Sequence record: ON184125
Source: Escherichia phage PC3
Length of the DNA: 64,000 bases
Direction: 5' to 3' (one strand)
Part shown: in pieces, positions 1-64,000 of the stretch
Position numbering within the stretch: the first letter of the stretch is position 1
Layout of the letters: the number at the start of each line of letters is the position of its first letter
Translations under genes and position numbers: made by a program
Notes under the pieces: generated by a model
Database searches by the model: none
Seen by the model: only the letters and a program-made list of their open reading frames with translations
What the model was told of the DNA's origin: nothing

Positions 1-2
1 TC

Positions 3-2558
3 GCTCTCAATACTCCACCAACAATCGTGGACGTGTATGCTGATGGGAAACGTCTTTCGGAATCCAAATATTCACTAGATGGGAATGTAATCACTTTCAG
101 TCCTTCTTTGCCACCCAACACAGAACTCCAGGTGATTGAATATACTCCTATTCAATTGGGTAATGGCGGTGGTTCTAGTTCTTCTACGATTACTTGGGTC
201 TATAATGGGGGTTCAGCGATTGGCGGTGAAACCGAAATCACGTTGGACGTCGTTGTTGACGATGTTCCGGCCATTGATATAAACGGAAGTCGCCAGTATA
301 AAAATCTGGGATTCACATTCGATCCATTAACCAGTAAAATCACTCTTGCGCAAGAACTGGAACCAGAGGATGAAGTTGTTGTAATTATCAATGGAACACC
401 AAACATCTATAATCAAATTGATTATACTTTGCGGGAAGTGGCTCGTGTAACCAATGTTAAAGATACAGAGGTCGTTTATTTTAGTGTTGGTGCTGCGTTA
501 AGTGGGTATAAAGTTATTTATGACAAGGAGACGCAAAGGGCTTATCCCTTGCCTGCTGATATTGCCCCAGGTACTACTGCTATCAGTCTTAGTCCTTCCG
601 CTGTACTTGTGCATTCAGCGGGTTCTGTAGATCTCGGGGAATTGGCCGTATCTCGTGAGGAATACGTTACATTGTCTGGGTCATTTGATACCGGTGTAAC
701 AGTTAATACCAAGAATGAATTAGTTGTCTTTACAGATGGGAAGTATCGCTGGGATGGGGAATTGCCTAAAGAGGTTTCTGCTGGCTCAACCCCAGGGAGT
801 GCTGGTGGTACTGGTGCAGGAAAATGGTTAAGTGTTGGTGATGTAAGTTTAAGAAGTGACCTGGCTGATGATGACGGAGTTGATTTAGTTAACGGAGCAG
901 TCAAGGATAAAGATTTTGAGCTTTACAAAAGGCAATCAATTGCAAAAAATAGATTTAATTTCGCTTTTGGGAATAAATACTCAAGAAGCTTTAACAATAA
1001 TTTGCGCTTACAGTTGCAAACTTATGTGGAGAATGTATTTAACTTTGCACCAAAAGCGGTGTCACTTCCAAGTGGGCGGGTGGTATGTATCTACACAGTG
1101 AAGGATGGTGCTAATATTGACCCAGGACAGGACGGCACACCTATGCACATTGATTACCTAATATCTGATGATAACGGTGTGAACTGGACCACTGGAACTG
1201 TTGTTAACAAAGGGCCAGGATATGCCACTTCTGAAACGGTACTATTCCTAAATAATCTTGATGGGTATTTGTATTGTTTCTTTACATCAATGAAGGGGAT
1301 TACGGGGTGGGGGCATGCACAACAAGGAACTAACCCTGACACAACATCAACTATTGAATATGTCATATCAAAGGATGGTGGCAATACATGGAGCACCCCT
1401 GTTGATATTACGCCATTGGTTAAACCATCTGGTGCTTACTTCTCATCAATTGCACCTACACAAGTCGGGTACATAAATGGCAAGCCTGCAATTCCTTATT
1501 ATTATTTAACTCAACTATCTACCGGAATAGTTGAGGGGTATATCACAGTTGATGATAGCGGTAACTACACCTACGGTGAAGATGTCAGGAAAGACACGGA
1601 TACCGATACTCTCGGTACATCTGGCGGTGAAATTGGTTTCGGAAATTTTTATGACGGAACACCGTTTGCCATTGAGCGCGCAGCAGATACGACCACTAAG
1701 CCTTACAAAATAGCCATTCAAAAGCTATTGATGCAAGATTCTAGTGGAAAGTGGGTTGTAAAAGGACAGTTCCCTACCACTAACTGTATGGCGTCGTTCT
1801 TACGCGTTGGCCCTGATTATGGTTTTGATAAGGATTATCTCTTTGTTATCGCACCTGTTGGTCAATCAGGTAATTACGAAGGACGTGCAAACATTAGAGT
1901 ATTCGACTGCTCTGACGATTTTAGCAATCCTATTGATCGCGGCATGATAACAGACACAAATGCTTTGGAGGCAGGTTACAGTTCAACCGTGCTTCTATCT
2001 TCTGGTTCATTTATGAGTATGTGGAACGGTAGACAGTGGACGATCAGCAATTCAATTTACACTATTAACAGGCTTGCGGGTAACGTGATTATCCCTGTCC
2101 CGTTTTGCGGCACTATTAAAATTGTTGACATTAGAAAGACTTTTGCACCCGATTTAAGAATCAACGAGCGAGTGATTGGTCTTGCTGACGGCAAAGAATA
2201 TACATGGAACGGTTCATCATTTGTGCTTGGTATTTCGTCACCAACGAAAACGCTAACAACTGAAACAACTACATTAGATGCCAACTCTTGCGACGTATTT
2301 TATCTCGACGCTGGAAGTAATGGATCAGTGATAACGTCAATCACTGGTGGATATATCGGACAAAGGATATCAATACTTCCGTTATCCGGCAACACTGTTG
2401 TGACGCTTTCAAAACAAGCGTCCGGCGTCTCTGTCACCGACAGAATTATGTATAATACAGAAACCGGGAAGACAAAATACAAGACAAACGGGGAGATTGT
2501 AGAGTTAATAAAAACGAACTACGGATGGTATTTAAACAAATCAGCAAATGCATCATAA
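3..2558 (+). CDS. Tailspike protein 1 (5' partial; BNR/Asp-box sialidase-like domain)
   Basis: Open frame runs off the window start. Carries the ~110-aa module shared with the next tailspikes (VTNVKD...SAGSVDLGELAVSREEYV...NTKNELVVFTDGKYRWDG) and two Asp-box motifs (SDDNGVNW, SKDGGNTW). Confidence 0.75.
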   Translation, partial: ALNTPPTIVDVYADGKRLSESKYSLDGNVITFSPSLPPNTELQVIEYTPIQLGNGGGSSSSTITWVYNGGSAIGGETEITLDVVVDDVPAIDINGSRQYKNLGFTFDPLTSKITLAQELEPEDEVVVIINGTPNIYNQIDYTLREVARVTNVKDTEVVYFSVGAALSGYKVIYDKETQRAYPLPADIAPGTTAISLSPSAVLVHSAGSVDLGELAVSREEYVTLSGSFDTGVTVNTKNELVVFTDGKYRWDGELPKEVSAGSTPGSAGGTGAGKWLSVGDVSLRSDLADDDGVDLVNGAVKDKDFELYKRQSIAKNRFNFAFGNKYSRSFNNNLRLQLQTYVENVFNFAPKAVSLPSGRVVCIYTVKDGANIDPGQDGTPMHIDYLISDDNGVNWTTGTVVNKGPGYATSETVLFLNNLDGYLYCFFTSMKGITGWGHAQQGTNPDTTSTIEYVISKDGGNTWSTPVDITPLVKPSGAYFSSIAPTQVGYINGKPAIPYYYLTQLSTGIVEGYITVDDSGNYTYGEDVRKDTDTDTLGTSGGEIGFGNFYDGTPFAIERAADTTTKPYKIAIQKLLMQDSSGKWVVKGQFPTTNCMASFLRVGPDYGFDKDYLFVIAPVGQSGNYEGRANIRVFDCSDDFSNPIDRGMITDTNALEAGYSSTVLLSSGSFMSMWNGRQWTISNSIYTINRLAGNVIIPVPFCGTIKIVDIRKTFAPDLRINERVIGLADGKEYTWNGSSFVLGISSPTKTLTTETTTLDANSCDVFYLDAGSNGSVITSITGGYIGQRISILPLSGNTVVTLSKQASGVSVTDRIMYNTETGKTKYKTNGEIVELIKTNYGWYLNKSANAS

Positions 2559-2564
2559 CAATAA

Positions 2565-2589
2565 ACCCCGCTTCGGCGGGGTTCTTATT
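2565..2589 (+). terminator. Rho-independent terminator after TSP1
   Basis: ccccgc-ttcg-gcgggg stem-loop followed by TTCTTATT. Confidence 0.6.
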
Positions 2590-2620
2590 ATAACTTTGTT
2601 CATAAATTTATTAGTTCAGA

Positions 2621-2631
2621 CTAAATACCCC
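2621..2631 (+). promoter_or_regulatory. Putative late promoter (CTAAATAcccc)
   Basis: Motif ~27 nt upstream of the TSP2 ATG; recurs before late genes. Confidence 0.45.
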
Positions 2632-2657
2632 ATATTGGTCATCTTTGGGGTATTATC

Positions 2658-5207
2658 ATGATTTCTCAATTCAATCAACCACGCGGCTCCACTTCCATAG
2701 AAGTTAACAAACAATCTATCGCTCGAAATTTCGGTGTCAAAGAAGACGAAGTCATTTATTTCACTGCTGGTATTGATCTCAGTGGATTTAAAGTAATTTA
2801 TGATGAGTCTACCCAACGGGCTTATTCTCTTCCTTCAGGTATTGTTTCAGGAACGACTGCGATAAGTCTGAACGAACAAGCCATCCTCACTCATTCCGCT
2901 GGTTCTGTTGACCTTGGGGAATTAGCAGTAAGCCGCGAAGAGTATGTAACCTTACCTGGTTCATTTGATACCGGTGTAACTGTTAATACTAAGAATGAAT
3001 TAGTTGTATTTACTGATGGTAAGTACCGTTGGGATGGGGCATTACCTAAAGTAGTTCCTGCTGGCACAGACCCTACTCTTCCAGGGAGTGGTTATATTAG
3101 GTGCTCCAATCAGTTCACAAGCACACAGACCCGTGAGGCGTTGCGCCGTAGCTATGCAACAGCAGGCTATAATCTAGTAGATGGTAGCTTTGAGTCGGGC
3201 GGTACACTAGTGAACGCCAACGATGTGCTACTACAAGAACGCACTGGTAAGGCGTTCTCTGGTCCTGCTGGTATAGTTGTCGCTGGGACTAACCCGATAA
3301 CTGGTGGTTACAAAGTTGCTGGAATATACAAACATTTCTCCTCTTTTTACGAGATGATTGCGTCCACGGAGGCAGAGTTACCTGTAGATTCAGTATGCTC
3401 AACCGGCGGTACAATGTGGGTCAGGTCTGCTTCCCAGCCAGCATTAACATCATTTACCCCTATAAGTGCGATTTGCGGGGATGATTTCGGCATAACCGCT
3501 GGAGAGTCTGTCTCTGGCCAGACTATATCTGAATTCCTAACTGTAGCTTACACATCAGGGTGCCGTGGGTACTTCAAGTCAGTCGGTGAAGTTACTGTAA
3601 CCAGCAATATAGAACTATTGTCGATTGATAAAAACTTAGTTGTTGATTGGACTGGTATAAAGTTGTTCGGGGCATCTGATGGGGTGGAAATGCACTTGTC
3701 ATCAACCGAGATTCGGTCTTCACTTCTAGCTGATATGGTAAGTGGCTCCACAGTTGTGCAGGTGGATGGGGCTGTAGAAGGAGATTTGATTTATATAGAG
3801 GACAACAAGACGTATGAGACTCAGTGGAATTTTAACTCAAGGGAGTTGTTTATTGCAGAGCGTGAATCTGGTTCTAGTATGAAAGTTGATAGGCCAGCGC
3901 TATTCAATCATTTAGTAGCAAACAACGTTAAGGTCAACAGGTACAAACCGGTAAGGTTGATTTTCAATAACTTCAAGATGGAGCACTTCAACAATCGTGA
4001 TAACTCATCTTTTGTTAATATAGGCTCCGCATCATTCGGGGTTTCATCTTCATGGTTTCGTGGTTTTTATATGCCAGTCTTTTCTGGTGACGTGGAAACC
4101 AGTGGTGGTTCTTCGTACTTATTGATAGCCTGCTATATGCCAAGAATTGGCAATGTAGTTGCTAATAGGTGTCAGTATCCTATCAGCCCTGCGGCGGGTA
4201 CTTACGATACAGTTATTGATAGCATCACAGCATCATTCTGTCGACATGCTGCCTCCCCAACAACATGGTTCAACAAGTTCGAGGTTAAAAAGTGCTTCGG
4301 TTATAATAACTTCGCCACGATGGACTCGCACGCTGGTTTTGATGCTAAATGGCGTAACGTATTTGCCACCGAAGAATATGATATGCCAAATATAAGATGT
4401 CTTGGTGGTGAGCTGACAGATATCAATATAGTTGCCAGTTTGGGCACAACCCCAGCAGAAGACCCTCAGATAGGTATCGTCACATTTACTGGTGATGCTT
4501 CTATGCACCGAGACTGGATCGCTACTAATGTTGCTCTAAATTATAAAAACCGGACGGATGATATTTTCGCATTACCGTGGCAGGCTGATAATGTCTATTA
4601 CGAAAATATTAACTGCATGGGTGGTTTTATTAGATGTGTAAACACAGCATCAAAAATAAAAACAGTAACATTAACAAACATCAATGCCTGCGTGAGACTG
4701 GTAGGTGACTGCGGAAATCTGAAAACATTAATAAACAACAGGGTAATTCCAGATGATAGTCTCTACATGTATGAGAATGCACCGAACGGGAAGAAAACTA
4801 CATTATGGGAAGTTAACTGTGGGCATACTTCGGGGGCTTCTGCTAACAAAGTTTTAAAGATTTTTGATAACTATGGAACATTAGAATCGCAAAACCTACT
4901 AGTAAAAATTAAGTCGTGTTCTTCATATAATAACGGAGGATCCGTTGCTTATATTGAGAAGACGTACCTAGTAAATCATAAGCTCAGCGCGAATTCTTCC
5001 GCGTCGATATCAGGACCTGTGAATGAAACTCGCATAAACGGCGTGACAGATTCGGACATATCACTCAATGTAACATTAACTAATTCTGCGGGATACACAC
5101 AGTCACCAGATATAAACGCGCATTTCTTTGAGCTAACTATAGCTACAACCACAAGTAGACCGAATAACGTATTCGGTATAACTGTAGAGATATCAAAACT
5201 CAATTGA
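2658..5207 (+). CDS. Tailspike protein 2
   Basis: 849-aa ORF; the conserved module lies at residues ~15-130 and is ~90% identical at DNA level to the TSP1 copy; CTAAATA motif 27 nt upstream. Confidence 0.7.
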   Translation: MISQFNQPRGSTSIEVNKQSIARNFGVKEDEVIYFTAGIDLSGFKVIYDESTQRAYSLPSGIVSGTTAISLNEQAILTHSAGSVDLGELAVSREEYVTLPGSFDTGVTVNTKNELVVFTDGKYRWDGALPKVVPAGTDPTLPGSGYIRCSNQFTSTQTREALRRSYATAGYNLVDGSFESGGTLVNANDVLLQERTGKAFSGPAGIVVAGTNPITGGYKVAGIYKHFSSFYEMIASTEAELPVDSVCSTGGTMWVRSASQPALTSFTPISAICGDDFGITAGESVSGQTISEFLTVAYTSGCRGYFKSVGEVTVTSNIELLSIDKNLVVDWTGIKLFGASDGVEMHLSSTEIRSSLLADMVSGSTVVQVDGAVEGDLIYIEDNKTYETQWNFNSRELFIAERESGSSMKVDRPALFNHLVANNVKVNRYKPVRLIFNNFKMEHFNNRDNSSFVNIGSASFGVSSSWFRGFYMPVFSGDVETSGGSSYLLIACYMPRIGNVVANRCQYPISPAAGTYDTVIDSITASFCRHAASPTTWFNKFEVKKCFGYNNFATMDSHAGFDAKWRNVFATEEYDMPNIRCLGGELTDINIVASLGTTPAEDPQIGIVTFTGDASMHRDWIATNVALNYKNRTDDIFALPWQADNVYYENINCMGGFIRCVNTASKIKTVTLTNINACVRLVGDCGNLKTLINNRVIPDDSLYMYENAPNGKKTTLWEVNCGHTSGASANKVLKIFDNYGTLESQNLLVKIKSCSSYNNGGSVAYIEKTYLVNHKLSANSSASISGPVNETRINGVTDSDISLNVTLTNSAGYTQSPDINAHFFELTIATTTSRPNNVFGITVEISKLN

Positions 5208-5226
5208 CACACCACAAATAAAAACT

Positions 5227-5255
5227 AGCCCTGCTTTGGCGGGGCTCTTTTTGTT
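5227..5255 (+). terminator. Rho-independent terminator after TSP2
   Basis: agccctgc-tttg-gcggggct hairpin plus CTTTTTG. Confidence 0.55.
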
Positions 5256-5395
5256 GTACCACAAACAAACCATTATGTAGACTATTTCAGTCAATCCTGA
5301 CTTAACTAACCTGAGAAATCCCCTATGGTAAATGAACCAGATAACGTAACTCTAGCCAGACTCGAAGAGAGACTGAGAAACATTTTTGAAAACCA

Positions 5396-5423
5396 AAACC
5401 CCGCTTCGGCGGGGTTCTTATTA
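5396..5423 (+). terminator. Terminator hairpin (duplicate of 2565..2589)
   Basis: Same ccccgcttcggcggggttcttatta sequence. Confidence 0.55.
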
Positions 5424-5454
5424 TATCCATGTTCATAAATTTTATTAGTTCAGG

Positions 5455-5465
5455 CTAAATACCCC
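5455..5465 (+). promoter_or_regulatory. Putative late promoter (CTAAATAcccc)
   Basis: Identical copy upstream of TSP3. Confidence 0.45.
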
Positions 5466-5497
5466 ATATTGGCAAATCCTCTATGGGGTATCTTCAA

Positions 5498-7906
5498 ATG
5501 ACCAGAAACGTCGAGAGCATCTTTGGAGCGGTCGTAACAGCTCCGCACCAGATTCCATACACTTACACAGCAACGGGCGGAGAGAAGTTTATCTCCCTCC
5601 CTTTCTACCCTGTCACTGGTATAGTCACAATCAACGGTGGTATGCAAGTTCCGTTAGACAACTTTGAAATCGATGGAAATACGTTGAATCTCGGACGCGC
5701 ATTATCCAAAGGTGACGTTGTGTTCTGTCTGTTTGACAAGATTCTGTCTCCAGAAGATTATAAAACCGGGGTTCGAATCTATAAGTTTCAGGCTATAGGA
5801 GGTGAAACCGAGTTCACTCCTGATTACACATCTTATGGAGTCCAATCTCTTTATATCGGTGGTGAGTACAAAACACCCGAAATTGAATATTCCTATGACA
5901 GCACGACAGGGAAAGTGACTTTACAAACTGCGCTGACTGCAGGCGTTTGGGTAGTCGCTGAAATGTCTGTTAAACAACCGAATATCAGTCCGTTGTTTGA
6001 CCGAAGTATTCAAGAAATCGCTCGTGCTACTAACGTCAAGGATAGTGAAGTAATCCTCAGCACGGATACTACTCAGTCCCTCAATGGTAAGAAGGTTGTT
6101 TATTCTGTTAGTGAGCAGAAGGCATATGGGTTGCCTACATTGCCTACTAACGTATATATTTCTTCCGTTAATGGTGACCAACTAACATACAATCCTGGTG
6201 GGATTGTTGTTGACCTGCTCCCTGCACCCAATGATGTAACTCCAGTGGAGAATGAGTTGCAGGTATATAAAACGGCTATGGTTACTGATGGGGGAACATT
6301 AGTAAATTCTGGCTTATCTGGTGTTTCTTCTGCAATTAAGCGAACCATTGATAGCCATTTTAAAGACTACTATAACGTTAAAGATTTTGGTGCTGTTGGT
6401 GACGGAGCTACTGATGATACGGTAGCCATAAAAGCAGCTATAGCTTATGCTGGCACCACAAAAGGCGTGGTTTATTTCCCGGATGGTAACTATAAAATAA
6501 GCAGTACTCTTGCTCTACCATCGAATGTATCAGTAATAGGGAGAAGTCGTGAATCAGTTATTATAACGAAAACGACATCCACCACCGTTACAGTTCTGGT
6601 GACAGCGCCTGCACTATCTGGAGGGTATACCGGAACCCTGCCTACAGATATGAATGCGGTTATTTGTTTAGGGGATTCTAGTAGTTCAAGATGGTCCGGT
6701 GTCATCACAGGGGTTACTCTGTATGGGACAAAAACTACAACGGAAAACCACGCGGTAGAATTTGGTATCGTAAATGCAGGCGTGGTATCCGACGCCACGA
6801 TAGAAGACGTCTATATTTACGATTGCAAGTATGGGCTAATTCTCCCTGTTGTATTTGCGTCGCGAGTAGGAAACAACCGCGTTACCGCATGTCTCGGTGG
6901 GGTATTTATAAACAACGGCACTTCATGCGTAATATCTACTAACTATAGTAATAGTTGCCGTGATTATGGGCATTGCTATCGGGATCTTAAATACTCTGTT
7001 ATAGAGGCTAATGCCTGTGATCACACTAACAGGAACGACTATTATCCGGACAGGACAAGAGTGTGTTATGGCTATATATTACAGAACCTGCTAGGGGTAA
7101 CGGTAACTGGGAATGGTCAAGAAGGCACTCTGGGTATTAACTGGAGATTGGATAATTTCGACCATAGCTCATTCACCAATAACACCAGTATTAGACTTGG
7201 TTCTGATTACACAGGCCCGTCTAACATATCATGGCTAGAATTAAATGGAGTGGCGCGCAACAGCATCATTGAGAACAATGTATCTTATGAGTACAACTCT
7301 AATGGGATGTTGTTTGGTGGGGCCGTAGCTGGGCAACACCATAATATTTACATCTCCGATATTACGTTTTTTAACGCAATATTGCGTAACAACATTGTAA
7401 GGTCTACACGAAATGGGGTTCCGGTGGAGGCTGGTTGGCTCAACAATGTTACCAGAACGGTGGCGAATTCATCCGCCAAAATCAGGCCAGACCGTACTTT
7501 CTTAGCGAATGACCCCGGTTCGCCTGAAATTACAGTTCAATCAGGCACCAATGCGGTGATATCATACGGCGAGTATACCGTACATAACATAAATTATGTC
7601 GGAGATTTTGCTCATATATTCGGTGTGTTTGATGTGACAATTGAATGGAGTTCCGGCACCAGTCAGTTCATATCTGTGACAGGATTTCCTGTCGCGCGGG
7701 ATTACGCATACATAGCAGTAACAGGGGTGAACAACGGGGACATCGGTTTTACCTCTGGAAATATTCCAGCCAGCTTTCGAATGAACATCGGGAACACTGG
7801 AGGAGCGTTCTTTACTGAAGGTGAAAAAACGCTTCGCATTGATGCAGTTGTGTCCGGTAAACGTTTGTATATTAGCTACGACGGGTGGTATCGGGTTAGC
7901 CCTTAA
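5498..7906 (+). CDS. Tailspike protein 3 (pectate-lyase-like right-handed beta-helix)
   Basis: Motif NVKDFGAVGDGATDDTVAIKAAIAYAG...VVYFPDGNYKISS typical of beta-helix glycanases; divergent copy of the shared module; start chosen by alignment with the TSP2 leader (alternative ATG 5483). Confidence 0.7.
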   Translation: MTRNVESIFGAVVTAPHQIPYTYTATGGEKFISLPFYPVTGIVTINGGMQVPLDNFEIDGNTLNLGRALSKGDVVFCLFDKILSPEDYKTGVRIYKFQAIGGETEFTPDYTSYGVQSLYIGGEYKTPEIEYSYDSTTGKVTLQTALTAGVWVVAEMSVKQPNISPLFDRSIQEIARATNVKDSEVILSTDTTQSLNGKKVVYSVSEQKAYGLPTLPTNVYISSVNGDQLTYNPGGIVVDLLPAPNDVTPVENELQVYKTAMVTDGGTLVNSGLSGVSSAIKRTIDSHFKDYYNVKDFGAVGDGATDDTVAIKAAIAYAGTTKGVVYFPDGNYKISSTLALPSNVSVIGRSRESVIITKTTSTTVTVLVTAPALSGGYTGTLPTDMNAVICLGDSSSSRWSGVITGVTLYGTKTTTENHAVEFGIVNAGVVSDATIEDVYIYDCKYGLILPVVFASRVGNNRVTACLGGVFINNGTSCVISTNYSNSCRDYGHCYRDLKYSVIEANACDHTNRNDYYPDRTRVCYGYILQNLLGVTVTGNGQEGTLGINWRLDNFDHSSFTNNTSIRLGSDYTGPSNISWLELNGVARNSIIENNVSYEYNSNGMLFGGAVAGQHHNIYISDITFFNAILRNNIVRSTRNGVPVEAGWLNNVTRTVANSSAKIRPDRTFLANDPGSPEITVQSGTNAVISYGEYTVHNINYVGDFAHIFGVFDVTIEWSSGTSQFISVTGFPVARDYAYIAVTGVNNGDIGFTSGNIPASFRMNIGNTGGAFFTEGEKTLRIDAVVSGKRLYISYDGWYRVSP

Positions 7907-7915
7907 TTTTATTAT

Positions 7916-7940
7916 AAAGGTCCCATTCGGGACCTTTTCT
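7916..7940 (+). terminator. Rho-independent terminator after TSP3
   Basis: aaaggtccc-attc-gggaccttt plus T-run. Confidence 0.6.
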
Positions 7941-8224
7941 TATATAGAGTTTAGTGTCTGTTGTGTATGCAAGTATTGTTGGTAATAATGGTATTAAAGA
8001 AGCGTATACCTGAGTTCTACAGAAAGGATGGAAAGAATTTGTTACTCCTGCTGGTTCAAGGTGAGGTTTAATACCAGACCGATGTGCATGGTTAGAGGCT
8101 GCTTACCCGTCTAGAATCAATAAACAAATTCTAGGTTGGTTAGCTGAATTGAGAATCGGTAAATAACTTTACTTACATGCCTCCCCACGTTGGGAGGCTT
8201 ACTTAGAAAAACAAAGAGGTCATT

Positions 8225-10450
8225 ATGAACGAAATGTTCTCACAAGGCGGTAAAGGCTCTACTGGTATTCTTACCAATAAGCAAGCCATTGCTCGTAAGT
8301 TTGGTGTTAAGCAAAATGAAGTAGTCTACTTTGCTGTGGGAGTGGACTTGGGTGGCTACAAAGTAATCTATGACAAGTCTACCCAACGTGCTTACTCATT
8401 ACCTGTACTTCCAGTAGGAACCACTGCCGTAAGCCTCAATAAACATGCAGTCCTGGTTCATTCCGCAGGCACAGTTGATTTGGGGGAACTGGCTGCTACA
8501 CGTAGAGAGTTCGTGAACCTATCCGACTCGTTTGCTACTGGTTTAGTTGTGAATACTAGAAATGAATTACTATTTCATAATGGCATAGGTTACACCTACT
8601 TAGGTTCCTTACCTGTAACTATTGTCGCAGGAACTAACCCAGTTGGTAACGCTGACTGGAAGCCGCAGACAGATCCTAATTTACGGGACGTGCGTGCTTT
8701 TGGGGTTGTCGGTGATGGGTCTGATGAGGCATCTAGTTTACAGTTAGCCATTAACTCGGGGAATGTTTTTGTTCCTCCGGGCATGACAATTTCCCATTCA
8801 CAAGTCAACATACCAAAAGGTACGATTTTTACTTTCGGTCACGGTGCTGGGTTGACATCATTGACCGCTAATGCTCTTAATTTCGTCAGCGAGAGCCAAT
8901 TCAGCTTGCTTTCCCCTGCGGCTTCCGGAGCAACGTCCATCACATTAACATCTGAGGTGGCAGGAACTGGGTATACTCGGGCGTTGGTAATACGCACTGA
9001 GGACACAAGTGACGCTTGGTATATTGCCAACGCACAGAATCCGGATGTAACCGGATACCAAGGAGAATCTTTTTTAATATCGTCCATATCAGGTGCTACT
9101 GTAAATTTAGCAACGGCTTTACCGTGGGACCTAACTACCTCCAATTCGGTTATTTATCTTATAAAAGGCAACGCTACTAAGTTCATCGGGGGAATCTTAA
9201 AAAATTCTGCGTCAGGGTCTAGCTACATGTACCAATCTGTGGGGGCTTCGCTTATAGAGTTCCATGGTACTGTTTTTGATTATAATGGAAATGGCGGTTC
9301 AAGGCATGATAACGCGTACGGTGTGGTGTACCACAACACTACCCATACCGGGCGTGTCGGAAATGGTAATATATTTTTTGGTTACGGATCTACAGATTGT
9401 ACTGTTACAGGTACGACCCACATTGGAGGGACCGGTGGGGATGCGCAAATAATATCTTATGCTGGCTGCCGTAACATCCGTACATCCCATAACACCCTAA
9501 AACCTACGGCCAACAACGGAGGTATATATTTTGGTGCAAAATGCTTCGACTGCAACACCCATGCTGATTATATTAAAGGCGGAAAGTATGGGGTTATGGG
9601 GGCATTTGGTGCTCAGTGTATTGTTGTGGACTCGCTGGCGGCAGACGACCAAATATCAGGCGCTATCTTTATGGAGCAATGCCAGAACTTTACCATCACA
9701 AACCCGTCTATTAGATTCGTAAGGACTGGCGCTCAAACAACCGCTGCGATATTAATTAAGGACTGCGATTATGTGACAGTGGATGCAAATGTCCCTGTAA
9801 ATACAGGGGCGAACGGGTATATAGTCAGTATGTATAGCGCTCCTGCATACGCCCTAACAGTTAGAAAAAATATAAACATTACGGTAAAAGGTACTGGCAG
9901 TGTATACCTTACTAGCCCTATGACCAATTTCTCGATTAAAGACTGTTTAACATCCGGCGGTATGACAGTTTACTACGCCAATGGTACGTCTACTTACGGC
10001 AAGGTTACGCGTAATAGTTGCCGGTTTTTAGTAGCTCAAAGTTTCCAATATTGTGACATAGATAGTAACACCATTGCGGGGGATTCTGATTCTGAGGGTA
10101 TACGCCTTGGTGGTAACTGTAGATGGAACAACGTATATAGAAACAAGGTTAGTGGGGTTACTACGGCATTCTTCGTTAACTCAGCACCCGCAAATCTATA
10201 CACAAATGCGTTTCATGATGATAACGTAATAGATTACTCAACAGTAACCACCTTCGTATCATCTCAGACTGGAACCACCACACCAGTTACTGGAGTGTTA
10301 AACCCCGCTCCAGTGAGGAATTTCTTTCTCCCGGCAACAGGTTGGCAGGATAGCCCTACGGTAAAAAGAACTGTTAGTGGCTGGAGGCATAAAGGCACTA
10401 CAACAGGCACAGCGTCTGATTGGTTTACTATCCCCTCGTCAGAAGCGTGA
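8225..10450 (+). CDS. Tailspike protein 4 (beta-helix)
   Basis: Shared module at N-terminus (FGVKQNEVVYF...SAGTVDLGELA), then VRAFGVVGDGSDEASSLQLAINSG beta-helix signature; SD aaagagg upstream. Confidence 0.75.
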   Translation: MNEMFSQGGKGSTGILTNKQAIARKFGVKQNEVVYFAVGVDLGGYKVIYDKSTQRAYSLPVLPVGTTAVSLNKHAVLVHSAGTVDLGELAATRREFVNLSDSFATGLVVNTRNELLFHNGIGYTYLGSLPVTIVAGTNPVGNADWKPQTDPNLRDVRAFGVVGDGSDEASSLQLAINSGNVFVPPGMTISHSQVNIPKGTIFTFGHGAGLTSLTANALNFVSESQFSLLSPAASGATSITLTSEVAGTGYTRALVIRTEDTSDAWYIANAQNPDVTGYQGESFLISSISGATVNLATALPWDLTTSNSVIYLIKGNATKFIGGILKNSASGSSYMYQSVGASLIEFHGTVFDYNGNGGSRHDNAYGVVYHNTTHTGRVGNGNIFFGYGSTDCTVTGTTHIGGTGGDAQIISYAGCRNIRTSHNTLKPTANNGGIYFGAKCFDCNTHADYIKGGKYGVMGAFGAQCIVVDSLAADDQISGAIFMEQCQNFTITNPSIRFVRTGAQTTAAILIKDCDYVTVDANVPVNTGANGYIVSMYSAPAYALTVRKNINITVKGTGSVYLTSPMTNFSIKDCLTSGGMTVYYANGTSTYGKVTRNSCRFLVAQSFQYCDIDSNTIAGDSDSEGIRLGGNCRWNNVYRNKVSGVTTAFFVNSAPANLYTNAFHDDNVIDYSTVTTFVSSQTGTTTPVTGVLNPAPVRNFFLPATGWQDSPTVKRTVSGWRHKGTTTGTASDWFTIPSSEA

Positions 10451-10467
10451 CTTATAGCTGTAAAACT

Positions 10468-10492
10468 AAGGCCCCAAATGGGGCCTTTTCTT
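10468..10492 (+). terminator. Rho-independent terminator after TSP4
   Basis: aaggcccc-aaat-ggggcctt plus T-run; same downstream tail as the 7916 terminator. Confidence 0.6.
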
Positions 10493-10860
10493 ATATAGAA
10501 TTTACTGTTTGCATTACCCTAACCGATACTGCTGTTAAGGTTATTACTTGCCCAGAGATATTAAACATACCCAATTGAATACCTTCTACCATGAAAGGGT
10601 CTGTCGAACCAAGTTTGTAAGTGGCTAATACGTTATCTCTGTTGGCAATGTCTGTACCCTGTACCTTAACACTAGCATCTGAACCTACTACTGTGGTTCC
10701 ATTGGTTCGCCTTGTTTGCGTTCTCCATTCCCTGGCTGTACCAGCACCCCTGCAATAGTTCCTGAAGAATGCGGAGGTCTTGAATCCATGACCATAACCA
10801 CAGAAAGATAATCAAAGCCCCTTCGGGCTTATTTCTTTCTATTCCTCGGTTGGTTGTATA

Positions 10861-10868
10861 CTAAATAT
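10861..10868 (+). promoter_or_regulatory. Putative late promoter (CTAAATAT)
   Basis: ~35 nt upstream of the 1612-aa gene. Confidence 0.4.
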
Positions 10869-10901
10869 CTCTATAATGGCACCTATCGATGGAGCATCAA
10901 A

Positions 10902-13900
10902 ATGCAAGAAATGAACCTCAACCGCCGCCCATATTGGGATGACTGGAATCCAGAGAAGCGTTTTTCGCGCATCCTATTCCGTCCGGCACCTATCAAAGTT
11001 CAGACGCGTGAACTGAACCAGATGCAGACCATCTTCCAGGATCAACTGGAGAAACTTGGCAACCATCTGTTCAAAGACGGTTCAATGGTTATCCCCGGCG
11101 GCCTAACGATCACCAACACTGCTGTGTCCATGAAGTTCACTCTGGCTGGTGGTAGTGAGTTCACTGATCTGGAAGGTATCTCCGAACTCTATGTTCTGGG
11201 CAAGGACAACAATGCGAAAGCACGCGTCCTGTCCTTGGAACGTTATCCAGCTGAGCCAGATACAATGTATGCCATCTTAGAGATGACTGAAAGTGGTAGT
11301 TCAGACGGTTTCGAAGCTGGCGACAATCTATATTTCAACACCTATGACGTGAACGATAACTTCATCCGTGTCGGCTATGGTGTGGCCGATACTGTTGGTG
11401 GTTCGATTGTCGCTCGCATGACAAAGGGTGTTTATTTCGTTCGTGGTATGTTCCTGGATGTTGAACCAGCCACTCTGATCGTAGACAACGCATCGAACTC
11501 TACATCTCACCGCATTGGCTTCAAAGTTACAGAAACAATCGTGACCGAAGCAGAAGATGAAAGTCTGTTCTCCAATGCTCAGGGTACTCCGAACTCTAAA
11601 GCCCCTGGTGCGCATCGCCTGCGCGTCGACCTCGTGTTGTCTCGCTACGGTTATGATGAAGAAGTGGCCGACTTCGTCGAACTGGCGAAGGTGAAAGACG
11701 GTCGCATTCAGTCCATGGTCACCCAGTCAACGTACAACATCCTCGAAGACGCCATGGCTCAGCGTACCTATGAGACCAATGGTGACTACAACGTCTCTAC
11801 TCACCAGATCGACCTGCGTGAACATCTGAAACAGAACAACAACGGCGGCGTTTACACTCCGGCTGAAGGCGGTGATGAAAGCAAATTCGTGGCGGTTATG
11901 AAGCCAGGCATTTCCTACGTTCGTGGTCGTCGTATCGAAAACCTCGGCGAAGAGCTGGTCATAATTGACAAAGCCCGTGACACTGATATCCTGAACAACA
12001 ACCCTGTGGCTGTTTCGACTGGAAACTATCTGGTGTCCAAGAACTCCAAAGGGGTTCCGGTTGTCTCCCGCACAATCCGCTACAAGTTCCTGAACGCATC
12101 CAGCGATGTGCAGGCCACCGCCCTGTTGATTTCGGCAGAGCGCTCTGGTACTGAATTCCGTCTGTATATGCGCGACCTTGTTGTGACTGGGGACATGGGT
12201 ACGGTGACCAAAGTTGCATATGAAGAAAGCGGTACAACGATGTTCTCCTGCGAACTGGAGTCCAATCAGTTCAGTCAGAGTTCAGCAATTGACCTGATCT
12301 TCCCTCTGCCTGTATTTGGTGTGAAGACTCTAGCACCTACAGGCACCATCGACATCAACTACACCGTCCTGCGGTCAAACAAGATCACGTTGAACGCCGC
12401 TGGTGCAGGATCAATCTCTGCTCCTCTGGGTTACAGCTTCAGCCCTGAGTTTTCACTGTACTCCGCAGCGAAAGCAGACGGCACTGCAGCTCAGTTTGAT
12501 ATCTCTTCGGGACTGTCCCTGGCTGGTACTCCGGTTGGTTCAGCACTGCAGATTTCCCTGGGCGCGGGGTACGCCAACCAGTCTATCAACCTGTTGGCAT
12601 TGATGGTCCGCACCACAGCGACGATCAAGACCAAGACTGTTACTGAAGTCACCGAGACTGTGACGTTTACTGCGGCGGCCAGCGCACAACTTGGGAACCA
12701 TGATGGTTACAAGCTGATCAGTGTGAAGAACGCAAATGGCGCTGACGTCACTTCTAACTTCACTCTGGACGGCGGCCAGCGTGATGCTGCATACTACCTT
12801 TCTAACCTCATATCGTCCACAGGAGCCATTTCAGGGACGTTCACGGTGGTGTATCAGTATTTCGCTCACAGCTCTGGTGATTTCTTCACAGCGGACTCCT
12901 ATTCGTCCATCAACTACCCAGACATCCCGAACTATGTTTCATCCAGTTCTGGTACTGTGTATGGGTTGGCCGACAGTCTGGACTTCCGTCCCAAGATCAC
13001 CAGCGGAGCGTCTGACACGGACATGGTTCGCCCGAACACCGCGATCATCCTAGATGCAGAGTACTATCTACCTCGTATTGATGCTGTGTATCTGGCCGAC
13101 AACGGTGTGTTCAACGTTGCGCGTGGTGTGAGTTCCAACAACCTGGCTTCCCCTGCGATCCCAGACAACAGCATGCGCCTGTATGAATTGATGATCCCAC
13201 CATACACGGCCAACATTGACGACATCCAGATTCGTACTATCGACAACCGCCGCTACACGATGCGCGATATCGGTAAACTGGAGACCCGTATCTCCAATGT
13301 CGAATATTACACCTCACTGTCTCAGCTGGAATCCTCGGCGATGTCACAACAGGTGTTCGATCCAATTACTGGCAACCCGCGCTTCAAGAACGGTATCGCA
13401 GCAGACCCGTTCAAAGATTTCCGTCTGATCGACGATTTGTCTGCAGACTGGGTGGGTTCAATCGACACTGACAATGGTCGTCTGCGTCCGTTTGTTCAGC
13501 AGAACGCGATTGACCTGACGCCAGTCGGTTGGAACAACGTTCAGGATGGCATGGTTGTATGCAACTACACCCGTGAGATCTCTGTCCGACAGGACTATGC
13601 AACCACGACCATCAACGTGAACCCGTATGCGGTGTTCAACTGGGAAGGATTCCTGAAACTGAACCCAACTACTGATTACTGGTTTGAGAACTACTATGTT
13701 ACTCCACGTGTGATCAACGAAACGATCAACACCCGTGGTGCGATCAAAGAAGGTTCCGTGTATGGCACATGGCGTACTGTGTCCGTGTCTGAGCGTGTGT
13801 GGGAACCGCATGGTGCAGGTGGTGTATGGTGGGGCTATCGCTACCGCACGACTGTGTCTACCCGTGACGTCACCACGTACACGTACACCGACAAGACGAC

Positions 13901-15740
13901 CACTACCCTGACTGGCGAGCAGATCGTTGAAACGCAGGTAATCCCATACATGCGCAAAACGAACATCAACTTCGAAGCCACAGGTCTGCGTCCGTTCACT
14001 CGTGTGTATCCGTTCTTCTCTGGACGTGATGTGAGCGCGTACTGTACCCCAAACGGTGGTGTACTGGGCGGTGCGTTGAACACTGATGCCAACGGCAACA
14101 TCAAAGGTGTGTTTGCGGTTCCTCAGAACGAGACTATCAAGTTTAACACGGGTGACAACGTCTTCCGTCTGACTGACAGTCCTGTGGACAGTAAGTCTGC
14201 TGATGATACCCTGACCAATGCTGAGGCTGTTCATAAGTCCTTCGGCAAGAAACAGGGCATCCAGAAGACTTATGTCAACACCCGCGTCCTGGGATACACT
14301 GCAACCAAGTCTACGGAAAACAAAACAGAGACGGTTGAAGTCGCGAAGTGGAAAGATCCTATCGCCCAGTCCTTTATGGTTGCCACCAATATCGGCGGCG
14401 AATACATCGAAGGGATTGAAGTCTTCTTCTCTACCAAGTCCCGTGATATCCCGATCACTCTGGAAATCCGCGAGATGAGCAATGGTCTGCCAGCAACGAC
14501 TGTCGTCACTCGTAAGACTCTGAATCCATCAGAAGTTTCCACCTCCACAGACTCTTCTGTGCCGACGATGTTCAAGTTTGATTATCCTGTGTATCTGCAG
14601 GCGCAAACCGAGTTCGCGATTGTTCTCTTGGCCAACACTCAGGACTACAACGCATACATCGCAGAGATGGGTAAGAAGAACTTGCTGACCAACGAGTTCA
14701 TTGCCAAACAGCCGTACACTGGCGTGTTCTTCACATCTTCAAATGGTACGACCTGGACTCCAAACCAGACTGCCGATATGAAGTTCCGTGTATATCGCTG
14801 TAACTTCTCCGCTGGTTCAAACATCGTGACCTTCGATGCTAAAGTCGGTCCGAAGATCCGCCCTCTGGGTCTGAACACCGTGAAATGTGTCAACGGTTCT
14901 TCAACTGTTACTGTGTACGCTCCGGGGCATGGCCTGACTGCGGGCGAAAGTGTTACTCTGTCTGGGTTGACGGGTGGTTGCGGTTTCACTCCTGAGCAAC
15001 TGAACGCTCAACACACTGTGACTGATGCGACGTTCACGACGTTCAAATTCGTTCTGAGTTCCAACGCCGACTCCGACGGTCAGATTGGTGGTGAAGCGGC
15101 TTCTTTCCTAGGCAACTACTTGGTAGACATGTTCTACGCAAGCGTCACCAATTCAGCCCTAGAAGGATCTATGTTGAAACTGGAATACCGCTATCGCGAT
15201 GCGACCTCCAACTCATTCTCTGATTGGGTTGAGTTCGAATCCGATACGGACGTGTCTCTGCCGACGGAAGGTATCTATCGTCAGGTGGGCGACTTCCAGG
15301 TTCGTGCAACCATGACTCGCAACGAGAGTAATGTCTACACGGCTCCAATGATCGACGGTGATGATTTCACTATCATCTTCAACACCTACGGTGTGGATCC
15401 GTTTGAAGATGTGTTCAGCTATGTGACCAAGGATATCGGATTCGATAACCCTTGCACCACTCTGAAGCAATACTTCGGCGCGATGCTGCCTTCTCAGTCT
15501 TCAATGACTGTGCAAGTTAAACTGCTGCGCGCAGGCCAGGAGATGGATGATGTGGCATGGGAAACTGTGACACCGACATCCCCTCTGGTCAATGACGGTT
15601 CTACATTCTTCGAATATGAGTATGACAAGACTGTAGACAGCACCAATCCTTTCGTTGGCCTGAAGATCCGCCTGCTGGTCAGAGGCAACCGCACAGCACC
15701 GCCGTCATTCAAAGATTTCCGTTTGATTGCTCTGGCATAA
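10902..15740 (+). CDS. Large virion structural protein (1612 aa; putative tail fibre/baseplate-associated)
   Basis: Long ORF between the tailspikes and neck genes; CTAAATA motif at 10861 and GGAG 7 nt before the ATG; function inferred from position only. Confidence 0.5.
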   Translation: MQEMNLNRRPYWDDWNPEKRFSRILFRPAPIKVQTRELNQMQTIFQDQLEKLGNHLFKDGSMVIPGGLTITNTAVSMKFTLAGGSEFTDLEGISELYVLGKDNNAKARVLSLERYPAEPDTMYAILEMTESGSSDGFEAGDNLYFNTYDVNDNFIRVGYGVADTVGGSIVARMTKGVYFVRGMFLDVEPATLIVDNASNSTSHRIGFKVTETIVTEAEDESLFSNAQGTPNSKAPGAHRLRVDLVLSRYGYDEEVADFVELAKVKDGRIQSMVTQSTYNILEDAMAQRTYETNGDYNVSTHQIDLREHLKQNNNGGVYTPAEGGDESKFVAVMKPGISYVRGRRIENLGEELVIIDKARDTDILNNNPVAVSTGNYLVSKNSKGVPVVSRTIRYKFLNASSDVQATALLISAERSGTEFRLYMRDLVVTGDMGTVTKVAYEESGTTMFSCELESNQFSQSSAIDLIFPLPVFGVKTLAPTGTIDINYTVLRSNKITLNAAGAGSISAPLGYSFSPEFSLYSAAKADGTAAQFDISSGLSLAGTPVGSALQISLGAGYANQSINLLALMVRTTATIKTKTVTEVTETVTFTAAASAQLGNHDGYKLISVKNANGADVTSNFTLDGGQRDAAYYLSNLISSTGAISGTFTVVYQYFAHSSGDFFTADSYSSINYPDIPNYVSSSSGTVYGLADSLDFRPKITSGASDTDMVRPNTAIILDAEYYLPRIDAVYLADNGVFNVARGVSSNNLASPAIPDNSMRLYELMIPPYTANIDDIQIRTIDNRRYTMRDIGKLETRISNVEYYTSLSQLESSAMSQQVFDPITGNPRFKNGIAADPFKDFRLIDDLSADWVGSIDTDNGRLRPFVQQNAIDLTPVGWNNVQDGMVVCNYTREISVRQDYATTTINVNPYAVFNWEGFLKLNPTTDYWFENYYVTPRVINETINTRGAIKEGSVYGTWRTVSVSERVWEPHGAGGVWWGYRYRTTVSTRDVTTYTYTDKTTTTLTGEQIVETQVIPYMRKTNINFEATGLRPFTRVYPFFSGRDVSAYCTPNGGVLGGALNTDANGNIKGVFAVPQNETIKFNTGDNVFRLTDSPVDSKSADDTLTNAEAVHKSFGKKQGIQKTYVNTRVLGYTATKSTENKTETVEVAKWKDPIAQSFMVATNIGGEYIEGIEVFFSTKSRDIPITLEIREMSNGLPATTVVTRKTLNPSEVSTSTDSSVPTMFKFDYPVYLQAQTEFAIVLLANTQDYNAYIAEMGKKNLLTNEFIAKQPYTGVFFTSSNGTTWTPNQTADMKFRVYRCNFSAGSNIVTFDAKVGPKIRPLGLNTVKCVNGSSTVTVYAPGHGLTAGESVTLSGLTGGCGFTPEQLNAQHTVTDATFTTFKFVLSSNADSDGQIGGEAASFLGNYLVDMFYASVTNSALEGSMLKLEYRYRDATSNSFSDWVEFESDTDVSLPTEGIYRQVGDFQVRATMTRNESNVYTAPMIDGDDFTIIFNTYGVDPFEDVFSYVTKDIGFDNPCTTLKQYFGAMLPSQSSMTVQVKLLRAGQEMDDVAWETVTPTSPLVNDGSTFFEYEYDKTVDSTNPFVGLKIRLLVRGNRTAPPSFKDFRLIALA

Positions 15741-15789
15741 GTAGTATTAACAAGGCGGGGTTGCCCCGCCATTAACAGAGGATATTATC

Positions 15790-16038
15790 ATGCGTGGTGT
15801 AAAAGTACAAGGGCATGCATCGATGATGAGAAGCAGCTCTTGCCCTGGGGCTATCATCTGCACAGACAATGCTGCCGGTTTGGCAGCACTGAACGCTCGT
15901 CGAAATCAGGAAGAAAAGGACAAAACTATTGCAGCGCAGGCAGCGCAAATAGATCAACTGACAGCGATGGTACAACTCATGGCGGAACACCTCGGGATTG
16001 AACTCCCGTCAGGAGGCCAAGATGGCAACCCAAACTGA
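15790..16038 (+). CDS. Hypothetical protein (82 aa)
   Basis: ORF with gagga SD; overlaps next gene by 17 nt. Confidence 0.35.
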   Translation: MRGVKVQGHASMMRSSSCPGAIICTDNAAGLAALNARRNQEEKDKTIAAQAAQIDQLTAMVQLMAEHLGIELPSGGQDGNPN

Positions 16039-16360
16039 CACTGTGATCGATGTGAAAGCGATCCTCACCGGGGTGCTGACGGCGACGATAGTCTCTGTTG
16101 GCTCGGTTGTTTGGATGATGGGTAAATTTGAGAATCGCCTTGATGTGGTTGAGCGTGACTCCAACAAGGTCGACCTAATCCTCACCAAGGTGAACGATAT
16201 GAATGAGAAGATTGCTGTGTTAAACACAGACGTCAACTACGTCAAGCAGAACGTTGCTGAGTTGAAACTCAATAGCAACAGTCTATCCGACGACGTTCGC
16301 ACTTTACGTATCACCGTCGCTGATATCCAGAGCAACAAGGGGAATGGCAATGGCCGTTAA
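16022..16360 (+). CDS. Hypothetical membrane-anchored coiled-coil protein (112 aa)
   Basis: AGGAGG SD 5 nt upstream; hydrophobic segment ILTGVLTATIVSVGSVVWMM followed by heptad-like region. Confidence 0.45.
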   Translation: MATQTDTVIDVKAILTGVLTATIVSVGSVVWMMGKFENRLDVVERDSNKVDLILTKVNDMNEKIAVLNTDVNYVKQNVAELKLNSNSLSDDVRTLRITVADIQSNKGNGNGR

Positions 16361-17102
16361 TTCTATTGTTGATCGTAAAGGATTTATGAATTACATTCTC
16401 AAGAAATTGGGGGCACCTGTAATTCAGATCAACCTTGACCCAACGCAAGTTTCGGATGCTGTAGACGATGCTCTACAGAAGTTTTGGGAGTATCATCGTG
16501 ATGGCAGTCAGGACGCATTCTTTGTTCACCAGGTGACTGAAGAAACTATCACCAACGGTTACATCGAATTCCCCAAAGACATCGACGACGTGGTTGAAGT
16601 CATCGTTGGCCCTCCGATTGAATCGATCGGTAACTGGGCAACCCCTCAATGGCAGATGGCCCAAGCCATGTTGGTACCAAAGGCCGCCCTCGTTTCCATC
16701 CGCTTGGTCGACTATGTTTCAATGCAACAGCGTTTGTCTGACATCACCAGTGTGCTGAACGTGAAGCGCACCTTCGTTTACAAGAAATTCCAGCGCAAAC
16801 TCTACCCACAATTCGCCCTGATAAAGGACGAGGTGTTGGCGTTCAAATGCTTCCAGAACATCGACCCAGAGGTTGAGGGTAATGAAGAAGCATGGAATGA
16901 TATGTGGCTGAAGGCATATGCAACTGCGTTGGTTAAGCGCCGCTGGGCAGAAGTGCTCAAGAAGGCAAGAGGCATCCGTCTCCCTGGTGGTATCGAGCTG
17001 GATGGCGATAGTATGTTCAGTGAGGCTGAAGCGGAGATCGAGCGTTTAGAGGAAGAATTGCGTACTGGTCAGCAGTACCCTATCGACTTCTACATGGGAT
17101 AA
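16344..17102 (+). CDS. Neck protein (gp13-like)
   Basis: Assigned by synteny upstream of recognisable gp14/gp15; start may be the second ATG at 16350. Confidence 0.45.
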   Translation: MAMAVNSIVDRKGFMNYILKKLGAPVIQINLDPTQVSDAVDDALQKFWEYHRDGSQDAFFVHQVTEETITNGYIEFPKDIDDVVEVIVGPPIESIGNWATPQWQMAQAMLVPKAALVSIRLVDYVSMQQRLSDITSVLNVKRTFVYKKFQRKLYPQFALIKDEVLAFKCFQNIDPEVEGNEEAWNDMWLKAYATALVKRRWAEVLKKARGIRLPGGIELDGDSMFSEAEAEIERLEEELRTGQQYPIDFYMG

Positions 17103-17104
17103 GG

Positions 17105-17132
17105 AAAGGCGGGATTACCCGCCCTTCTTTTA
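17105..17132. terminator. Bidirectional terminator hairpin between gp13 and the minus-strand small gene
   Basis: ggcggg-atta-cccgcc with T-runs on both strands. Confidence 0.5.
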
Positions 17133-17342
17133 GATTTTCAAATCCAGGTTTCCGTCGCCACTACCACGCAGCAGACCGTCTTCTGTCTTGTCTTTGGAGT
17201 TCCACCACTCAATGAAGTCTGTGCCATCTACTTCTTTCACCAGACCGACGATGTCGTAATCACCACCTCCAATCTTGGCGTCCACACAGATGATTCGGAC
17301 GCGACGACCGCTGCGAACTTCTTTGATGTCTTCCACTTGCAT
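17130..17342 (-). CDS. Hypothetical protein (70 aa)
   Basis: Minus-strand ORF with gagga SD 7 nt upstream; shares a bidirectional hairpin with gp13. Confidence 0.4.
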   Translation of the reverse strand: MQVEDIKEVRSGRRVRIICVDAKIGGGDYDIVGLVKEVDGTDFIEWWNSKDKTEDGLLRGSGDGNLDLKI

Positions 17343-17371
17343 GAGCTATTCCTCAAAAGAATAAACTTCGA

Positions 17372-17378
17372 CTAAATA
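17372..17378 (+). promoter_or_regulatory. Putative late promoter (CTAAATA)
   Basis: 24 nt upstream of gp14. Confidence 0.45.
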
Positions 17379-17401
17379 CCTTCAAAATTGAGGGTATCGA
17401 T

Positions 17402-18052
17402 ATGGCCACTTCTAAATATTTCAACGCCACCAATCACCAAGGCACACAGAAGCTGATTGAAGATTTGGTACAGGAAATGATTGAGTTGCGCGGGATAGAC
17501 ATCAAGTATATACCCCGTTCCATCGTTGAAAAATTTCCTATCACCAACGATGCTAACCACAGATTCGATCAGGCGTTCGACATCGAAGCATACATGCAGG
17601 ATTATCAGGGCTTCAACACCCAGATGTGGGAGAAGTTTGGGGGTATCCAATTACAAGACGAAGTGACGTTCTCTATCTCGCGCCGCCGATTTGCCGAGGT
17701 GATAGGCAACGGTGTTGGGTTTGAACAACAACCTCAGGAAGGTGACCTGATCTATCTACCACTGGCGAACAAGATCTTCAAGGTCAACAACCCGAACAAC
17801 GATGAAGACTTCATGCAATTTGGTAAATGGTATACGTTCTCTCTGCCGTGCACGTTGTTCCAGTACGGCAACGAAAACTTCGATACGGGCGTTCCGGAGA
17901 TCGACGATATCGACAAACGTCTGTCCATCTTGGACGAAGAGAACGAACCGGACGTGTACAAGGATTCTTCTTTACAGACCGACAATGCTTTAGCAGATGT
18001 TCTTGAGAAGGGGCTTGCAACAGACAATATGAAGATCGACTTTGGAGAATAA
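17402..18052 (+). CDS. gp14: Neck protein gp14
   Basis: KFGGIQLQDEVTFSIS...PQEGDLIYLPLANKIFKV resembles T4 gp14 (KFGMQVQDEVTLSIN...PKEGDLIYFPMDNSLFEI); CTAAATA 24 nt upstream. Confidence 0.7.
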   Translation: MATSKYFNATNHQGTQKLIEDLVQEMIELRGIDIKYIPRSIVEKFPITNDANHRFDQAFDIEAYMQDYQGFNTQMWEKFGGIQLQDEVTFSISRRRFAEVIGNGVGFEQQPQEGDLIYLPLANKIFKVNNPNNDEDFMQFGKWYTFSLPCTLFQYGNENFDTGVPEIDDIDKRLSILDEENEPDVYKDSSLQTDNALADVLEKGLATDNMKIDFGE

Positions 18053-18054
18053 TC

Positions 18055-18750
18055 ATGGCCAGACCATTTGAAAATTACTTCTACCATGATTCATTGATGA
18101 AATACATCAATCTGTTTGCCACCATTATGTCAGATCTGAAGGTGAACACAGAGCGTGGTCTTATGGAAGTCCCATTACACATGGCCATCGGGAGACGCAA
18201 TGACCTCAACAGGAACGTGCCGTCCAACATGCTTCCATTTGCGACCTTCTCTTTTGGTCAGTTTGAGATCAACAAACAGGTGACGAAGACGTACCACAAT
18301 CGACAATCGACACCAACAGCAGGGGCGAAGCAGCGAATCCCCCTGATTATCGATTTTGAGTACAATATCCGAACCAAGAAATTGGTTGAGATGTTACAGG
18401 TGCTAGAGCAGGTTTATTCGGTATTCACTCCCTCTCTAGACTGTGGTATCAAGGACAACGATACACTACAGCAAGACCAGAAGATCAAGATCCAACTGAT
18501 CAGCCACCAGATGTCCGATAACTGGGAAGGGGATGCTTCTGATTCACCACACGTCGACTGCTCCTTCATGTTCCAGCTGAGCGGCTTCATCTACGGGTAT
18601 GACTATTGGGTGGACAACGAGGGAGGCGGGGATCCTAACGGGATCAAAGAGATAATTATCGAAATGTCTAATGATTTGAAAACACCGTGGACGGAACTGC
18701 CGGAGTGGTTCCGTGTTGATAAAGACGGTGTACATCATCCTGGAGATTGA
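18055..18750 (+). CDS. gp15: Tail sheath stabiliser/completion protein gp15
   Basis: N-terminus FENYFYHDSLMKYINLFATIMSDLKV parallels T4 gp15 (FYNSSFRRYATLMGDLFSNIQI); T4 synteny. Confidence 0.65.
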   Translation: MARPFENYFYHDSLMKYINLFATIMSDLKVNTERGLMEVPLHMAIGRRNDLNRNVPSNMLPFATFSFGQFEINKQVTKTYHNRQSTPTAGAKQRIPLIIDFEYNIRTKKLVEMLQVLEQVYSVFTPSLDCGIKDNDTLQQDQKIKIQLISHQMSDNWEGDASDSPHVDCSFMFQLSGFIYGYDYWVDNEGGGDPNGIKEIIIEMSNDLKTPWTELPEWFRVDKDGVHHPGD

Positions 18751-18752
18751 TT

Positions 18753-19445
18753 ATGAGTGCTATGTCAGAACGCCTATTATCCACCCTCAGTGCTATCCAA
18801 GCGCGGGATGAGGTCGCTCAAGAAGTCATGGAGAAGACCTCGCCTATGGCCGGAAAAGATTACGATCCGGATACAGGCGAGTGGTTGGGTGAAAAGCCTG
18901 CGGGGTATGAGCCTGTGGTGTTTCCTCCTTCATTGGACCCAGAAGAGCTGAAGCCCAAGGAGTCTAAGGTTCCAGACTTCGAAGATACTGATGCCACCAC
19001 CGACTACAAACGCATCCGTGACACGACTTATGCCATGCAGGAAGCCACGATGTTCATGATGGGACAGGCAGCCAAACTTGCGACGACGACTGAAGCACCC
19101 CGTGCCTTCACAGTCTTCAAAGAGTTGGGTGAACTCATGCGCGGCCTGAACAAAGACCTGATGGAGAACCAGAAAACTATCAAGGCGGTCACGGGCGACA
19201 GAGAGCCACCTCCTGGAGATGAAACAACCGTCGAGGTCACCACGTCCCCTGATGGCACAACCACGGTCAACGTCGGTAAACAGGCCAGGTCTTCCCGTGA
19301 TCTACTGAAGACCATCGAAGACGCCCGTAAACGTGCTGAAGAACGTGCTGCAGCGAAAGCTGCGTCCAAAGGACCTGATCCCGAAGAAGATGTAATCGAC
19401 GTTCAGGCAGAGCCGAATGGAGAAGGTGAAGACGATGGCGTATAA
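18753..19445 (+). CDS. gp16: Terminase small subunit gp16
   Basis: Lies immediately upstream of and overlapping gp17; central region resembles T4 gp16; acidic C-terminus. Confidence 0.6.
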   Translation: MSAMSERLLSTLSAIQARDEVAQEVMEKTSPMAGKDYDPDTGEWLGEKPAGYEPVVFPPSLDPEELKPKESKVPDFEDTDATTDYKRIRDTTYAMQEATMFMMGQAAKLATTTEAPRAFTVFKELGELMRGLNKDLMENQKTIKAVTGDREPPPGDETTVEVTTSPDGTTTVNVGKQARSSRDLLKTIEDARKRAEERAAAKAASKGPDPEEDVIDVQAEPNGEGEDDGV

Positions 19446-21642
19446 AAAAGAGATAGATTGGGCACCAGAGAAAACTGGTTTTAAAACACCAGACGTCAGA
19501 CTGCGTATGGACCAAACGTTCATGCGCAAGCCGTCTGTGCGCGCTCCTCGTGTGGAGTTGATGCTAACCGACGAACAAGAATCGGAGTTCGTCGAGTGCG
19601 CGATGGACGCCCATTACTTCGCCGCCAACTACTACAAGATCACGACCATCGATAAAGGCTTCATCCTCTTTGACATGCACGATTACCAGAAGCAGTTGTT
19701 CCATGACTTCCAGGACTATCGATTCAATGCGGTCGTCCAGGCTCGTCAGTCTGGGAAATGTGTAAAAGGTGACACGCTTGTCACAGTTTACGATACTCTC
19801 AGCCAAGAGCAGTTGCTCCTGACCATAGGGGAGCTTCACAGCCGCTTCGAGAACGTCAACCACGCTGTGCCGCTGAATACCATTGGCAACCACGACAAGT
19901 TCGTGGACAGCCGCTTCGGCAAGCGTTACTTTGTGCAATCCGATAGTGGCTGGGTTCCGGTTATCGCAGCGCATAAGACGAAGAAATATGCGGAATTCGT
20001 TATTGTGACTGTTACTGGGCGTCGAATTAACGTGGCCGACGAACATATATTCTTCACTCCGGAAATGAAGGAGATATTTGCCAAAGACCTGAATGCTGGG
20101 TCATACATCATGACGTCAGAAGGTCCAGAAGAAATCCGCGAGGTTTGGCAGACTGGTGAGACGCATCACATGTATGACCTACAGGTGAAATCTAGTGATC
20201 AGCGCTACTACACCAACGGCTTCCTCAGCCACAACACGACAGTCGTGGCAGCGTTCCTGCTCTGGTATGCGATGTTCCACTCCGACAAAGAGATCGCAGT
20301 ACTGGCGAACAAAGAGAAGCAGGCGATTGAAATCCTAGATCGTATTCGCAAAGCATATCAAGATTTGCCATTCTTCCTCCAACAGGGTTGTGAGAAGTTC
20401 GGTTCCACGCTGATCGAGTTCGAAAACGGATCAAAGATCTACGCCTATGCGACATCTTCCGACTCCATCCGTGGTCGATCCGTATCGCTCCTGTATGTGG
20501 ACGAAGTGGCGTTCATTGAAAACGACTTTGAATTCTGGGAGTCTACATTCCCGGCGATTGCATCTGCAGAGACTTCACGTTGTATTCTGACCAGTACGCC
20601 GAAAGGTCAGCGCGGGTTGTTCTACGACATCGTCACCAAGGCGAACCCAGAACATCCACAATACAACGACTTCAAACTCACAGAGGTCCCATGGTATCGT
20701 GTTCCAACGTACACCAAAGATCCAGACTGGGAATCCAAACAAAGGGCGAAGCTGGGTGATGCACGTTTCGATCAAGAATTTGGCATTAAGTTCCGTGGTT
20801 CTGTGGGATCACTGATACCTGCCAAGTGTCTGGACAAGATGACCTCGAAGCTGTATCAGGAGCCGAACGAGTTCACCAAGATTTATCACGACTACGATCC
20901 TAAGCGCATCTATATGGGTATCGCAGATACAGGCAAGGGTGTCGAAGGGGATTATTCTGTGCTGACCATTATCGACATCACAGACTATCCTCACAAGATC
21001 GCAGCCAAGTATCGAAATAACACGATACCTCCAATGATGTACGCGTACACAATCGCCGATATGGGTGAGAAGTATGGAACATGCCCGATGCTAGTCGAGA
21101 CCAACAACGACGTGGGTGGTCAGGTAATCACAATTCTATATCAGGAAATTGAATATCCCGAGATCATCTTCACCACAACAGATACCAAGGGTACAGGCAA
21201 GAGAATCGGTGGTCGCCGCCCTGAGCCTGGTATCAATACCAACAAGAAGGTGCGCACAAACGGCTGTGCCAACCTGAAAGCCTTGATTGAACGTGAAATG
21301 CTGGTGATAGATGACCAGGACACGATAGATGAACTCAGTACATTCGTATGGACTGGAACAAGGTATGAAGCCGATGATGGTTGTCATGATGACTGTGTAA
21401 TGCCCCTCGTGTTGTATGCATGGGCGGTGAAACAAGAATGGTTTAGTGATCTCACCAATTCAAATATCTCTGTGGACATGAGAGGACGGTTGTCTGCGAT
21501 GGAAGAATCTCAGATGCTACCATTTGGGGGTATGATGTCGACGCCAGATCCTCACTCTGTGGAGAACATCTCAGGGTTCGGTGGAATTCAGGTTTATGAT
21601 GAACGCTCTGGTATGTCTATGGAAGAATGGCTGAGACGGTGA
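19435..21642 (+). CDS. gp17: Terminase large subunit gp17, intein-containing
   Basis: Split Walker A (ARQSGK...TTVVAAFLLWYAMFH), Walker B LLYVDEVAF, strong colinearity with T4 gp17 once residues 115-273 are removed. Confidence 0.9.
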   Translation: MAYKKEIDWAPEKTGFKTPDVRLRMDQTFMRKPSVRAPRVELMLTDEQESEFVECAMDAHYFAANYYKITTIDKGFILFDMHDYQKQLFHDFQDYRFNAVVQARQSGKCVKGDTLVTVYDTLSQEQLLLTIGELHSRFENVNHAVPLNTIGNHDKFVDSRFGKRYFVQSDSGWVPVIAAHKTKKYAEFVIVTVTGRRINVADEHIFFTPEMKEIFAKDLNAGSYIMTSEGPEEIREVWQTGETHHMYDLQVKSSDQRYYTNGFLSHNTTVVAAFLLWYAMFHSDKEIAVLANKEKQAIEILDRIRKAYQDLPFFLQQGCEKFGSTLIEFENGSKIYAYATSSDSIRGRSVSLLYVDEVAFIENDFEFWESTFPAIASAETSRCILTSTPKGQRGLFYDIVTKANPEHPQYNDFKLTEVPWYRVPTYTKDPDWESKQRAKLGDARFDQEFGIKFRGSVGSLIPAKCLDKMTSKLYQEPNEFTKIYHDYDPKRIYMGIADTGKGVEGDYSVLTIIDITDYPHKIAAKYRNNTIPPMMYAYTIADMGEKYGTCPMLVETNNDVGGQVITILYQEIEYPEIIFTTTDTKGTGKRIGGRRPEPGINTNKKVRTNGCANLKALIEREMLVIDDQDTIDELSTFVWTGTRYEADDGCHDDCVMPLVLYAWAVKQEWFSDLTNSNISVDMRGRLSAMEESQMLPFGGMMSTPDPHSVENISGFGGIQVYDERSGMSMEEWLRR
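19759..20235 (+). mobile_element. Mini-intein (159 aa) inserted in the terminase Walker A P-loop
   Basis: Begins with Cys after SGK (CVKGDTLVTV), ends ...MYDLQVKSSDQRYYTNGFLSHN followed by Thr; excision recreates SGKT. Confidence 0.8.
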
Positions 21643-21645
21643 TCA

Positions 21646-21652
21646 CTAAATA
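21646..21652 (+). promoter_or_regulatory. Putative late promoter (CTAAATA)
   Basis: Upstream of gp18. Confidence 0.45.
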
Positions 21653-21694
21653 TCTTTCAAATTGAGCGAAACTCTACAGAGAAGGAATAAGATT

Positions 21695-23590
21695 ATGGCA
21701 ACTAAAAGCTTCAGCGTTGCGCCGTCCGTACAGTGGACTGAGCGTGATGCCACGCTTCAGACGTCTCCATCCGTTGTTGTTCAGGGTGCGACTGTCGGCA
21801 AATTCCAATGGGGTGAAGCAGAACTCCCTGTGTTGGTCACTGGTGGCGAAACTGGTCTGGTGAAGAAATTCTTCAAGCCAAACGATGCAACTGCCACCGA
21901 CTTCTTAGTGATTGCTGACTTCCTGTCTTACAGCTCTGTTGCATGGGTGACCCGTGTGGTCGGTCCGGCGGCACGCAACGCTGTAACCAAAGGTCAGACT
22001 GCAATCCTTATCCGCAACAAACTAGACTTCGAAACTGCGTCCCCGTCTGCGTCTATTACCTGGACAGGCCGCTATGCTGGCTCCCTGGGTAACGACATTG
22101 CTGTGAACATCTGTGATGCTGCGCTGTTCCCGACCTGGGAATTCCGTAACAACTTCGCATATGCTCCACAGGATGGCGAGTACCATATCGCCATCGTTGA
22201 CAAAGTAGGTCGCATCACCGACTCTTCTGGCGCTGTTAGTCAGGTTGATCGTATCTCTGTATCCGGTACTGCCACCGCTGCTGGTTCCATCTCTGTTGCT
22301 GGTGAAGCCGTGGCGTACACTGACGCTGACACCCCGGCGACTCTGGCGACAAAGATCGGAACCGCGCTGACGTCTCTGTCTGAAGTGTATTCTTCTGTTG
22401 TCGTGAAGTCCAACACCGTCACCGTCACTCACAAAGCAATCGGTCCTCAGGCTGCGACTGCGATTGTTCCAGACGCGAATGGCCTGACTGCTACCGCTGC
22501 CGTCACCACTGTTGGTGCTTCCGGTACGATCATCGAGAAGTATGAACTGGTGCAGACCGCTCAGGGTTCTAAGAAATCTGATGGATCCAATGCGTACTTC
22601 AAAGACGTGATCAACGGCACCTCAAATTGGGTGTACACCTTCGCCACTACCCTGGCTGCTGGTGTCATTGAACTCGAAGGTGGTGTAGACGATTACACTG
22701 GGAACCGTGTTGCGGCTATCCAGGCACTGAACAACGCCGAAGCGTATGATGCCAAGCCAGTGTTCGGTTTCTGTGAAGAACTGATTGAGCAGCAGGCACT
22801 GATCGACCTGTCCACCGAGCGTAAAGACACAGTGTCCTTCGTGTCTCCTCTTCGCGATACGGTCGTCGGAAACCGTGGCCGTGAGATGGATGATGTTGTG
22901 GCCTGGCGTGAAAGCCTTGTTCGCGACTCCTCCTACTTCTTCATGGATGACAACTGGGCGTATGTGTACGACAAGTACAACGACAAAATGCGTTGGATTC
23001 CGGCTTGTGGTGGCACCGCAGGTGTTTGGGCGCGAAGCATTGAAATCGCGGGTATCTACAAGTCTCCAGCGTTCCACAACCGTGGTAAATACAACAACTA
23101 TAATCGAATGGCGTGGTCTGCGTCTTCTGATGAGCGTGCTGTGCTGTATCGCAACCAGATCAACAGCATCGTCACCTTCTCCAACGAAGGCATCGTGTTG
23201 TACGGCGACAAGACTGGCCTGACCCGCCCATCTGCGTTCGACCGCATCAACGTTCGTGGTCTGTTCATTATGGCAGAACAGAACATCGCAGCCATCGCCA
23301 AATACTACCTTGGTGAGAACAATGATGCATTCACTCGTGGGTTGTTCAGCAACGCTGTCCGCCCATATATCCGTCAGTTGGCCAACATGGGCGCGATCTA
23401 TGACGGGATGGTGAAGTGTGACGAGGACAACAACACCGCTGATGTTATTGCAGCCAACACCATGGTCGCGGGCATTTGGCTGAAACCAGAGTACAGCATA
23501 AATTGGGTGTATCTTGATTTTGCTTCCGTGCGTCCAGACATGGAATTCAGTGAGATCGAATCCGGTGGTGGTATCGTAGCTGCGTCCTAA
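21695..23590 (+). CDS. gp18: Tail sheath protein gp18
   Basis: GKFQWGEA motif as in T4 gp18 (GKFQWGPA); size 631 aa; CTAAATA and gaagga SD upstream. Confidence 0.85.
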   Translation: MATKSFSVAPSVQWTERDATLQTSPSVVVQGATVGKFQWGEAELPVLVTGGETGLVKKFFKPNDATATDFLVIADFLSYSSVAWVTRVVGPAARNAVTKGQTAILIRNKLDFETASPSASITWTGRYAGSLGNDIAVNICDAALFPTWEFRNNFAYAPQDGEYHIAIVDKVGRITDSSGAVSQVDRISVSGTATAAGSISVAGEAVAYTDADTPATLATKIGTALTSLSEVYSSVVVKSNTVTVTHKAIGPQAATAIVPDANGLTATAAVTTVGASGTIIEKYELVQTAQGSKKSDGSNAYFKDVINGTSNWVYTFATTLAAGVIELEGGVDDYTGNRVAAIQALNNAEAYDAKPVFGFCEELIEQQALIDLSTERKDTVSFVSPLRDTVVGNRGREMDDVVAWRESLVRDSSYFFMDDNWAYVYDKYNDKMRWIPACGGTAGVWARSIEIAGIYKSPAFHNRGKYNNYNRMAWSASSDERAVLYRNQINSIVTFSNEGIVLYGDKTGLTRPSAFDRINVRGLFIMAEQNIAAIAKYYLGENNDAFTRGLFSNAVRPYIRQLANMGAIYDGMVKCDEDNNTADVIAANTMVAGIWLKPEYSINWVYLDFASVRPDMEFSEIESGGGIVAAS

Positions 23591-23594
23591 AAAT

Positions 23595-23625
23595 AAACCC
23601 CGCTTCGGCGGGGTTTTAAATTTTT
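23595..23625 (+). terminator. Rho-independent terminator after gp18
   Basis: ccccgc-ttcg-gcgggg plus TTTTAAATTTTT. Confidence 0.6.
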
Positions 23626-23646
23626 CCAGATTATTTTATTGAATTA

Positions 23647-23675
23647 CTTTACTTCTTCAATAACTCACGTATAAT
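23647..23675 (+). promoter_or_regulatory. Sigma70-like promoter (CTTTAC-17-TATAAT)
   Basis: Upstream of the 23724 gene; -10 context TATAATTCTA recurs at 31852 and 38245. Confidence 0.4.
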
Positions 23676-23723
23676 TCTAAACATAAGCAGTACGACACCA
23701 ACTTGAAACGAAGGAACTATATC

Positions 23724-24080
23724 ATGACCAAGACCGAAATTAACGCTATCCTGAAAGAAATCGGCCTCTGTAACCTGAAACGCCGCATCAATCCTTACCA
23801 GCCTGCAAAACCAGTACGCGACAGCCAGGGAAAGATGATAAAAGGGATCTACTGTGCAGATGTTGGTCCAATGACGGTGACCAGTCCACACATTGACAGA
23901 TTTAACGCTATTGTTGGGGAGTTTTGTGGTAAGGTTCTGGGTGAACTAGCTAATGATTTATGCTCCCCAGATACCAAAGTTGTAGCTTTCGGGAGCCACC
24001 TCGTCACCTTCCACCTCACCAGCTTCCGTGCCCACGGTGATTATTATGTGTATTATGCTCAGGTTAGCATTCGCAAATAG
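23724..24080 (+). CDS. Hypothetical protein (118 aa)
   Basis: ORF with aaggaa SD, preceded by a sigma70-like promoter (CTTTAC-17-TATAAT). Confidence 0.4.
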   Translation: MTKTEINAILKEIGLCNLKRRINPYQPAKPVRDSQGKMIKGIYCADVGPMTVTSPHIDRFNAIVGEFCGKVLGELANDLCSPDTKVVAFGSHLVTFHLTSFRAHGDYYVYYAQVSIRK

Positions 24081-24086
24081 TAGTTT

Positions 24087-24114
24087 ACCCCGCTGAGGCG
24101 GGGTTTTAGTTTTC
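24087..24114. terminator. Terminator hairpin between convergent genes
   Basis: accccgc-tgag-gcggggt plus TTTTAGTTTT. Confidence 0.5.
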
Positions 24115-25890
24115 CAGTTCATACCGGATAAGACCACACCCCCAGATACGCCCCAACCCGGCTTCTATCGCCAGCATATCCTCTGTTTTACCTTCTACAT
24201 TGTATCCAAGTTTAAGGAATTTCTCTTTCCTGAAATTGAATTTGTGTATACGTGAGCCATAGTCTGGAGTCACATATTTGTAATCAGGGGGAAGGATTTC
24301 CTTTTCAACAAATCCGTTATTCAGGTAAACATTTTTCAGACGACTGACAACACAACGATCACCAAAAGAATATACTGTCTCACCCCGATGTCGAGCGATA
24401 TAATATTTCAGTAAGCGTGAGAATGCGCCATGACAATTGTTAGAAGCAAATCTCACCAATTCAATACCATGCGTCCGTTTGGTAAACAACATCACCGCCT
24501 GGATATTCCCAGTTTTGTCTACAAGGTGTATATAATCTGTCGCCACCACACCACCTTGTATATGGAATCGGTCGAGAAAGTCCTTGGACGTCCTATAGGA
24601 GCCTTCTAAAATGATATGTTGGCGAGCGTATGACAATGGTTTCCCTATCCCCAATTTTGCTTTAAGGAGTGATTTAACCACTTCCCGTTTGTCACGCCAC
24701 TCATCTTCCCAGATATGGATTAATTGAATACCCTGGGCTTCACAGTACATGGTCTTTTCAAGATGGTAGTCTTTGTATCGATGTTTCTCTGTATGCCAGT
24801 ACAAGCCGTTAAATTCTATTGCCAACTTATGTTCTGGGCAGTATATGTCTATCTGGCGTGTGGTCACCCTTCCGTCGAACATTTTACCTCTGAGGACGGA
24901 GAAATTACCAGATTCGCATATAACACCCAATGAATCCAGGTATGAACATATTTCTATTTCTGGCTGCGTTTGGCTTTGGCTGCTGGGGTACGTGAAAGAG
25001 TTCCTATATTCTTCAGAAGAGAAATAGTGAGGTACGCCGTATTTTTCTTTTGAAATGATCCTGGTATTGACCTGGCTTCTATCCCATATAGCCTTTACCT
25101 TCAACGGATAATCAACCCCATATTTTAAGACGCATGTTTTCTTTCTCTTTTCTATAATGGAATTGAGGAACATTGGATGATCCACACCATAGATCTTCCT
25201 CCAAGTCTCAATCACCCTTTCCCTCACTTCTGGCATTTTCATGACGTGTGATACGCCATAGCGTTCCATGACGGAAGCAGCCACTCTGTCCTTTATAACA
25301 TCAGACTTCATAGGGTGGTCGACCCCATATTTCTTAAGGACAGTTTCCCGCGACTTTTGTTTTACTTCTTCCAGTTGGAATGTGTTGGCTACGCCATATT
25401 TCTCTGATATGGCGTTTTCTAGGTTGACCCGTTCTGAGCCTCCCGCCTTCATTGATTTTCGTTGGCATTCTTCGGAACAAAACTTTTTGTATCTGGGTGG
25501 TTGGGCTTCCATTTCTAAGCCAACGTCAGCACCGCAAGTGACACACTGCGACTTCGGAATATCGTACAGCCAAGCAGTTATCGCTTGTGGTTCTTCTAAT
25601 AGGTCGTTGTGTGACACCACGTATCCAACAACATCAACCCCAGTATGGGCCGTGAGTAGGGGATGAGAGATAAGTTTGTAGTTCAACGAACCATCTTTCT
25701 TCCTGAGTTTACTATCAACCCAAGAGCGGCATTCGGTTTCGGTCGTCGGGATGTTATCCAACAAACCCGGATTGCGTTTCATCGTTCCCAGCATGAATGA
25801 TTTACATTCGTCACTACAATACAACGCAGCCTTCCTGGTTGGGGTGAACGGTTTGTGGCAGCATGAACAATTTTTATCGGGGAATGGCAT
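24106..25890 (-). CDS. Homing-endonuclease-like protein 1: two zinc ribbons, KYGV repeats, PD-(D/E)XK (Vsr/DUF559-like) domain
   Basis: CxxC pairs, repeated KYGVxHP units, IDIYCPEHKLAIEFNGLYWH...IHIWEDEW nuclease-like motif; paralog of 31887..33875; inserted between gp18 and gp19 on the opposite strand. Confidence 0.55.
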   Translation of the reverse strand: MPFPDKNCSCCHKPFTPTRKAALYCSDECKSFMLGTMKRNPGLLDNIPTTETECRSWVDSKLRKKDGSLNYKLISHPLLTAHTGVDVVGYVVSHNDLLEEPQAITAWLYDIPKSQCVTCGADVGLEMEAQPPRYKKFCSEECQRKSMKAGGSERVNLENAISEKYGVANTFQLEEVKQKSRETVLKKYGVDHPMKSDVIKDRVAASVMERYGVSHVMKMPEVRERVIETWRKIYGVDHPMFLNSIIEKRKKTCVLKYGVDYPLKVKAIWDRSQVNTRIISKEKYGVPHYFSSEEYRNSFTYPSSQSQTQPEIEICSYLDSLGVICESGNFSVLRGKMFDGRVTTRQIDIYCPEHKLAIEFNGLYWHTEKHRYKDYHLEKTMYCEAQGIQLIHIWEDEWRDKREVVKSLLKAKLGIGKPLSYARQHIILEGSYRTSKDFLDRFHIQGGVVATDYIHLVDKTGNIQAVMLFTKRTHGIELVRFASNNCHGAFSRLLKYYIARHRGETVYSFGDRCVVSRLKNVYLNNGFVEKEILPPDYKYVTPDYGSRIHKFNFRKEKFLKLGYNVEGKTEDMLAIEAGLGRIWGCGLIRYELEN

Positions 25891-25938
25891 AATAAATATC
25901 CTCACTTTGGAGTATTTTAACCCCCATTTATTTCAAAA

Positions 25939-25945
25939 CTAAATA
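25939..25945 (+). promoter_or_regulatory. Putative late promoter (CTAAATA)
   Basis: 27 nt upstream of gp19. Confidence 0.45.
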
Positions 25946-25971
25946 TTTACACTATTCAGAGGAGAACGACC

Positions 25972-26505
25972 ATGGCTACAGTTAATGAATTCAGAGCAGC
26001 TATGTCACGCGGGGGCGGCGTTCAGCGCCAACACCGTTGGCGTGTGACTGTTAACTTCCCTTCCTTCGTGGCTGGAAGCGATACCATCCGTGATGTTTCG
26101 CTGTTGGCGGTGACAACAAATACCCCAACAGGCCAGCTCGGGGAAATACTCGTCCCATGGGGTGGTCGTGAACTTCCATTCCCAGGTGACCGCCGCTTCG
26201 AAGCGCTGCCTGTGACGTTCATCAACGTCGTGGACAACGCCCCGTACAACGCATTCGAAGTCTGGCAGCAGTATATCAACGGCAGCAACAACAACCGTGC
26301 GTCTGCTAACCCAGATGATTATTTCCGTGATGTAATCATGGAACTACTGGATGCGAATGACAACGTCACCAAGACCTGGACCCTTCAGGGTGCCTGGCCT
26401 CAGAACCTCGGTCAGCTGGAACTGGACATGTCTGCAATGGACTCTTATACTCAGTTCACTGTTGACCTGCGTTACTTCCAGGCCATTTCAGACAAGTCTC
26501 TCTAA
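25972..26505 (+). CDS. gp19: Tail tube protein gp19
   Basis: C-terminal LDMSAMDSYTQFTVDLRYFQ resembles T4 gp19 (LDWDSNNEIQTFEVTLALDYWE); CTAAATA and gaggag SD upstream. Confidence 0.8.
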   Translation: MATVNEFRAAMSRGGGVQRQHRWRVTVNFPSFVAGSDTIRDVSLLAVTTNTPTGQLGEILVPWGGRELPFPGDRRFEALPVTFINVVDNAPYNAFEVWQQYINGSNNNRASANPDDYFRDVIMELLDANDNVTKTWTLQGAWPQNLGQLELDMSAMDSYTQFTVDLRYFQAISDKSL

Positions 26506-26571
26506 TGTCCTCAGTGCTGGGGGATCTTTATTCCCCCTCACTAATTACAAGAAAATGTTGAGGACTTAATC

Positions 26572-28266
26572 ATGGCATTCGGTAATGGTGCATTCGGAAA
26601 TGGGTTCTTCGGCCTGTTCGGTAGAGGCGGTAAAGTAGAAGCGCCGATTGATACCGACAAGATGGTCACGAACCAAGAAGAGAAGTTGCTTTCAAAAGCG
26701 ACTGTTGTTGCTCTGGACGATTCTCAGGATGGTTCCATCATCCTCCAGGGCGGCGCGAACACATTCAATTTCGTTGGTGTTGAGAATGAGTTGCTCAACG
26801 TCAAACAGCTGGTCGAAGAGTACCAATCTATGGCTCAGCAGCCTGAGATTCGTAAGGCTGTGGATATCATTGTCAACGACGTCGTCACTTGTGAAGAGGA
26901 AGAGACTCCTGTAACCATAAACCTGGAAAAGGTAGATGGCATCACAAACGAAGTCAAAGAGAAGATCACTGACGCATTCAAAGAGATCATGCATCTCCTT
27001 GACTTTGACAACACGGCGTATCAGAAGATCCGCAAATGGTATATTGAAGGCCGTCAGGCATTCCACGTTGTGGTGGACCCGAAGAACAAGAAAGCGGGTA
27101 TCGCCAAACTCATCATGATGGACTCACGCTGTATCCGCCCAGTGTACATCGTTCAAAAGGCGATGCGCGACGGTATCGAAGTCATCAATGACGTAAAACT
27201 TCAATACTACTACAACCCGAACTACAACCGCAACCAATTCACTGGCCAGTCCGGTACGTCTCAGAACTTCCAACCGTCACAGCAAGAGCTGGTGTTTGAT
27301 GATGAGAGCATAGTGTATCTGGACAGTGGTGAAGAGCCTCTGGCGAATGGGGTTGTACCAAGCCTGCTGAACCCAGCTATCCGTCCCCTGAACAACCTTG
27401 TTACAACTGAAGATGCAACGGTGATCTATGCGATCACACGTGCTCCTGAGAAGCGAGCGTTCTATCTCGACGTGGGTACGCTGGGTAAGAAATCGGCCGA
27501 AGAATACATGCAAGCCATGATGGGCAAATTCAAGAACCGTCTGGCGTATGATCGCACCACTGGTAAGGTGGCTGGTAACACTCATTTGATGGGTATCGCT
27601 GAGGACTACTGGCTACCACGTCGCGAAGGGCAGAACGCAACCGAGATCTCCAACGTAGGCGGTGGCGACCAACTGGGTCAAATGGATCATGTGGTATACT
27701 TCCGCGAGAAACTCTACGAGGCTCTGATGATCCCTAAGAGCCGCCTGCAAGAGGAAGGTTCCATCAACATCGGTGGTTCCAATCTTGCTGAAATTACGCA
27801 GGAAGAATTGCGCTTCAACAAGTTCTGTGCGAGCCTGCGCCGTCGTTATTCTTCTGGTATCTTCCTGGAACTTCTGCGCCGTCAGCTGATATTGAAAGGC
27901 ATTACAGACCAGGCTGACTGGAATGAGAAGATCAAGCCGTTCGTCAAGTTCGAATTCACTTCTGACAGCTTCATCCGTGAACAACAAGAGAACGAAATCT
28001 TGTCGCAGCGTATGGCGGCTCTCGGTCAGATCGAACCATATATCGGCACTCTCTTCTCTATCGATTTTGCTCAACGCAATCTGCTGCGCATGTCCGATGA
28101 AGACATCAAAGACCAGCAAGAGAAGATCGCGAAAGAGAAGAAAGAAGGCAAATACCCTGAAGTACAGGCAGATGAGTCCGGCGGCTTCGGCAGCGGGGAA
28201 GTCAGTCCACTGAAATTCAGACCTAACGTCATCCCAGCGACTAACCCTCCTGGTGGTGAAGAATAA
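26572..28266 (+). CDS. gp20: Portal protein gp20
   Basis: Extended similarity to T4 gp20 (e.g. YAITRAPEKRAFYLDVGTL...EDYWLPRREGQ vs YRITRAPDRRVWYVDTGNM...EDYWLQRRDGK). Confidence 0.9.
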   Translation: MAFGNGAFGNGFFGLFGRGGKVEAPIDTDKMVTNQEEKLLSKATVVALDDSQDGSIILQGGANTFNFVGVENELLNVKQLVEEYQSMAQQPEIRKAVDIIVNDVVTCEEEETPVTINLEKVDGITNEVKEKITDAFKEIMHLLDFDNTAYQKIRKWYIEGRQAFHVVVDPKNKKAGIAKLIMMDSRCIRPVYIVQKAMRDGIEVINDVKLQYYYNPNYNRNQFTGQSGTSQNFQPSQQELVFDDESIVYLDSGEEPLANGVVPSLLNPAIRPLNNLVTTEDATVIYAITRAPEKRAFYLDVGTLGKKSAEEYMQAMMGKFKNRLAYDRTTGKVAGNTHLMGIAEDYWLPRREGQNATEISNVGGGDQLGQMDHVVYFREKLYEALMIPKSRLQEEGSINIGGSNLAEITQEELRFNKFCASLRRRYSSGIFLELLRRQLILKGITDQADWNEKIKPFVKFEFTSDSFIREQQENEILSQRMAALGQIEPYIGTLFSIDFAQRNLLRMSDEDIKDQQEKIAKEKKEGKYPEVQADESGGFGSGEVSPLKFRPNVIPATNPPGGEE

Positions 28267-28303
28267 TTCGACTAAGTATAGAAAACATTTAGAGGATATG
28301 AAC

Positions 28304-28474
28304 ATGGCCGCTATCGATCTGGTAAAAGCAATCATCGCTGGTGATACTGATGCCGCTGCTGCTGAATGCGAAATGGAGCTATCCGCTCGCGCCCAAGAAC
28401 TGGTCCAGCAGGGTACTGAATATGTCTTGAACTCCCTGAGCCAAGACATGGGTCCTTTCGGCGACGACCAGTAA
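28304..28474 (+). CDS. Prohead core protein (gp67-like)
   Basis: Small acidic protein between portal and protease; start chosen by SD spacing. Confidence 0.45.
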   Translation: MAAIDLVKAIIAGDTDAAAAECEMELSARAQELVQQGTEYVLNSLSQDMGPFGDDQ

Positions 28475-28486
28475 GAGGAATGTATC

Positions 28487-28792
28487 ATGGAAATCGAAGA
28501 AGTTGCAACGTTCGCTGATTTCCTGGCTTCCCGCATGGATGAGCAGAAAGTCATTGACAAGGTGAACGCAAAAGGCAAACGCCGTCGCCGTCTGCAGTGT
28601 GCTCCTGGTTTCAAACTGTCTGCGGATGGTTCCCGTTGTGAGGTGATGGTCGCCAGTGAGCGCCGTACCCGCAAGCTGGGCAACCGCAAGGCGATCCGAG
28701 CCAAGAAACGCATGGGTATGGGATACCAGCGCAAAATCGAGCGTCGTAAGAAAAAAGCAATGAAGTTCCGTCGTATGATGGGACTGAGTTAA
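28487..28792 (+). CDS. Prohead core protein (gp68-like), highly basic
   Basis: 101-aa Lys/Arg-rich protein in the T4 gp68 position. Confidence 0.45.
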   Translation: MEIEEVATFADFLASRMDEQKVIDKVNAKGKRRRRLQCAPGFKLSADGSRCEVMVASERRTRKLGNRKAIRAKKRMGMGYQRKIERRKKKAMKFRRMMGLS

Positions 28793-28799
28793 GGAGCGA

Positions 28800-29468
28800 A
28801 TGATGAAACTGTTGCGTGAGATCACTGCGATAGGGAAAGACCTTCAGATTGGCGAAGCGGCCACGGCTACTGGCGGCAAAGCCATGTACATCGAAGGTCC
28901 ATTCGTGATGTGTAACCAGGTGAACCGTAATGGTCGCAACTACGATCTCCAAAAGGTGGGTATCCCTGCTGTCGAAGCATACGACAAAGAGTATATCCAG
29001 GATCGTCGTGCAATCGGTGAACTCAAGCATCCGGATTATCCTTTCCCCGATATCGAACACGCTGCACTCAAAACCGAATCTTTGCGCTGGGAAGGCACCA
29101 ACGCTATCGGTCGAGCGCGGATCCTGAATACACCGAAAGGTCAGATCATTCGTGCTCTGGCTGAAGCAGACTTCAACCTGGCCGTGTCTACACGTGGCCT
29201 TGGTGAGACCAAGTCAGTGAACGGCTATGATGACGTTCAACCCGGCTTTATGCTCACTGCTGTTGATGCAGTCGACCGTCCTTCTGGACAAGTTTGTTAT
29301 GTAAAGGCTGTGAGCGAATCTGTGGAATGGCAGCTTGATGAATCTTCAGGAATTTGGGTTCCTAAGGACATTAAGGGGCATGTGGTCGATTCATTGGTGA
29401 AAACCAATATTCAGTTAGAAGACGACTTCCTGCGCCGCCTCGATATCGCATTGAAACATCTGGGCTGA
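28800..29468 (+). CDS. gp21: Prohead core protease gp21
   Basis: YIEGPFVMCNQVNRNGRNY, GELKHP, GRARILNTPKG, STRGLGE match T4 gp21 blocks. Confidence 0.85.
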   Translation: MMKLLREITAIGKDLQIGEAATATGGKAMYIEGPFVMCNQVNRNGRNYDLQKVGIPAVEAYDKEYIQDRRAIGELKHPDYPFPDIEHAALKTESLRWEGTNAIGRARILNTPKGQIIRALAEADFNLAVSTRGLGETKSVNGYDDVQPGFMLTAVDAVDRPSGQVCYVKAVSESVEWQLDESSGIWVPKDIKGHVVDSLVKTNIQLEDDFLRRLDIALKHLG

Positions 29469-29479
29469 ATTCAGCCTCA

Positions 29480-29486
29480 CTAAATA
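29480..29486 (+). promoter_or_regulatory. Putative late promoter (CTAAATA)
   Basis: 28 nt upstream of gp22. Confidence 0.45.
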
Positions 29487-29513
29487 CTGAAAATCGTTCA
29501 GAAGGAAACAATC

Positions 29514-30368
29514 ATGAAACCTGAATTGCAAAAACTGTTTGAGGGCGTTAACGGCCTCAGCACCGACTTCCTGGATAAAGTGTCTGGTCTGCTGGAATCT
29601 AAAGTAGAAGCCGCTCGCCTGACCGCTATTCAAGAAACCGAAAACGCTGCCAACATTGAGCGCCTGCGTCTGGTTGAAGCTCATCAGGCTGAGATTGCTC
29701 AGCTGAAAGAGTCTCACTTGATGGAAATCGCGACCAAAGTCGATGGCTTCCTGAATGCTGTTGTAGAAGAGTGGGCTAACAAGAACGCTCCTGCTATCGA
29801 CGCTCAGATCAAACGTGAAGCGGCTGAAAATCTGCTGACTGGCCTGACTGGTGTTCTGAAAGAAGCTGGTATTAACTTTGCCACCGACGAAAACGGCCAG
29901 ATCGCTGCGCTGACTGCCCGCCTGGCCGAAGCAGAACAACGTGCTGCGATTGCCGAAAGCGAAAACCGTCAAATCAAAGAAGCCGCGAATGCGACTCTGC
30001 GTGACTCTGTGATCGCCCGTGTCTGTGAAGGTATGGTCGACACCAAGAAAGCAACGGTTGTCAATCTGCTGGAAGCTGTGCAGTTCACCACCGAAAGCGA
30101 ATTCGCTTCCCGCGTACACACCTTCCGCAACCTGGTAGAAGGTAAGTCCGTGAAGAAAGAAGGCGATGACGATGACGATGACTTCCAAGACAAAGTCGGC
30201 GGAAAAGACGGCGATGACGACAACAAAGATGGTAAAGTCGAAGAAGGCAAAAAGTCTAAGAAAGAAGGCGATGAAGATGACGATGAAGATGAAACAGACA
30301 AAGAGCTGAAAGAATCTATCAAGCGTCAGTTGGCCGACTATAATCGTCGCTTCGGCATCAACGGCTAA
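29514..30368 (+). CDS. gp22: Prohead scaffold protein gp22
   Basis: Coiled-coil-like, acidic C-terminus rich in D/E/K; position between gp21 and gp23; CTAAATA upstream. Confidence 0.75.
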   Translation: MKPELQKLFEGVNGLSTDFLDKVSGLLESKVEAARLTAIQETENAANIERLRLVEAHQAEIAQLKESHLMEIATKVDGFLNAVVEEWANKNAPAIDAQIKREAAENLLTGLTGVLKEAGINFATDENGQIAALTARLAEAEQRAAIAESENRQIKEAANATLRDSVIARVCEGMVDTKKATVVNLLEAVQFTTESEFASRVHTFRNLVEGKSVKKEGDDDDDDFQDKVGGKDGDDDNKDGKVEEGKKSKKEGDEDDDEDETDKELKESIKRQLADYNRRFGING

Positions 30369-30450
30369 TTTTAGCAGCCACAGCCCTCGAAAGGGGGCTT
30401 GATTTTGAACTACTAAGTAATTTCAACTTAACTGAATATCAATGTAAGGA

Positions 30451-31782
30451 ATGACCATCATGGCTAAGAAACTTGTTACCGAACAAATGCGCGAGCAGTG
30501 GCTGCCAGTTCTTCAGAAAGAATCTGAAAGCATCCAGCCGCTTTCTGCCGAAAACGTTGCCGTCCGTCTGCTGCAAAACCAGGCTGAGTGGAACGCCAAA
30601 AACCTGGGCGAATCTGACGCTCCTGGCTCCGTGAACGCCTCTGTGGGCAAATGGCAGCCAGTCCTGATCGACATGGCCAAACGTCTGGCTCCGGTCAACA
30701 TCGCGATGGACTTCTTCGGCGTTCAGCCGCTGTCTGGTCCTGACGGTCAGATCTTCGCACTGCGTGCTCGCCAGGGCGTTGCAGACGGCTCCAACACTGC
30801 CCAGTCCCGCGCTGAGCTGTTCATGAACGAAGCCAACTCCGGTTACTCCGGTGACGATACTGCACAGGCTGGCGACCCATCTGGCTTCTCCCAGACTGAG
30901 ATCGAAGGTTCCGGCGCTGCTACCACCACCATCGGTAAAGGCATGTCAACTTCCGACGCTGAACTGCTGGGCACCACCACCAACCCATGGGCACGTGTTG
31001 GTATCACCGTTCAGAAAGCAACCGTGACTGCGAAGTCTCGCGGCCTGTACGCTGACTACAGCCATGAACTGCGCCAGGACATGATGGCGATCCACGGCGA
31101 AGACGTTGACAGCATCCTGTCCGACGTGATGGTAACTGAAATTCAGGCAGAGATGAACCGTGAGTTTATCCGCACCATGAACTTCAGCGCAGTACGCTTC
31201 AAAAAATTCGGCACCAACGGTATCGTAGACATCTCCACTGACATCTCCGGTCGTTGGGCGCTGGAAAAATGGAAGTACATGACTTTCATGCTGGAAGTTG
31301 AAGCGAACGGCATCGGTGTTGACACCCGTCGTGGTAAAGGCAACCGTGTTCTGTGCTCCCCGAACGTAGCATCCGCTCTGGCGATGTCCGGCATGCTGGA
31401 TTATGCTCCGGCGCTGCAGGAAAACACCAAGCTGTCGATTGATCCGACTGGTCAGACCTTCGCTGGTGTGCTGTCGAACGGTATGCGTGTATACATTGAC
31501 CCGTATGCAGTAGCAGAATACATCACCCTGGCATACAAAGGTGCAACCGCGCTGGATGCTGGTATCTTCTTCGCACCATACGTGCCGCTGGAAATGTACC
31601 GCACCCAGGGTGAAACCACCTTCGCACCACGCATGGCGTTTAAAACCCGCTACGGCATCTGTGCTAACCCATTCGTTCAGATCCCAGCGAACCAGGATCC
31701 ACAGGTCTATGTGACTGCGGATGGTATCGCCAAGGACACCAACGTGTATTTCCGTAAAGGGCTGATCAAAGGCCTGTTCTAA
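30451..31782 (+). CDS. gp23: Major capsid protein gp23
   Basis: GVQPLSGPDGQIFALRA and C-terminal KTRYGICANPFV blocks match T4 gp23; 443 aa. Confidence 0.92.
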   Translation: MTIMAKKLVTEQMREQWLPVLQKESESIQPLSAENVAVRLLQNQAEWNAKNLGESDAPGSVNASVGKWQPVLIDMAKRLAPVNIAMDFFGVQPLSGPDGQIFALRARQGVADGSNTAQSRAELFMNEANSGYSGDDTAQAGDPSGFSQTEIEGSGAATTTIGKGMSTSDAELLGTTTNPWARVGITVQKATVTAKSRGLYADYSHELRQDMMAIHGEDVDSILSDVMVTEIQAEMNREFIRTMNFSAVRFKKFGTNGIVDISTDISGRWALEKWKYMTFMLEVEANGIGVDTRRGKGNRVLCSPNVASALAMSGMLDYAPALQENTKLSIDPTGQTFAGVLSNGMRVYIDPYAVAEYITLAYKGATALDAGIFFAPYVPLEMYRTQGETTFAPRMAFKTRYGICANPFVQIPANQDPQVYVTADGIAKDTNVYFRKGLIKGLF

Positions 31783-31807
31783 TCGAACAGTTGTCCTTAA
31801 CCCTGAC

Positions 31808-31837
31808 AAACCCCGCCAACGTGCGGGGTTTTCTTTT
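31808..31837 (+). terminator. Rho-independent terminator after gp23
   Basis: aaaccccgc-caacgt-gcggggttt plus TTTTCTTTT. Confidence 0.65.
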
Positions 31838-31886
31838 GAAACAAACCAGCATATAATTCTAAAATAATAATAGGTAGGATTAGATC

Positions 31887-33875
31887 ATGATTCATATATG
31901 CCGGACATGCAAAACCTCATTCGTCAATGCCCAGTCAAAGGCCGTCTACTGTAGTGTTGATTGCAGAACCTTTTACCAAACAGTTGGTATCAAATTCTCC
32001 CCAGAGTTAATGTCGGACGCCAAATTTATTCAAACTGAAGATGACTACAAAGACTTCATCCGTGAATATTTCTATATGAAGAATGGCAACCTGAATTACC
32101 AACTACTATCTTCACCCCTGTTGTCATCTTACCTTGGCGTAGACCCCCTCAAATATGCCAACCAGCACAACTCTGAAGAATCCGTGAACACCCGTGTATT
32201 GGTCTGGTTACACGACGTCAAACCAACACCTTGTATCACCTGCGGTGCTAGAACTTCTGTCGAGATTAAGAAGTCTATCCCATCCTACCGGAAATATTGT
32301 TCGGAGGAATGCTATGCCCAATCAATGAAGTTGGGTGGTGAAGCCCGTAAAGTCTTGGACAAGACAATACTGGACAAATATGGCGTGGAAAACGTGTTCC
32401 AGGATGAATCCATAAAAGGGAAGGCACGGTTGACCATGCTGCAGCGTTTCGGCGTAGAACACATTATGCAGTCTGAAGAGGGGCGGCAGCTATTCAGAGA
32501 TTCCGTTATGGAAAAATATGGGGTTGAGCACCCGATGCAGTTGGAAGAGATCAAACGGCGCGCATGGGATACCCTCGGTGCTCGGTCTTGGTATGCTACT
32601 TCAGAAGGTAAAGCTGCGCGGGAGAAGGCATTTGGTGGATACCAAGGCGGTCATCCGATGCGTGACAGGGGTGTTATAGAGAAGATAATCTCAAACAATC
32701 TCAAGCGGTATGGTGTTGAATGGCCTGCTCAAGACCCTGTTATCAAAGCTAAAGTTGTAGACACCATGTTGGAAAAATATGGTGTGTCCCACCCATTACA
32801 AATACCAGAAGTGAAAGCCAGAGTCAAACAAAGTCACCAAACAAAGTACGGTAGATTCTATTTCAATAGACATGAGGTTATGTTATTGGCTTCGGAACGT
32901 TCTAAAGAGACATGTGTTAGAAAATATGGTGTACCATATGCGTTGCAGAACAAATCCATGTGGGAACACATTACGTCATCCCTTAATTCGAAATCAAAAC
33001 CAGAAATAGAAATATCTGATTGGCTCACTTCAATGGGGGTTGCCCACAAATGCTCCGACTTCACCCTCCTAAACAATATGAATTGCCAGGACGGTGGAAC
33101 TCGACGCCAGATAGACATCTATTGCCCAGAACACAAACTGGCAATAGAATTTAATGGCCTGTATTGGCACAGTGAGATACACAAATATCGCCGTTATCAT
33201 CTCGAAAAGACAGAGGCATGTGAAGCACAAGGCGTTCAGCTGATACACATCTGGGAAGATGAGTGGCATAACAACCCAGAGATCGTGAAAGGGTTGCTGG
33301 CTGCCAAACTCGGGATCAAGAAGCCATCCGGGTACGCCCGTCAGTGTTATGTAGAGGAAGGTAAGAAGTCGGATATTCTAGAACTCCTGGCCTCTCAACA
33401 CATACAGGGCACCATTCATTCGGCCACGCATTACCTTCTCCTCAGAGATAAGAGAGACAACCGGGTTCGGGCTGTCATGACCTTTATCAAACGTGTGGTG
33501 AAGGGGGAACAGTGTATGGAACTTACGAGGTTTGCCTCCGACGGCATTCACGGGGCGTTCTCTAAACTGCTGGCGTACTACAAGGAACATCTCTGGGATG
33601 GCGTGAAGACTTTCTCCTTTGGCGATAGGTGTGTTGTTAGTCGGTTGTCCAACATTTACCTTTCTCACGGGTTCGTCGAGGAAGAAATACAAGACCCGGA
33701 TTACAAATATCACAAACCAGGGACTCTCATGCGGGAGCACAAGTTTGGATTCAGAAAGGCAGACTTTGCTCAGATGGGCTATGACGTAGAAGGTAAGACA
33801 GAAGATCAGTTAGCAACCGAAGCCGGGCTGGTCAGGATTTGGAATTGTGGACTGATCAAATATGTCTTGAACTAA
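31887..33875 (+). CDS. Homing-endonuclease-like protein 2 (paralog of 24106..25890)
   Basis: Same architecture; stretches such as RQIDIYCPEHKLAIEFNGLYWH are identical in both proteins (~88% DNA identity there). Confidence 0.55.
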   Translation: MIHICRTCKTSFVNAQSKAVYCSVDCRTFYQTVGIKFSPELMSDAKFIQTEDDYKDFIREYFYMKNGNLNYQLLSSPLLSSYLGVDPLKYANQHNSEESVNTRVLVWLHDVKPTPCITCGARTSVEIKKSIPSYRKYCSEECYAQSMKLGGEARKVLDKTILDKYGVENVFQDESIKGKARLTMLQRFGVEHIMQSEEGRQLFRDSVMEKYGVEHPMQLEEIKRRAWDTLGARSWYATSEGKAAREKAFGGYQGGHPMRDRGVIEKIISNNLKRYGVEWPAQDPVIKAKVVDTMLEKYGVSHPLQIPEVKARVKQSHQTKYGRFYFNRHEVMLLASERSKETCVRKYGVPYALQNKSMWEHITSSLNSKSKPEIEISDWLTSMGVAHKCSDFTLLNNMNCQDGGTRRQIDIYCPEHKLAIEFNGLYWHSEIHKYRRYHLEKTEACEAQGVQLIHIWEDEWHNNPEIVKGLLAAKLGIKKPSGYARQCYVEEGKKSDILELLASQHIQGTIHSATHYLLLRDKRDNRVRAVMTFIKRVVKGEQCMELTRFASDGIHGAFSKLLAYYKEHLWDGVKTFSFGDRCVVSRLSNIYLSHGFVEEEIQDPDYKYHKPGTLMREHKFGFRKADFAQMGYDVEGKTEDQLATEAGLVRIWNCGLIKYVLN

Positions 33876-33879
33876 AAGA

Positions 33880-33938
33880 ACATTTCAATAACGGGGCGAG
33901 AGGTATTATTGCCCCGTCTATTAATCGAGGAAATCGCA
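33880..33938 (+). repeat. Copy 1 of a ~45-bp direct repeat with internal hairpin
   Basis: ttcaataacggggcgagaggtattattgccccgtctattaatcgagg; second copy 260 bp downstream. Confidence 0.6.
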
Positions 33939-34139
33939 ATGAGCCTGAAAGAAGATTCTGTAAACACCACAGTCGCCAACTCCACCTTCCGTGAGTGGCA
34001 CGACGTATTGTGTAAAGTCGCGAAAAGCCAGGGTGGTTCGGCCGCCGACGCCGACGCCTGGCGTGATGACTACGAAGCGGGCAAGACCCCGCGCCAGTCT
34101 TGGGAAGATGAATGGGGTTGGGAAGAACAAGAAGGATAA
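33939..34139 (+). CDS. Small acidic Trp-rich protein (66 aa)
   Basis: ATG with gagga SD; preceded by a ~45-bp repeat; C-terminus WEDEWGWEEQEG. Confidence 0.35.
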   Translation: MSLKEDSVNTTVANSTFREWHDVLCKVAKSQGGSAADADAWRDDYEAGKTPRQSWEDEWGWEEQEG

Positions 34140-34199
34140 CAGTTTTCAATAACGGGGTGAGAGGTATTATTGCCCCGTCTACTATCCGAGGGTTGTACC
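34140..34199 (+). repeat. Copy 2 of the ~45-bp direct repeat
   Basis: ttcaataacggggtgagaggtattattgccccgtctactatccgagg. Confidence 0.6.
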
Positions 34200-34424
34200 A
34201 TGTACTTGAAAAAGATCGTGAAGAAGCCGAAAGCCGGTGTTGCCGAGGTGTGCCTCATCGAGGTTTACGTTGATTCTTGTAACAATGAGCAGTGTTACTT
34301 CATGGTCGACACGATGGTGTATGTGCCAGCCTCTCACCTGAACCGTGATTTCATCACAACCGAGAACATCGTCCGCTGGGAGATTGCAACGCAGTCCGAT
34401 ATCGACGAACACAACATTCTTTGA
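34200..34424 (+). CDS. Hypothetical protein (74 aa)
   Basis: ATG with gaggg SD, preceded by the second copy of the repeat. Confidence 0.35.
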   Translation: MYLKKIVKKPKAGVAEVCLIEVYVDSCNNEQCYFMVDTMVYVPASHLNRDFITTENIVRWEIATQSDIDEHNIL

Positions 34425-34441
34425 AAGGAAGGATCTATATC

Positions 34442-34885
34442 ATGTCAAAAGAGAAATACATTTTCATCAGTCCTGCCACGAAGGAGTTCTTCATCTCTGA
34501 CGTGAAAGACCGTGTTGAGAAGTTCCGCTACATGCGCAGCTATGGTCTGGCGTCTGGTGAGATCGATTACCAGTCCCTGGATAATGATCGCCAGGATCTG
34601 ATTGATGACGGCTGGCGTTTGGTCCCATCCCCTCAGTATATCCATATCAAGCTGTACTACATGAAGGACAGCGGGAAGTATTATTCTGAAGGTGAACTCG
34701 TCCTCAATCGTGGAGAGGCTGAAGCTGAACCTGCTAAGTCCTGGATGGAGACTATGGATAAAATCCGCTATCTGCTTGACTCAGGCAATTTGCCTGGTTT
34801 GGTTAAAGGTGCCCGGTACGAGGTCTTCGTGACCGGAGAAGGGCATCCAGGTGGGTATCCGGCGGCATTCCGCGTTAACAACTGA
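34442..34885 (+). CDS. Hypothetical protein (147 aa)
   Basis: ORF with aaggaagga SD. Confidence 0.45.
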   Translation: MSKEKYIFISPATKEFFISDVKDRVEKFRYMRSYGLASGEIDYQSLDNDRQDLIDDGWRLVPSPQYIHIKLYYMKDSGKYYSEGELVLNRGEAEAEPAKSWMETMDKIRYLLDSGNLPGLVKGARYEVFVTGEGHPGGYPAAFRVNN

Positions 34886-34893
34886 GGTTAAAC

Positions 34894-35130
34894 ATGATTA
34901 TCAAAAAGATCGGCGCAAGTCCTCTCACTGGTACTATATTCCAGGGCAGGTTGAACACCAAAACCAGCATGTGGGTTGGTGAGAAGACCGACGTGACAGA
35001 TGACTGCGTAGCAGCTGTAGCTGAACACTTGCGTCACATCAAGAAAGACTATTGCTTCCCAACGACGGATGGTAAGTTTCTGGTGCTGAGCGCCGAGGTT
35101 CACGACACCCTTCCTGATCGCTTCAAATAA
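34894..35130 (+). CDS. Hypothetical protein (78 aa)
   Basis: ORF with gagg SD. Confidence 0.4.
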   Translation: MIIKKIGASPLTGTIFQGRLNTKTSMWVGEKTDVTDDCVAAVAEHLRHIKKDYCFPTTDGKFLVLSAEVHDTLPDRFK

Positions 35131-35155
35131 ATTTTAAATTTATTCAATAAACGGG

Positions 35156-35184
35156 GTTTAATTCTTCAATAAACCCCGTATACT
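35156..35184 (+). promoter_or_regulatory. Sigma70-like promoter (GTTTAA-17-TATACT)
   Basis: Followed by a leader homologous to the one after the 23647 promoter. Confidence 0.35.
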
Positions 35185-35331
35185 TCATTCCATAAGCAGC
35201 ACAACACTGACTTGAAATGAAGGAACTATCACCACTCTCGTTACAAAGTAACATTGCAGCAATTTGTTCTAAACCTTTGAACAGGGTGTGTTAACCACAT
35301 ACCCTATTCCCTACAAATAGAGGACTTTATC

Positions 35332-35652
35332 ATGGCTAACAGCATCCCGATTTTAGAAGCGGTCGTAAAAGAGAACCCTCGTGCGCGCAAATCACGTCGC
35401 CGCCTGACCACCAAACTGGATATTCTGAAACAGAAGTTCGGCGACCACAGCGTGTTCACTCGCATTCGCAATGCAATAAAGGAAGGGCGAACTGAGCTGG
35501 AGCTATATCGACCGAACGGTTCGACACGCGCGTATCAGACCACTGACGGCTTACTGGAACTGATCCGCCTGAGCGGGATGACGATCGAACCTCGTTCGTC
35601 AGGTACTCCTCTGTGCTCCCTGTACGTAATCGGCAATCTTGGGGCGCTGTGA
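35332..35652 (+). CDS. Hypothetical protein (106 aa)
   Basis: ORF with agagga SD; long leader downstream of a sigma70-like promoter. Confidence 0.4.
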   Translation: MANSIPILEAVVKENPRARKSRRRLTTKLDILKQKFGDHSVFTRIRNAIKEGRTELELYRPNGSTRAYQTTDGLLELIRLSGMTIEPRSSGTPLCSLYVIGNLGAL

Positions 35653-35656
35653 TTCT

Positions 35657-36079
35657 ATGAAGAAGTATATCGTTCTCATTACGGGTTCCCGCTCAATCAC
35701 CGAGCGGGATAAGGTATTCGCCAAGCTGGACGAACTCTTGGATCCTCGTGAGGTCTATACACTGATTGAGGGTGAAGCCTCTGGTGTAGACAAGATTTGC
35801 CGTGATTGGGCTGAAATCAATTATGTTCATATCACTCCTATGCCAATACCTCCGAGCTATTATGAAAAGTATGGGAAAGGGATGGGCAACAAACGCAATC
35901 AGGACATGTTAGACAAGGCATTGGATCTCGTCAGACAGACCAAGCTGGAAGTGTATCCGATTGCGATGTGGGATGGTTCGTCCACTGGCACCCTGGACAT
36001 GATCAACCGTTGCAAGAAAGCTGGCCTCCCTGTGGATATCACTCTAATGGGTAAGCCGAAGACCAAGCGCCTTTTGTAA
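35657..36079 (+). CDS. SLOG/DUF2493-like protein (T4 Gp30.3-like)
   Basis: LITGSRS...LIEGEASGVDKICRDWA pattern recalled for DUF2493; overlaps the previous stop. Confidence 0.4.
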   Translation: MKKYIVLITGSRSITERDKVFAKLDELLDPREVYTLIEGEASGVDKICRDWAEINYVHITPMPIPPSYYEKYGKGMGNKRNQDMLDKALDLVRQTKLEVYPIAMWDGSSTGTLDMINRCKKAGLPVDITLMGKPKTKRLL

Positions 36080-36293
36080 CATACCATAAATAATTGAATA
36101 CACACAGCGGAGATACATCATGTTTGTCGTCATCAATCTGTTCTGTTATATCTTCACGGCGTACTTCTTGGGCGCGGTAGGGATCGAGACCTACAATGAC
36201 CTGAAGGATGGGGAATACGCCAACCGAATGGTTTATGTCAAGAAGTTTGTTCGTAAGTTCTGGTCCAACTTCGTTTACAAACTACCATGATCC

Positions 36294-36304
36294 CTAAATA
36301 CCCC
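36294..36304 (+). promoter_or_regulatory. Putative late promoter (CTAAATAcccc)
   Basis: Upstream of the 36329 gene. Confidence 0.45.
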
Positions 36305-36328
36305 CATCATCCATGGGGGTATTTTCTT

Positions 36329-37057
36329 ATGAACGCACAGATCTATGACGCCCTATCACAGGGCAACGCCTTTACCAATCCTCTCCCGTCCCTCAGCAGC
36401 GCCTCACAGGGGTTAATCACCAGCGGTAAGGCGACTACAGAGTCACTGGCTAACACCGGAAATGCGCAGATTCAGGAAGCGCTGACGGCAGGTGGGTTGA
36501 CTACAGCCAAACTCAACGAATCTACAGCAATGTTCAACTCAGCCAACAACAGCATCACTACTTTGAACAACTATGGCGACCAGTCAGTGAAAGAGGCATA
36601 TTCCCGCATCGGTACATCTGTGTCGTATAAGTCCGCCCTGAAGTCTATAGGTCGAGAACCGAACAACTGTGATCTGATCAATAATGCATTTGGGGTTATT
36701 CAGAACCTCGGCAAACAGTGGATCAACACCATGCAAAGTGTTCTCACAACTATCACAAACAAGATGAATGAGCTGGCTGAGTTGGTAGCTCAGGGCGTCG
36801 GTGCTGGTCTTGATGCTATTCAGGCACTGGCTGCTGAAGTTACTCAGGCCATCGACACTGCTGTCGCATCAGTAGCCTCTATTGCTCAGGACATCACGAA
36901 CGGTATTGCAGCAGAGTTAGCCCATATCCAAGACATGGTTGGTAAGTGTCTTAACTTCTCTTTTGCCAACGTGATCTCAGAGTGGGCGAAAGATATCTGC
37001 GCCGGAGGTGTCATCAACAGCATTGGTTCCGATAATCTGAAGAACGCACTGAAGTAA
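36329..37057 (+). CDS. Hypothetical late protein (242 aa, Ala/Ser/Thr-rich, helical)
   Basis: CTAAATA motif at 36294 followed by a hairpin and the ATG. Confidence 0.5.
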   Translation: MNAQIYDALSQGNAFTNPLPSLSSASQGLITSGKATTESLANTGNAQIQEALTAGGLTTAKLNESTAMFNSANNSITTLNNYGDQSVKEAYSRIGTSVSYKSALKSIGREPNNCDLINNAFGVIQNLGKQWINTMQSVLTTITNKMNELAELVAQGVGAGLDAIQALAAEVTQAIDTAVASVASIAQDITNGIAAELAHIQDMVGKCLNFSFANVISEWAKDICAGGVINSIGSDNLKNALK

Positions 37058-37537
37058 TCAGTGCTCCCGCGCCGGAAGAACTCCCACTGGTTCGATGCCA
37101 TCCAACAGCAGGGAGTTCACACCCACATTACTCAGTCTGATCAAGATCGTTCCCCCTGGGTTAACTTCAAAGATACTCATCCCATTTCCAACCGCGTCGT
37201 TGTTAACGAACACGCCCTGAGTTGCGATTCGTACTGGTTTATCTGTGTCATTCATGATCTTGAACGTCACGATTATATCCGATGTTGTACCCAGTCGTCC
37301 AACCATGCGTTGCTTCAGCTTGGCGTAGAATGATGGATTAAAGGTGATAATGATGCTGTTGTTCTGAGAGTAATAAATACTTGCTGAAATGTATGGTATC
37401 TTCCCTTCATCGCCATGCCGCAGGAGAGGAATTGTGGTCTTCCAGTATGGCTTGAGGGTGCTCATGTTCTCATCAAAGCAACCTAAAGGTACGAGTTTCT
37501 GGAAGGGCTGGAACTCTTGCACGATGATGTCCAGCAT
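37058..37537 (-). CDS. Hypothetical protein (minus strand, ~160 aa)
   Basis: Protein-like C-terminal part of the 37058..37873 minus ORF; N-terminal extension looks like shadow of the + gene; start uncertain. Confidence 0.35.
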   Translation of the reverse strand: MLDIIVQEFQPFQKLVPLGCFDENMSTLKPYWKTTIPLLRHGDEGKIPYISASIYYSQNNSIIITFNPSFYAKLKQRMVGRLGTTSDIIVTFKIMNDTDKPVRIATQGVFVNNDAVGNGMSIFEVNPGGTILIRLSNVGVNSLLLDGIEPVGVLPAREH

Positions 37538-37736
37538 ACCCTTGTCACAAGTAGGAACGCTGGCCGACAACGTCACAGGTACAGTGCGCACTTCTGGGTT
37601 CCAGAATTCGGAAACAGAAATTATTGGCGTGACAAAGATGCGACAGCTCGTAAACAAGAGCATCGAGCATGCCAACAACAATCTACTGATCCCGCGCATC
37701 AGGGTCACAAAATATCTCCACAGCAAAGGTGCTATT

Positions 37737-38249
37737 ATGTCCAACGTACAATTCAAGAACGAAAACCCTAATTTCGCGGCGTCCGATAAGTGGCGTCTGA
37801 CTATCGGAGACCTTATACTCCTAACCCGTAACATACACGACTTCAGTATACCAGGAGTGTACTCCGAAGGCATCGATGGTCCGTCTCCTGGTGACGTGTT
37901 GGTTTCTATACCTTCAGAGCGTTTAACCTATGACCCCGTCGTATTTACTTTCGTTATAGACGAGGACTGGAAATCATGGTTACAGATCCACCAATGGATT
38001 ACCAGCAACGTCGGCAAGGATTTGCCTGTCAGCAAGGACATTACCATTGAATTGCTGGATAACCTCAACCGACCGATTGGCCTCACTCTCGTGCTGGAGG
38101 AAGCCCGCCCGACTGCTTTGGACAACGTACTGGTGGACGTAGACGCGGCTGTACCTCAGCTGGTGACGACAGTGACCTTCAAGTTCCAACAGCTGGTTCC
38201 ACTATCTGGTGGGAAGGCGATTGATTCTAATCCGCAAAATGCGGTATAA
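37737..38249 (+). CDS. Hypothetical protein (170 aa)
   Basis: Protein-like 3' part of the 37389..38249 ORF starting at MSNVQFKN; alternative start at MRQLV. Confidence 0.45.
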   Translation: MSNVQFKNENPNFAASDKWRLTIGDLILLTRNIHDFSIPGVYSEGIDGPSPGDVLVSIPSERLTYDPVVFTFVIDEDWKSWLQIHQWITSNVGKDLPVSKDITIELLDNLNRPIGLTLVLEEARPTALDNVLVDVDAAVPQLVTTVTFKFQQLVPLSGGKAIDSNPQNAV

Positions 38250-38250
38250 T
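38221..38250 (+). promoter_or_regulatory. Possible sigma70-like promoter (TTGATT-18-TATAAT)
   Basis: Upstream of the uvsY-like gene; overlaps the preceding gene end. Confidence 0.3.
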
Positions 38251-38279
38251 TCTATGACATTGACAAGCTGGGATATTTT

Positions 38280-38732
38280 ATGAAAGAACAACTACAGACA
38301 ATGGCTACCGAGGACATCATGAACGAACTGGAGCCGCTGATCACAGTGGACCCAGAAGACATGAACCTTGACCAGATCTCACTGAAAATCGGGCGCTCTT
38401 GGATGGCTGTGCAGCGGCATTATCTGCGCGAGGGACGTTATCTTGAATTTCTCAACGGGCGCTTCCGCCAAATCGATCTCTATCTGCGCCGCTACTATGC
38501 AGGGGAGTTACCCCCTAACATCTACGCAGATCGCCCCCTGAAGGTTCGCCCCCTGAAGTCTGACCTAGATACATGGGTCAAAGCAGACGATGACTATGTG
38601 GAGTTGTCTGTTCTGTTACAAGAACAAAAAGCAAAAGTCAAGTTCATAGAGACTTGTTTGGATCGCCTAAACAAACTGGGATACGAAGTGAAAAATGCTA
38701 TTGAGTGGAGAAAATATATTGATGGTGTATAA
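38280..38732 (+). CDS. UvsY-like recombination mediator (tentative)
   Basis: Size and C-terminal pattern loosely parallel T4 UvsY; adjacent to uvsW. Confidence 0.35.
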   Translation: MKEQLQTMATEDIMNELEPLITVDPEDMNLDQISLKIGRSWMAVQRHYLREGRYLEFLNGRFRQIDLYLRRYYAGELPPNIYADRPLKVRPLKSDLDTWVKADDDYVELSVLLQEQKAKVKFIETCLDRLNKLGYEVKNAIEWRKYIDGV

Positions 38733-38747
38733 CGAGGATCACACATA

Positions 38748-39494
38748 ATGGCATCTCTCCAGGATCTACGCAAGCTGAATGACTTCGAAAACCGTCATTA
38801 CACATTTCAGCAATACGAACTTCCTCATAAGGAACTGGAGTGTGTTACGACGGAGAATGGTCGTCATTACGTTTCACCGTCTGGTGTAAAACTGACATCC
38901 GTCACGACTATGCTGGGACGCACTGGAGATCATGAATGGCTTGAGTCTTGGAGGAAGAAGCTGGGCGCAGAGGCCGCTGATCTTGAGACCATGCGCTGTG
39001 CTGACCGAGGGGAGAAGCTGCACCTTGCGTGTGAACTGTATCTAAAGAACCGCCCAATGAAAGAAGTGTTGGAAGCGGCTGGCGAATACATGTTCATGTT
39101 CAAGCAGCTGTTCCCTTACCTGAACAAGATGACAAAGATCTATGCTCAGGAGATCCCATTATATAGCGAGGTGCTTGGTCTTGCAGGTCGTGTAGACCTT
39201 ATCGGGGTTTATGAGGGTAAACCTGCTGTCATCGACTTCAAGACATCGAACACCATGAAGACGCGGGGCATGATCGAGGATTACAGTATCCAGCTGTGCT
39301 TATATTCGGTCATGTTCCAGCAGATGTTCGGCGTCAAGATCACCCGCCTCATCAACGTTATTGCCAACGAGTCTTCCCCTCTACCAACCGTCATTGAGTT
39401 CAACCGTGATGACATTCTGACAAAGATGTTTGAGCGTGTTCGTCTGTATCATCGCATGGATAAAGAACAAAACGGAGTCTGGTCGGATCACTAA
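38748..39494 (+). CDS. Putative PD-(D/E)XK-family nuclease
   Basis: GRVDLIGVYEGKPAVIDFKTS resembles a D...ExK nuclease core. Confidence 0.4.
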   Translation: MASLQDLRKLNDFENRHYTFQQYELPHKELECVTTENGRHYVSPSGVKLTSVTTMLGRTGDHEWLESWRKKLGAEAADLETMRCADRGEKLHLACELYLKNRPMKEVLEAAGEYMFMFKQLFPYLNKMTKIYAQEIPLYSEVLGLAGRVDLIGVYEGKPAVIDFKTSNTMKTRGMIEDYSIQLCLYSVMFQQMFGVKITRLINVIANESSPLPTVIEFNRDDILTKMFERVRLYHRMDKEQNGVWSDH

Positions 39495-39501
39495 ATACCC
39501 C
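39491..39501 (+). promoter_or_regulatory. Putative late promoter (CTAAATAcccc)
   Basis: Upstream of uvsW. Confidence 0.45.
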
Positions 39502-39522
39502 ATAATCCTTGGGAGATTTTGT

Positions 39523-41031
39523 ATGGCAGACATTCAGATTGTTAAGGTTAACGAAGTCCGCATGCGTTGCATCGCAGATCTTTCTATCAGGGAAGAACTT
39601 AATGACTACTTCAAATTCGAAGACCCGAACTTCGTTCCCAACCCCTTCTCTAAATGGGACGGGGTTGTCCGCCTATTTACCAAGTCATCTGGTCTAATCG
39701 ATATCGGTCTGCTGTTTGAGGTATTTAAGTTCTGTAAGAACAACGGATACACCATTGAACTGGATCCGGCACTGAAGTACATTCAGGACATCCCAGATGA
39801 AGAAATCCGTGAATTCATCGACAGTCTGCATCCAAAGATCCGTACCGAAAATCACGAATATATCGATGCCGAGACTCGTGACTACCAGTACGACACCATC
39901 GCCAAGGCTATGCGTCAAACCAGATGCGTCTGTGAACTGGCTACGAGTGCCGGTAAGTCCTTTATTCTGTATGTCATGGCGCGGTACTACAGGCGGCGCA
40001 GAGAAGCTCTCGAAAGTCCTCTGAAGACGCTTATCGTGGTGCCGTCAATCCACCTAGTCACTCAGCTGTACGACAACTTCGAAGAGTATGCGCATGGCAG
40101 TGATTGGAAGCCCGTTGTTAACACCCAGCTGATTTTTGAGGGCGCGACAAAGGAGATCAGCAAACCAATCGTCATCAGCACATGGCAAGGCATTCAAGAC
40201 CAGCCGAAGGAATGGTTCCACCAGTTCGGTGATATCGTGGTGGATGAAGTGCACACCTCCAAGTCTGAGAAACTGTCTTACATCCTAAACAACTGCATCT
40301 ATGCCGACCAGCGCCTGGGGGTTACAGGTACGCTGGCGAATACCAAAGTTGCCGGGCTTCAGGTGGTGGCTCACTTCGGGGCGTACCATAAGATCATCAC
40401 GGCTCGCGATCTCATCAATCTCGGGTACGCCACTGACATCAAAGTGAAGATGATTCAGCTGAAGCACACTCCGGCGGATGCTGTTGGTCTGGACGGGGAT
40501 TATTCCAAGGAAATAGAATACCTCATTACACACCAGTCCCGCAACGAACTGATCGCCAAGATGGCACTGAATCTGAAAGGAAACGTGGCCATCATGTTCG
40601 AGCGTATTGATGGTCACATGATGGTCGTGTATGATATGCTGAGCGCAGTCAAGCCCAACGTGTTTGTCATCAACGGGGAAGTGAAGATCGAAGACCGCCG
40701 CCGCATACAGAAAGCGATGGAGGATGGAGAGGACATCACCCTGTTGGCATCATACGGGACAATGCAGCAGGGAGTGTCGATCAAGAAGCTACACCACCTT
40801 GTACTGGCACACCCGAGCAAGTCATATATCCGCGTCATACAGACATTGGGTCGTCTGATGCGTCAGCACTCCTCTAAGGACGTCGCGTGGATATGGGACT
40901 TAGTGGATGATGCATCGTACAACGCCAGCACGAACCACACTCTTAGGCACTCTCACGAGCGTTACAAGTTTTACCTGGCAGAGCGCCACCCCGTGGAGTT
41001 CATGAAGGTGGCGCTGGGTAATCACGATTAA
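39523..41031 (+). CDS. uvsW: UvsW-like SF2 DNA helicase
   Basis: ELATSAGKS Walker A, VVDEVH DExH box, helicase C-terminal motifs; CTAAATA upstream, consistent with late expression of T4 uvsW. Confidence 0.8.
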   Translation: MADIQIVKVNEVRMRCIADLSIREELNDYFKFEDPNFVPNPFSKWDGVVRLFTKSSGLIDIGLLFEVFKFCKNNGYTIELDPALKYIQDIPDEEIREFIDSLHPKIRTENHEYIDAETRDYQYDTIAKAMRQTRCVCELATSAGKSFILYVMARYYRRRREALESPLKTLIVVPSIHLVTQLYDNFEEYAHGSDWKPVVNTQLIFEGATKEISKPIVISTWQGIQDQPKEWFHQFGDIVVDEVHTSKSEKLSYILNNCIYADQRLGVTGTLANTKVAGLQVVAHFGAYHKIITARDLINLGYATDIKVKMIQLKHTPADAVGLDGDYSKEIEYLITHQSRNELIAKMALNLKGNVAIMFERIDGHMMVVYDMLSAVKPNVFVINGEVKIEDRRRIQKAMEDGEDITLLASYGTMQQGVSIKKLHHLVLAHPSKSYIRVIQTLGRLMRQHSSKDVAWIWDLVDDASYNASTNHTLRHSHERYKFYLAERHPVEFMKVALGNHD

Positions 41032-41399
41032 TCTTGATTCACATAGGCGGGGGTGGCCTCGCCTTCATCAGCTACTACACCGAACAATTTGTCCAGAGAA
41101 GCCAGACATTGTGCGTTCAGGTGTTCACTGATCGTATCCTTCAGCATTTGTTCGCTGTTCAATTGGAATGGCAGAACCTTCGCTTCGATGCCGTTTTCAA
41201 ACGTCACAACGCCAACATACAGACCAACTTTCAGACCTGTCATCAAGCCAAGGGGGACAAATCGCGGCTCCGATGGTAAGTGCTTGTCTGACGCCAGCTG
41301 TGTCAGATAAACTGGGGTGCCTGTGATAAATTGACCTGTGGTGAGGTTGGCGTCTGGCTTACTACACCCGACTGCGTATAATCCTACGAACTGTTTCAT
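41028..41399 (-). CDS. Hypothetical protein (123 aa)
   Basis: Minus-strand ORF convergent with uvsW. Confidence 0.4.
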   Translation of the reverse strand: MKQFVGLYAVGCSKPDANLTTGQFITGTPVYLTQLASDKHLPSEPRFVPLGLMTGLKVGLYVGVVTFENGIEAKVLPFQLNSEQMLKDTISEHLNAQCLASLDKLFGVVADEGEATPAYVNQD

Positions 41400-41531
41400 A
41401 TATTACTCTCGTGTGTTGGTTAACATGACATACATATTATTTCGCGTGCATGTTTAGACCAAATAAATTATTTTTGCTGTTGAATAAAAACTGCTTTCTT
41501 GTTGAACAATGGCGTGGTATTATACGAGTTG

Positions 41532-41574
41532 TGAGCGAAGCGAACAACGAGTATTTGTTTTATGAGCGAAGCGA
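41532..41574. repeat. Direct repeat gagcgaagcgaa (two copies)
   Basis: Two copies about 30 bp apart in the same intergenic region. Confidence 0.5.
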
Positions 41575-41581
41575 ATAGGAT

Positions 41582-41627
41582 TAATAAAGATTATTATCTT
41601 TAATAAAGGTTATTATCTTTAATAAAG
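41582..41627. repeat. Tandem ~19-bp AT-rich repeats (TAATAAAG-Rttattatctt), iteron-like
   Basis: TAATAAAG occurs three times at regular spacing in the 360-bp intergenic region upstream of gp45. Confidence 0.55.
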
Positions 41628-41759
41628 TCCATAAATGCCGAAGGCATTTATTAATAACGCGTAGCGCAATTTGCCACTTGTTCTATAAGCAAAACACAGC
41701 GATACTAGATTGCGTCAAACATGACTTGAACCCCCACTATATTTTGAGGATACATACAA

Positions 41760-42428
41760 ATGCAAGAGATCACTCTCTCCGAACGTACACTTCAGTTGCT
41801 GGCCAACTTTGAGACCATCAACCCATCTATCGTTCTGACACCGGGCAAGATGCTGCGCAGTATTAATGATTCTTCTACTGTGATCGCCGTGGCGCAGATC
41901 GAAGAAGACTTCCCGTTTGAGTTCCCGATTCTGGACCTGACCAAACTTCTGGCCATCCAGCGCCTACCTTCCTTCAAAGGTGCCAAAGCCGAATTCCATC
42001 AGGACTACATCCTGTTGAAAGGCGAAAGCTCTCAGCTGCAATTCTGGCGTTCTGCTAAAGAACTCACGGTTGTCCCGGCTGATACTATTGAACTGCCGTC
42101 TGTCGACTTTGAAGCGATCATCACTCCAGAGAAGATGAAAGAACTGACCCGCGCCTGTTCTACCCTCGGACACAAGACTGTGCGCCTGGTTGCTCAGGGT
42201 GGCAAAACTCGCCTGGTTGCAACCACCACTACCCTGGACAACTCCAACAACTACACTGTTGAGCTGGGCGAAACCGCGCTGCCGGACTTCGTAATGCCAC
42301 TGGATGTTGCCAACCTGAAAATGATCGAAGGCAACTACACTCTGCGTGCATGTGCTGATCTACAAATGGTGAACTTCCAATCATCCGACGCGACGATCAA
42401 TTACTTCGTCGGCGCGCAGATTGAGTAA
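41760..42428 (+). CDS. gp45: Sliding clamp gp45
   Basis: LLANFETINPSIVL matches T4 gp45 LLKNFATINSGIML; 222 aa; gagga SD. Confidence 0.85.
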   Translation: MQEITLSERTLQLLANFETINPSIVLTPGKMLRSINDSSTVIAVAQIEEDFPFEFPILDLTKLLAIQRLPSFKGAKAEFHQDYILLKGESSQLQFWRSAKELTVVPADTIELPSVDFEAIITPEKMKELTRACSTLGHKTVRLVAQGGKTRLVATTTTLDNSNNYTVELGETALPDFVMPLDVANLKMIEGNYTLRACADLQMVNFQSSDATINYFVGAQIE

Positions 42429-42509
42429 TCAATCTCCAGCCTGATGCTATAATGTGTGGGCGGGGGAGTTCCCCGCCTATTTGAAATGATTCTTCTACAC
42501 GAGGCTGAA

Positions 42510-43166
42510 ATGAGGAACCAACCGTTTGTATATCATTTGTTAGGGAAGGATGGTTCTTTCTATTTTGGTTCTAGAACGAAATTGGGTGCACATCCTTTAC
42601 AATTGTTCACTTCATATTTCACTTCTTCACAAACAGTCAAGGAAATCATATCTAAGAAAGGTTCTGATTTCTTTGATGTAGAATTCGTAGAACTGTTTGA
42701 CTCCCCAGAAGAAGCATATTGGAGAGAGCAGCAGTTGATTAGTGAGAACATTGATCACCCAAAATGTTTAAACAAATCATTTCAGCCACTGGGTTGTGGT
42801 ATCGCCAACGGTAGGTCAGCGGGACCCAAACATCACCGAGTTGGTGTCTCGAGTTGGTTGAAGGGTAAGTCTGGGAATCTTCATCCCATGCACGGAAGAA
42901 CTGGTAAAAGTCACCCCGCCGCAGGAATAAAACCTTGGGACACCGGGGCTGCGCTGCTACACAACACCAGACCGATGTGGTTAAAGGCTGGGGTAGTGTA
43001 TGATCACTGGGTTTCTACTGGTGATGGGTGCCATAGAATTGCCCGTTTGTTCTCTATCAAAGAGAACACCGTAACGAGTATGTTAAACAAATTCAAAGAG
43101 GGCTGGAACCCGTATGATGACGACGCTTGGGTTCTGTTCTGTAAACTATATCATGGAAATACATAA
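42510..43166 (+). CDS. GIY-YIG homing endonuclease (Seg-like) with NUMOD-like C-terminal repeats
   Basis: VYHLLGKDGSFYFGSRT...EEAYWREQQLI GIY-YIG core; inserted between gp45 and gp44. Confidence 0.75.
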   Translation: MRNQPFVYHLLGKDGSFYFGSRTKLGAHPLQLFTSYFTSSQTVKEIISKKGSDFFDVEFVELFDSPEEAYWREQQLISENIDHPKCLNKSFQPLGCGIANGRSAGPKHHRVGVSSWLKGKSGNLHPMHGRTGKSHPAAGIKPWDTGAALLHNTRPMWLKAGVVYDHWVSTGDGCHRIARLFSIKENTVTSMLNKFKEGWNPYDDDAWVLFCKLYHGNT

Positions 43167-44155
43167 TGTCTAATATCACGATTGTAAAAGACCAGTACGC
43201 CTGGGAGAACCGTTTCCGCCCTGACAACCTGGACGAGATTATCATCCCTCAAGACGTCCGCGCTAAAATCCATGGCTACATCACCAGCGGTAACGGCAAC
43301 ATCCCGTCTATGCTGTTTTACTCCCCTCAGCCTGGTACTGGCAAGACCACTTCTGCTTTGGCCGTGTGTAATGAAATCGGTTGTAAGCAACCACTGATGA
43401 TCAACGCATCCCTGGACAACAGCATCGACGTTATCCGTGACCGCGTGATTCAGTATTCTACTGGTGTGAGCGTATTCGGTGGCCGCAAAGTCGTTATCCT
43501 CGACGAAGTAGAGCGTCTGTCTATGGCGGCACAGGAGTCGCTGAAGGGTATTGTGGAGAAGGTCTCCAAGAACTGTTCATTCATCTTGACCACCAACGCC
43601 AAGCAACGTGTGAACGAACCTCTGCGCTCTCGTTGCCGTGAAATCGACTTTATCTGGAATGAGGCTGAGGCTGATGAGGTAAAACTTCAGTTCATGCGCC
43701 GCTGTGCTGAAATCCTTCGCAGCGAAGGTGTTGAGTATGACCCTCCTGTGTTGGCTGCTATTGTCAAGCGCCATTTCCCTGATAACCGCCGCATCATGGG
43801 TGTTCTACAGGATAACGTCACCACTTACGGCAAGATCGACGAACGTGCACTGGCTGTGTTAAAATCGGCCGATATGGGCATGTTGGTGAATATGTTGAAG
43901 GATAATGACTGGGCTGGGATGAAGCAGTGGGTGACCGACAACCAGAACTATATCACTGAAGACTTCTATTCCCGCTTCTTCCAGTTCTGTGTACCACAGG
44001 ATAAAGAGAAGCAAATGTTGGTTCAGAATGAGTCTATCCCTGATCTGGTGTGCGTATGTGGTCAGTCTCAGATTGAACACCGTCAAGTCGGCGATGTCTG
44101 GCTGCATGCTGTGTTTTTCCTGACCAATGTCATGCTCAACATCAAGTGGAAGTGA
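43166..44155 (+). CDS. gp44: Clamp loader large subunit gp44 (AAA+)
   Basis: Walker A PQPGTGKTT, ILDEVERL box, sensor motifs; start overlaps the seg stop. Confidence 0.9.
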   Translation: MSNITIVKDQYAWENRFRPDNLDEIIIPQDVRAKIHGYITSGNGNIPSMLFYSPQPGTGKTTSALAVCNEIGCKQPLMINASLDNSIDVIRDRVIQYSTGVSVFGGRKVVILDEVERLSMAAQESLKGIVEKVSKNCSFILTTNAKQRVNEPLRSRCREIDFIWNEAEADEVKLQFMRRCAEILRSEGVEYDPPVLAAIVKRHFPDNRRIMGVLQDNVTTYGKIDERALAVLKSADMGMLVNMLKDNDWAGMKQWVTDNQNYITEDFYSRFFQFCVPQDKEKQMLVQNESIPDLVCVCGQSQIEHRQVGDVWLHAVFFLTNVMLNIKWK

Positions 44156-44159
44156 TATT

Positions 44160-44582
44160 ATGGCCGCCCTTGGATTGTTCGATTACCTGGCTGCTCTGAA
44201 CAGCAGCAAAGAAAACCTTTTGCGGTCTGATGACCCAGAAGTGTTGAAAGGATTCGACCCGTTTATGACGCGGCGTGGTTTAGCTCAGAGCAAAGACACT
44301 CTAGTGGCTGCACAACAGATGAATAAGCTACATGCTGTCACTCCATGGATGCAATGGTCATATGCCTTTTACACCATTCCGGCTCGGAAACGCTACGACA
44401 AATGGTCTAAGAAAGGTCCGATTGATCCTGACGTGAAGTTACTCTCCCAGTACTTCTACATCAGCATGGAGAAGGCATCGGAGTACGTCCGTTTCTTGCC
44501 GAAGGAAGTCCTGGCCGAAATACGCGAGAAGATGAGACGCACTGAGCTGAACGCCAAAGCGAAACCGCGCAAGGCTAAGTAG
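44160..44582 (+). CDS. gp62: Clamp loader small subunit gp62
   Basis: ARKRYDKWSK matches T4 gp62 RGKRYGKWAK; follows gp44. Confidence 0.6.
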   Translation: MAALGLFDYLAALNSSKENLLRSDDPEVLKGFDPFMTRRGLAQSKDTLVAAQQMNKLHAVTPWMQWSYAFYTIPARKRYDKWSKKGPIDPDVKLLSQYFYISMEKASEYVRFLPKEVLAEIREKMRRTELNAKAKPRKAK

Positions 44583-44611
44583 TTCAAACTATTGTAAAAG
44601 GGGAATGAGTC

Positions 44612-45076
44612 ATGGCGCGTAATACGCTAGACATATTGAATATTTCAGCAGTCAACGATGAGGCCAGCATCGTTGATTGTATGGTTGAAGTTCAATTGAA
44701 CCAAGATCGGCCAGGTATATTCCTGGGGATCAAGGAAACACTGAGTCGAATTGGGGTAAACACGCGCCAAGAGCCGAATACTCTGTATCAGACTTGCCAT
44801 ATTCTTCATAAGTGTGGCAAGTATTATATCGTCCACTTTAAGCATCTATTTATGCTGGACGGGCATTACAACGGATTTAACCGCGAAGATGTCCTGAGGA
44901 TGAACCGAATCATCAAGCTGCTGGAGCAGTGGAACATGGTGAAGGTCATTCATCCTGAGCAGGTCACCGAAGCAGCCGATATGTCTCGCATTAAAGTGGT
45001 TAAACACGATCAGGTTCCTGAATGGAAACTGGTTCCAAAATACATCATCCGGCCTACGAAGGCAAAAAGCGAATAA
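44612..45076 (+). CDS. regA: Translational repressor RegA
   Basis: LYQTCHILHKCGKYYIVHFKHLFMLDG and EWKLVPKY match T4 RegA; start may be an internal Met. Confidence 0.85.
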   Translation: MARNTLDILNISAVNDEASIVDCMVEVQLNQDRPGIFLGIKETLSRIGVNTRQEPNTLYQTCHILHKCGKYYIVHFKHLFMLDGHYNGFNREDVLRMNRIIKLLEQWNMVKVIHPEQVTEAADMSRIKVVKHDQVPEWKLVPKYIIRPTKAKSE

Positions 45077-45092
45077 CTGGAGTCGCTAAATC

Positions 45093-45965
45093 ATGACAAC
45101 TACATTTTCCAAGAACGTGAATCTGAATCTGGCTTTCGGTAATGCAAAGGGCGACGTCACATCGCCCGACTTTGGTAAGATCCGCAATCAGGCGAAACTG
45201 GTGCTGGAAGAAACCCGTGAACTGCTGGAAGCGGCGTATTTCGACCACGAGGTGAAAATTGAGTTCACTGCATCTCCGCGAGTCCTGAAAGAACCCGTTG
45301 TTGTCGACATCAAAGACATTATGCGCCAGATCATGGATGCCCAGGGTGACATCACAACAGTCAACGACGGCGTGGCTCATATTGCTGGTTTCGACGGTGA
45401 CGAATGCCTACAGCGCGTGTATGCCTCTAACATGAGCAAGTTCATCCGTAATGAAGGTGAAGTTGTGCCAGCACTGGATTACTACTACAACAAAGGATTC
45501 CCACGCGAAAGTCTGCGCATCGAAGGGGAATTCCCTCAGGCGTGCATCAAAGTGGTAGACACCATCACCGTCGACGGCAAAGAGTACCCGGCTGGCAAGT
45601 TCCTGAAGAACATGGCAACCTTCAAAGAGCCGGACTTCTCTGATATGTTGACCGCCGAGCCTAAGCGCCAGATCACTGAAATCATTCTGACGGGTACGGC
45701 CATTCCAGGCCAGCTCGGTTCTAACGAACACGCTGGTGTTGCCTTCGCTCCGTTCGATTTTATTGACGAGATCATGGGATACACCAAGATGGGCTTCCAG
45801 GCGTTCTCTGGCGAAACAGTCGAGAGCTACATTCCCGTGTTTGTTTTCAATGAAGACAACTTCCCAACTCTACCGTTGATCTGGGGTGAATGGAAAGCCA
45901 ACGTCCGTATCTATGTGGCCAGCCCAGTGCAATCATCTATCACCCAACTGACCCGTATCGATTAA
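45093..45965 (+). CDS. Hypothetical protein (290 aa; N-terminus faintly MazG-like)
   Basis: LEETRELLEAAYF resembles a MazG helix; no further support. Confidence 0.4.
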   Translation: MTTTFSKNVNLNLAFGNAKGDVTSPDFGKIRNQAKLVLEETRELLEAAYFDHEVKIEFTASPRVLKEPVVVDIKDIMRQIMDAQGDITTVNDGVAHIAGFDGDECLQRVYASNMSKFIRNEGEVVPALDYYYNKGFPRESLRIEGEFPQACIKVVDTITVDGKEYPAGKFLKNMATFKEPDFSDMLTAEPKRQITEIILTGTAIPGQLGSNEHAGVAFAPFDFIDEIMGYTKMGFQAFSGETVESYIPVFVFNEDNFPTLPLIWGEWKANVRIYVASPVQSSITQLTRID

Positions 45966-45987
45966 GATATACAGTTATTCACTAAAC

Positions 45988-46020
45988 AACAGAGGCTATA
46001 ATGGCCTCTGTTTTCGTATT
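45988..46020 (+). terminator. Rho-independent terminator
   Basis: cagaggc-tataatg-gcctctg plus TTTTCG. Confidence 0.5.
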
Positions 46021-46033
46021 CTAAGAGGATACC

Positions 46034-47254
46034 ATGAAAGATAAAGCCCTGGACGTCCCGTACTGCGGTGTCCGTGAAGAAAAGATAAAGTCGGCCAAAC
46101 CGGTTCTCAGTCCGACCCATACCAGCCTGTCTTACGAATGGATGCGCGATCGTTATCAGATCCACGTCAAGAAGGACGTCCAGCGCCTTCCTGCTCCTTG
46201 GACTGATAATCCCATATTACGGCAGGTCAAGTTCTGTAACGTCCGGAGAGAGCACGACAGGCAGTCTCTCAACCTGATCAACAACATCGTCAACAACGAT
46301 GCTCTGGGTATGGCCGACAAGATGTTCAACTGCGTGATGTTTCGCATGTTCAACCTCTGGGATCCAATCCAGGCTATCGGCGGCGCGATGACGATCAAAG
46401 AATTCGCCGAGATCAACCTCGATGCAACCCGCGAACGACTTCAGAAGTTCGAGGCCGACGGCGGTAAGGTATTCACCAATGCCTTCAACACGGGCGGCCT
46501 GAAGCAATGCCTGGCTTTCCCTGAGATGGTTGTCAACCACAAGGAGCAGCGCTTCGGTGGGATGATGGTGAATCTGATCTGTAAAGATGGTTCAACCCAG
46601 AACATGGATTATAAAGAAGCCAAGGCGATAGCCGAAGCAGAACCGGACTTCTACACCATCGAAGGTTGGGAACCGTACATGCCAATGCGTGTCATCCGCT
46701 CCCTGAAGGCATTCGTCAACAAGTATCCAAATTATTTCCATGACCTGCTGCGCCTTGGTACTCCTTTGGAAGTATACCAGCGCATGTACGACGACATCGA
46801 AGGGCTTGGTCCATTCCTGGCCTATCAGATCTGGGTAGACTTCACTTACATTCCTGAATATCCTTTCAGTGAGAACCACTTCACGGTTGCTGGACCAGGC
46901 TGTCGCGCAGGGATCGACCTGATGTTCCAGGACAAAGATGGCATGACGCATGAAGAATGCATCTTCTGGTTGCGGGACAATCAGGACGCGGTTTATGGCC
47001 CTCTTGGGTATAACAGGGAAGAATTTTGGTCTGCGGAAGAGCCTTGGGATCGCCATTTAAATATAATGGCAGGAGAAAATATGTTTTGTGAACTTCAGAA
47101 ATATACCCGTTGTGTAGAGGCCATACAGCAAGGTAAAAAGCCGCGCGGGAAGGTTGGATATGACGGCGGTGGGGAATACAAAAAGCGCTGTGATGAAGTC
47201 GTGCTCAAACGTGGTTCCGTCAATTTGCTGGACCGTTTGAAGAAACCTGAATAA
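46034..47254 (+). CDS. Hypothetical protein (406 aa)
   Basis: Long ORF, no motif recognised. Confidence 0.5.
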   Translation: MKDKALDVPYCGVREEKIKSAKPVLSPTHTSLSYEWMRDRYQIHVKKDVQRLPAPWTDNPILRQVKFCNVRREHDRQSLNLINNIVNNDALGMADKMFNCVMFRMFNLWDPIQAIGGAMTIKEFAEINLDATRERLQKFEADGGKVFTNAFNTGGLKQCLAFPEMVVNHKEQRFGGMMVNLICKDGSTQNMDYKEAKAIAEAEPDFYTIEGWEPYMPMRVIRSLKAFVNKYPNYFHDLLRLGTPLEVYQRMYDDIEGLGPFLAYQIWVDFTYIPEYPFSENHFTVAGPGCRAGIDLMFQDKDGMTHEECIFWLRDNQDAVYGPLGYNREEFWSAEEPWDRHLNIMAGENMFCELQKYTRCVEAIQQGKKPRGKVGYDGGGEYKKRCDEVVLKRGSVNLLDRLKKPE

Positions 47255-47368
47255 AGATTCCCTTTACTTCGTTCTTCAATAACTCAATCCAGCGTATATT
47301 GACCTCACTTAAACGAAGCGCCCTGGCAAACGGGGCGCACATTTGAACTGAAACAGGAAGATTACATC

Positions 47369-49387
47369 ATGTCAGATTTTAAGCCCTTCGCAGTAGCTGT
47401 CAACAATAACGTGCTGGCCATGTCAGCAACTGGTCTGTTCATGACCAACATCGATAAAGATGCTCTGTGGGATCTGTATCTGTCTTCTTTCCCTGCTGGC
47501 ACTAACCCGCTTTATCGTGAGCGTACCGAGCACGACTGCACCTGCTGTAAACAATTCATCCGTAACATCGGCGGTGTGGTCACCATCGACTCCGACCTGA
47601 ACGTGATCTCTATCTGGGATAACATTCAGCTGGGTAACGAATACGACGTTGTCGCTGCGGCGCTGTCAGCATATGTTAAGCAGCACGCAATCGTCGACGT
47701 GTACTTCAACGACACCAAGAAAGTTGGTGTTGAGTCGAATCACGAAATGAAAGACGGTATTGTCCGCACCTACAACCACTTCCACACCGACCTGCTGGGT
47801 AGCTATGTTCTGCGGGCAGATACCATCGCTTCTAAGAAGGGTGAAATCCGCCAGGCGATTGAAGTGTTTGAGCGCGGCCTGCGTGAACTGTCTCTGGAAT
47901 CGGCTGAAATCGTTCTTGAATTGATTGACCAGAATTCTCTGTATCGCGGTGAAGAGCACAAAGCGGCAGTGCAGGCGTTCGTGGTGAACAAGACCCTGTA
48001 CGAACAAACTGCAGAAGAGAAACGCGCTCTGTGGGCTTGGCGCACTGGCTACCGTGCAAACGGTCATACCCCTCACGGCATTCGTAATACCGTGATTGGC
48101 TCTCTGCTGGTAGACCTCAATGAAGGTCGGGATCTGGAAACCGCCGTGAAGTCCTTTGAAGCCAAAGTCGCTCCGACGAACTACAAGCGCCCAACCGCGC
48201 TGGTCACGAAGTCGATGATTGAAAACGCGCAGAAAGAAGTCGAAGCACTGGGTCTGACTGATTCACTGGGTCGCCGTTATGCCGTGTATGACGATCTGAC
48301 CATCAACAACGTTCTGTTCGCCGACCTAGCAGCTCAGAAGAAGATGGACCCGTTTGCTCAGCTGGCGTCTGAAGTGAAGACTCCGACCAAGTCCCTGGAC
48401 AAGGTTGAAGAGATCACGATCGACGACTTCCTGACCAACGTGTTGCCAAAGGCGCATTCCCTGGAAGTGCTGGTCGAAAACTCTCACATTGGCAACCTGA
48501 TGTCCCTGATCGCTCCGGCCACCGCAGGCGCTCCTAACCTGTTCAAGTGGAACAACGGCTTCAGCTGGTCGTACAATGGCGAAGTGGCCGACTCCATCAA
48601 AGAGCGCGTGAAGACCGCAGGCGGCAATGTCGACAGCTTCCTCCGTGTGTCACTGGCTTGGCATAACAACGACGACCTGGATCTGAGCCTGAACGATCCT
48701 CTTCACAACCACGTGTATTATCACAACCGTCGTTCGACAACTGGCGCAACTCTAGACATCGACATGAACGGTATGGACGGCATTGATCCAAACCGCCGTC
48801 CGGTGGAGAACATCTTCTTCAGCGATGAACGCAAGCTGCGTGATGGTCTGTACGAGTTCTATGTCACTAACTTCAGCCAGCGTGAAACCTGTGATATGGG
48901 ATTCGAAATCGAAGTTGAATACAAAGGCCAGACCAAGCGTTTTTCGCATCCTGGCCTGAAGCACAAAGATCGCACTCTGGCTGTTGTGATTGATGTCCGC
49001 GCTGGACAAGTGGTAGACATCCGTTCTACCCTGAAAGACGACGCTCGCTCTCAGGAAATCTGGGGCATCAAGACCTCCGTCTTCCAGAAGGTACAGCTGG
49101 TTCTGAACTCACCAAACCATTGGGACGGCGAGCAGACTGGCAACAAGCACGTGTTCTTCATCCTGGAAGGTTGTGTTAACCCTGTCGGCACCCGTGGTTT
49201 CTATAACGAATATCTGAAGCCGGAACTTGATAAACACCGCAAGGTTTTTGAAATGTTAGGCAGTAAGATTAAAGTACAGCCAAGCACTGAGCAGCTGTCC
49301 GGTCTGGGCTTCTCTACCACCCAACGCAACCACGTGTTCGTGAAGGTGAGCGGTTCTTTCAACCGCACTGTGAAAGTTGTGTTCTAA
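47369..49387 (+). CDS. Hypothetical protein (672 aa)
   Basis: Long ORF, Cys cluster HDCTCCKQF, no polymerase or ATPase motif recognised. Confidence 0.5.
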   Translation: MSDFKPFAVAVNNNVLAMSATGLFMTNIDKDALWDLYLSSFPAGTNPLYRERTEHDCTCCKQFIRNIGGVVTIDSDLNVISIWDNIQLGNEYDVVAAALSAYVKQHAIVDVYFNDTKKVGVESNHEMKDGIVRTYNHFHTDLLGSYVLRADTIASKKGEIRQAIEVFERGLRELSLESAEIVLELIDQNSLYRGEEHKAAVQAFVVNKTLYEQTAEEKRALWAWRTGYRANGHTPHGIRNTVIGSLLVDLNEGRDLETAVKSFEAKVAPTNYKRPTALVTKSMIENAQKEVEALGLTDSLGRRYAVYDDLTINNVLFADLAAQKKMDPFAQLASEVKTPTKSLDKVEEITIDDFLTNVLPKAHSLEVLVENSHIGNLMSLIAPATAGAPNLFKWNNGFSWSYNGEVADSIKERVKTAGGNVDSFLRVSLAWHNNDDLDLSLNDPLHNHVYYHNRRSTTGATLDIDMNGMDGIDPNRRPVENIFFSDERKLRDGLYEFYVTNFSQRETCDMGFEIEVEYKGQTKRFSHPGLKHKDRTLAVVIDVRAGQVVDIRSTLKDDARSQEIWGIKTSVFQKVQLVLNSPNHWDGEQTGNKHVFFILEGCVNPVGTRGFYNEYLKPELDKHRKVFEMLGSKIKVQPSTEQLSGLGFSTTQRNHVFVKVSGSFNRTVKVVF

Positions 49388-49431
49388 ACCTGATTTGAAA
49401 TTGTAACCCATTCATCATTGAGGATAGTAAA

Positions 49432-49803
49432 ATGTTTGATAAAGCAACCCGTATGAAACTGCGCTTCGAGTCTAACAAAGGTCTGCTGTCTGTTGAGCAG
49501 GTCTGGGACCTGAGCCTGACTGCCCTGAACGAAATGGCGAAAGGTCTGAGCCGTCAGGTGAAAGCAGCAGAAACCGATGAAGAAGATTTCATTGGCACCA
49601 AAAGCAACGTTGACTCCGAACTGCAGCTGCGCTTCGACGTTGTCAAGCACATCATCGGCGTTAAGCTGAAAGAACGTGACGACAGCAGAGAAGCGGCAGA
49701 GCGTAAGGCGAACAACCAGGTTATCCTGGAGCTGATCCAACGTAAGAAACAGCAAGAGCTGGAAAGCAAATCTGTTGAAGAACTGGAAGCACTCCTGAAA
49801 TAA
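49432..49803 (+). CDS. Hypothetical protein (123 aa, charged/helical)
   Basis: ORF followed by a hairpin terminator. Confidence 0.45.
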   Translation: MFDKATRMKLRFESNKGLLSVEQVWDLSLTALNEMAKGLSRQVKAAETDEEDFIGTKSNVDSELQLRFDVVKHIIGVKLKERDDSREAAERKANNQVILELIQRKKQQELESKSVEELEALLK

Positions 49804-49825
49804 TCTGTCTGACCTCAGCCTGAGC

Positions 49826-49854
49826 AACCCCGCCATGTGCGGGGTTTCTTTTGG
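49826..49854 (+). terminator. Rho-independent terminator
   Basis: ccccgc-catgt-gcgggg plus TTTCTTTTGG. Confidence 0.55.
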
Positions 49855-49863
49855 ACAAAGAAT

Positions 49864-50238
49864 ATGAAACCTGTCATTTGTGATTACTGCGGCCTCCCAG
49901 CCGAATTCGTCGGTGGTGATGTTCTCTACCCTCATCGCCCTGACCTCCGCAATCTGAAGTTCTGGGTGTGCACTCCATGTGATGCCCGTGTCGGTTGCCA
50001 TACCCATGGCGACGGCAGACAACCTTTGGGAAGGATGGCGAATGCCGCTCTCCGTGCTGCTAAGCAGGAAGCCCATAGATCGTTTGACCCATTGTGGAAA
50101 AGCGGAGAGAGGAGCAGGAGCGACGCTTATAGTTGGCTGGCGCATAAGCTGGGGATAAAGAAGCGTGAGTGTCATATTGGCTTGTTCGATATCGACATGT
50201 GCCGTAAAGTAGTGGAGGTCTGTAAACAAATATCATAG
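49864..50238 (+). CDS. Zinc-ribbon protein (CxxC...CxxC; DUF3268-like)
   Basis: ICDYCG and CTPCD cysteine pairs. Confidence 0.45.
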   Translation: MKPVICDYCGLPAEFVGGDVLYPHRPDLRNLKFWVCTPCDARVGCHTHGDGRQPLGRMANAALRAAKQEAHRSFDPLWKSGERSRSDAYSWLAHKLGIKKRECHIGLFDIDMCRKVVEVCKQIS

Positions 50239-50246
50239 GATAACAC

Positions 50247-51119
50247 ATGACAAATCGTACTGGCATAAAACTCACTCCTGAAGTCCTGAAGTCACATATC
50301 GCTGAGGTGATTTACGAAGACCGCGAAGTCGGCGGTCACCGGGCTATCACTTGTCATTTCAAGATGGATAACGGCTTCGTCGTTCACGGCACCAAGCCCA
50401 GCACATCCATAGACCCGGCCAACTTTGATGAAGCCCTGGGCAAAGAGATTTCCTACAATAATACCTTCGACCAGCTGTGGCAGCTCGAGGCGTACCGGGC
50501 GCTTGTTGAACAAGATCTGTTGGCCAAAGCCACGGAAACGGCAGAGATCCGGATCGATAAATACGCTGTTGAACGTAGCGCCCTCTATCCGGCCTATCAC
50601 CTCGGCTTCAATGTGATGATTCAGGACGTGATGTTCAGAGCGGAAAATGGCGAGCGCTTCTTGGCGTCTTTCGTTTGTGGGCCGGATGACATGGAACTTG
50701 TTGTTGAATCTCACAACGCCAAATCTCGTAAGGCTGTTAGTGATTTCCTGCGCGCCAACTCCAAACTCGATCTCACTTATTCGCCATTGGTTCTGCGCAT
50801 CGCCAAGATTTGTCATGAAGCCAACCGCGCATACTGTAAGTCTGTTGGTGACGACTCTCAACTGCCTTGGGAACAATCTCCGGCCTGGCAACGTGAGAGC
50901 GCTTGCAAAGGTGTTATCTTCCATCTCACTGGTGATCGTAAGCCCAGCGAATCACATGAGAGATGGATGGCGGAGAAGGAGTCTGAGGGTTGGGTGTATG
51001 GCCCAGTCAAAGACCCTCAGACCAAACAACACCCTTGCATGGTTCCGTATGGAGAACTCCCGGTACAACAACGCTCCAAAGATTATATTTTCAAATCCAT
51101 TGTAGACTCCTTTAAATAA
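50247..51119 (+). CDS. Hypothetical protein with C-terminal RyR-like domain
   Basis: LPWEQSPAWQRESACKGVIFHLTGDRKPSE...GWVYGPVKDPQTKQHPCMVPYGELP recalls the RyR domain seen in phage proteins. Confidence 0.45.
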   Translation: MTNRTGIKLTPEVLKSHIAEVIYEDREVGGHRAITCHFKMDNGFVVHGTKPSTSIDPANFDEALGKEISYNNTFDQLWQLEAYRALVEQDLLAKATETAEIRIDKYAVERSALYPAYHLGFNVMIQDVMFRAENGERFLASFVCGPDDMELVVESHNAKSRKAVSDFLRANSKLDLTYSPLVLRIAKICHEANRAYCKSVGDDSQLPWEQSPAWQRESACKGVIFHLTGDRKPSESHERWMAEKESEGWVYGPVKDPQTKQHPCMVPYGELPVQQRSKDYIFKSIVDSFK

Positions 51120-51152
51120 GCTCTGAATAATATTTCAACCTGTCAATAATAT

Positions 51153-51188
51153 AATGCCCGGTTATATTCAATCGGGCATTTTTATTAT
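51153..51188 (+). terminator. Terminator hairpin preceding the early promoter
   Basis: aatgcccg-(12-nt loop)-cgggcatt plus TTTTATTAT. Confidence 0.5.
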
Positions 51189-51193
51189 ATTAA

Positions 51194-51224
51194 TTGACAT
51201 CAATACCGCCTGTCGTAATATAAT
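51194..51224 (+). promoter_or_regulatory. Sigma70-like early promoter (TTGACA-16-TAATAT / -19-TATAAT)
   Basis: Canonical -35 TTGACA with AT-rich -10 just after a terminator hairpin; drives the vWA operon. Confidence 0.55.
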
Positions 51225-51269
51225 AGTTCCATGTTGAAATAGTTGGGAAATATAACTCACGAGAGCCTG

Positions 51270-51446
51270 ATGACCGACAACAAATTAAAACGTGCCGGAC
51301 TTGATTGTCTTGACAAATCATTCCGCCCCAGTGATGTTCTGGTCGCCCAAATGGAAAACAACCGGGATTTCATTGAAACTATGCTGGAGAACGCCGACGC
51401 GAACTCCAAACACTCCAAAGCCCAAAAAGGTCAAAACGATGATTGA
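51270..51446 (+). CDS. Small hypothetical protein (58 aa), translationally coupled to the vWA gene
   Basis: ATG downstream of the sigma70-like promoter; stop overlaps the next start (ATGATTGA). Confidence 0.35.
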   Translation: MTDNKLKRAGLDCLDKSFRPSDVLVAQMENNRDFIETMLENADANSKHSKAQKGQNDD

Positions 51447-53640
51447 ATCATTAACATTTAAGAATGCGGTTGCGACCGTCGCGCCGTCTAACCATGTAAT
51501 CGTTGTGGATATCTCCGGTTCCATGTATCGTTCACTTCCAGAAGTCCGTAAGCATCTGAAGGAGAACATGCCTTCCCTGGTGAAACCCGAAGATACTGTG
51601 AGCATCCTTTACTTTTCATCTCGCGGTGATTTCGGAACGGTATTTGCCGGGCGTCAGATCGGTGCCGCATCTGACCTGAGCGAGCTGAACAAACTGATCG
51701 ATCGCTTCCTGCAACCGTCCGGATGTACTGGCTTTGTTGAGCCGTTGAAACTGGCAATGGACACTGCTCGTGGCCTGAAGAAGCCTGGCTATGTCAACAA
51801 CCTGGCGTTCATGACTGACGGGTATGACAACTGCTGGCGTACCAACGAAATTCTACTGGTTGCTGAGACCCTGCCATTTGCTTTCGATAACATTACATTT
51901 ATCGAATATGGCTGGTACTGTAACCGCGAACTGCTGGCGCAGATGGCCGAACGCTCTGGTGCTACTCACGTGTTTGCCGAAGGTCAGACCGAATACCAGA
52001 CCGAGCTGGAAAACGTGCTGAAGTCATCAGTGCCGAAGGTGGTTGTTGATGTGCCTCTGCTATACACCCACGCCATCTATGTTGAAAACGGCGTAGCAAC
52101 TGTTCTGGCGGTACAGCCGGATGAAGACCATCCTATCGGCCACGTGAGCATCCCTGAGAGCGTCGCCAAGCTGTGGGTTGTAAACCCTAACATGATCGAC
52201 CAGCTTGATGCGCTGGCGGATATCCAGGCGGCATACGTGCTGGCGTTCTACGGCGTACACATTATGGACGCGGACCTGGTGTGGGCTGCACTGAAGAAAA
52301 CGGGTGACGTTCGCTTCATCAAACAGTACAGCAACTGCTTCACCAAGCAGGACTACTCCAACATCAAAGTTGATCTGACCCAGGCCATCGTTGATGACCA
52401 GCTGCGCGGCGTTGACGGTATTGACTATGACCTGGTTCCGGCTGAAGATGCGACGACCGTCGTTGACGTGCTGACGTATCTGGCTGAAGCTGGCGTGTGT
52501 GTTGCTACCAAACATCCTATGTTCTCCTACAAGAGCATCGGGCGCGGTACTGTGCAGAAAACCGACGACACCGAAGACAAGCTGGCAGAACAGATCGCGA
52601 ATGCTCAGTCCAAAGAAGAGCGTAAAGCCCTGGCTCTCAAGCTGGCAGAGCACGAAGAGTGGAACCCGACGTTCGAACCTACCAACGACCTGGGTGTTGT
52701 GCCAATCAGCGATTTGGTCTATAACTCCGAGCGCCCGAACATCAGTGTGCGTACAATTCAACACGGTACTGTGGCTGTGCCTGAATTCGCACAGAAGAAG
52801 TTTGGCCTGCCTGAAGAACTGGATACTTTCCAGTGGCGCAACTACACCATCGTCAAAGACGGTATCATTAACGTGAAGACTCTGCCGTTCAAGGCTGATA
52901 TCGAAGTTGTACAGAAGCTGATCGAAATGGGTGTCCACGTGTTTGGTGGTCCGGAAGTGTTTGTCCTGAACCTGGAAAGCGTACCGCTGGTCAACCGCGC
53001 CATGGTCAAAAACATCAGTGCTGCTCAGTTCTTTGCGGATAATGTCCGTCTGGAAGCCCTGAAAGGCAAGCAGAAGGTGCTGAAGTTCTATCGAGACGCC
53101 CTGGTTGGTAAGGGTAACGCCAAAGGCCTGGCAGTACAGTACGGCGCTGAGGCGGCCGAGTTCCTGTCCTCCTACGGTATCCGCGATTACGGCTTCTCAC
53201 CGAAGACTGAGACCAAAGAGTCTACCGACTTCTACATGAGCCGTGAGCTGAACGTTAAGATCGCCGGGGCGTCTTCACTACCGAGCATCGCGGCAGTACA
53301 GAAGAAGATTGCCGAGAACAAGAAACTCAATGCTGGTGACTTGTTCATCGCTAATGCGCTGAAGGAGTACGAAGCATTCGTGAAGTCTCCTATGATCACT
53401 GCCGTGCCTGAATCCTTACAGAAATATCTGATCGAAAACTGGATCGACGCTGCTGCCAAGGCGGCCATCACCGAAGTCCGCGCCCTGAACAAGACACTGT
53501 CTAAAGTGGTTTATGGTATCGTTGCTGGTCATGGCTGGTTCACCGACCTCGACCTGGAAGAGTCCACCATGGAAGTTGAAGTGGATGGCGTGAAGTACAA
53601 GGTCACTGCCGAACTGACAGAGAAAGAAATCAAAATCTAA
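51439..53640 (+). CDS. von Willebrand factor A (vWA) domain protein (733 aa)
   Basis: MIDAS motif VVVDISGSM near the N-terminus; long C-terminal extension of unknown function. Confidence 0.65.
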   Translation: MIESLTFKNAVATVAPSNHVIVVDISGSMYRSLPEVRKHLKENMPSLVKPEDTVSILYFSSRGDFGTVFAGRQIGAASDLSELNKLIDRFLQPSGCTGFVEPLKLAMDTARGLKKPGYVNNLAFMTDGYDNCWRTNEILLVAETLPFAFDNITFIEYGWYCNRELLAQMAERSGATHVFAEGQTEYQTELENVLKSSVPKVVVDVPLLYTHAIYVENGVATVLAVQPDEDHPIGHVSIPESVAKLWVVNPNMIDQLDALADIQAAYVLAFYGVHIMDADLVWAALKKTGDVRFIKQYSNCFTKQDYSNIKVDLTQAIVDDQLRGVDGIDYDLVPAEDATTVVDVLTYLAEAGVCVATKHPMFSYKSIGRGTVQKTDDTEDKLAEQIANAQSKEERKALALKLAEHEEWNPTFEPTNDLGVVPISDLVYNSERPNISVRTIQHGTVAVPEFAQKKFGLPEELDTFQWRNYTIVKDGIINVKTLPFKADIEVVQKLIEMGVHVFGGPEVFVLNLESVPLVNRAMVKNISAAQFFADNVRLEALKGKQKVLKFYRDALVGKGNAKGLAVQYGAEAAEFLSSYGIRDYGFSPKTETKESTDFYMSRELNVKIAGASSLPSIAAVQKKIAENKKLNAGDLFIANALKEYEAFVKSPMITAVPESLQKYLIENWIDAAAKAAITEVRALNKTLSKVVYGIVAGHGWFTDLDLEESTMEVEVDGVKYKVTAELTEKEIKI

Positions 53641-53645
53641 TCCAA

Positions 53646-53670
53646 CGGGCGGGGCAACCCGCCTTTCTTT
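53646..53670 (+). terminator. Rho-independent terminator after the vWA gene
   Basis: ggcggg-gcaa-cccgcc plus TTTCTTT. Confidence 0.55.
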
Positions 53671-53681
53671 GGAGTAATAAC

Positions 53682-54005
53682 ATGAGCAGTAAACCAACAT
53701 ATGTTGAAGTCATGCGTCATCTGGCTCAGTACGCCACTGACAATCTGAATATGGATCTGTGGCGTGACGATGACAAGCGCAAATTGCTGGACGACGTGGC
53801 ATCTCAGAACGAGGACGCCCTGGACAAGCTGGCTGGTCTCCGTACCAAGAAAGACCTCGGCGGTGACGAACTGGATGCCATCGAAATCGTAATGGAACTA
53901 GAAGAAGAGTTTCAGGTCGAAATCGACGACGGGTGGCTAGGTAGTAAAGGCGATGACCCGACCATGGGTGAACTCGCTGAACTCGTGGTTGCCCTGCGCA
54001 AATAA
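53682..54005 (+). CDS. Acyl-carrier-protein-like protein, conserved Ser replaced by Glu
   Basis: KDLGGDELDAIEIVMELEEEFQVEI aligns with the ACP core [24 protein letters not shown]; Glu occupies the phosphopantetheine site. Confidence 0.6.
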   Translation: MSSKPTYVEVMRHLAQYATDNLNMDLWRDDDKRKLLDDVASQNEDALDKLAGLRTKKDLGGDELDAIEIVMELEEEFQVEIDDGWLGSKGDDPTMGELAELVVALRK

Positions 54006-54010
54006 CAGAA

Positions 54011-54042
54011 GTCCCCAACAAACGTTGGGGATTTTTACTTTT
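54011..54042 (+). terminator. Rho-independent terminator after the ACP-like gene
   Basis: tccccaac-aaac-gttgggga plus TTTTTACTTTT. Confidence 0.6.
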
Positions 54043-54046
54043 AGGG

Positions 54047-54076
54047 GTTTACTTCCTCTAAGGAATGTCCTATTAT
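54047..54076 (+). promoter_or_regulatory. Sigma70-like promoter (GTTTAC-18-TATTAT)
   Basis: Upstream of the 54128 gene, after a terminator. Confidence 0.4.
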
Positions 54077-54127
54077 TCAATAACTGGCGAACGATGGGTT
54101 CACCGGGTTGAAAGGTAAGATTATATC

Positions 54128-54367
54128 ATGAAGAACAAAATGGTCGAAACTTCAGTAGAGATTGATCGCAATTGGGGATTGCTCCGCGCTAAAGGGTTCC
54201 GTCGTGTGTATGCGACCAAAGAAGTCTACGCACAGCGCCGTGACGTTATCATCAGCAAGAAAGGCAAAGAGTGGGTTGCTGAAGAAGTTGATGTCGAGAC
54301 AGGCATCGTAGGAAAGGTAAAGGCCAAGGCCGTGATCCTCTTCGCTCTTCTGAAGCACATCAGTTAA
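54128..54367 (+). CDS. Hypothetical protein (79 aa)
   Basis: ORF downstream of a GTTTAC-18-TATTAT promoter-like element. Confidence 0.4.
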   Translation: MKNKMVETSVEIDRNWGLLRAKGFRRVYATKEVYAQRRDVIISKKGKEWVAEEVDVETGIVGKVKAKAVILFALLKHIS

Positions 54368-54426
54368 TTCTATAACTTTGGGCGGGGTATGATTACCCCG
54401 TCTATTTGAAACCAAGAGACTATATC

Positions 54427-54801
54427 ATGAAAAAGTTAATCCTCGCTGTTGCCCTGCTGGGCGCTTCCTTTGCTGCTGTTTCCGCCCCTCCTGTCATCAC
54501 CGGAGTGTCTACCAACGGTGTTTATGCTTTCAAGGCGTATGGCCAAGACCTCGTTCTGTATAAGAACGGGAAGATGATTGAGCGCTGCGTATCAGACGAC
54601 GTGAATCGTGGGATCGACAATCAGGGTAGCCCATACGTCCTGGACATCTATTCCTGCTCCAACGGGACGAAGTCCTTTGGCGTCAAGACCTTTGGCAACG
54701 TCGCCGACGGTGGCTGGGGCTTCATGTTCGAAACCCGCAACCACCACCCGGTCAAGACCATGCAAGAAGAGTTCTTGATCTCTGTCGGGGGTACGTTATG
54801 A
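54427..54801 (+). CDS. Predicted exported protein (signal peptide)
   Basis: MKKLILAVALLGASFAAVSA leader. Confidence 0.5.
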   Translation: MKKLILAVALLGASFAAVSAPPVITGVSTNGVYAFKAYGQDLVLYKNGKMIERCVSDDVNRGIDNQGSPYVLDIYSCSNGTKSFGVKTFGNVADGGWGFMFETRNHHPVKTMQEEFLISVGGTL

Positions 54802-55085
54802 CACCATCAGAGAGAAGTTCTATCAAGGAGATGATCAGAGACAAGGCGTGTGTTGGTCATACTCAGTCAGAGAACATCTTGCGCCTGATGGTAATAAAGA
54901 ACGATATCGACAACAGCCGATTCCAAACAGCGTTGTATGGCATGCTGGAGTTTATATCGCGGTCATCTGATCTTGGCACGGTCCGATATCTTGACGATCT
55001 TACCAAGCTGCTGAACACGGGCGGGGAAACTTTCGACACCGCTCGTATCCTGATTGACGGTAGACCTGAAGAAGACGAGGTATAA
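54798..55085 (+). CDS. Hypothetical protein (95 aa)
   Basis: ORF overlapping neighbours by 4 nt. Confidence 0.4.
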   Translation: MTPSERSSIKEMIRDKACVGHTQSENILRLMVIKNDIDNSRFQTALYGMLEFISRSSDLGTVRYLDDLTKLLNTGGETFDTARILIDGRPEEDEV

Positions 55086-55245
55086 TTTGGATAAAGAATT
55101 GGTTTGGGAAATTGTGAAGGGTGTCCTAGTAATAATCGCGGTGGTTTTCATCTTGGGTGGGAACTTCTTCTATTGGTTATTCCGATCCGACCAGAAACGT
55201 CGCGAACGCAAGGAGAAAGAGAGAAAGGATCGATGGATGCGCTAA
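55054..55245 (+). CDS. Small membrane protein (start uncertain)
   Basis: Hydrophobic helix VLVIIAVVFILGG then basic tail; start may be downstream. Confidence 0.3.
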   Translation: MTVDLKKTRYNLDKELVWEIVKGVLVIIAVVFILGGNFFYWLFRSDQKRRERKEKERKDRWMR

Positions 55246-55277
55246 CTAAGGGATAACCCTATATCCCGAGGTGTGTC

Positions 55278-55727
55278 ATGTTCCTTACATCCTTTATTGA
55301 CTGGTTGAACATCATTAACGGCCTGAGGATCCCTGTTGGGAACCTCGGGCTTTCGCGTTCTTCTATGCCACAAATCGATGCCGACAAACAAGAAGATTTT
55401 CACAAATATCTTGAAGACAACGGCGTGTCCATAGATGCTGTACAAGTGCCCATCAAAATGCTTCGTCTCACCCAGAACGAAATCAACAAGATGAAGGTCT
55501 GGAAGATCATGAAGAACATCAGAAATAAGAAACCTATGGGTCGAGTTTGGGTGTCTTCTGACAATTACGTTGTTGACGGTTCTCACCGATTTGTCGCTGC
55601 GTTGAACATGGACGGCAAACAGCGCATGAAGGTCTACAAAGTTGATTTGCCAGCGATGGAATTTGTTAAACTCGCTAAACAGTTTCAGGGTGTGCGATAC
55701 AGAACGGTCAGCGATACTCGTTTCTGA
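55278..55727 (+). CDS. ParB/sulfiredoxin-like nuclease-domain protein
   Basis: NYVVDGSHRFVAALNMDG resembles the ParB N-terminal DGHHR core. Confidence 0.5.
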   Translation: MFLTSFIDWLNIINGLRIPVGNLGLSRSSMPQIDADKQEDFHKYLEDNGVSIDAVQVPIKMLRLTQNEINKMKVWKIMKNIRNKKPMGRVWVSSDNYVVDGSHRFVAALNMDGKQRMKVYKVDLPAMEFVKLAKQFQGVRYRTVSDTRF

Positions 55728-55806
55728 ATACGATAGTTTATTGAATCCCTTTACTCATCATGGTGAGCCGCCTATCATTTCATCCAATGAAATAAGGAGA
55801 ATCACC

Positions 55807-56493
55807 ATGAAACGTTTAATCCTCGGGGTTGTGCTGGCTGGTCTGGCATTACCCGCCGCTACCAAGCTGAATTCCACAGGTGATAAACTGTGGTCTGACC
55901 TTTCCTATTGTGCTGGGTTCTCCCAGGCGGTTGCCATCGACAAGTCTGGTTCCATAGAGAACTTCGCTGAACTCTGGAACACAGGCAACGTCTCCACTGC
56001 TGTCATCAATGCCGGAATTGAGTTCAACCGTTACAAACAGGGAGCCTATAACCTCAAAGGCTACCTCAATGACGACGAATTTAACCGTGGAGGCATGGAG
56101 GCTGGCGATTTGATCATGACTGGGCGTATGGGCACCCAAGGCCGAATGACCGTAAGACAGTGCCGTTCGCTCCCTTCTCCGGCATTACAGAAGGGTGTGC
56201 AGGTTGGTCGCCGCCACCTGAACCTTATCAACGATGGCAACCAGTGCATCAAAGTATTCGAATACAGCGCTACGCAGACCTCTGATCGCGTCCTGAAGAA
56301 GGAATGGCGCACCCGCGCTCTTGGTCTCAGAGCCTGGCTGGTTGAGAACGATTATTACTTTGAAGACAGGGTTCAGAACGGTCTGAAAGACCTGGCCACG
56401 AATCTGAGCGTGAACCTTGATGATCCCCGCATGTCGCGCGAACTCCAGCAGACTCGTGTTGACTGCGACAATATGATGAAGGAGAACGAGTGA
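55807..56493 (+). CDS. Predicted exported protein (228 aa)
   Basis: MKRLILGVVLAGLALPAA leader; aaggaga SD. Confidence 0.5.
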   Translation: MKRLILGVVLAGLALPAATKLNSTGDKLWSDLSYCAGFSQAVAIDKSGSIENFAELWNTGNVSTAVINAGIEFNRYKQGAYNLKGYLNDDEFNRGGMEAGDLIMTGRMGTQGRMTVRQCRSLPSPALQKGVQVGRRHLNLINDGNQCIKVFEYSATQTSDRVLKKEWRTRALGLRAWLVENDYYFEDRVQNGLKDLATNLSVNLDDPRMSRELQQTRVDCDNMMKENE

Positions 56494-56819
56494 TGAAATG
56501 TAAAATCCTGCTCTTGTTGGTACTGATAGCCGGGTGTGTAAATGCCGCGCCACCGTCTAAACTGAACACATGTGTGGCATGGATGGAGACGTATCAGCAG
56601 TTCCACCCAGATGACAAAGACACATCTATCCTCCTGTCCGACTTCGAGGGGGAGCTGAAGCGCCTTGATCTGTTCAGTGTTGATCAGATAGAGAATGCGC
56701 TGGATCTTCCCATGATGCTGACTGCGGCTGATAACAGTCCACAAACGAAGAAAGACCTGATGTATTGCCGGGGAATTGCCCAGGACTTTGTCGGATTTCA
56801 AAATAAAGTTTCGGGTTAA
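56490..56819 (+). CDS. Predicted lipoprotein (lipobox LIAGC)
   Basis: MMKCKILLLLVLIAGCVNA leader; start overlaps the previous stop. Confidence 0.5.
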   Translation: MMKCKILLLLVLIAGCVNAAPPSKLNTCVAWMETYQQFHPDDKDTSILLSDFEGELKRLDLFSVDQIENALDLPMMLTAADNSPQTKKDLMYCRGIAQDFVGFQNKVSG

Positions 56820-56858
56820 AATTTAGCCCTACATTGTGAACTGAAGGAATACACTGTG

Positions 56859-57725
56859 ATGCTCCTGACCAAAACAATCGCTGCGGCGATTATCGAAAAG
56901 AATAAGGCTTTTGCCCCCAACGCAGCCAAAGTTATGTTGGTACACGAAGACGCTCGCGTGATCTTCGCCGAGAAGTTCGAGATGGGCGCGAAGTTCTGGT
57001 ATGCCGACAACTTACGTGAGAGCAAACTTCAGGGTATCATCCACAAACTGACTCTGGTCGCCAAGCGTAATGACCAGGGTGACTGGGTCGGCGTTTCTGA
57101 CTTCAGTACGAAGATCACCCCAAAGGCTCCGCTTTCTCGTCAAGAGCGCATTCTGGAAGCCCAGGAAAAGCTGCGTGCGGCTCGGAGTACCCCAAAGGCG
57201 AAACCAGATGCAAGCCCTGTCATCAAGCCAGCGGTTGTTCCTAAGTCCAAATACCTCCCGCCCGTGAGTCAAAAGGCTGTGGAGCAATTGGTCGAGAAGC
57301 GCAAGGGTGACGTTGTGATGAAGTCTGACTCTTCAGTGGAGTCGTTCAAGCCGGATCCAGCAGAAGTACAGGCGCTAGCAGAAAAGGTAAAGAATTCACA
57401 ATTCATTTCCCTGCGTGAACTTGAACCGCCTACTCGCCGTCGTGTCGCCAACGAGCTGTTTGTGTCGTTCAGGTCGGATGGCAAGATCGTCCTGTGCAAA
57501 GCCCTGCGCGATGCAATCCCTTGGACAACTCTGAACATGATGGTCACTCGCGACTTCAAGCGTTTTGGTATCATGCAAGGCAAGGACTACAACGTGAACC
57601 AGAGTGGGACTTATGTCAATCGCGCCATGTGCTCTAAGCTGTCATTCCCTGAAGATACCGGAACGATCCGTGTCGTTCTGAATTGGGATGACAATCTGAA
57701 CATGTATGTTGGCGATTTCCAATAA
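56859..57725 (+). CDS. Hypothetical protein (288 aa)
   Basis: ORF with gaaggaa SD. Confidence 0.45.
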   Translation: MLLTKTIAAAIIEKNKAFAPNAAKVMLVHEDARVIFAEKFEMGAKFWYADNLRESKLQGIIHKLTLVAKRNDQGDWVGVSDFSTKITPKAPLSRQERILEAQEKLRAARSTPKAKPDASPVIKPAVVPKSKYLPPVSQKAVEQLVEKRKGDVVMKSDSSVESFKPDPAEVQALAEKVKNSQFISLRELEPPTRRRVANELFVSFRSDGKIVLCKALRDAIPWTTLNMMVTRDFKRFGIMQGKDYNVNQSGTYVNRAMCSKLSFPEDTGTIRVVLNWDDNLNMYVGDFQ

Positions 57726-57781
57726 TCAATAACCTCGGGCGGCTTATCATAAAGCTGCCCTTTCATTTGAGTGACTATATC

Positions 57782-58444
57782 ATGGAAAAACTTTATTCTA
57801 TTATCGTCGGTCCTGATCCTGACGGATTATTCTTCGCCCCGTTGTCTTATATTGCCCACGCCCGTATCGGTAGCCATTACGCATATTGCACACGTGGCCA
57901 CGACGGTTCCAATATCCTCCATTATAGCCGCCTGAACGATTTCCTGGCACTTCAACCAGAAGATGTTGTGCTGGCGCGTCGCGTGTTCATCGACTTCAAC
58001 GCGATGCACAACAACGAAATCGACGCTCGCTATCATGCCATGCGTTCTATGGAAGGGGGAGACTGCATTTATCGTATCGACCATTTTAGTGAGTTTACCG
58101 AATGTATTGATTGGTTTATCTCTGATAAAGTGATGGGTGAAAGAATCGTCACAACTTCGTGGGTACATGCGGAACAACTTCGTGTGTCTACCGATGCATA
58201 CAAAGAAGTCGAAAATCTGTGCAACAAGTTCCGCATCTCGGTGGCCTGTAATCAAGACCTGGGCGAAGAGATACAATGGACAGCTGAGTCTCCTCATTTC
58301 AGTGGCCTGGTGATGACGGCCGAAACCCGTTCCCGTGCTGTTGTCCAGTTAGTACTCTGGGCGTTCTACCAGCGCACCCCGTTCTCATACATGGGACAGA
58401 AAGAGATTGATGAACTCCTGAAGTCTCACGCGGTGGAGGTGTGA
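57782..58444 (+). CDS. Hypothetical protein (220 aa)
   Basis: ORF. Confidence 0.45.
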   Translation: MEKLYSIIVGPDPDGLFFAPLSYIAHARIGSHYAYCTRGHDGSNILHYSRLNDFLALQPEDVVLARRVFIDFNAMHNNEIDARYHAMRSMEGGDCIYRIDHFSEFTECIDWFISDKVMGERIVTTSWVHAEQLRVSTDAYKEVENLCNKFRISVACNQDLGEEIQWTAESPHFSGLVMTAETRSRAVVQLVLWAFYQRTPFSYMGQKEIDELLKSHAVEV

Positions 58445-58445
58445 C

Positions 58446-58730
58446 ATGGCTGGCGTATGGTGTGATGTCTTGCTGGTTCGTTACAGCGTAAATGGGTGTG
58501 CCCAAGTGCGTTCCGCCTTCTATCCAGTACCGTTCTCCTCTGGTGGCCTGACGGTTCAGCGAGTTCTCGATATTGAGGCAGAACTGAACAAACGATCTTG
58601 GGGTGTGCGTGGTGTACAAGTCCTGGGGTACGATCTTCTGAACGAAATGTTGATCGATGAAGATCGTGTAGAAACGATTATTTCCCGGACAGACATGGAA
58701 TCATTCATCTCTAAAGGAAACACCCAATAA
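58446..58730 (+). CDS. Hypothetical protein (94 aa)
   Basis: ORF abutting the previous stop. Confidence 0.4.
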   Translation: MAGVWCDVLLVRYSVNGCAQVRSAFYPVPFSSGGLTVQRVLDIEAELNKRSWGVRGVQVLGYDLLNEMLIDEDRVETIISRTDMESFISKGNTQ

Positions 58731-58820
58731 TTTCGCTTTATTCAATATGTTTTGTTAGGTAAGATGTAGTCCTCTTGTAGTGAACATGAAAGTAAACATT
58801 AACCCAACGGAGAAATCCAG

Positions 58821-59099
58821 ATGAATCGTACTGAATTTGTTGCCCACATTGCTTCGACCCAGAATATCACCAAAGGCGAAGCGGAGAAAGTAGTGGCATC
58901 CTTTATCGACGGTGTTAAAACTGCAGTTGCTGCAGGCGCATCTGTACAGCTGGTTGGCTTCGGTGCGTTCGAAGTGAAACACCAAGAAGCGCGTGAAGGT
59001 CGCAACCCTCTGAACGGCCAGACCATTCAGATCGCGGCGAAAAACGTTGTGAAATTCAAAGTGGGCGAAGGTCTGAAGAACGCTGCCAACGGCAAGTAA
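58821..59099 (+). CDS. HU/IHF-family histone-like DNA-binding protein
   Basis: VQLVGFGAFEVKHQEAREGRNPLNGQTIQIAAKNV matches the HU core; followed by a hairpin terminator. Confidence 0.85.
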   Translation: MNRTEFVAHIASTQNITKGEAEKVVASFIDGVKTAVAAGASVQLVGFGAFEVKHQEAREGRNPLNGQTIQIAAKNVVKFKVGEGLKNAANGK

Positions 59100-59147
59100 T
59101 TCTATCTGACGCGCGGCCAGGCTCTGCAATCAGGGTATGGCAAAAGA

Positions 59148-59184
59148 GAAAGCCGGAGTACAATGCTCCGGCTTTTTCGTTCTT
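59148..59184 (+). terminator. Rho-independent terminator after the HU gene
   Basis: aaagccggag-tacaatg-ctccggcttt plus TTTTCGTTCTT. Confidence 0.65.
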
Positions 59185-59227
59185 GGGGATCGGGTAAACT
59201 ATAGGCGAATCCCATAGGAGGAAGAAA

Positions 59228-60946
59228 GTGACAGCATTCAACCAATATACCAAGGCGCTTGACGGCGTCGGACCAGTCAGCATAGACCGCATCAAGTCTC
59301 TTGCCACTGAGTTCTTCCCGTATGACACCGCCAACCCCGGCCAGATGGAATGCATCGTTGAAGCCATTGATGCCCTTGTGAATAAGAAATTCAAACACGT
59401 GATCATCGAGGCTCCGACTGGTGTAGGTAAATCCCTCATCGGCACTACCATCCATAACGTGCTTCGCCATTTGGTTCTTGAGCACAACCCGTATGGTCAG
59501 TTCCGCACGTCTATCACGACGCCGACCAAAGGTTTACAGGATCAGTATGCAGCAGAGAAAGCCGTGGCGATAGACATCCTGAAGGGCAAGAAGAACTATC
59601 GTTGCCACATCAGTCCCGACCTATACTACAACGCCATTCAGTGCCGTATGGCATGCCGTGATGGCCACTGTAGTAAGAATCGTTGCCCATATGTTCAGGC
59701 GCGTAGACAGTGGACCGACGTCTCCTCCCTGCGCTGCACCAACGCCGCCATGATGGTGGAGATGTGTACGACGATTTGTATGAAGCCGGAAAACCGTGCC
59801 GATATGCTGATCCTTGACGAGTGTCATAAGATGCCCTCTACGCTCCTAGAGCATACTATCATGGAATACAACATAAAGGCTGTGGAAGGGTTGCTTACGA
59901 TCCCCGAGGGAGTGCCTATCGTGGAGACCATCAAGGATATCATCATCCGCACAGAGAACTATGAATTGGGCAAGCTGTATTCCCTGTCTGGTGAGATGCA
60001 TGCGATATTTGATGAACTGCACGGCAAGGTTGAATCCCTGTTGGAAACTCTTGAGGAACTGGTAGAGGACGAGCGCCTGACTGAAGCCCAGGTGATGAAG
60101 CTGTCTGATATTATTGATACTCTTCACAACCTCAGCGACTACTGTGGTATCATGGGGCAGACCAACGCCAGCACTTTCATCGTGCAGGAGAAGGACAAGG
60201 GTATGATTCAGTTCAAGCCTGTCATCGCCTCTGATGTATCCCAGTTCGGCCTGTTCCGCAAGGGTGACTACCACGTTCACATGTCGGCTACCATTTGTGG
60301 GATTGACTCGTACGCCCGGTCACTGGGTATCCGCGAGGGTGAGTACCACAAGATACAGATCGGCAACCCTATCCCGATTGAGAACCGGAAAGTCAACTAC
60401 ATGCCCATCATGAAGATGACAGCGAACATGGGTGACTACGAGATGAAGAAGCTGGCTGAATACGTGGATGAAATTATCGCGTTCCACCCTGGGCAGTCTG
60501 GCATCATTCACACAGTCAGTTATGACCGCGCCCTGGCTCTACAAAAGTTCAGTAAGTACCGGAATATGATTCACGTTCCTCGTACTCGTAAGGCTCTGAT
60601 GGACATCATGGAACACGCGTTCAGGACGAAGACACCTTGTGTCATCGCCAGTCCGGCCATGGAAGAGGGGTATGACTTCAAAGGCGATTATAGTCGATTT
60701 CAGATCTTGATCAAGGTGCCATATGATTACCTTGGTGATCCTCTGGTGGCCCACGTCAACAGCGTGGACCCATCGGCGTACTTCAGGATGGCGGTACTGC
60801 GTATCGTTCAGATGTGTGGGCGTTCGGTCAGGGGTGTGAATGACTGGGCTGCGACGTACATCCTTGATTCTTCTTTTGAATCACTGATGATGCGCAACCC
60901 AGAGTTCTTCCCCGCTTGGTTCACTGATGCCGTGTTTGAGGTTTAG
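59228..60946 (+). CDS. DinG/XPD-like (Rad3-family) Fe-S helicase
   Basis: GTG start after AGGAGG; Walker A IEAPTGVGKS, DEAH-like LILDECH, cysteine cluster CHISPD...CRMACRDGHCSKNRCPY between them. Confidence 0.75.
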   Translation: MTAFNQYTKALDGVGPVSIDRIKSLATEFFPYDTANPGQMECIVEAIDALVNKKFKHVIIEAPTGVGKSLIGTTIHNVLRHLVLEHNPYGQFRTSITTPTKGLQDQYAAEKAVAIDILKGKKNYRCHISPDLYYNAIQCRMACRDGHCSKNRCPYVQARRQWTDVSSLRCTNAAMMVEMCTTICMKPENRADMLILDECHKMPSTLLEHTIMEYNIKAVEGLLTIPEGVPIVETIKDIIIRTENYELGKLYSLSGEMHAIFDELHGKVESLLETLEELVEDERLTEAQVMKLSDIIDTLHNLSDYCGIMGQTNASTFIVQEKDKGMIQFKPVIASDVSQFGLFRKGDYHVHMSATICGIDSYARSLGIREGEYHKIQIGNPIPIENRKVNYMPIMKMTANMGDYEMKKLAEYVDEIIAFHPGQSGIIHTVSYDRALALQKFSKYRNMIHVPRTRKALMDIMEHAFRTKTPCVIASPAMEEGYDFKGDYSRFQILIKVPYDYLGDPLVAHVNSVDPSAYFRMAVLRIVQMCGRSVRGVNDWAATYILDSSFESLMMRNPEFFPAWFTDAVFEV

Positions 60947-61710
60947 TAACCCGCAACGAAGGACAGATGGCACTTGACATTCGGTTCCAACGACGTCACA
61001 GAAACCGTCATATTGTCCGTATCTTGGCTGAAGTCAATGGTGGCGAGAGGTTTGGTCTGAATATGGTTGTAGACACTGTAGATCAGATCCTCGCCACGAT
61101 ACCCTACCTTCCCGTCGGTGTCTTGCCAATGACCCAGTGTCTCATCGTAGACATGCACTCTGAACTCGATCATATGGAAGAGTGCCTTGGGGATGTCCTT
61201 GAGTACGCTGGTGCCAACCACGGGAATTTCTATGCTGGAATTATTGGAGTTCCCTTCATAGACCGAAGCCCATGCAAAGGTAGGATCACCCCCAGCAACA
61301 GGGGTTCGCTTCCAGTATTGGAATTCTGGGTTGCCCGAAGCGTTCTTCTGAAGTAGAATGACCTCACCACCTTTGAAGTTCGAGGTATCGATGTCGCCTC
61401 GCTGAAGTTCATCTGCTGGAGATCCAATAAATTTCCAGCCTTCGCGATCCAGTAAAGACTTATAATAGTCGGTGAACACGTTGCTGTCTTCTGCATCGTT
61501 GATGGCATCTTTGAGACCTTGGCCTGTCACCATCTCGTTGAGCTTCAACCACATGTTCTTGACAGCAGAAGCTGCTGCGACTTGTCCAGCAGTCCCACCT
61601 GCAGCATAATCATAGATGATATCTTCTGACTTGATAGCATCATAGATAGAGAGGAGCAATTGCTCAATCTGCGGGGCGGTGAGACTGAAACGATATGCGC
61701 GGGGTGCCAT
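60943..61710 (-). CDS. Hypothetical protein (minus strand, 255 aa)
   Basis: AAGAGGA SD before the ATG at 61710; convergent with the helicase, divergent from RNase H. Confidence 0.5.
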   Translation of the reverse strand: MAPRAYRFSLTAPQIEQLLLSIYDAIKSEDIIYDYAAGGTAGQVAAASAVKNMWLKLNEMVTGQGLKDAINDAEDSNVFTDYYKSLLDREGWKFIGSPADELQRGDIDTSNFKGGEVILLQKNASGNPEFQYWKRTPVAGGDPTFAWASVYEGNSNNSSIEIPVVGTSVLKDIPKALFHMIEFRVHVYDETLGHWQDTDGKVGYRGEDLIYSVYNHIQTKPLATIDFSQDTDNMTVSVTSLEPNVKCHLSFVAGY

Positions 61711-61755
61711 AGTTTCATTCCTCTTTCTATAAAACCAGTTTGGGATATTTATATC

Positions 61756-62283
61756 ATGATAGAAATTTATTCTGACGGGGGTTCTAACCCGAAGACCAAC
61801 CAGGCCGCAGGATGGGCATTTGTCATCAGGCCAATAACGGGTATGCAATGGAAGGTGTTCTTCGGTCATCTACCTCCCCCGTCCACTAACAATATCGCCG
61901 AGTTGTTGGGTGTGACCAACGCATTGAAGCTACTGTGGGCATTCTCAGGAAAGGGTGAGCGCAGAATACCAAAGGCAACAATTTGGTCTGACAGCCAATA
62001 TGCTATCAAGAGCGTCACCGAATGGCGAGCGAAGTGGGAGTATCAGGGTTTCCCAGAAAAGAACGTTGAACTCATCAAAGATCTGTTCAGAATCTATGAT
62101 CTCGTTTGTTCAATTTGTGATGTTGAACTAAAATGGGTTAAGGGTCATGCGGGGCACGAAGGCAACGAACTTGCCGATGACTGGGCCACAGCAGCCAAAA
62201 ACGACAGCAACTTCCTGATTGAGAATGACAAGATCTCGGTGAAGAAGGTTGTTGGATCTTTTGATGAATTTATCGGTATCTGA
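61756..62283 (+). CDS. rnhA: Ribonuclease HI
   Basis: IEIYSDGGSNP, IWSDSQYAIKSV, WVKGHAGHEGNELADDWA match RNase HI catalytic blocks. Confidence 0.85.
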   Translation: MIEIYSDGGSNPKTNQAAGWAFVIRPITGMQWKVFFGHLPPPSTNNIAELLGVTNALKLLWAFSGKGERRIPKATIWSDSQYAIKSVTEWRAKWEYQGFPEKNVELIKDLFRIYDLVCSICDVELKWVKGHAGHEGNELADDWATAAKNDSNFLIENDKISVKKVVGSFDEFIGI

Positions 62284-62294
62284 GGGATTTCATA

Positions 62295-63086
62295 ATGGGA
62301 ATGAACTTCGTGGACAGAGGGGAGAATGTCGTCAAATATTTCACAGACGAAGATAACGAGCGTGTCATCAGTATCCTTCGTGATTGGATCCCTGCTCGTA
62401 AGAAGGCTCTGGCTGAAGGCACCAGGCTTCCAAAGATCCCCAACTATGTTGCTCTACAGGTCCAGCGCATCATCACCAAGATGAGCACCCGCTACAACTA
62501 TCGCGACTATCCCTTCCGTGAAGACATGGTCTCTGAAGCAATAGTCAACATCTTGCGCTACCTCCACACATTTGACGTCGAACACATTGGAAAGAAAGGG
62601 AAGATCAACTTCTTCTCTTGGGTGACCATGTGTGCTGATCGATCATTCGCTCGTAAACTGAATATCGAAGAAGAGCACACGTACATTAAATTGCGCTCAT
62701 TTGAAGAGGCGGGTGGGTTCGCAGGCCTGGCAGACGATCCCGACTTCCAACAAGAGGTCTTTGTTGATGCTACAGGAATTGGCATGGACTTCCGTGAACG
62801 TATCGGCAACTTTGAGAACAAAAAGGACGCTCAAAGGCAGAAGGAACGAGAGAAGGTGGAGGCAGCTCGTCTCGCAGAATCGAATAAAAAGATTGCGAAA
62901 GGCATACTTCAATACATGGCGCAGGCTAAGAATACGGTAACAGCGCAGGCCGAAGACAATTCAGATCAGGACTTCGGCAAAACCCAATTCAATCTGGAAG
63001 ATGATATCTGTGCGATGGAACCAGATTGGGAAGCCCTCAAACAAAGATTAGAAGAACGGGAGAAAAAGAACAATGGCGATTGCTAA
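62295..63086 (+). CDS. gp55: Late-transcription sigma factor gp55-like
   Basis: N-terminal half parallels T4 gp55 (ISILRDW vs IIDWK; NILRYLHTFD vs IKGLHNFD); next to gp47 as in T4. Confidence 0.6.
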   Translation: MGMNFVDRGENVVKYFTDEDNERVISILRDWIPARKKALAEGTRLPKIPNYVALQVQRIITKMSTRYNYRDYPFREDMVSEAIVNILRYLHTFDVEHIGKKGKINFFSWVTMCADRSFARKLNIEEEHTYIKLRSFEEAGGFAGLADDPDFQQEVFVDATGIGMDFRERIGNFENKKDAQRQKEREKVEAARLAESNKKIAKGILQYMAQAKNTVTAQAEDNSDQDFGKTQFNLEDDICAMEPDWEALKQRLEEREKKNNGDC

Positions 63087-64000
63087 AATTGGCGATCTGC
63101 ATATCGGGAGCCGTAATGGTTCTCGATACGTTCGCGACTTCATCAAGAACTATCTCATCAATTATTTCATTCCTGAACTTGCCGACTCTGATATCAAAGA
63201 GGTCTGGCAGTTCGGTGATATGTTTGATGTCCGCAAATTCATGTACGGTCGTGACAAAGACTGGCTGAAGGATGAACTCACCCCTGCATTGAAAGCGGCT
63301 GGTATCAAGTGGAATGGCATCGTGGGTAACCATGACATCACCCTGGAAGAGTCCAACCGCATCAACTGGCCATCCTACCTGAACGAACTCGACCCGGATG
63401 TGTACTGCTATTACAGCGAACCGACCGAAGTGATGATCGAGGGTGTCAAGACTCTGCTGCTGCCTTGGATCAACAAGGAGAACTATGATGCGTCTATTAA
63501 AGCGATACAAGATACAGACGCCGAGTACTGTTTTGCGCATCTGGAGCTGGCGGGGTTCAAAATGTACCAGTCTTCTACTTGTGATCACGGTCAGATCGAC
63601 GTTGCTCTGCTTTCCAAGTTTACCAGGGTCGACACGGGCCATTTCCATACCCGTTCGATGGAAGGTAACATTCAATATATTGGGACTCCATATCACCTGA
63701 ACTGGGAAGACTACAAAGACGGCACTAACCGTGGCTTCTATGTGGACGACATGCGTGGTGGTGAGATCTTTATCCCGAACGCCGAGCACCAGACGCTGTT
63801 CCGCTATGTGGAATATGATTACACCAAGTTGTCCTCTGATGAAGAAGGTAATTGGATCGACCCGGAATGGCTGAACACAGGCTTGGGTATTGAAGGGCAA
63901 ATTGTTAAGGTTATTGTACAGAACCGTGACAATGCTAAGCATTATGAAAAGTTCTGTGATGCGATGAAGCGATGCAAGTGTATTGACTACAACTTCATCG
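63073..64000 (+). CDS. gp47: Recombination endonuclease subunit gp47 (Mre11/SbcD-like), 3' partial
   Basis: GDLHIG, GDMFD, GNHD, HFHT phosphoesterase motifs colinear with T4 gp47; runs off the window end. Confidence 0.8.
   Translation, partial: MAIAKIGDLHIGSRNGSRYVRDFIKNYLINYFIPELADSDIKEVWQFGDMFDVRKFMYGRDKDWLKDELTPALKAAGIKWNGIVGNHDITLEESNRINWPSYLNELDPDVYCYYSEPTEVMIEGVKTLLLPWINKENYDASIKAIQDTDAEYCFAHLELAGFKMYQSSTCDHGQIDVALLSKFTRVDTGHFHTRSMEGNIQYIGTPYHLNWEDYKDGTNRGFYVDDMRGGEIFIPNAEHQTLFRYVEYDYTKLSSDEEGNWIDPEWLNTGLGIEGQIVKVIVQNRDNAKHYEKFCDAMKRCKCIDYNFI

Follow-up and report, generated by a model that had tools for sequence, protein, structure and literature searches.

A probable recombination footprint at the D2 junction of the Escherichia phage PH4 tailspike cluster

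Bases 1-10450 of the DNA analyzed here (the window, 64000 nt in all) are identified by sequence comparison as the tsp4–tsp3–tsp2–tsp1 tail-spike cluster of an Agtrevirus-type phage. Each of the four genes has a counterpart among the tailspike genes of phage CBA120, the cluster is a mosaic, and tsp3 is phylogenetically incongruent along its length. With a probability of roughly 85%, we conclude that this is a CBA120-like cluster in which a tract of 89% nucleotide identity between tsp4 and tsp3 is the footprint of recombination or gene conversion at the D2 junction. As to direction and donor, we infer that the distal D2 segment of tsp3 was replaced by tsp4-type sequence through homologous recombination or gene conversion, and that the donor may have been the phage's own tsp4 or that of a co-infecting relative.

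Organization of the cluster

From base 1 onward, the window is a 100% match to Escherichia phage PH4 (ON184126), an E. coli phage of the Ackermannviridae, subfamily Aglimvirinae, whose four-gene tailspike cluster has already been described. The genomes of PH4 and PC3 are reported to be 99.99% identical. Four large open reading frames lie on one strand (3(27)-2558, 2658-5207, 5483-7906 and 8225-10450). Genes annotated as baseplate or baseplate-wedge precede them and a VriC-like gene follows; the order tsp4–tsp3–tsp2–tsp1 between baseplate-wedge and VriC genes also occurs in RPN242, AV101, YX22, CECAV050 and Se-G. The N-termini of the four proteins match the crystal structures of CBA120 TSP4-N, TSP3, TSP2 and TSP1, with E values from 1e-194 to 1e-52. 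This comparison, which the first-pass annotation had proposed, bears out its reading of four tandem tailspike genes but reverses its numbering: the genes it called TSP1, TSP2, TSP3 and TSP4 are tsp4, tsp3, tsp2 and tsp1 of the CBA120 scheme. The features of the region are as follows.

1..2558, + strand: tsp4, the 3' 2558 nt of a 3162-nt gene (GenBank CDS 155292..2558)
426..800, + strand: D1–D2 (TD1–TD2) head of tsp4, with D1 at about 426-659 and D2 at about 660-800
676-785, + strand: high-identity tract, tsp4 copy; distal D2, SFDTGVTVNTKNELVVFTDGKYRWDG plus a few codons
864..2555, + strand: receptor-binding part of tsp4; predicted propeller core about 1029-2033, C-terminal beta domain about 2034-2555
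2563-2638: repeated intergenic cassette, about 94% identical to 5396-5472, including the hairpin after tsp4
2564..2583, + strand: terminator-like hairpin after tsp4
2621..2631, + strand: CTAAATACCCC regulatory motif upstream of tsp3, paired with GGGGTATT just before the ATG
2658..5207, + strand: tsp3, 849 aa; D1 2658-2945, D2 2946-3086
2956-3065, + strand: high-identity tract, tsp3 copy; tsp4-type sequence, unlike tsp3 orthologs
about 3105-3314, + strand: widely shared linker domain of tsp3, about 70 aa (residues about 150-219)
3315..5204, + strand: receptor-binding domain of tsp3, a probable right-handed beta-helix on profile evidence
5227..5416, + strand: tsp3–tsp2 intergenic region; terminator-like hairpins at 5227-5246 and 5397-5416
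5455..5465, + strand: CTAAATACCCC motif upstream of tsp2, paired with GGGGTAT at 5485-5491
5483..7906, + strand: tsp2, 807 aa as annotated; XD2–XD3 about 5498-5990, a single divergent D1 about 5966-6268, pectate-lyase-like beta-helix from about 6371
7916..7937, + strand: terminator-like hairpin after tsp2
8225..10450, + strand: tsp1, 741 aa; D1 8225-8512, D2 8513-8689, receptor-binding domain 8690-10447
10468..10487, + strand: terminator-like hairpin after tsp1
10902-15740: VriC-like gene downstream of tsp1

The tsp4 gene is cut by the origin of the circular record, whose far end, beyond the window, holds the opening 604 nt of the gene. No stop codon interrupts the frame back to window base 3, and residues 1-201 of the full 1053-aa protein fall outside the window. 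GTG 27 is not the start; the true ATG is on the other side of the origin, 604 nt upstream. The protein runs from an anchor domain through XD1–XD2–XD3 and a D1–D2 head to the receptor-binding domain, and its residues 1-338 match CBA120 TSP4-N (7rej/7rfo; E = 1.6e-194), including the anchor and the gp10-like XD1–XD2–XD3 domains. The tsp3 protein starts directly with the D1–D2 head (residues 1-143 against CBA120 TSP3, 6nw9/5w6f; E = 2e-73), as does the tsp1 protein, whose N-terminus matches 4qnl (E = 9e-53) and, over residues 1-155, CBA120 TSP1 (4oj5; E = 1.5e-52). We take 4qnl to be G7C gp63.1. Residues 6-257 of tsp2 match CBA120 TSP2 (6w4q, chain residues 1-253; E = 6e-127), and its true start is probably the ATG at 5498. 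The tsp2 protein contains XD2–XD3 and a single D1, and we found no D2-type sequence in it; TSP2 is known to have a single D1 head domain (PMC8825819).

The module of ~110 aa that the first-pass annotation had seen in all four genes is the known D1–D2 (TD1–TD2) head, and it is complete in three of them, tsp4, tsp3 and tsp1. In tsp2 only a divergent D1-like half (GKKVVYSVSEQKAYGLP...) is present, without the SAGSVDLGELA...KYRWDG half and with no nucleotide similarity to the other three genes. The tsp4 head, with domain limits taken from PMC8432352, matches the CBA120 TSP4, TSP1 and TSP3 heads in the PDB (5w6h, 4oj5, 6nw9) and Pfam PF18668 (Tail_spike_N, E = 1.3e-21); the tsp3 head matches PF18668 as well, and the D2 of tsp1 is a divergent variant, SFATGLVVNTRNELLFHNGIGYTYLG. 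Both GTTAISL and GTTAVSL motifs occur in the cluster. Between the genes, the CTAAATACCCC motif is one named for Ackermannviridae (PMC7283392), and the 154-nt segment between the two tsp3–tsp2 hairpins is missing in RPN242. We found no tRNA genes within the 64000-nt window, and a sigma-70 promoter scan gave 18 against a shuffled expectation of 24.8, which is below expectation and uninformative for PH4.

Receptor-binding domains and their relatives

Comparison of the four genes by all-against-all BLAST confines their similarity to the N-terminal head region and finds none among the C-terminal parts. Divergence is thus not uniform along the genes, and the downstream receptor-binding domains are entirely different, as had been claimed. 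Homology to the genes of related phages likewise ends just past D2, at about 840-866, 3064-3073, 6160-6199 and 8403-8688 in tsp4, tsp3, tsp2 and tsp1.

The first gene had been assigned a BNR/Asp-box sialidase-like domain, and the structural modeling suggested at the time agrees with this. An AlphaFold2 model of the tsp4 receptor-binding part (mean pLDDT 70.8, core >80) is a six-bladed beta-propeller, and every top Foldseek match to this model in the PDB is a GH33 sialidase (probability 1.0, E about 1e-15). The family profile also matches sialidases (E = 6e-12), and the sequence contains two canonical Asp-boxes (S-x-D-x-G-x-x-W), SDDNGVNW and SKDGGNTW, at 1164-1187 and 1368-1391 (full-length residues 589 and 657). 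Pfam BNR_2 scores 27.3 bits, below the curated cut-off of 31.4, and precomputed annotation of tsp4 homologs lists PF13088. The catalytic set of GH33 sialidases is an Arg triad, a Tyr/Glu nucleophile pair and an Asp acid/base; the family alignment contains R, Y, E and D residues that are invariant, known as positions in the alignment. The domain is predicted to be a GH33 sialidase-like propeller. It resembles GH33 exo-sialidases and phage endosialidase spikes in its predicted fold, Asp-boxes and profile match, but is only 13-20% identical to solved sialidases; some Kuttervirus spikes annotated as putative exo-alpha-sialidases are 26-30% identical to it.

For tsp3, the linker domain is the sole shared part in 539 database proteins. 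We considered this linker as a third D2-like repeat and rejected it after a negative BLASTP comparison with tsp3 D2; the one point in its favor is that a single region of PDB 9lna is aligned with both. The receptor-binding domain itself has no Pfam or PHROG match, its AlphaFold2 model from an 11-sequence alignment is unusable (pLDDT 44.5), and a profile from the shallow tsp3 alignment found only linker-domain matches in the PDB. PF12708 is matched by 13 of 40 distant relatives of the domain, and the family profile aligns over about 195 positions with the beta-helix of the K1 lyase of Klebsiella phage NTUH-K2044-K1-1 (7w1c, PMC8822698; E = 6e-11), as well as with about 30 pectin-lyase-fold chains. 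The match is at the level of the profile; the PH4 tsp3 protein itself has no direct match. The catalytic Tyr311 of the lyase aligns with the family-invariant Y507 (4176) of tsp3 and Arg333/His334 with R529/H530 (4242), while His373 and Arg397 correspond to the likewise invariant H558 (4329) and R580 (4395) by spacing only. The tsp3 domain is probably a K1-lyase-like beta-helix, and possibly a K1-lyase-type polysaccharide lyase. With hhalign, the receptor-binding families of tsp3 and tsp1 align at a probability of 5%, which is uninformative.

Pectate-lyase-type helices had been proposed for the third and fourth genes. In tsp2, PF12708 is matched at E = 2.7e-19 (70.3 bits against a curated cut-off of 27), which upholds the assignment of a pectate-lyase-like beta-helix at the level of sequence. 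The tsp1 domain has no Pfam or PHROG match, and the label lacks Pfam support there; what speaks for it is the motif at the start of the domain, DVRAFGVVGDGSDEA...AINSG, and weak matches of one relative each to PF12708 (E = 0.0033) and PF13229 (E = 0.0037). The tsp1 profile aligns just to the first rungs of CBA120 TSP1 and TSP3. From this weak evidence, the tsp1 domain is probably also a beta-helix.

Three of the four receptor-binding domains have counterparts in other phage families, with 91-97% nucleotide identity. For tsp4 the counterpart is in nithesis, a Schitoviridae phage, whose gp66-like gene is 95.7% identical to the domain. For tsp3, two Stephanstirmvirinae phages, AV126 and KKP_3264, have a gene with about 91% identity to it, and for tsp1 the identity is 97% both with the gp63.1-like gene of nithesis and with tsp1 of A221. 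In homologs of the tsp4 and tsp1 domains, the head is replaced by adaptors of the T7-tail or P22 head-binding type. The receptor-binding part of tsp2, among 50,697 phage records, was found in PH4 and RPN242 only.

The high-identity tract in tsp3

The first-pass annotation had noted ~90% DNA identity between 678-770 of tsp4 and 2958-3050 of tsp3, far above the flanks. We count 83 identities in 93 nt (89.2%), compared with 63.4% and 67.7% in the two 93-nt blocks upstream and 35.5% in the one downstream. A maximum-chi-square scan sets the tract at 676-785/2956-3065. Its 110 nt contain 13 differences, and the 232 nt outside it contain 81 (Fisher p = 4e-6). In a codon permutation test on PH4 alone, the observed statistic was reached in 4 of 300 permutations, which is significant but not overwhelming. 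The block has significantly fewer differences than its flanks, synonymous sites included, as recombination would produce, and contains exact-match runs of 20 and 17 nt.

Comparison of PH4 with eight related phages (nine phages in all) strengthens the case for recombination. In D1, PH4 tsp3 has 96-98% identity with its orthologs and 64% with PH4 tsp4. Its distal D2, however, is 91% identical to the tsp4 genes of PH4, RPN242 and LHE287 and 90% to AV101 tsp4; over all tsp4-type copies the range is 88-91%, against at most 77% for tsp3 orthologs. The nearest neighbor of PH4 tsp3 therefore switches from tsp3 orthologs in D1 to tsp4-type genes in distal D2. The tsp3 orthologs of AV101, YX22, CECAV050 and Se-G have quite different peptides and DNA in the tract segment.

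This exchange had been described as recent and as one between paralogs, and neither is established for PH4. The 9% divergence of the tract is about that of orthologs within the genus. Because the identity is only 89-91%, and the tsp4 genes of LHE287 and AV101 are as near as the resident one, the PH4 event is not recent and an intragenomic exchange is not demonstrated. The clear recent intragenomic tsp4-to-tsp3 event is, from its sequence, in the sister phage RPN242. There, over HSAG...KYR (about 135-160 nt, a longer tract than in PH4), tsp3 and the resident tsp4 agree at 97%, and tsp3 carries four of five RPN242-specific tsp4 substitutions, which marks a donor in the same genome. The first half of the corresponding region in PH4 tsp3 retains tsp3-type sequence. 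This difference accounts for a hot spot of substitutions between the two phages at 2901-3000 (18 per 100 nt, compared with a mean of 2.3), since the RPN242 gene is tsp4-like there and the PH4 gene is still tsp3-type; the two phages are otherwise about 98% identical, and the block replacement falls exactly at the D2 segment. General concerted evolution among paralogs was rejected, as within-genome pairs in AV101, LHE287, YX22, CECAV050 and Se-G are no closer than between-genome pairs.

The most serious competing account, which we regard as tenable but the less favored, is that the distal D2 came in as a cassette, by a crossover with a gene of tsp4 or tsp1 type in another Ackermannviridae phage infecting the same cell, and may have brought a new receptor-binding domain with it; the resident tsp4 would then not have been the donor. 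The tract is as near to the tsp4 genes of LHE287 (91%) and AV101 (90%) as to that of PH4 (91%), several of its seven differences from PH4 tsp4 are also present in the LHE287 and AV101 genes, homology to other tsp3 genes stops directly past the tract (at 3064-3073), and module movement between TSP slots is described in Kuttervirus (Sørensen 2021, PMC8432352). Against this, in no gene found outside PH4 and RPN242 is the D2 variant joined to the tsp3 receptor-binding domain, and the nearest foreign copies of that domain, in Stephanstirmvirinae, begin only at 3312. The SFDTGVTVNTKNELVVFTDGKYRWDG variant is fused to at least seven unrelated receptor-binding domains across the tsp4, tsp3 and tsp1 slots and therefore does not travel with one, and RPN242 shows that conversion by a resident tsp4 occurs in this lineage.

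It is very improbable that there was no recombination and that the tract is merely the most constrained part of the head, alike in all paralogs. D2 is indeed more conserved than D1 between paralogs in eight of eight genomes compared (0.7-0.87 versus 0.54-0.69), so part of the D1/D2 contrast is a general conservation gradient, and the 26-aa tract peptide is the same in tsp4 and tsp3. However, the 21-aa stretch just upstream of the tract is also identical in the two proteins, and most of its codons differ synonymously: 16 of 22 codons for the same amino acid differ there (HSAGSVDLGELAVSREEYVTL), compared with 7 of 26 within the tract. This heterogeneity at synonymous sites therefore reflects more than protein conservation alone. 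Constraint also does not fit the tsp3 orthologs of AV101, YX22, CECAV050 and Se-G, which reach no more than 77% in the tract segment, or the PH4/RPN242 block replacement, and is already contradicted by the segment-wise switch of neighbors.

A collapse or swap of tsp4 and tsp3 head reads in short-read assembly can be dismissed almost entirely: the repeat is short and an origin that cuts tsp4 is a sign of no manual curation, but the exact runs are far below read lengths, the tract has private substitutions and is not a copy of tsp4, the tsp4-type distal D2 of tsp3 is common to the independent PH4 and RPN242 assemblies, and the PC3 genome is reported to agree with PH4 at the 99.99% level.

Recombination or gene conversion at the D2 junction, our preferred reading, is readily placed in the context of spike assembly. 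By homology with CBA120, whose TSP assembly has been studied by ultracentrifugation and structure determination (PMC8825819; for the assembly roles also PMC11414711), the four trimeric PH4 proteins would form one branched complex. In this complex TSP4 would be the baseplate anchor and offer XD2 and XD3 docking surfaces, TSP2 would dock on TSP4 via XD2, and the D1 heads of TSP1 and TSP3 would dock on XD3 surfaces. D1 would be slot-specific and evolve as an ortholog, because the docking partner must be recognized by D1. The distal D2 and neck (KYRWDG-LPK-V-AGSTP / W-SVGD-SLRS-LA), common to tsp1, tsp3, tsp4 and tailspikes of unrelated phages, would then serve as a homologous junction for swaps of receptor-binding domains. 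More tentatively, repeated intragenomic gene conversion, for which the nested pair of tsp4-to-tsp3 tracts in PH4 and RPN242 would be the evidence, might keep the D2 of tsp1, tsp3 and tsp4 similar and so maintain a landing pad for domains that hop between slots and for exchange with Schitoviridae and Stephanstirmvirinae. On the same speculative footing, the pairing of the tsp4 and tsp1 domains in both PH4 and nithesis might reflect two domains that need to act jointly on one host surface.

Known systems and implications

The PH4 cluster shares with that of the Kuttervirus CBA120 (Plattner 2019; Chao 2022, PMC8825819) its four adjacent tsp genes, the TSP4 N-terminus (a resemblance nearly as strong as a sequence comparison can reveal), the XD2–XD3 and single D1 of TSP2 and the D1–D2 start of TSP1 and TSP3. 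It differs in all four receptor-binding domains, for which sequence matches in the PDB stop at the head, and PH4 belongs to the Aglimvirinae and not to the Cvivirinae. The Agtrevirus clusters of AV101 and 13 others are in the same genus-level group (Sørensen 2023, PMC10791037); that dataset includes PH4 and RPN242 and calls their clusters identical, whereas we find that they differ by the conversion tract of about 135-160 nt and by the 154-nt indel. In Kuttervirus, receptor-binding modules move between the TSP1, TSP3 and TSP4 slots, and recombination has been proposed at GTTAVSL/TD1 (Sørensen 2021, PMC8432352); the PH4 breakpoints lie instead in D2 and the neck. The shared module and the patch of high identity, along with the idea of recombination, were reported earlier by Sørensen et al. 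(2021, 2023; PMC8432352, PMC10791037).

In G7C-like N4 phages (Schitoviridae, Gamaleyavirus) with gp66 and gp63.1, gp63.1-type and TSP1-type heads are homologous, and the Gamaleyavirus nithesis has the tsp4 domain in its gp66-like protein, while its gp63.1-like spike corresponds to the tsp1-like gene over the whole length (nucleotide identities of 96-97%). That system, however, is a two-spike podovirus with the two genes adjacent, whereas in PH4 they lie at opposite ends of the cluster. Fibre systems share the principle of short conserved DNA motifs beside hypervariable receptor-binding segments that serve as crossover sites, but their proteins and fold are different and are not enzymatic spikes, and the PH4 motif is a folded head domain common to paralogs of one genome.

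What is added for PH4 is a breakpoint map, the fresh RPN242 tract, fold proposals for three domains and cross-family donors, which is detail and not a new principle. Tailspike clusters determine which O- and K-antigens an Ackermannviridae phage can use and are engineered for diagnostics and therapy. Natural crossover positions, in the distal D2 and neck with a slot-specific D1, would guide the design of chimeric spikes able to assemble.

Organization of the tailspike locus

Bases 1–10800 of the window are 100% identical to the same bases of PH4 (ON184126.1; Ackermannviridae, Aglimvirinae), and the first 10.8 kb are 97.6% identical to phage vB_EcoM-RPN242 (both by megablast). As the first-pass annotation had proposed, four tandem tailspike genes lie here, four open reading frames whose heads or N-termini match CBA120 TSP structures. 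Baseplate genes lie upstream, and the features are as follows:

1–2558 in the window (remaining 604 nt upstream), + strand: tsp4, gene 1, 1053 aa; homology ends at about 840–866
2658–5207, + strand: tsp3, gene 2, 849 aa; homology ends at 3064–3073
5483–7906, + strand: tsp2, gene 3, 807 aa as annotated; homology ends at 6160–6199
8225–10450, + strand: tsp1, gene 4, 741 aa; homology ends at 8403–8688
10902–15740, downstream of the tsp cluster: VriC-like gene, 1612 aa

The GenBank record is circular with its origin inside tsp4 (annotated CDS 155292..2558). Because the tsp4 frame is open up to window base 3, the GTG start at 27 given by an ORF finder is an artefact; the frame extends across the origin to an ATG 604 nt upstream (155292–155895; 5293–5896 of L002, the PH4 record piece upstream of the origin).

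In PDB sequence searches, residues 1–338 of gene 1 match the CBA120 TSP4 N-terminal anchor/XD1–3 fragment (7rej, E = 1.6e-194), followed by a D1–D2 head matching 5w6h, 4oj5 and 6nw9. Gene 2 begins straight with the head and is nearest to CBA120 TSP3 (6nw9, E = 2e-73). Residues 6–257 of gene 3 match the CBA120 TSP2 N-terminus (6w4q, E = 6e-127), and the N-terminal head of gene 4 is nearest to 4qnl, which we take to be G7C gp63.1, and CBA120 TSP1 (4oj5), with E about 1e-52. The gene order is therefore tsp4–tsp3–tsp2–tsp1, the reverse of the TSP1–4 numbering first assigned. This layout is the Ackermannviridae standard, found also in RPN242, AV101, YX22, CECAV050 and Se-G, and the locus is a typical representative of a thoroughly described system. 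In CBA120, TSP4 anchors the spike complex, with XD2 binding TSP2 and XD3 binding the D1 head of TSP1; TSP3 is recruited via its head after TSP4:TSP2 formation, and TSP2 has one D1 head domain only (PMC8825819; PMC11414711).

In the stretch 5483–5500, the annotated tsp2 start (ATG 5483) falls within a hairpin. The RPN242 annotation is five codons shorter and the CBA120 TSP2 alignment begins at PH4 tsp2 residue 6; translation more likely begins at ATG 5498.

Recombination within the head module

In an all-against-all BLAST comparison of the tsp genes, similarity is confined to the head, in agreement with the earlier view that the downstream domains differ entirely. The head shares 71% amino-acid identity between tsp4 and tsp3 (126 aa; the DNA is 73.7% identical across 339 nt), 58% between tsp3 and tsp1, and 53% between tsp4 and tsp1. 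The D1 part of tsp2 is only 30–44% identical to the other three proteins, and tsp2 gave no nucleotide match to the other tsp genes. The SAGSVDLGELA...KYRWDG half is absent from tsp2 in the alignment; the module, claimed for each of the genes, is therefore carried by tsp4, tsp3 and tsp1 only. The D2 part of tsp4 and tsp3 corresponds to PF18668 (Tail_spike_N) in Pfam.

The ∼90% DNA identity noted between the tsp4 and tsp3 modules holds: 678–770 and 2958–3050 agree at 83 of 93 positions (89.2%), compared with 63.4% and 67.7% in the two preceding 93-nt blocks and 35.5% in the block that follows. A max-chi-square scan delimits the tract to 676–785/2956–3065, with 13 differences in 110 nt versus 81 in 232 nt outside (Fisher p = 4e-6; statistic reached in 4 of 300 codon permutations). 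Greater conservation of D2 than of D1 between paralogs, seen everywhere compared, explains part of this contrast. Protein constraint alone is insufficient, because the peptide directly upstream (HSAGSVDLGELAVSREEYVTL) is the same in tsp4 and tsp3, yet 16 of its 22 codons differ, versus 7 of 26 within the tract.

We compared by codon alignment the D1–D2 regions of all tsp4, tsp3 and tsp1 genes of PH4, RPN242, AV101, A221, YX22, CECAV050, LHE287 and Se-G, together with the gp63.1-like gene of phage nithesis. In D1, PH4 tsp3 is 96–98% identical to tsp3 orthologs and 64% identical to PH4 tsp4, while PH4 tsp4 is 97–99% identical to most tsp4 orthologs. In the distal D2 segment (SFDTG...RWDG; 681–758 in tsp4, 2961–3038 in tsp3), PH4 tsp3 is instead 91% identical to tsp4 of PH4, RPN242 and LHE287 and 90% to AV101 tsp4, but no more than 77% to tsp3 orthologs, whose peptides differ there. 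This switch of neighbor, from tsp3 orthologs in D1 to tsp4 in distal D2, is a phylogenetic incongruence and indicates that distal D2 of PH4 tsp3 arose by recombination. D1 is slot-specific and distal D2 promiscuous. The PH4 tsp3 D2 variant recurs in tsp4, tsp3 and tsp1 slots, where it is attached to seven or more unrelated receptor-binding domains, and is therefore a free mosaic segment rather than a piece of a receptor-binding cassette.

Of the recent exchange between paralogs first proposed, recombination stands, but a recent date is unlikely and PH4's own tsp4 is one of several candidate donors, as the PH4 tract is equally distant from tsp4 of PH4, LHE287 and AV101. It appears to be older than the RPN242 tract, or of outside origin. 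General concerted evolution among tsp paralogs is rejected, because within-genome pairs are no closer than between-genome pairs in AV101, LHE287, YX22, CECAV050 and Se-G.

The clearest event of the comparison is the tract in RPN242, where tsp3 and the resident tsp4 share 97% identity across proximal and distal D2 (6 differences in 160 nt versus 66 in 182 nt by max-chi-square; none of 300 permutations reaches the statistic). It spans about 135–160 nt (4389–4530 of L003, the RPN242 sequence; window about 2886–3025). Four of the five substitutions specific to RPN242 tsp4, relative to PH4 tsp4, also occur in RPN242 tsp3, so the donor was an RPN242-type tsp4. The tract represents a recent intragenomic gene conversion whose proximal half is missing from PH4, where proximal D2 of tsp3 is still tsp3-type sequence. 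Between PH4 and RPN242, substitutions cluster most strongly at this replaced block, with 18 in 2901–3000 and an average of 2.3 in every 100 nt. The two clusters were called identical by Sørensen et al. 2023 (PMC10791037); contrary to that description, they differ here by replacement of a D2 block.

The 154-nt segment 5245–5398, between tsp3 and tsp2, is missing from RPN242. Flanked by terminator-like hairpins (5227–5246 and 5397–5416) and 93% identical to AV101 DNA downstream of tsp1 (12584–12736 of L004), it resembles a remnant left by a rearrangement of the cluster.

Receptor-binding domains and their distribution

The AlphaFold2 model of the tsp4 domain (19 sequences) has a mean pLDDT of 70.8, with a core above 80. 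Its top Foldseek matches in the PDB are all GH33 sialidases (E about 1e-15, probability 1.0), the family profile matches sialidases (E = 6e-12), and two canonical Asp-boxes are present; the Pfam BNR_2 score is slightly under the cut-off. The proposed sialidase-like character is thus confirmed at the level of the predicted fold. The pectate-lyase-type assignment of the tsp2 domain is borne out by PF12708 (E = 2.7e-19). For tsp1, also described as a pectate-lyase-type β-helix, there is no match in Pfam or PHROG, but the domain opens with a typical DVRAFGVVGDGSDEA...AINSG, its profile alignment extends to the first β-helix rungs of CBA120 TSP1/TSP3, and relatives give weak PF12708/PF13229 matches; a β-helix is probable.

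The tsp3 domain, left unassigned earlier, gave an unusable structure model (pLDDT 44.5). Exhaustive searching brought up 76 distant relatives, and 13 of the 40 scanned match PF12708. Their profile aligns with the K1 lyase of a Klebsiella phage (7w1c) over about 195 positions at E = 6e-11, and also matches some 30 further chains of the pectin-lyase fold. In the K1-lyase alignment, family-conserved Y507 lies opposite catalytic Tyr311 and R529/H530 opposite Arg333/His334; invariant H558 and R580, with a spacing of 22 residues, resemble His373 and Arg397, with one of 24. On this basis we propose that the tsp3 domain may be a β-helical polysaccharide lyase.

Similarity to other Ackermannviridae ends directly after the head in all four genes, at the positions listed above, and three of the four receptor-binding domains (tsp4, tsp1 and tsp3) recur in phages of other families. 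Starting near 815, at the neck W-LSVGD-SLRSDLA, the tsp4 domain shares 95.7% nucleotide identity with a portion of the gp66-like tail protein of nithesis (Gamaleyavirus, Schitoviridae), and 83% amino-acid identity with a Sashavirus protein. Nearly the entire tsp1 gene, itself 97% identical to A221 tsp1, matches the nithesis gp63.1-like spike (86% in the head, 97% in the receptor-binding domain). The matched stretches are 815–2583 with 4264–6097, and 8204–10765 with 6101–8735, of L010 (nithesis). The gp66-like and gp63.1-like genes are adjacent in this N4-like phage, whereas their PH4 counterparts are not. The shared pair may reflect co-selection for one host, and by analogy with CBA120 PH4 TSP4 and TSP1 would dock on each other. 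The tsp3 domain (3312–5244) has about 91% DNA identity to a gene for a 668-aa protein in two phages of the Stephanstirmvirinae, AV126 (E. coli) and KKP_3264 (Serratia) (4001–5933 of L011 and L012). The tsp2 domain was found in PH4 and RPN242 only, among 50,697 phage records. Homologs of the tsp4 and tsp1 domains in metagenomes have, in place of the Ackermannviridae head, an adaptor of the T7-tail, P22 head-binding or tail-collar type.

Residues about 150–219 of tsp3 (window about 3105–3314) form an extra ∼70-aa domain (REALRRSYATAGYNLVDGSFESGGTLVNANDVLLQERTGKAFSGPAG...) that separates D2 from the receptor-binding domain. It is common to hundreds of otherwise unrelated tail proteins (75–89% identity) and has no similarity to D2 by BLASTP.

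Intergenic elements and relation to earlier work

The known Ackermannviridae motif CTAAATACCCC has four exact + strand occurrences, versus 0.5 expected by chance (one mismatch allowed), at sites in 2621–2657, 5455–5497, 36294–36330 and 39491; a fifth lies upstream of tsp4 (L002 5249–5294). At four of the five sites it base-pairs with GGGGTAT(TT) 6–7 nt ahead of the start codon. The leaders fold at -12 to -21 kcal/mol, with z-scores down to -6.9, and the stems are lengthened by different bases from site to site; this looks like a conserved 5'-leader hairpin. The tsp1 gene lacks it. Intergenic cassettes of a terminator hairpin and promoter motif are repeated (2563–2638 and 5396–5472; 7917–7960 and 10468–10511) with 82–94% identity, and could serve as crossover sites for whole-gene exchange. 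Over about 10500–14000, G+C rises from about 0.42–0.45 in the tsp cluster to 0.49–0.53 in the VriC-like gene.

Sørensen et al. 2021 defined TSP subtypes, described Kuttervirus receptor-binding modules common to TSP1, TSP3 and TSP4, and proposed the conserved TD1 site GTTAVSL as a crossover point (PMC8432352). The comparison by Sørensen et al. 2023 covered 14 tsp clusters of Agtrevirus, PH4, PC3 and RPN242 among them (PMC10791037), and tsp swapping by experiment and tsp4/tsp5 recombination have been reported (PMC11414711). The finding is thus right but had been described before; the original observation is largely confirmed and its interpretation supported in part. The present analysis adds a breakpoint map, the difference between the PH4 and RPN242 clusters, the division between slot-specific D1 and promiscuous distal D2, and fold proposals for the receptor-binding domains.

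Follow-up and report, generated by a model that had tools for sequence, protein, structure and literature searches.

Two near-identical segments in the tailspike locus of an Escherichia phage of the Ackermannviridae, each composed of a terminator hairpin, a 38-nucleotide linker and the genus motif CTAAATAcCcc, are best explained as resident, family-conserved expression modules of this locus, a reading which we consider probable. In this explanation the module, together with the leader and the N-terminal anchor domain that follow it, would form a fixed scaffold in evolution, while receptor-binding parts are replaced by recombination and carry their own 3' flanks with them. The window, i.e. the whole 64,000-nucleotide stretch that was analysed, shows 100% identity to positions 1-64000 of Escherichia phage PH4 (ON184126.1), and the full PH4 genome of 155,895 bp was used for genome-wide motif counts. 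By homology to the CBA120 structures the tailspike genes are arranged in the order TSP4 (ending at 2558), TSP3 (2658-5207), TSP2 (5498-7906) and TSP1 (8225-10450). The elements of the two cassettes, A before TSP3 and B before TSP2, and of a third one further downstream are as follows.

2564-2593, plus strand: terminator A, stem-loop AACCCCGC-TTCG-GCGGGGTT followed by TTCTTATTAT; -15.3 kcal/mol, z = -4.0
2594-2620, plus strand: AT-rich linker of cassette A, conserved in both slots in Kuttervirus and Agtrevirus
2621-2627, plus strand: CTAAATA, putative gp55-type late promoter of TSP3
2658-5207, plus strand: TSP3 gene, with a family-conserved N-terminal anchor (to about 3064) and a foreign receptor-binding part from 3312
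5397-5426, plus strand: terminator B, which repeats the hairpin of terminator A
5455-5461, plus strand: CTAAATA, putative late promoter of TSP2; conservation in distant genera sets in at this very point
5498-7906, plus strand: TSP2 gene, the start of which is annotated in the record at 5483
10815-10867, plus strand: third cassette, with a hairpin (10815-10830), a linker and CTAAATAtctc (10861), before a VriC-like gene from 10902

The near-exact recurrence reported in the preliminary description is borne out by self-alignment of 2563-2640 with 5396-5472, which differ by four mismatches and one single-base indel in 78 columns (about 94% identity), and the likeness extends on to the Shine-Dalgarno sequence and the start codon. 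The exact 11-mer CTAAATACCCC is found four times on the plus strand, where 0.49 occurrences would be expected by chance with up to one mismatch on both strands. Copies of the cassette stand upstream of both TSP3 and TSP2 in over 200 related genomes. Most of some 220-270 related genomes carry the pair, and an origin through misassembly or through a recent duplication limited to PH4 was therefore rejected. A linker of the cassette A type is absent from Taipeivirus-like relatives, and between cassettes A and B of Kuttervirus and Agtrevirus no slot-specific difference is fixed in the terminator and linker halves. The complex variant ATCCATG occurs in slot B of PH4 and in slot A of S118, a distribution that hints at exchange between the slots and is too thin to claim it. 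At the position of the third cassette relatives carry a CCCCGCTTCGGCGGGG hairpin, and homology with them resumes at 10771-10832.

Five hairpins in the locus (2564-2583, 5227-5246, 5397-5416, 7916-7937 and 10468-10487) score as terminator-like, with folding energies of about -14 to -16 kcal/mol (-14.3 to -15.8) and z-scores of -3.4 to -4.0. Each combines a GC-rich stem-loop with a U-rich tract at a gene end, as is characteristic of intrinsic terminators, and the U-tract behind hairpins A and B is interrupted (UUCUUAUUAU), which counts against efficient termination being assured. An Rfam scan of positions 1-11500 (E <= 1) returned only sub-threshold chance matches (RsmY, Histone3, BSnc120), which lie on the terminator hairpins.

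The cassettes coincide with recombination boundaries, as had been proposed, but the accompanying idea that whole genes are swapped is not supported, as the exchanged unit consists of the receptor-binding part and its own 3' flank. In comparisons that drew on the sequences of six relatives and the coordinates of more than 20 among the matches listed, homology to PH4 resumes at 2551-2566 and 5389-5399, which are the starts of terminator hairpins A and B. The conserved blocks comprise terminator, promoter, leader and N-terminal anchor and extend to about 3064 and to about 5976-6420, and the variable, horizontally shared units span 750-2583, 3312-5244 and 8685-10765. Foreign homology ends at 2583, 5244, 5400 and 10765. 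In the six loci examined the left breakpoints are located at the ends of N-terminal domains and not at start codons or promoters.

612-793, plus strand: TD-domain repeat in TSP4, with its partner at 2892-3073 in TSP3 (81% over 182 nucleotides)
750-2583, plus strand: receptor-binding part of TSP4 with its terminator hairpin, 95.7% identical over 1834 nucleotides to a gp66-like tail protein gene of Gamaleyavirus nithesis

The nithesis-like receptor-binding domain of TSP4 has its left end at 750, within the TD-domain repeat, and its homology to nithesis extends as far as the 3' end of hairpin A. The receptor-binding parts are bordered by direct repeats on either side, on the left by the TD-domain repeat pair, which may serve as a left homology arm for their exchange, and on the right by the cassette pair. 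The junctions fall at terminator hairpins. The TD-domain repeat adjoins the GTTA(I/V)SL motif, which has been proposed as a recombination motif (PMC8432352). Exchange of Ackermannviridae tailspikes through conserved N-terminal domains has been described previously (Sorensen et al. 2021, PMC8432352; PMC11414711), and PH4 resembles that model in that its receptor-binding modules are common to distant phages. The words 'intergenic' and 'terminator' occur zero times in each of these two papers, and PH4 adds to the model a right-hand boundary, formed by a terminator hairpin or cassette, and scars which point to a Gamaleyavirus donor.

The view put forward in the preliminary description, that tailspike gene, terminator and promoter constitute a self-contained portable cassette by which whole genes are exchanged, is unlikely. 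It agrees with the coincidence of cassette edges and homology breakpoints, with the entire TSP1, from 21 nucleotides before the ATG to 315 nucleotides past the stop codon, being common to Gamaleyavirus nithesis, and with the laboratory exchange of entire tsp genes, which yields viable phage (PMC11414711). However, promoter, leader and N-terminal domain never move with the variable part, conserved blocks cross from the terminator into the next gene, and foreign homology starts inside genes, at 750, 3312 and 8685. Even TSP1 shows 86% identity in its N-terminal part compared to 97% in the remainder, and the imported TSP1 block lacks a CTAAATA promoter.

The resident-module reading is further supported by the origin of the DNA between the modules, where several imported stretches are recognised.

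5227-5256, plus strand: terminator 1, imported with the receptor-binding part of TSP3; homology to Phapecoctavirus AV126 ends at 5244, inside the 3' arm
5248-5400, plus strand: Gamaleyavirus-derived fragment of 153 nucleotides, 94.8% identical to PhAPEC7, with intergenic DNA and codons 1-24 of an N4 gp63-like gene
7916-7960, plus strand: type-2 terminator and tail after TSP2, 82% identical to nithesis 5938-5981
8204-10765, plus strand: block shared with nithesis, with a Shine-Dalgarno sequence, TSP1 (8225-10450), a terminator of type 2 (10468-10487) and 85 codons from the 3' end of the convergent gene CDS0006

Positions 3312-5244 of TSP3 are 91.7% identical to AV126. The fragment at 5248-5400 is absent from the closest relative, RPN242, which lacks 5245-5398 and has one 16-nucleotide hairpin that aligns with terminator 1 as well as with terminator B of PH4. 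The possible 36-codon open reading frame that had been noticed in this spacer does exist (5325-5438, 37 codons, running into terminator B), but its candidacy as an independent gene was rejected, as no full-length frame is conserved in relatives and it is a truncated N4 gp63-like remnant. Only codons 1-24 match the N-terminus of the 110-residue PhAPEC7_69, MVNEPDNVTLARLEERLRNIFENQ matching MGNEPDNVTLARLEERLRNIFENQ, the remainder being read from terminator B, and the junction lies at the microhomology AAAACCC(C)G.

The second terminator type that had been described is likewise present, at 7917-7960 and 10468-10511 (82% identical to each other). The preliminary description placed it after 'TSP3 and TSP4', which are the third and fourth tailspikes in window order; because the naming used here follows CBA120 homology, these terminators sit after TSP2 and TSP1. 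They are not resident boundaries but were imported with Gamaleyavirus tailspike sequence, and what appeared to be a conserved tail is minus-strand coding sequence, namely the final 6-7 codons (QT[VL]NSI*) of a Gamaleyavirus gene in convergent orientation. After TSP2 the minus strand reads ...QTLNSI*, a decayed remnant of that convergent gene, and beyond these last 6-7 codons the minus strand of 7961-8203 is full of stop codons; a donor search with this spacer found it only in PH4 and RPN242. Identity to nithesis amounts to 86% over 8204-8688 and 97% over 8685-10765, and the CDS0006 remnant at 10491-10765 on the minus strand retains 82/85 identities in tblastn. The gp63-like and CDS0006-like genes, which belong to PHROGs 5211 and 17779, are truncated in PH4 and full-length in the Gamaleyavirus genomes examined. 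The visible scars of exchange in PH4 include a second terminator directly after TSP3, the 153-nucleotide fragment with its 24 gp63-like codons, and type-2 terminators accompanied by the end of a convergent Gamaleyavirus gene, either its final codons or its final 85 codons.

The branched tailspike pair gp66 / gp63.1 of G7C-like phages (Gamaleyavirus; PDB 4qnl) has N-terminal domains homologous to those of Ackermannviridae tailspikes. The TSP4 receptor-binding part and TSP1 of PH4 are 96-97% identical to two adjacent nithesis genes with the same terminator hairpin between them. In the podovirus the pair is adjacent and has neither a CTAAATA promoter nor a leader hairpin, whereas 5.6 kb separate the PH4 counterparts, TSP3 and TSP2 lying in between. 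The truncation of Gamaleyavirus genes in PH4 shows G7C-like podoviruses to have been donors of receptor-binding modules to these myoviruses, and the scars provide rare directional evidence on module transfer.

Downstream of each cassette the promoter-proximal sequence ATACCCC is complementary to the Shine-Dalgarno region GGGGTAT of the following tailspike gene.

2624-2654, plus strand: leader hairpin A (TSP3), with its 5' arm AAUACCCCA (2624-2632) overlapping the promoter
2646-2654, plus strand: 3' arm of leader hairpin A, UGGGGUAUU, which contains the Shine-Dalgarno sequence
5459-5491, plus strand: leader hairpin B (TSP2), in which AUACCCCAUA (5459-5468) pairs with UAUGGGGUAU (5482-5491, Shine-Dalgarno sequence inside)

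The leaders fold at -21.0 kcal/mol for TSP4 (z = -7.2), -16.3 for TSP2 (z = -3.1), -17.2 for the gene at 36329 (z = -3.6) and -10.2 for the gene at 17402 (z = -3.7). The TSP3 leader reaches -12.4 kcal/mol in PH4, where a 3-nucleotide deletion weakens the hairpin (z = -1.9), and -19.6 in most relatives. In these five leaders the Shine-Dalgarno sequence GGGGU is located inside the 3' arm and the AUG outside the stem. The 5' arm is TAAATACCCC, i.e. the promoter DNA encodes the 5' strand, and leaders that begin 6 nucleotides past CTAAATA, an assumed start position on which the escape of late transcripts depends, fold at only 0 to -5.7 kcal/mol, with about 0 to -5 for the TSP3 leader. Loci of Kuttervirus, Agtrevirus, Taipeivirus-like and Serratia phages retain the hairpin, and leader hairpin B is near-invariant over 17 Ackermannviridae loci. 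Orthologous hairpins are almost invariant, and covariation was assessed between paralogous leaders, rather than over a phylogeny of one leader, with the arms registered on the ATACCCC/GGGGTAT anchors. Five stem columns change on both sides with pairing kept in 12/13 leaders; the covarying positions after ATACCCC are T-A / A-T / C-G, A-T / T-A, and G-C or G.U / A-T / T-A. This pattern indicates that the pairing is under selection. Loop length differs between leaders, from 5 nucleotides in the g33 leader to 13 in PH4 TSP3.

It is decidedly unlikely that ATACCCC...GGGGTAT acts solely as DNA, as the operator of a dimeric regulator or as an extended promoter element, and has no RNA function. This alternative would account for CTAAATAcCcc being reported irrespective of structure and for the invariance of orthologous stems, which makes classical covariation unavailable; a CTAAATAcccc site at genome position 145385 (minus strand) is also followed by a Shine-Dalgarno sequence with which it cannot pair. 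Together with the CTAAATA sites at 25939, 29480 and 21646, which show little structure, the latter implies that cccc may be partly a promoter feature. Against a purely DNA-level role, the spacing of the arms varies from 5 to 13 nucleotides and the stems from 9 to 16 bp, which is easier to reconcile with an RNA helix than with a protein site; positions beyond the common core covary between genes, and the 3' arm is always found 6-8 nucleotides before the ATG. Moreover, hairpin leaders use the unusual Shine-Dalgarno sequence GGGGU and unstructured leaders GGAG or AAGGA, and the VriC leader has the same geometry, with UCUCUA paired to GGAG.

The reading of the repeat as a terminator-like hairpin plus a putative late promoter gains support from the positions of CTAAATA. 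The 155,895-bp genome contains 19 copies of the motif, of which 14 are co-oriented with an annotated start and lie 23-56 nucleotides before it, where about 0.4 are expected. The genes behind it are mostly annotated as structural (TSP4, TSP3, TSP2, VriC-like, tail tube, prohead core). The window holds 11 copies on the plus strand and 0 on the minus strand, with exact CTAAATAcCcc matches at 2621, 5455, 36294 and 39491. Upstream of TSP2, distant genera show similarity only from CTAAATA onwards, and there the stop codon of the preceding gene abuts the motif, without a terminator. T4-type late promoters consist of a short A/T-rich -10-type element (TATAAATA) and lack a -35 element, and transcription starts about 6 nucleotides downstream, late in infection, and requires gp55, gp33 and the sliding clamp. 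The core CTAAATA shares TAAATA with T4 but differs from the T4 consensus, and nothing upstream of it is conserved in distant relatives, in agreement with a promoter that has no -35 element. The T4 consensus itself is absent from the plus strand of the window and is thus not used on the coding strand, and a sigma-70 promoter scan of positions 1-17000 gave 22 sites compared to 29 in shuffles, none of them in the cassettes. The presumed reader of CTAAATA is a gp55-like protein encoded in the window.

62301-63086, plus strand: gp55-like late sigma factor, PHROG 234 'late sigma transcription factor' (E = 3e-52); the record likewise labels it gp55-like

For a gp45-like clamp, annotated at 41760-42428, the Pfam match is weak and below the cut-off; for the gp55 homologue and the two Gamaleyavirus remnant genes Pfam gave nothing useful and PHROGs gave matches. 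A literature search for transcription start mapping or transcriptomes of Ackermannviridae found none. The CTAAATAcCcc motif was reportedly first described by Adriaenssens et al. in Arch Virol in 2012. It is listed as a genus signature ('Viunalikevirus' / Ackermannviridae regulatory motif; PMC7283392). The published descriptions consulted treat it as a bare sequence signature, whereas in PH4 the trailing cCcc/tCtc is mostly complementary to the downstream Shine-Dalgarno sequence and the copies at TSP3 and TSP2 are preceded by a shared terminator and linker. That CTAAATA is instead a transcribed RNA element (a processing site or 5' stabiliser) within long polycistronic late transcripts is very improbable: although its genome total equals the base-composition expectation and conservation beginning at the motif would also be compatible, this reading is opposed by the strong position and orientation bias, by hairpin-free copies before typical late genes (tail tube, prohead core), by the likeness to the T4 consensus in a phage encoding a gp55 homologue, and by the upstream terminator-like hairpins, which would leave TSP3, TSP2 and the VriC-like gene untranscribed.

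With CTAAATA taken as a promoter, a four-part arrangement is proposed in which termination, promoter activity, the start position and translational repression are all predicted from the DNA. An intrinsic-type terminator would close the upstream tailspike gene and be followed by a short AT-rich linker, the late promoter CTAAATA, presumably read by a gp55-like sigma factor without a -35 element as in T4, and a leader in which ATACCCC(+3) pairs with the GGGGTAT Shine-Dalgarno region. Read-through RNA from upstream would carry both arms and hide the ribosome site of the next tailspike, while RNA begun about 6 nucleotides past CTAAATA would lack the 5' arm and be translatable. Since the site would be hidden in read-through RNA, each tailspike would be expressed only from its own late promoter, resulting in both transcriptional and translational insulation. 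At TSP3 and TSP2 the terminator directly upstream would lower read-through, making the hairpin layer partly redundant there.

This arrangement is reminiscent of the demonstrated control of T4 genes e, soc, 49 and I-TevI by late promoters embedded in hairpins, of which segB and Aeh1 mobE are further cases (PMC3014915, PMC2988022). As in e, soc, 49 and I-TevI, a gp55-type late promoter would occupy the 5' strand and the Shine-Dalgarno sequence the 3' strand of a stable hairpin, which long upstream transcripts can form and transcripts from the embedded promoter cannot, the PH4 side being predicted. Unlike in T4 the promoter core is CTAAATA and not TATAAATA, and the PH4 hairpins would control tailspikes and other virion genes rather than lysis and homing-endonuclease genes. 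The upstream transcripts in PH4 would themselves be late, originating from preceding tailspike or baseplate genes, which implies that the purpose is likely gene-by-gene insulation and not early/late timing. A broader and tentative proposal, which we hold to be possible but somewhat less than even in likelihood, is that CTAAATAcCcc is family-wide a composite of late promoter and anti-Shine-Dalgarno sequence, such that each spike is translated only from its own late transcript, and that the near-universal GC-rich terminator hairpins are right-hand crossover points between unrelated phage families. If true, translational insulation would cover tailspikes and some other virion genes, and receptor-binding modules with arbitrary 3' flanks and terminators could be inserted without disturbing the expression of neighbouring spikes.

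Ackermannviridae (CBA120, S117, Det7, AV101) are being engineered for host range through tailspike swaps, and the current review of the family makes no mention of promoters, terminators or transcripts. If promoter, leader and N-terminal block form the fixed scaffold, constructs should be cut at the end of the anchor domain and past the terminator hairpin, and the native CTAAATA leader should be left undisturbed; a spike added without a promoter of its own may not be translated. The annotated TSP2 start at 5483 should not be trusted in such constructs, as CBA120 TSP2 (PDB 6w4q) aligns from query residue 6 and the start is probably 5498.

The window is 100% identical to nucleotides 1-64000 of Escherichia phage PH4 (ON184126.1; Ackermannviridae, Aglimvirinae) and carries on its + strand four tailspike genes, named after their homologues among the solved CBA120 tailspikes, and one large gene.

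Genes of the tailspike locus
Ends at 2558 and wraps the record origin, +, TSP4
2658-5207, +, TSP3
Annotated start 5483, alignment from ATG 5498, end 7906, +, TSP2
8225-10450, +, TSP1
10902-15740, +, large VriC-like gene

In window order, the genes that a preliminary description called TSP3 and TSP4 come third and fourth; they correspond to TSP2 and TSP1 in the CBA120 nomenclature. The true start of TSP2 is probably ATG 5498, from which the sequence of the CBA120 TSP2 structure aligns (MTRNVE...); the annotated ATG at 5483 lies within the 3' arm of a leader hairpin and lacks a Shine-Dalgarno sequence. Further along the window, annotated homing endonuclease genes break up the structural gene block at 24106-25794 (minus strand) and 32010-33875, positions that fall between tail genes and behind the gene for the major head protein.

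A BLAST comparison of PH4 1-11000 with six complete tailspike loci of related phages reveals conserved blocks interleaved with unrelated sequence. The second and third blocks each run from a terminator hairpin through the following gene's promoter, leader and N-terminal anchor domain, and identical left edges recur in the match coordinates of dozens of further genomes. The variable parts find their matches in other phage families.

Conserved blocks
1-843, TSP4 N-terminal domains
2551/2566-3064
5389/5399 to ~5976-6420
~8182-8571 (weaker)
10771/10832 onwards

Foreign matches of the variable parts
750-2583, TSP4 receptor-binding part and hairpin A (the terminator hairpin before TSP3), 95.7% to a gp66-like tail protein of Gamaleyavirus nithesis
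3312-5244, TSP3 receptor-binding part and terminator 1 (directly after TSP3), 91.7% to Phapecoctavirus AV126
8204-8688, TSP1 N-terminal part, 86% to the nithesis tail spike
8685-10765, remaining TSP1 and downstream flank, 97% to the nithesis tail spike and downstream DNA

This alternation of conserved blocks and foreign matches argues that the unit of exchange is the receptor-binding part together with its 3' flank. The swapping of whole genes, as originally proposed, gives way to a fixed scaffold of promoter, leader and anchor with exchangeable receptor-binding cargo, since the foreign homology starts within genes. On the left, the junction falls within the gene at the TD-domain repeat (612-793 / 2892-3073, repeat family D1), which adjoins the GTTAxSL motif proposed in PMC8432352; on the right, it is located at a terminator hairpin. 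The treatment in PMC8432352 and in PMC11414711 is confined to the conserved 5' ends of the genes, and neither text contains the words "intergenic" or "terminator". The TSP4 receptor-binding part (750-2583) and the whole of TSP1 (8204-10765) match two adjacent nithesis genes (1765-3598 and 3602-6236 of its locus); nithesis is contiguous from 3598 to 3602, where PH4 has 5.6 kb with TSP3 and TSP2. The two transfers may possibly have been linked, and the homology suggests that PH4 and nithesis target the same E. coli surface polysaccharides.

The 3' flanks retain traces of their donors. Nucleotides 5248-5400, between terminator 1 and terminator B (the one before TSP2), are 94.8% identical to the region just 3' of the tailspike gene and terminator of Gamaleyavirus PhAPEC7. 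The ORF at 5325, previously noted as a possible reading frame of 36 codons, begins MVNEPDNVTLARLEERLRNIFENQ, which matches with one substitution residues 1-24 of the N4 gp63-like protein PhAPEC7_69 (110 aa, PHROG 5211); beyond residue 24 it reads on into terminator B, the junction falling at the microhomology AAAACCC(C)G, and it is thus imported debris and not a gene. RPN242, the nearest relative, has the same TSP3 without 5245-5398, and its single hairpin aligns to both terminator 1 and terminator B of PH4, the pattern left when sequence between the two hairpins is deleted or inserted. In AV101 a longer version of the same Gamaleyavirus gp63-like fragment, with a CCCCGCTTCGGCGGGG-type hairpin, is found downstream of TSP1 instead of TSP3 (14125-14357 of its locus) and therefore represents the same kind of scar in a different slot. 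A second terminator type is indeed present at 7917-7960 and 10468-10511 (82% identical, repeat family D6), as a hairpin followed by a conserved tail, and this too is imported debris rather than a resident cassette. The copy after TSP1 lies within the nithesis-like block, where the tail and the 275 nt after it correspond to the final 85 codons of a convergent nithesis gene, CDS0006 (PHROG 17779; 82/85 identical), truncated in PH4 at 10765; of the copy after TSP2 only the hairpin and ...QTLNSI* (minus strand) are left, followed by stop codons. In the Gamaleyavirus genomes that were examined, the gp63-like and CDS0006-like genes are full-length; in PH4 they are truncated, so that transfer went from a Gamaleyavirus-like phage to the PH4 lineage.

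Segment 2563-2640 is indeed found again at 5396-5472, the two copies differing by 4 mismatches and one 1-nt indel (repeat families D3 and D10), the similarity extends on through the Shine-Dalgarno sequence and ATG, and "terminator plus late promoter" is still the best reading of this cassette. Ahead of the VriC-like gene stands a third cassette, made up of hairpin 10815-10830, a linker and CTAAATA at 10861. Five hairpins score as terminator-like, with fold energies of -14.3 to -15.8 kcal/mol and z-scores of -3.4 to -4.0.

Terminator-like hairpins
2564-2583
5227-5246
5397-5416
7916-7937
10468-10487

The hairpin CCCCGC-TTCG/TGAG-GCGGGG also follows two other genes (23597-23623 and 24087-24113) and is therefore a generic PH4 terminator that is not specific to the tailspike locus. 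Among the regions upstream of TSP2 in 17 Ackermannviridae loci, located via the TSP2 N-terminal domain, the stretch of ~50 nt from CTAAATA to the ATG is nearly invariant. Kuttervirus and Agtrevirus genomes share the terminator and linker in addition, and no fixed differences between the two slots were found in this half. In seven distant members, including Taipeivirus-like and Serratia phages, similarity starts exactly at CTAAATA, which is abutted by the stop codon of the upstream gene with no terminator; in one further locus (L019) the breakpoint lies mid-linker. The retention of CTAAATA and what follows it in distant members indicates that promoter and leader form the indispensable unit, the terminator and linker half being a lineage-specific addition.

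CTAAATA occurs 11 times on the + strand of the window, among other places at 2621, 5455 and 10861, and 0 times on the - strand; another site is at genome position 155248. The 19 sites genome-wide are about the expectation from base composition, and 14 of them are followed, after 23-56 nt, by an annotated start codon in the same orientation (~0.4 expected); the genes downstream include TSP4, TSP3, TSP2, the VriC-like gene and the annotated tail tube and prohead core protein genes. A scan of the window found no use of the T4 late consensus TATAAATA on the + strand, and a gp55-type late sigma factor gene is located at 62301-63086 (PHROG 234, E = 3e-52). In PMC7283392, CTAAATAcCcc is cited as one of a pair of "unique regulatory motifs" in these phages, according to the CBA120 genome paper (PMC3184105) the late promoters had no identified sequence at that time, a 2024 review of the family nowhere mentions promoters, terminators or transcripts, and a literature search found no paper combining "Ackermannviridae" with "transcription start site". 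Taken together, the promoter function of CTAAATA is well supported rather than demonstrated. CTAAATAcccc also stands ahead of an annotated ATP-dependent DNA helicase gene (39491-39523) and a hypothetical gene (36294-36329), so that the motif is not confined to virion genes. TSP1 has no CTAAATA; upstream of it (8157-8198) are GGTAAATAAC and then a hairpin, GCCTCCC-CACGTT-GGGAGGC (-14.4 kcal/mol, z = -1.5), which ends 5 nt before the nithesis-like block, and in the fetched relatives TSP1 follows TSP2 by only ~50-75 nt with no CTAAATA motif between them.

In all TSP4, TSP3 and TSP2 leaders, the promoter-proximal (A)ATACCCC, extended by the three bases that follow it, pairs with GGGGTAT and the three bases preceding it; GGGGT acts as the Shine-Dalgarno sequence, at a distance of 6-8 nt from the ATG.

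Predicted leader hairpins
TSP4, -21.0 kcal/mol, z -7.2
TSP2, -16.3 kcal/mol, z -3.1
TSP3 in PH4 (3-nt deletion), -12.4 kcal/mol, z -1.9
TSP3 in most relatives, -19.6 kcal/mol
Gene at 36329, -17.2 kcal/mol, z -3.6
Gene at 17402, -10.2 kcal/mol, z -3.7

When stems are registered on both anchors (ATACCCC and GGGGTAT), both sides of the three positions past ATACCCC vary between genes with pairing kept (T-A / A-T / C-G; A-T / T-A; G.U or G-C / A-T / T-A); two further columns are altered in the 17402 leader, and the loop ranges from 5 nt (g33) to 13 nt (PH4 TSP3). Orthologous stems are invariant, so this covariation is limited to paralogues. The VriC leader follows the same pattern, with CTAAATAtCtc opposite a GGAG Shine-Dalgarno sequence; CTAAATAcccc at genome position 145385 (minus strand) lacks a pairing partner, and several CTAAATA leaders have little structure. 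Leaders begun at their own promoter fold with only 0 to -5.7 kcal/mol. A -10-type promoter necessarily starts transcription downstream of itself, ~6 nt after TATAAATA at T4 late promoters, and RNA from a gene's own CTAAATA would thus lack the 5' arm of the hairpin; RNA arriving from upstream would carry the entire helix. The PH4 leaders resemble in this respect the T4 genes e, soc, 49 and I-TevI, for which the same arrangement has been demonstrated (PMC3014915; PMC2988022). This offers a possible explanation of the "cCcc" in the genus motif as largely an anti-Shine-Dalgarno sequence. The proposal that each tailspike gene is an insulated unit remains plausible, and given the leader hairpin the insulation is probably stronger than was suggested.

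The elements appear to belong to known kinds, namely a T4-like late promoter, intrinsic terminators, a T4-type hairpin that masks the ribosome site, and modular exchange of tailspikes, and the functions of promoter, terminators and leader hairpin are predictions from sequence. The literature searched did not contain their combination in Ackermannviridae, an explanation of the genus motif or donor-revealing scars. The other reported genus motif, TTCAAT-N14-TATWAT, is present in two copies 261 nt apart (33884-33909 and 34145-34170; 0.02 expected by chance), each with an internal inverted repeat CGGGG(C/T)...GCCCCG and each preceding one small gene (at 33939-34139 and at 34200-34424); both copies are likely to be promoters of the early or middle class in which a hairpin or operator is embedded.

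Follow-up and report, generated by a model that had tools for sequence, protein, structure and literature searches.

A very probable class 1 mini-intein in the Walker A motif of the terminase large subunit of Escherichia phage PH4

How can a phage package its DNA when the gene for the ATPase of its packaging motor carries 159 extra codons between the Lys and the Thr of the P-loop? This question is raised by the terL gene in the 64-kb stretch of DNA analysed here (hereafter the window), which represents the first 64 kb of the genome of Escherichia phage PH4 (Ackermannviridae, Aglimvirinae); terL is 100% identical to, and has the same coordinates as, the gene in record ON184126.1 of that phage. 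An earlier note made from the letters of the window had read the insert as a mini-intein. Our analyses lead us, with high confidence, to the same reading, namely that positions 19759-20235 encode a class 1 mini-intein within the Walker A motif of the PH4 terminase, which would be removed by protein splicing and would persist by the scheme outlined below.

Anatomy of the insert and its place in terL

The insert (19759-20235, plus strand) comprises 477 nt, that is, 159 codons in frame and free of stops, and splits the sequence ARQSGK|TTVVAAF between the Lys and the Thr of the P-loop, the junctions reading FNAVVQARQSGK | C...SHN | TTVVAAFLLWYA. It opens with Cys1 (codon TGT, 19759-19761), the nucleophile of block A, which is invariant in 29 sequences. 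The alignment of these sequences further delimits block B (VADEH, 20032-20046, with Ala93-Asp94-x-His96 invariant), block F (MYDLQV, 20170-20187, with Met138 and Asp140 invariant) and block G (NGFLSHN, 20215-20235, with Leu156-Ser157-His158-Asn159 invariant), the stretch from MYDLQV to NGFLSHN occupying positions 20170-20235. The last two codons of the insert are CAC AAC (His-Asn, with the Asn codon AAC at 20233-20235) and they are followed by the ACG codon of Thr+1 (20236-20238), a residue found in all intein-bearing TerL homologues examined. The earlier note had placed the 159-residue insert exactly between the P-loop Lys and Thr, with a starting Cys, a VADEH block B, a YDLQV...NGFLSHN end and Thr as the +1 residue, and both its coordinates and its motifs proved exact. 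Since the C-extein opens with Thr+1, excision would restore SGKTT: the precursor reads ...QSGKCVK... across the N-terminal junction, and the ligated junction would read QSGK-TTVVAAFLLWYAMFHSDK. Such a match of an insert to the exact P-loop site, together with the intein motifs, is far beyond chance. In block B, Ala takes the place of the usual Thr of TxxH throughout the TerL intein family (ADxH), and because it is invariant across this family the substitution is probably tolerated.

The open reading frame that contains the insert runs from 19417 to 21642 on the plus strand (741 aa), and the GenBank annotation of PH4 places the start of terL at 19417, with the product label 'hypothetical protein' for PH4_000013. 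In all annotated relatives, terL starts at the homologue of the ATG at 19435 (MAYKK...), which in PH4 is preceded by the Shine-Dalgarno sequence GAAGGTGA and overlaps the stop of terS. Because the relatives start there, residues 109-267 of a 735-aa precursor are the more likely numbering of the intein; the residues 115-273 given in the earlier note follow correctly from the GenBank start at 19417, but are probably six too high.

We describe the precursor (19435-21642, plus strand) as a terminase large subunit of the T4 gp17 type, on the basis of its match to T4 gp17 and of its Pfam domains, Terminase_6N (PF03237, 63.5 bits) and Terminase_6C (PF17289, 29 bits). The gene is flanked by a gp16-like small terminase on one side and by a gp18 tail sheath on the other. 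The N-extein (19435-19758, plus strand, 108 aa) ends in ...RFNAVVQARQSGK, the first part of Walker A, and the C-extein (20236-21639, plus strand, 468 aa), with Thr+1 as its first residue, contains Walker B (LLYVDE), the TSTP C-motif and an RNaseH-like nuclease domain. Together, the exteins thus have the gp17-type architecture of an N-terminal ATPase with Walker A and B and a C-terminal RNaseH-like nuclease. For annotation, PH4_000013 becomes an intein-containing terminase large subunit precursor, and residues 109-267 should be stripped before terL-based phylogenies or clustering are carried out.

Fold, conservation and intein-free alleles

Profile searches, which the earlier note had proposed as a check, matched the isolated insert to Hint and intein models. 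Pfam Intein_splicing (PF14890) was found with E=2.1e-8 and 34.6 bits against a gathering cut-off of 35.8, TIGR01445 (intein_Nterm) with 25.1 bits against a cut-off of 24.5 and, weakly, TIGR01443 (intein_Cterm) over the last 21 residues, with 11.9 bits against 15.6. Sequence matches of the insert in the PDB were to inteins only, CatC ranking first (residues 60-158, E ~0.009), followed by the CDC21 intein, VidaL and gp41-1. An AlphaFold2 model of the intein, built with 29 homologues (pLDDT 94.6, pTM 0.87), has the HINT fold, and its top Foldseek matches in the PDB were all inteins or bacterial intein-like (BIL) domains (VidaL best, E=1e-10; others to ~1e-5; TM up to 0.82). The modelled chain forms one compact HINT domain, whose small insert at residues 23-43 consists of two helices; blocks B and F are separated by only ~40 residues, and no endonuclease family was found by Pfam on the whole 159-aa insert at E<=1. 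As no endonuclease domain is detectable, the element is a mini-intein, which bears out the argument made from its length in the earlier note.

Homologues were collected with the full-length precursor as the query, the intein alone having retrieved only two proteins. Across the resulting 29 sequences, down to 32% identity, C1, A93-D94-x-H96, D140 and L156-S157-H158-N159 are invariant, as are K47-F48, G64, T74, M138, Y150 and T152. The insert accordingly has the residues of a class 1 intein: Cys1, block B His96, D140, the His-Asn end and Thr+1. Class 3 inteins have no N-terminal nucleophile and carry a Trp-Cys-Thr (WCT) triplet in blocks B, F and G. This class was considered and rejected, the PH4 insert having an N-terminal Cys, no WCT triplet, a block F (MYDLQV) that lacks Cys and SHN in block G. 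The combination of Cys1 and Thr+1 accounts for ~12% of inteins according to a review, Thr+1 being a minority nucleophile. The earlier note had named homologues with a colinear insert lacking Cys1 or the terminal Asn as evidence that would speak against an intein; among those examined (Vi01, Mooltan, CBA120, SFP10, Ag3, RC-2014, Menlow, 3M, VAP7 and metagenomic sequences), none carries the insert without Cys1, His-Asn or Thr+1.

The whole intein is under purifying selection, with dN/dS values of 0.041 (Ag3 vs RC-2014) and 0.073 (PH4 vs CBA120), compared with ~0.04 for the exteins; values were taken only where dS was unsaturated, the many saturated genus-level pairs being left out. Low dN/dS cannot in itself tell obligatory splicing from any additional function. 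The base composition of the insert gave no sign of a recent foreign origin (GC 49.9%, compared with 48.7% in the exteins and 48.2% in the window). No further intein was found in the window, where a profile built from the 29-sequence alignment matched the terL frame only, among 380 six-frame open reading frames.

Alleles without the insert define its boundaries exactly. The PH4 protein spliced in silico has 576 aa and matches T4 gp17 (3ezk) with E=3.6e-72, colinear through SRQLGKTTVVA in T4 and ARQSGKTTVVA in PH4, so that the T4 alignment suggested in the earlier note passes through Walker A uninterrupted. The comparison with intein-free alleles, also suggested there, yielded an exact empty site in three cases. 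Vibrio phage D510 is intein-free and reads CRQSGK|TTVVAAFLLWY. The metagenomic protein P0015 (contig L015) is likewise intein-free, with 576 aa, and is 83.7% identical to spliced PH4 over 575 residues with 0 gaps; its context is syntenic (gp15-gp16-gp17-gp18). The third case is P0016 (L016/L017, contigs ~118 kb). An intein-free allele of terL reads ...ARQSGKTTVVAAF..., and relative to P0015/L015, D510 and L016 the insertion in PH4 is precise and in frame.

Among related phages, 249 of 252 records cover at least 80% of terL and therefore include the intein; the remaining three fall below 80%, a count that reflects coverage and not intein-free alleles. In a partial record of Klebsiella phage GKM-TASP92, 85% of the intein is covered. 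The intein is fixed in the enterobacterial Ackermannviridae. An odd single-piece tblastn match had pointed to an intein-free copy in Vi01; this candidate was rejected as an alignment artefact, because the 736-aa Vi01 terL carries the intein. Naturally split inteins occupy the same SGK|T site in PhiW-14 and Atu_ph07, with a short N-fragment and a split near residue ~45.

Allele mosaic and the 5' end of terL

Informative sites and segment identities delimit a recombinant patch in PH4 (~19716-20158, plus strand), which takes in the last ~43 nt of the N-extein and some 400 nt from the start of the intein, whose final ~80 nt lie outside it. Against Kuttervirus CBA120/GG32 the patch shows 93-96% identity, against Agtrevirus Ag3 73-76%, whereas outside it PH4 terL is Agtrevirus-like, the nucleotide identity of the C-extein being 90.4% to Ag3 and 76.1% to CBA120. 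Taken as a whole, the PH4 intein is 92.2% identical to that of Kuttervirus CBA120 and 78.2% identical to that of Ag3. A comparable discordance exists between CBA120 and SFP10, both of the genus Kuttervirus, whose exteins are 96-97% identical and whose inteins are only 72.5% identical (extein dS 0.21, intein dS saturated), and ISTP3 is another mosaic. This mosaic of extein and intein identities argues that alleles of the endonuclease-free intein have been exchanged across genera by recombination. That an intein without an endonuclease of its own is still exchanged between phage genera is mildly relevant to intein population biology, and leaves the overall picture unchanged.

The 5' end of terL (19435-19500, plus strand) is, by sequence identity, of a type associated with an endonuclease. 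Over these 66 nt at the start of the PH4 gene, identity reaches 93.9% with Dickeya phage RC-2014 but only 71% with the sister phage AV101. Both RC-2014 and Salmonella phage GG32 have a 5' end of this kind, preceded by a free-standing HNH/NUMOD3 endonuclease gene that lies between terS and terL and is flanked by two ATGGCNTAT repeats. In PH4, the end of terS, ATGGCGTAT, is joined straight to AAAAAAGAGATAGATTGG..., and there is no endonuclease gene. As PH4 has the 5' end without the accompanying gene, we regard it as the putative scar of a deletion between the ATGGCNTAT repeats in which the endonuclease was lost. The idea that the terS-terL endonuclease drives the exchange of intein alleles was considered and found to be unsupported, since its presence does not co-vary with intein type: GG32, with the endonuclease, and CBA120, without it, both have the type A intein, RC-2014 has the endonuclease and a different intein type, and AV101 has the intein patch of PH4 but not the 5' scar. 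We therefore make no claim that the endonuclease drives this exchange. Both the mosaic patch and the putative 5' scar are side findings that go beyond the existing record.

Proposed splicing, persistence and relation to known inteins

The terL gene is translated as a ~735-aa precursor with a split ATPase site, which, we infer, would then be repaired by the canonical class 1 splicing pathway. In the first step, an N-S acyl shift would take place at Cys1, aided by block B His96; the hydroxyl of Thr+1 would then attack the thioester to give a branched ester, and cyclisation of Asn159, aided by His158, would release the intein. A final O-N shift would form the native Lys-Thr bond and leave a TerL of 576 aa whose SGKTT P-loop is complete. 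A functional P-loop is impossible in the precursor, so that packaging should require splicing, as the earlier note had also proposed; this deduction draws on the gp17 geometry and on the work of Kelley et al. (2016). Lacking an endonuclease, the intein is most likely kept because its imprecise loss would destroy an essential motor, and its alleles would be shuffled among co-infecting phages by ordinary homologous recombination.

Fixation in ~250 enterobacterial Ackermannviridae records in spite of the missing endonuclease, and purifying selection on the whole intein as strong as that on the exteins, would also be in keeping with a conditional intein, one retained not as a stranded selfish element but for post-translational gating of the packaging ATPase, with the redox state of the Cys1 thiol or temperature as a possible trigger. 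P-loop inteins have been discussed as being possibly retained as sensors (Novikova 2016; Kelley 2016), and such a role would be an addition to the explanation preferred here and not a strict alternative to it. We nevertheless consider it unlikely. Strong purifying selection is expected anyway, as a non-splicing intein in an essential P-loop would be lethal; intein-free relatives with near-identical flanks presumably package normally, and neither a second Cys nor any other sensor motif was seen. Slightly less probable still is the most far-reaching version, in which the intein is kept in all enterobacterial Ackermannviridae, and its alleles are swapped between genera, as a switch that times the packaging ATPase, or, in a lesser variant, in which its spread and the replacement of its alleles are driven in trans by free-standing homing endonucleases of the terS-terL junction, which lies ~320 bp upstream of the intein.

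It is very unlikely that the HINT domain has degenerated, can no longer splice and remains part of the mature terminase, where it is tolerated or put to another use. The marginally sub-threshold Pfam score and the Ala in place of the block B Thr could be read in this way, but C1, the block B His, the block F Asp and His-Asn do not vary among the 29 sequences, no TerL examined lacks Thr+1, and 159 aa between the Walker A Lys and Thr are incompatible with the P-loop geometry of T4 gp17. Moreover, the split relatives at this site, in PhiW-14 and Atu_ph07, can give a complete TerL by trans-splicing only. A pretoxin-HINT or BIL domain that cleaves instead of splicing is more improbable again: the orthologue in Dickeya phage RC-2014 is named 'pretoxin HINT domain protein' and the insert matches PF07591 weakly, but at 16.3 bits against a cut-off of 27.7 this score is far under threshold and weaker than those of the intein models, no toxin domain lies downstream, and an insert internal to a conserved enzyme, with an exact empty site and a +1 nucleophile, is what defines an intein. 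That the insert is a group I or group II intron, removed from the transcript and not from the protein, can be dismissed almost entirely. Introns do occur in phage terL genes elsewhere (for example in Campylobacter phage IBB_35), but the insert is in frame, stop-free, folds as a HINT domain and is under codon-level purifying selection, and Rfam finds no RNA family in 19000-22000 at E<=1.

The preferred reading, a class 1 mini-intein that would be spliced out of the terminase, places PH4 among phages in which the TerL intein is already known, from the literature as well as from the sequence annotation of its sister phages. In Salmonella phage Marshall, the large terminase 'is interrupted by an intein' (2013, PMC3853055), and in 2019 Klebsiella phage Magnus was stated to carry one ('harbors an intein element', PMC6763660). 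GenBank record MH688040 (Salmonella phage Mooltan) lists an 'intein-containing terminase large subunit precursor', in which a mat_peptide 'intein' covers exactly the homologous 477 nt, and an NCBI nr entry reads 'intein [Salmonella phage Maynard/Marshall]'. The TerL intein of these ViI-like phages is orthologous to that of PH4, with the same gene, SGK|T site, length of 159 aa, boundaries and catalytic residues. In protein sequence, the PH4 allele shares only 76% identity with the Marshall/Mooltan/Vi01 type, and it falls into a second class with CBA120/GG32 (95-96% identity). According to a 2024 paper, inteins had not yet been reported from coliphages, a statement to which PH4, CBA120, AV101 and other E. 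coli phages that carry the intein provide a minor correction. Experiments on any Ackermannviridae TerL intein, that of PH4 included, were not found in the searchable literature.

Terminases have been described as common intein targets, and the PH4 element adds another case to the well-documented bias of inteins towards the P-loops of ATPases. Several mycobacteriophage TerL inteins have been found to splice, and insertion at Lys|Thr is termed the 'classic' P-loop insertion (Kelley et al., 2016; PMC5050341). The mycobacteriophage TerL1-a inteins likewise separate the invariant Lys of Walker A from the nucleophilic Thr, and their splicing was argued to be necessary for ATPase activity and pentamer assembly (PMC5050341). 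Their host protein, however, is of the Terminase_1 family and that of PH4 of Terminase_6, and no significant sequence relationship was seen between the PH4 intein and the mycobacteriophage TerL inteins. TerL1-b and TerL1-c, the two inteins whose endonuclease was tested by Kelley et al. (2016), have an active endonuclease domain, which the PH4 intein lacks.

The atypical AceL-TerL and GOS-TerL split inteins, their consensus Cat (PDB 6DSL) and VidaL (6VGV) share with PH4 the terminase large subunit as their named host, and the PH4 intein is ~25% identical to CatC over the region aligned by Foldseek. AceL-TerL and GOS-TerL are naturally split, and the split point in PhiW-14 and Atu_ph07 is at an N-proximal, atypical position; the PH4 intein is contiguous and would therefore splice in cis. 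PH4 also differs in its Cys1/Thr+1 pair from GOS-TerL, for which Ser1/Cys+1 has been reported. T4 gp17 (PDB 3EZK, 3CPE) contains no intein, and the spliced PH4 protein can be aligned with it over ~490 residues that include SGKTT, LLYVDE (Walker B), TSTP, CHDD and the nuclease domain.

Mosaic structure of the intein allele and the 5' end of terL

Comparison with related phages indicated that the intein core of the PH4 terL gene (window 19716-20158) is a recombinant patch. It shares 93-96% nucleotide identity with the kutterviruses CBA120 and GG32 compared with 73-76% for the agtrevirus Ag3, whereas the terL sequence flanking the patch is Ag3-like (88-97%). The patch is common to PH4 and its sister phage AV101. 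Within Kuttervirus, the inteins of CBA120 and SFP10 are just 72.5% identical while their exteins are 96-97% identical, and at least five intein allele types were found in the family.

The 5' end of terL (19435-19500) is 93.9% identical to that of Dickeya phage RC-2014 and 71% identical to that of AV101. In both RC-2014 (locus L008, 809-1687) and Salmonella phage GG32 (locus L022, 806-1687), a free-standing NUMOD3/HNH-like endonuclease gene lies between terS and terL and is followed by this type of terL 5' end, which is recoded. No such endonuclease gene is present at the PH4 terS/terL junction (19420-19450), which looks like the product of a deletion between flanking ATGGCNTAT repeats.

Neighbouring genes and their annotation

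Further downstream, an insertion of ~2.4 kb (23591-25971) separates gp18, which ends at 23590, from the tail-tube gene gp19 (25972-26505; 76% identical to gp19 of the metagenomic relative L016, in which gp18 adjoins gp19). The insertion contains an ORF of 118 aa and, on the minus strand, encodes a 562-aa protein (24106-25794) matching DUF7487 and, weakly, DUF559/Vsr-like nucleases, which GenBank labels 'homing endonuclease'. In the GenBank record of PH4, terL, terS and all the neighbouring structural genes are 'hypothetical protein', and terL starts at the ATG at 19417 rather than at the conserved ATG at 19435. A 2024 paper stated that no inteins had been reported in coliphages (PMC11162368), a statement that is contradicted by the terL genes of PH4, CBA120 and AV101.

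Interrupted and split terL genes in other phages

Five TerL ORFs from Vibrio Ackermannviridae-like phages, namely P0053, P0059, P0065 (Vibrio phage VP-1), P0078 and P0085 (Vibrio phage K469), diverge beyond FDQE(F/Y)xC, where GIY-YIG (PF01541) endonuclease sequence takes the place of the nuclease domain, which suggests an endonuclease-bearing intron or insertion within terL. Some of them also carry the P-loop intein, which is absent from P0078 and P0085. A metagenomic TerL of 838 aa (P0050) has two inteins: one shares the GK|T P-loop position with the intein of PH4, and the other (IRGKS|C...SHN|C) lies right ahead of the Walker B motif LLYLDE. In Campylobacter phage CP21 (locus L012, 1694-2905), the P-loop is interrupted by a related intein whose insertion point lies three residues closer to the N-terminus (PRQ|C...SHN|SSKST), and a second, Cys-initiated insert follows FRGFS, beyond which the ORF breaks up; this arrangement is consistent with the intein plus intron reported in phage IBB_35 (PMC3322345).

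TerL is encoded in two pieces in Delftia phage PhiW-14 (locus L013, ~1700-2503; N-terminal fragment unannotated) and Agrobacterium phage Atu_ph07 (locus L014, CDS 1983-2354 and 2366-4174); in both, the SGK|T site used in PH4 is occupied by an intein that is naturally split. The N-intein is short (~43-46 aa), begins with Cys1 in PhiW-14 and Ser1 in Atu_ph07, and ends at a stop codon; the C-intein opens a separate ORF and terminates in ...SHN|TT. This split falls at an atypical N-proximal position, like that of AceL/GOS-TerL.
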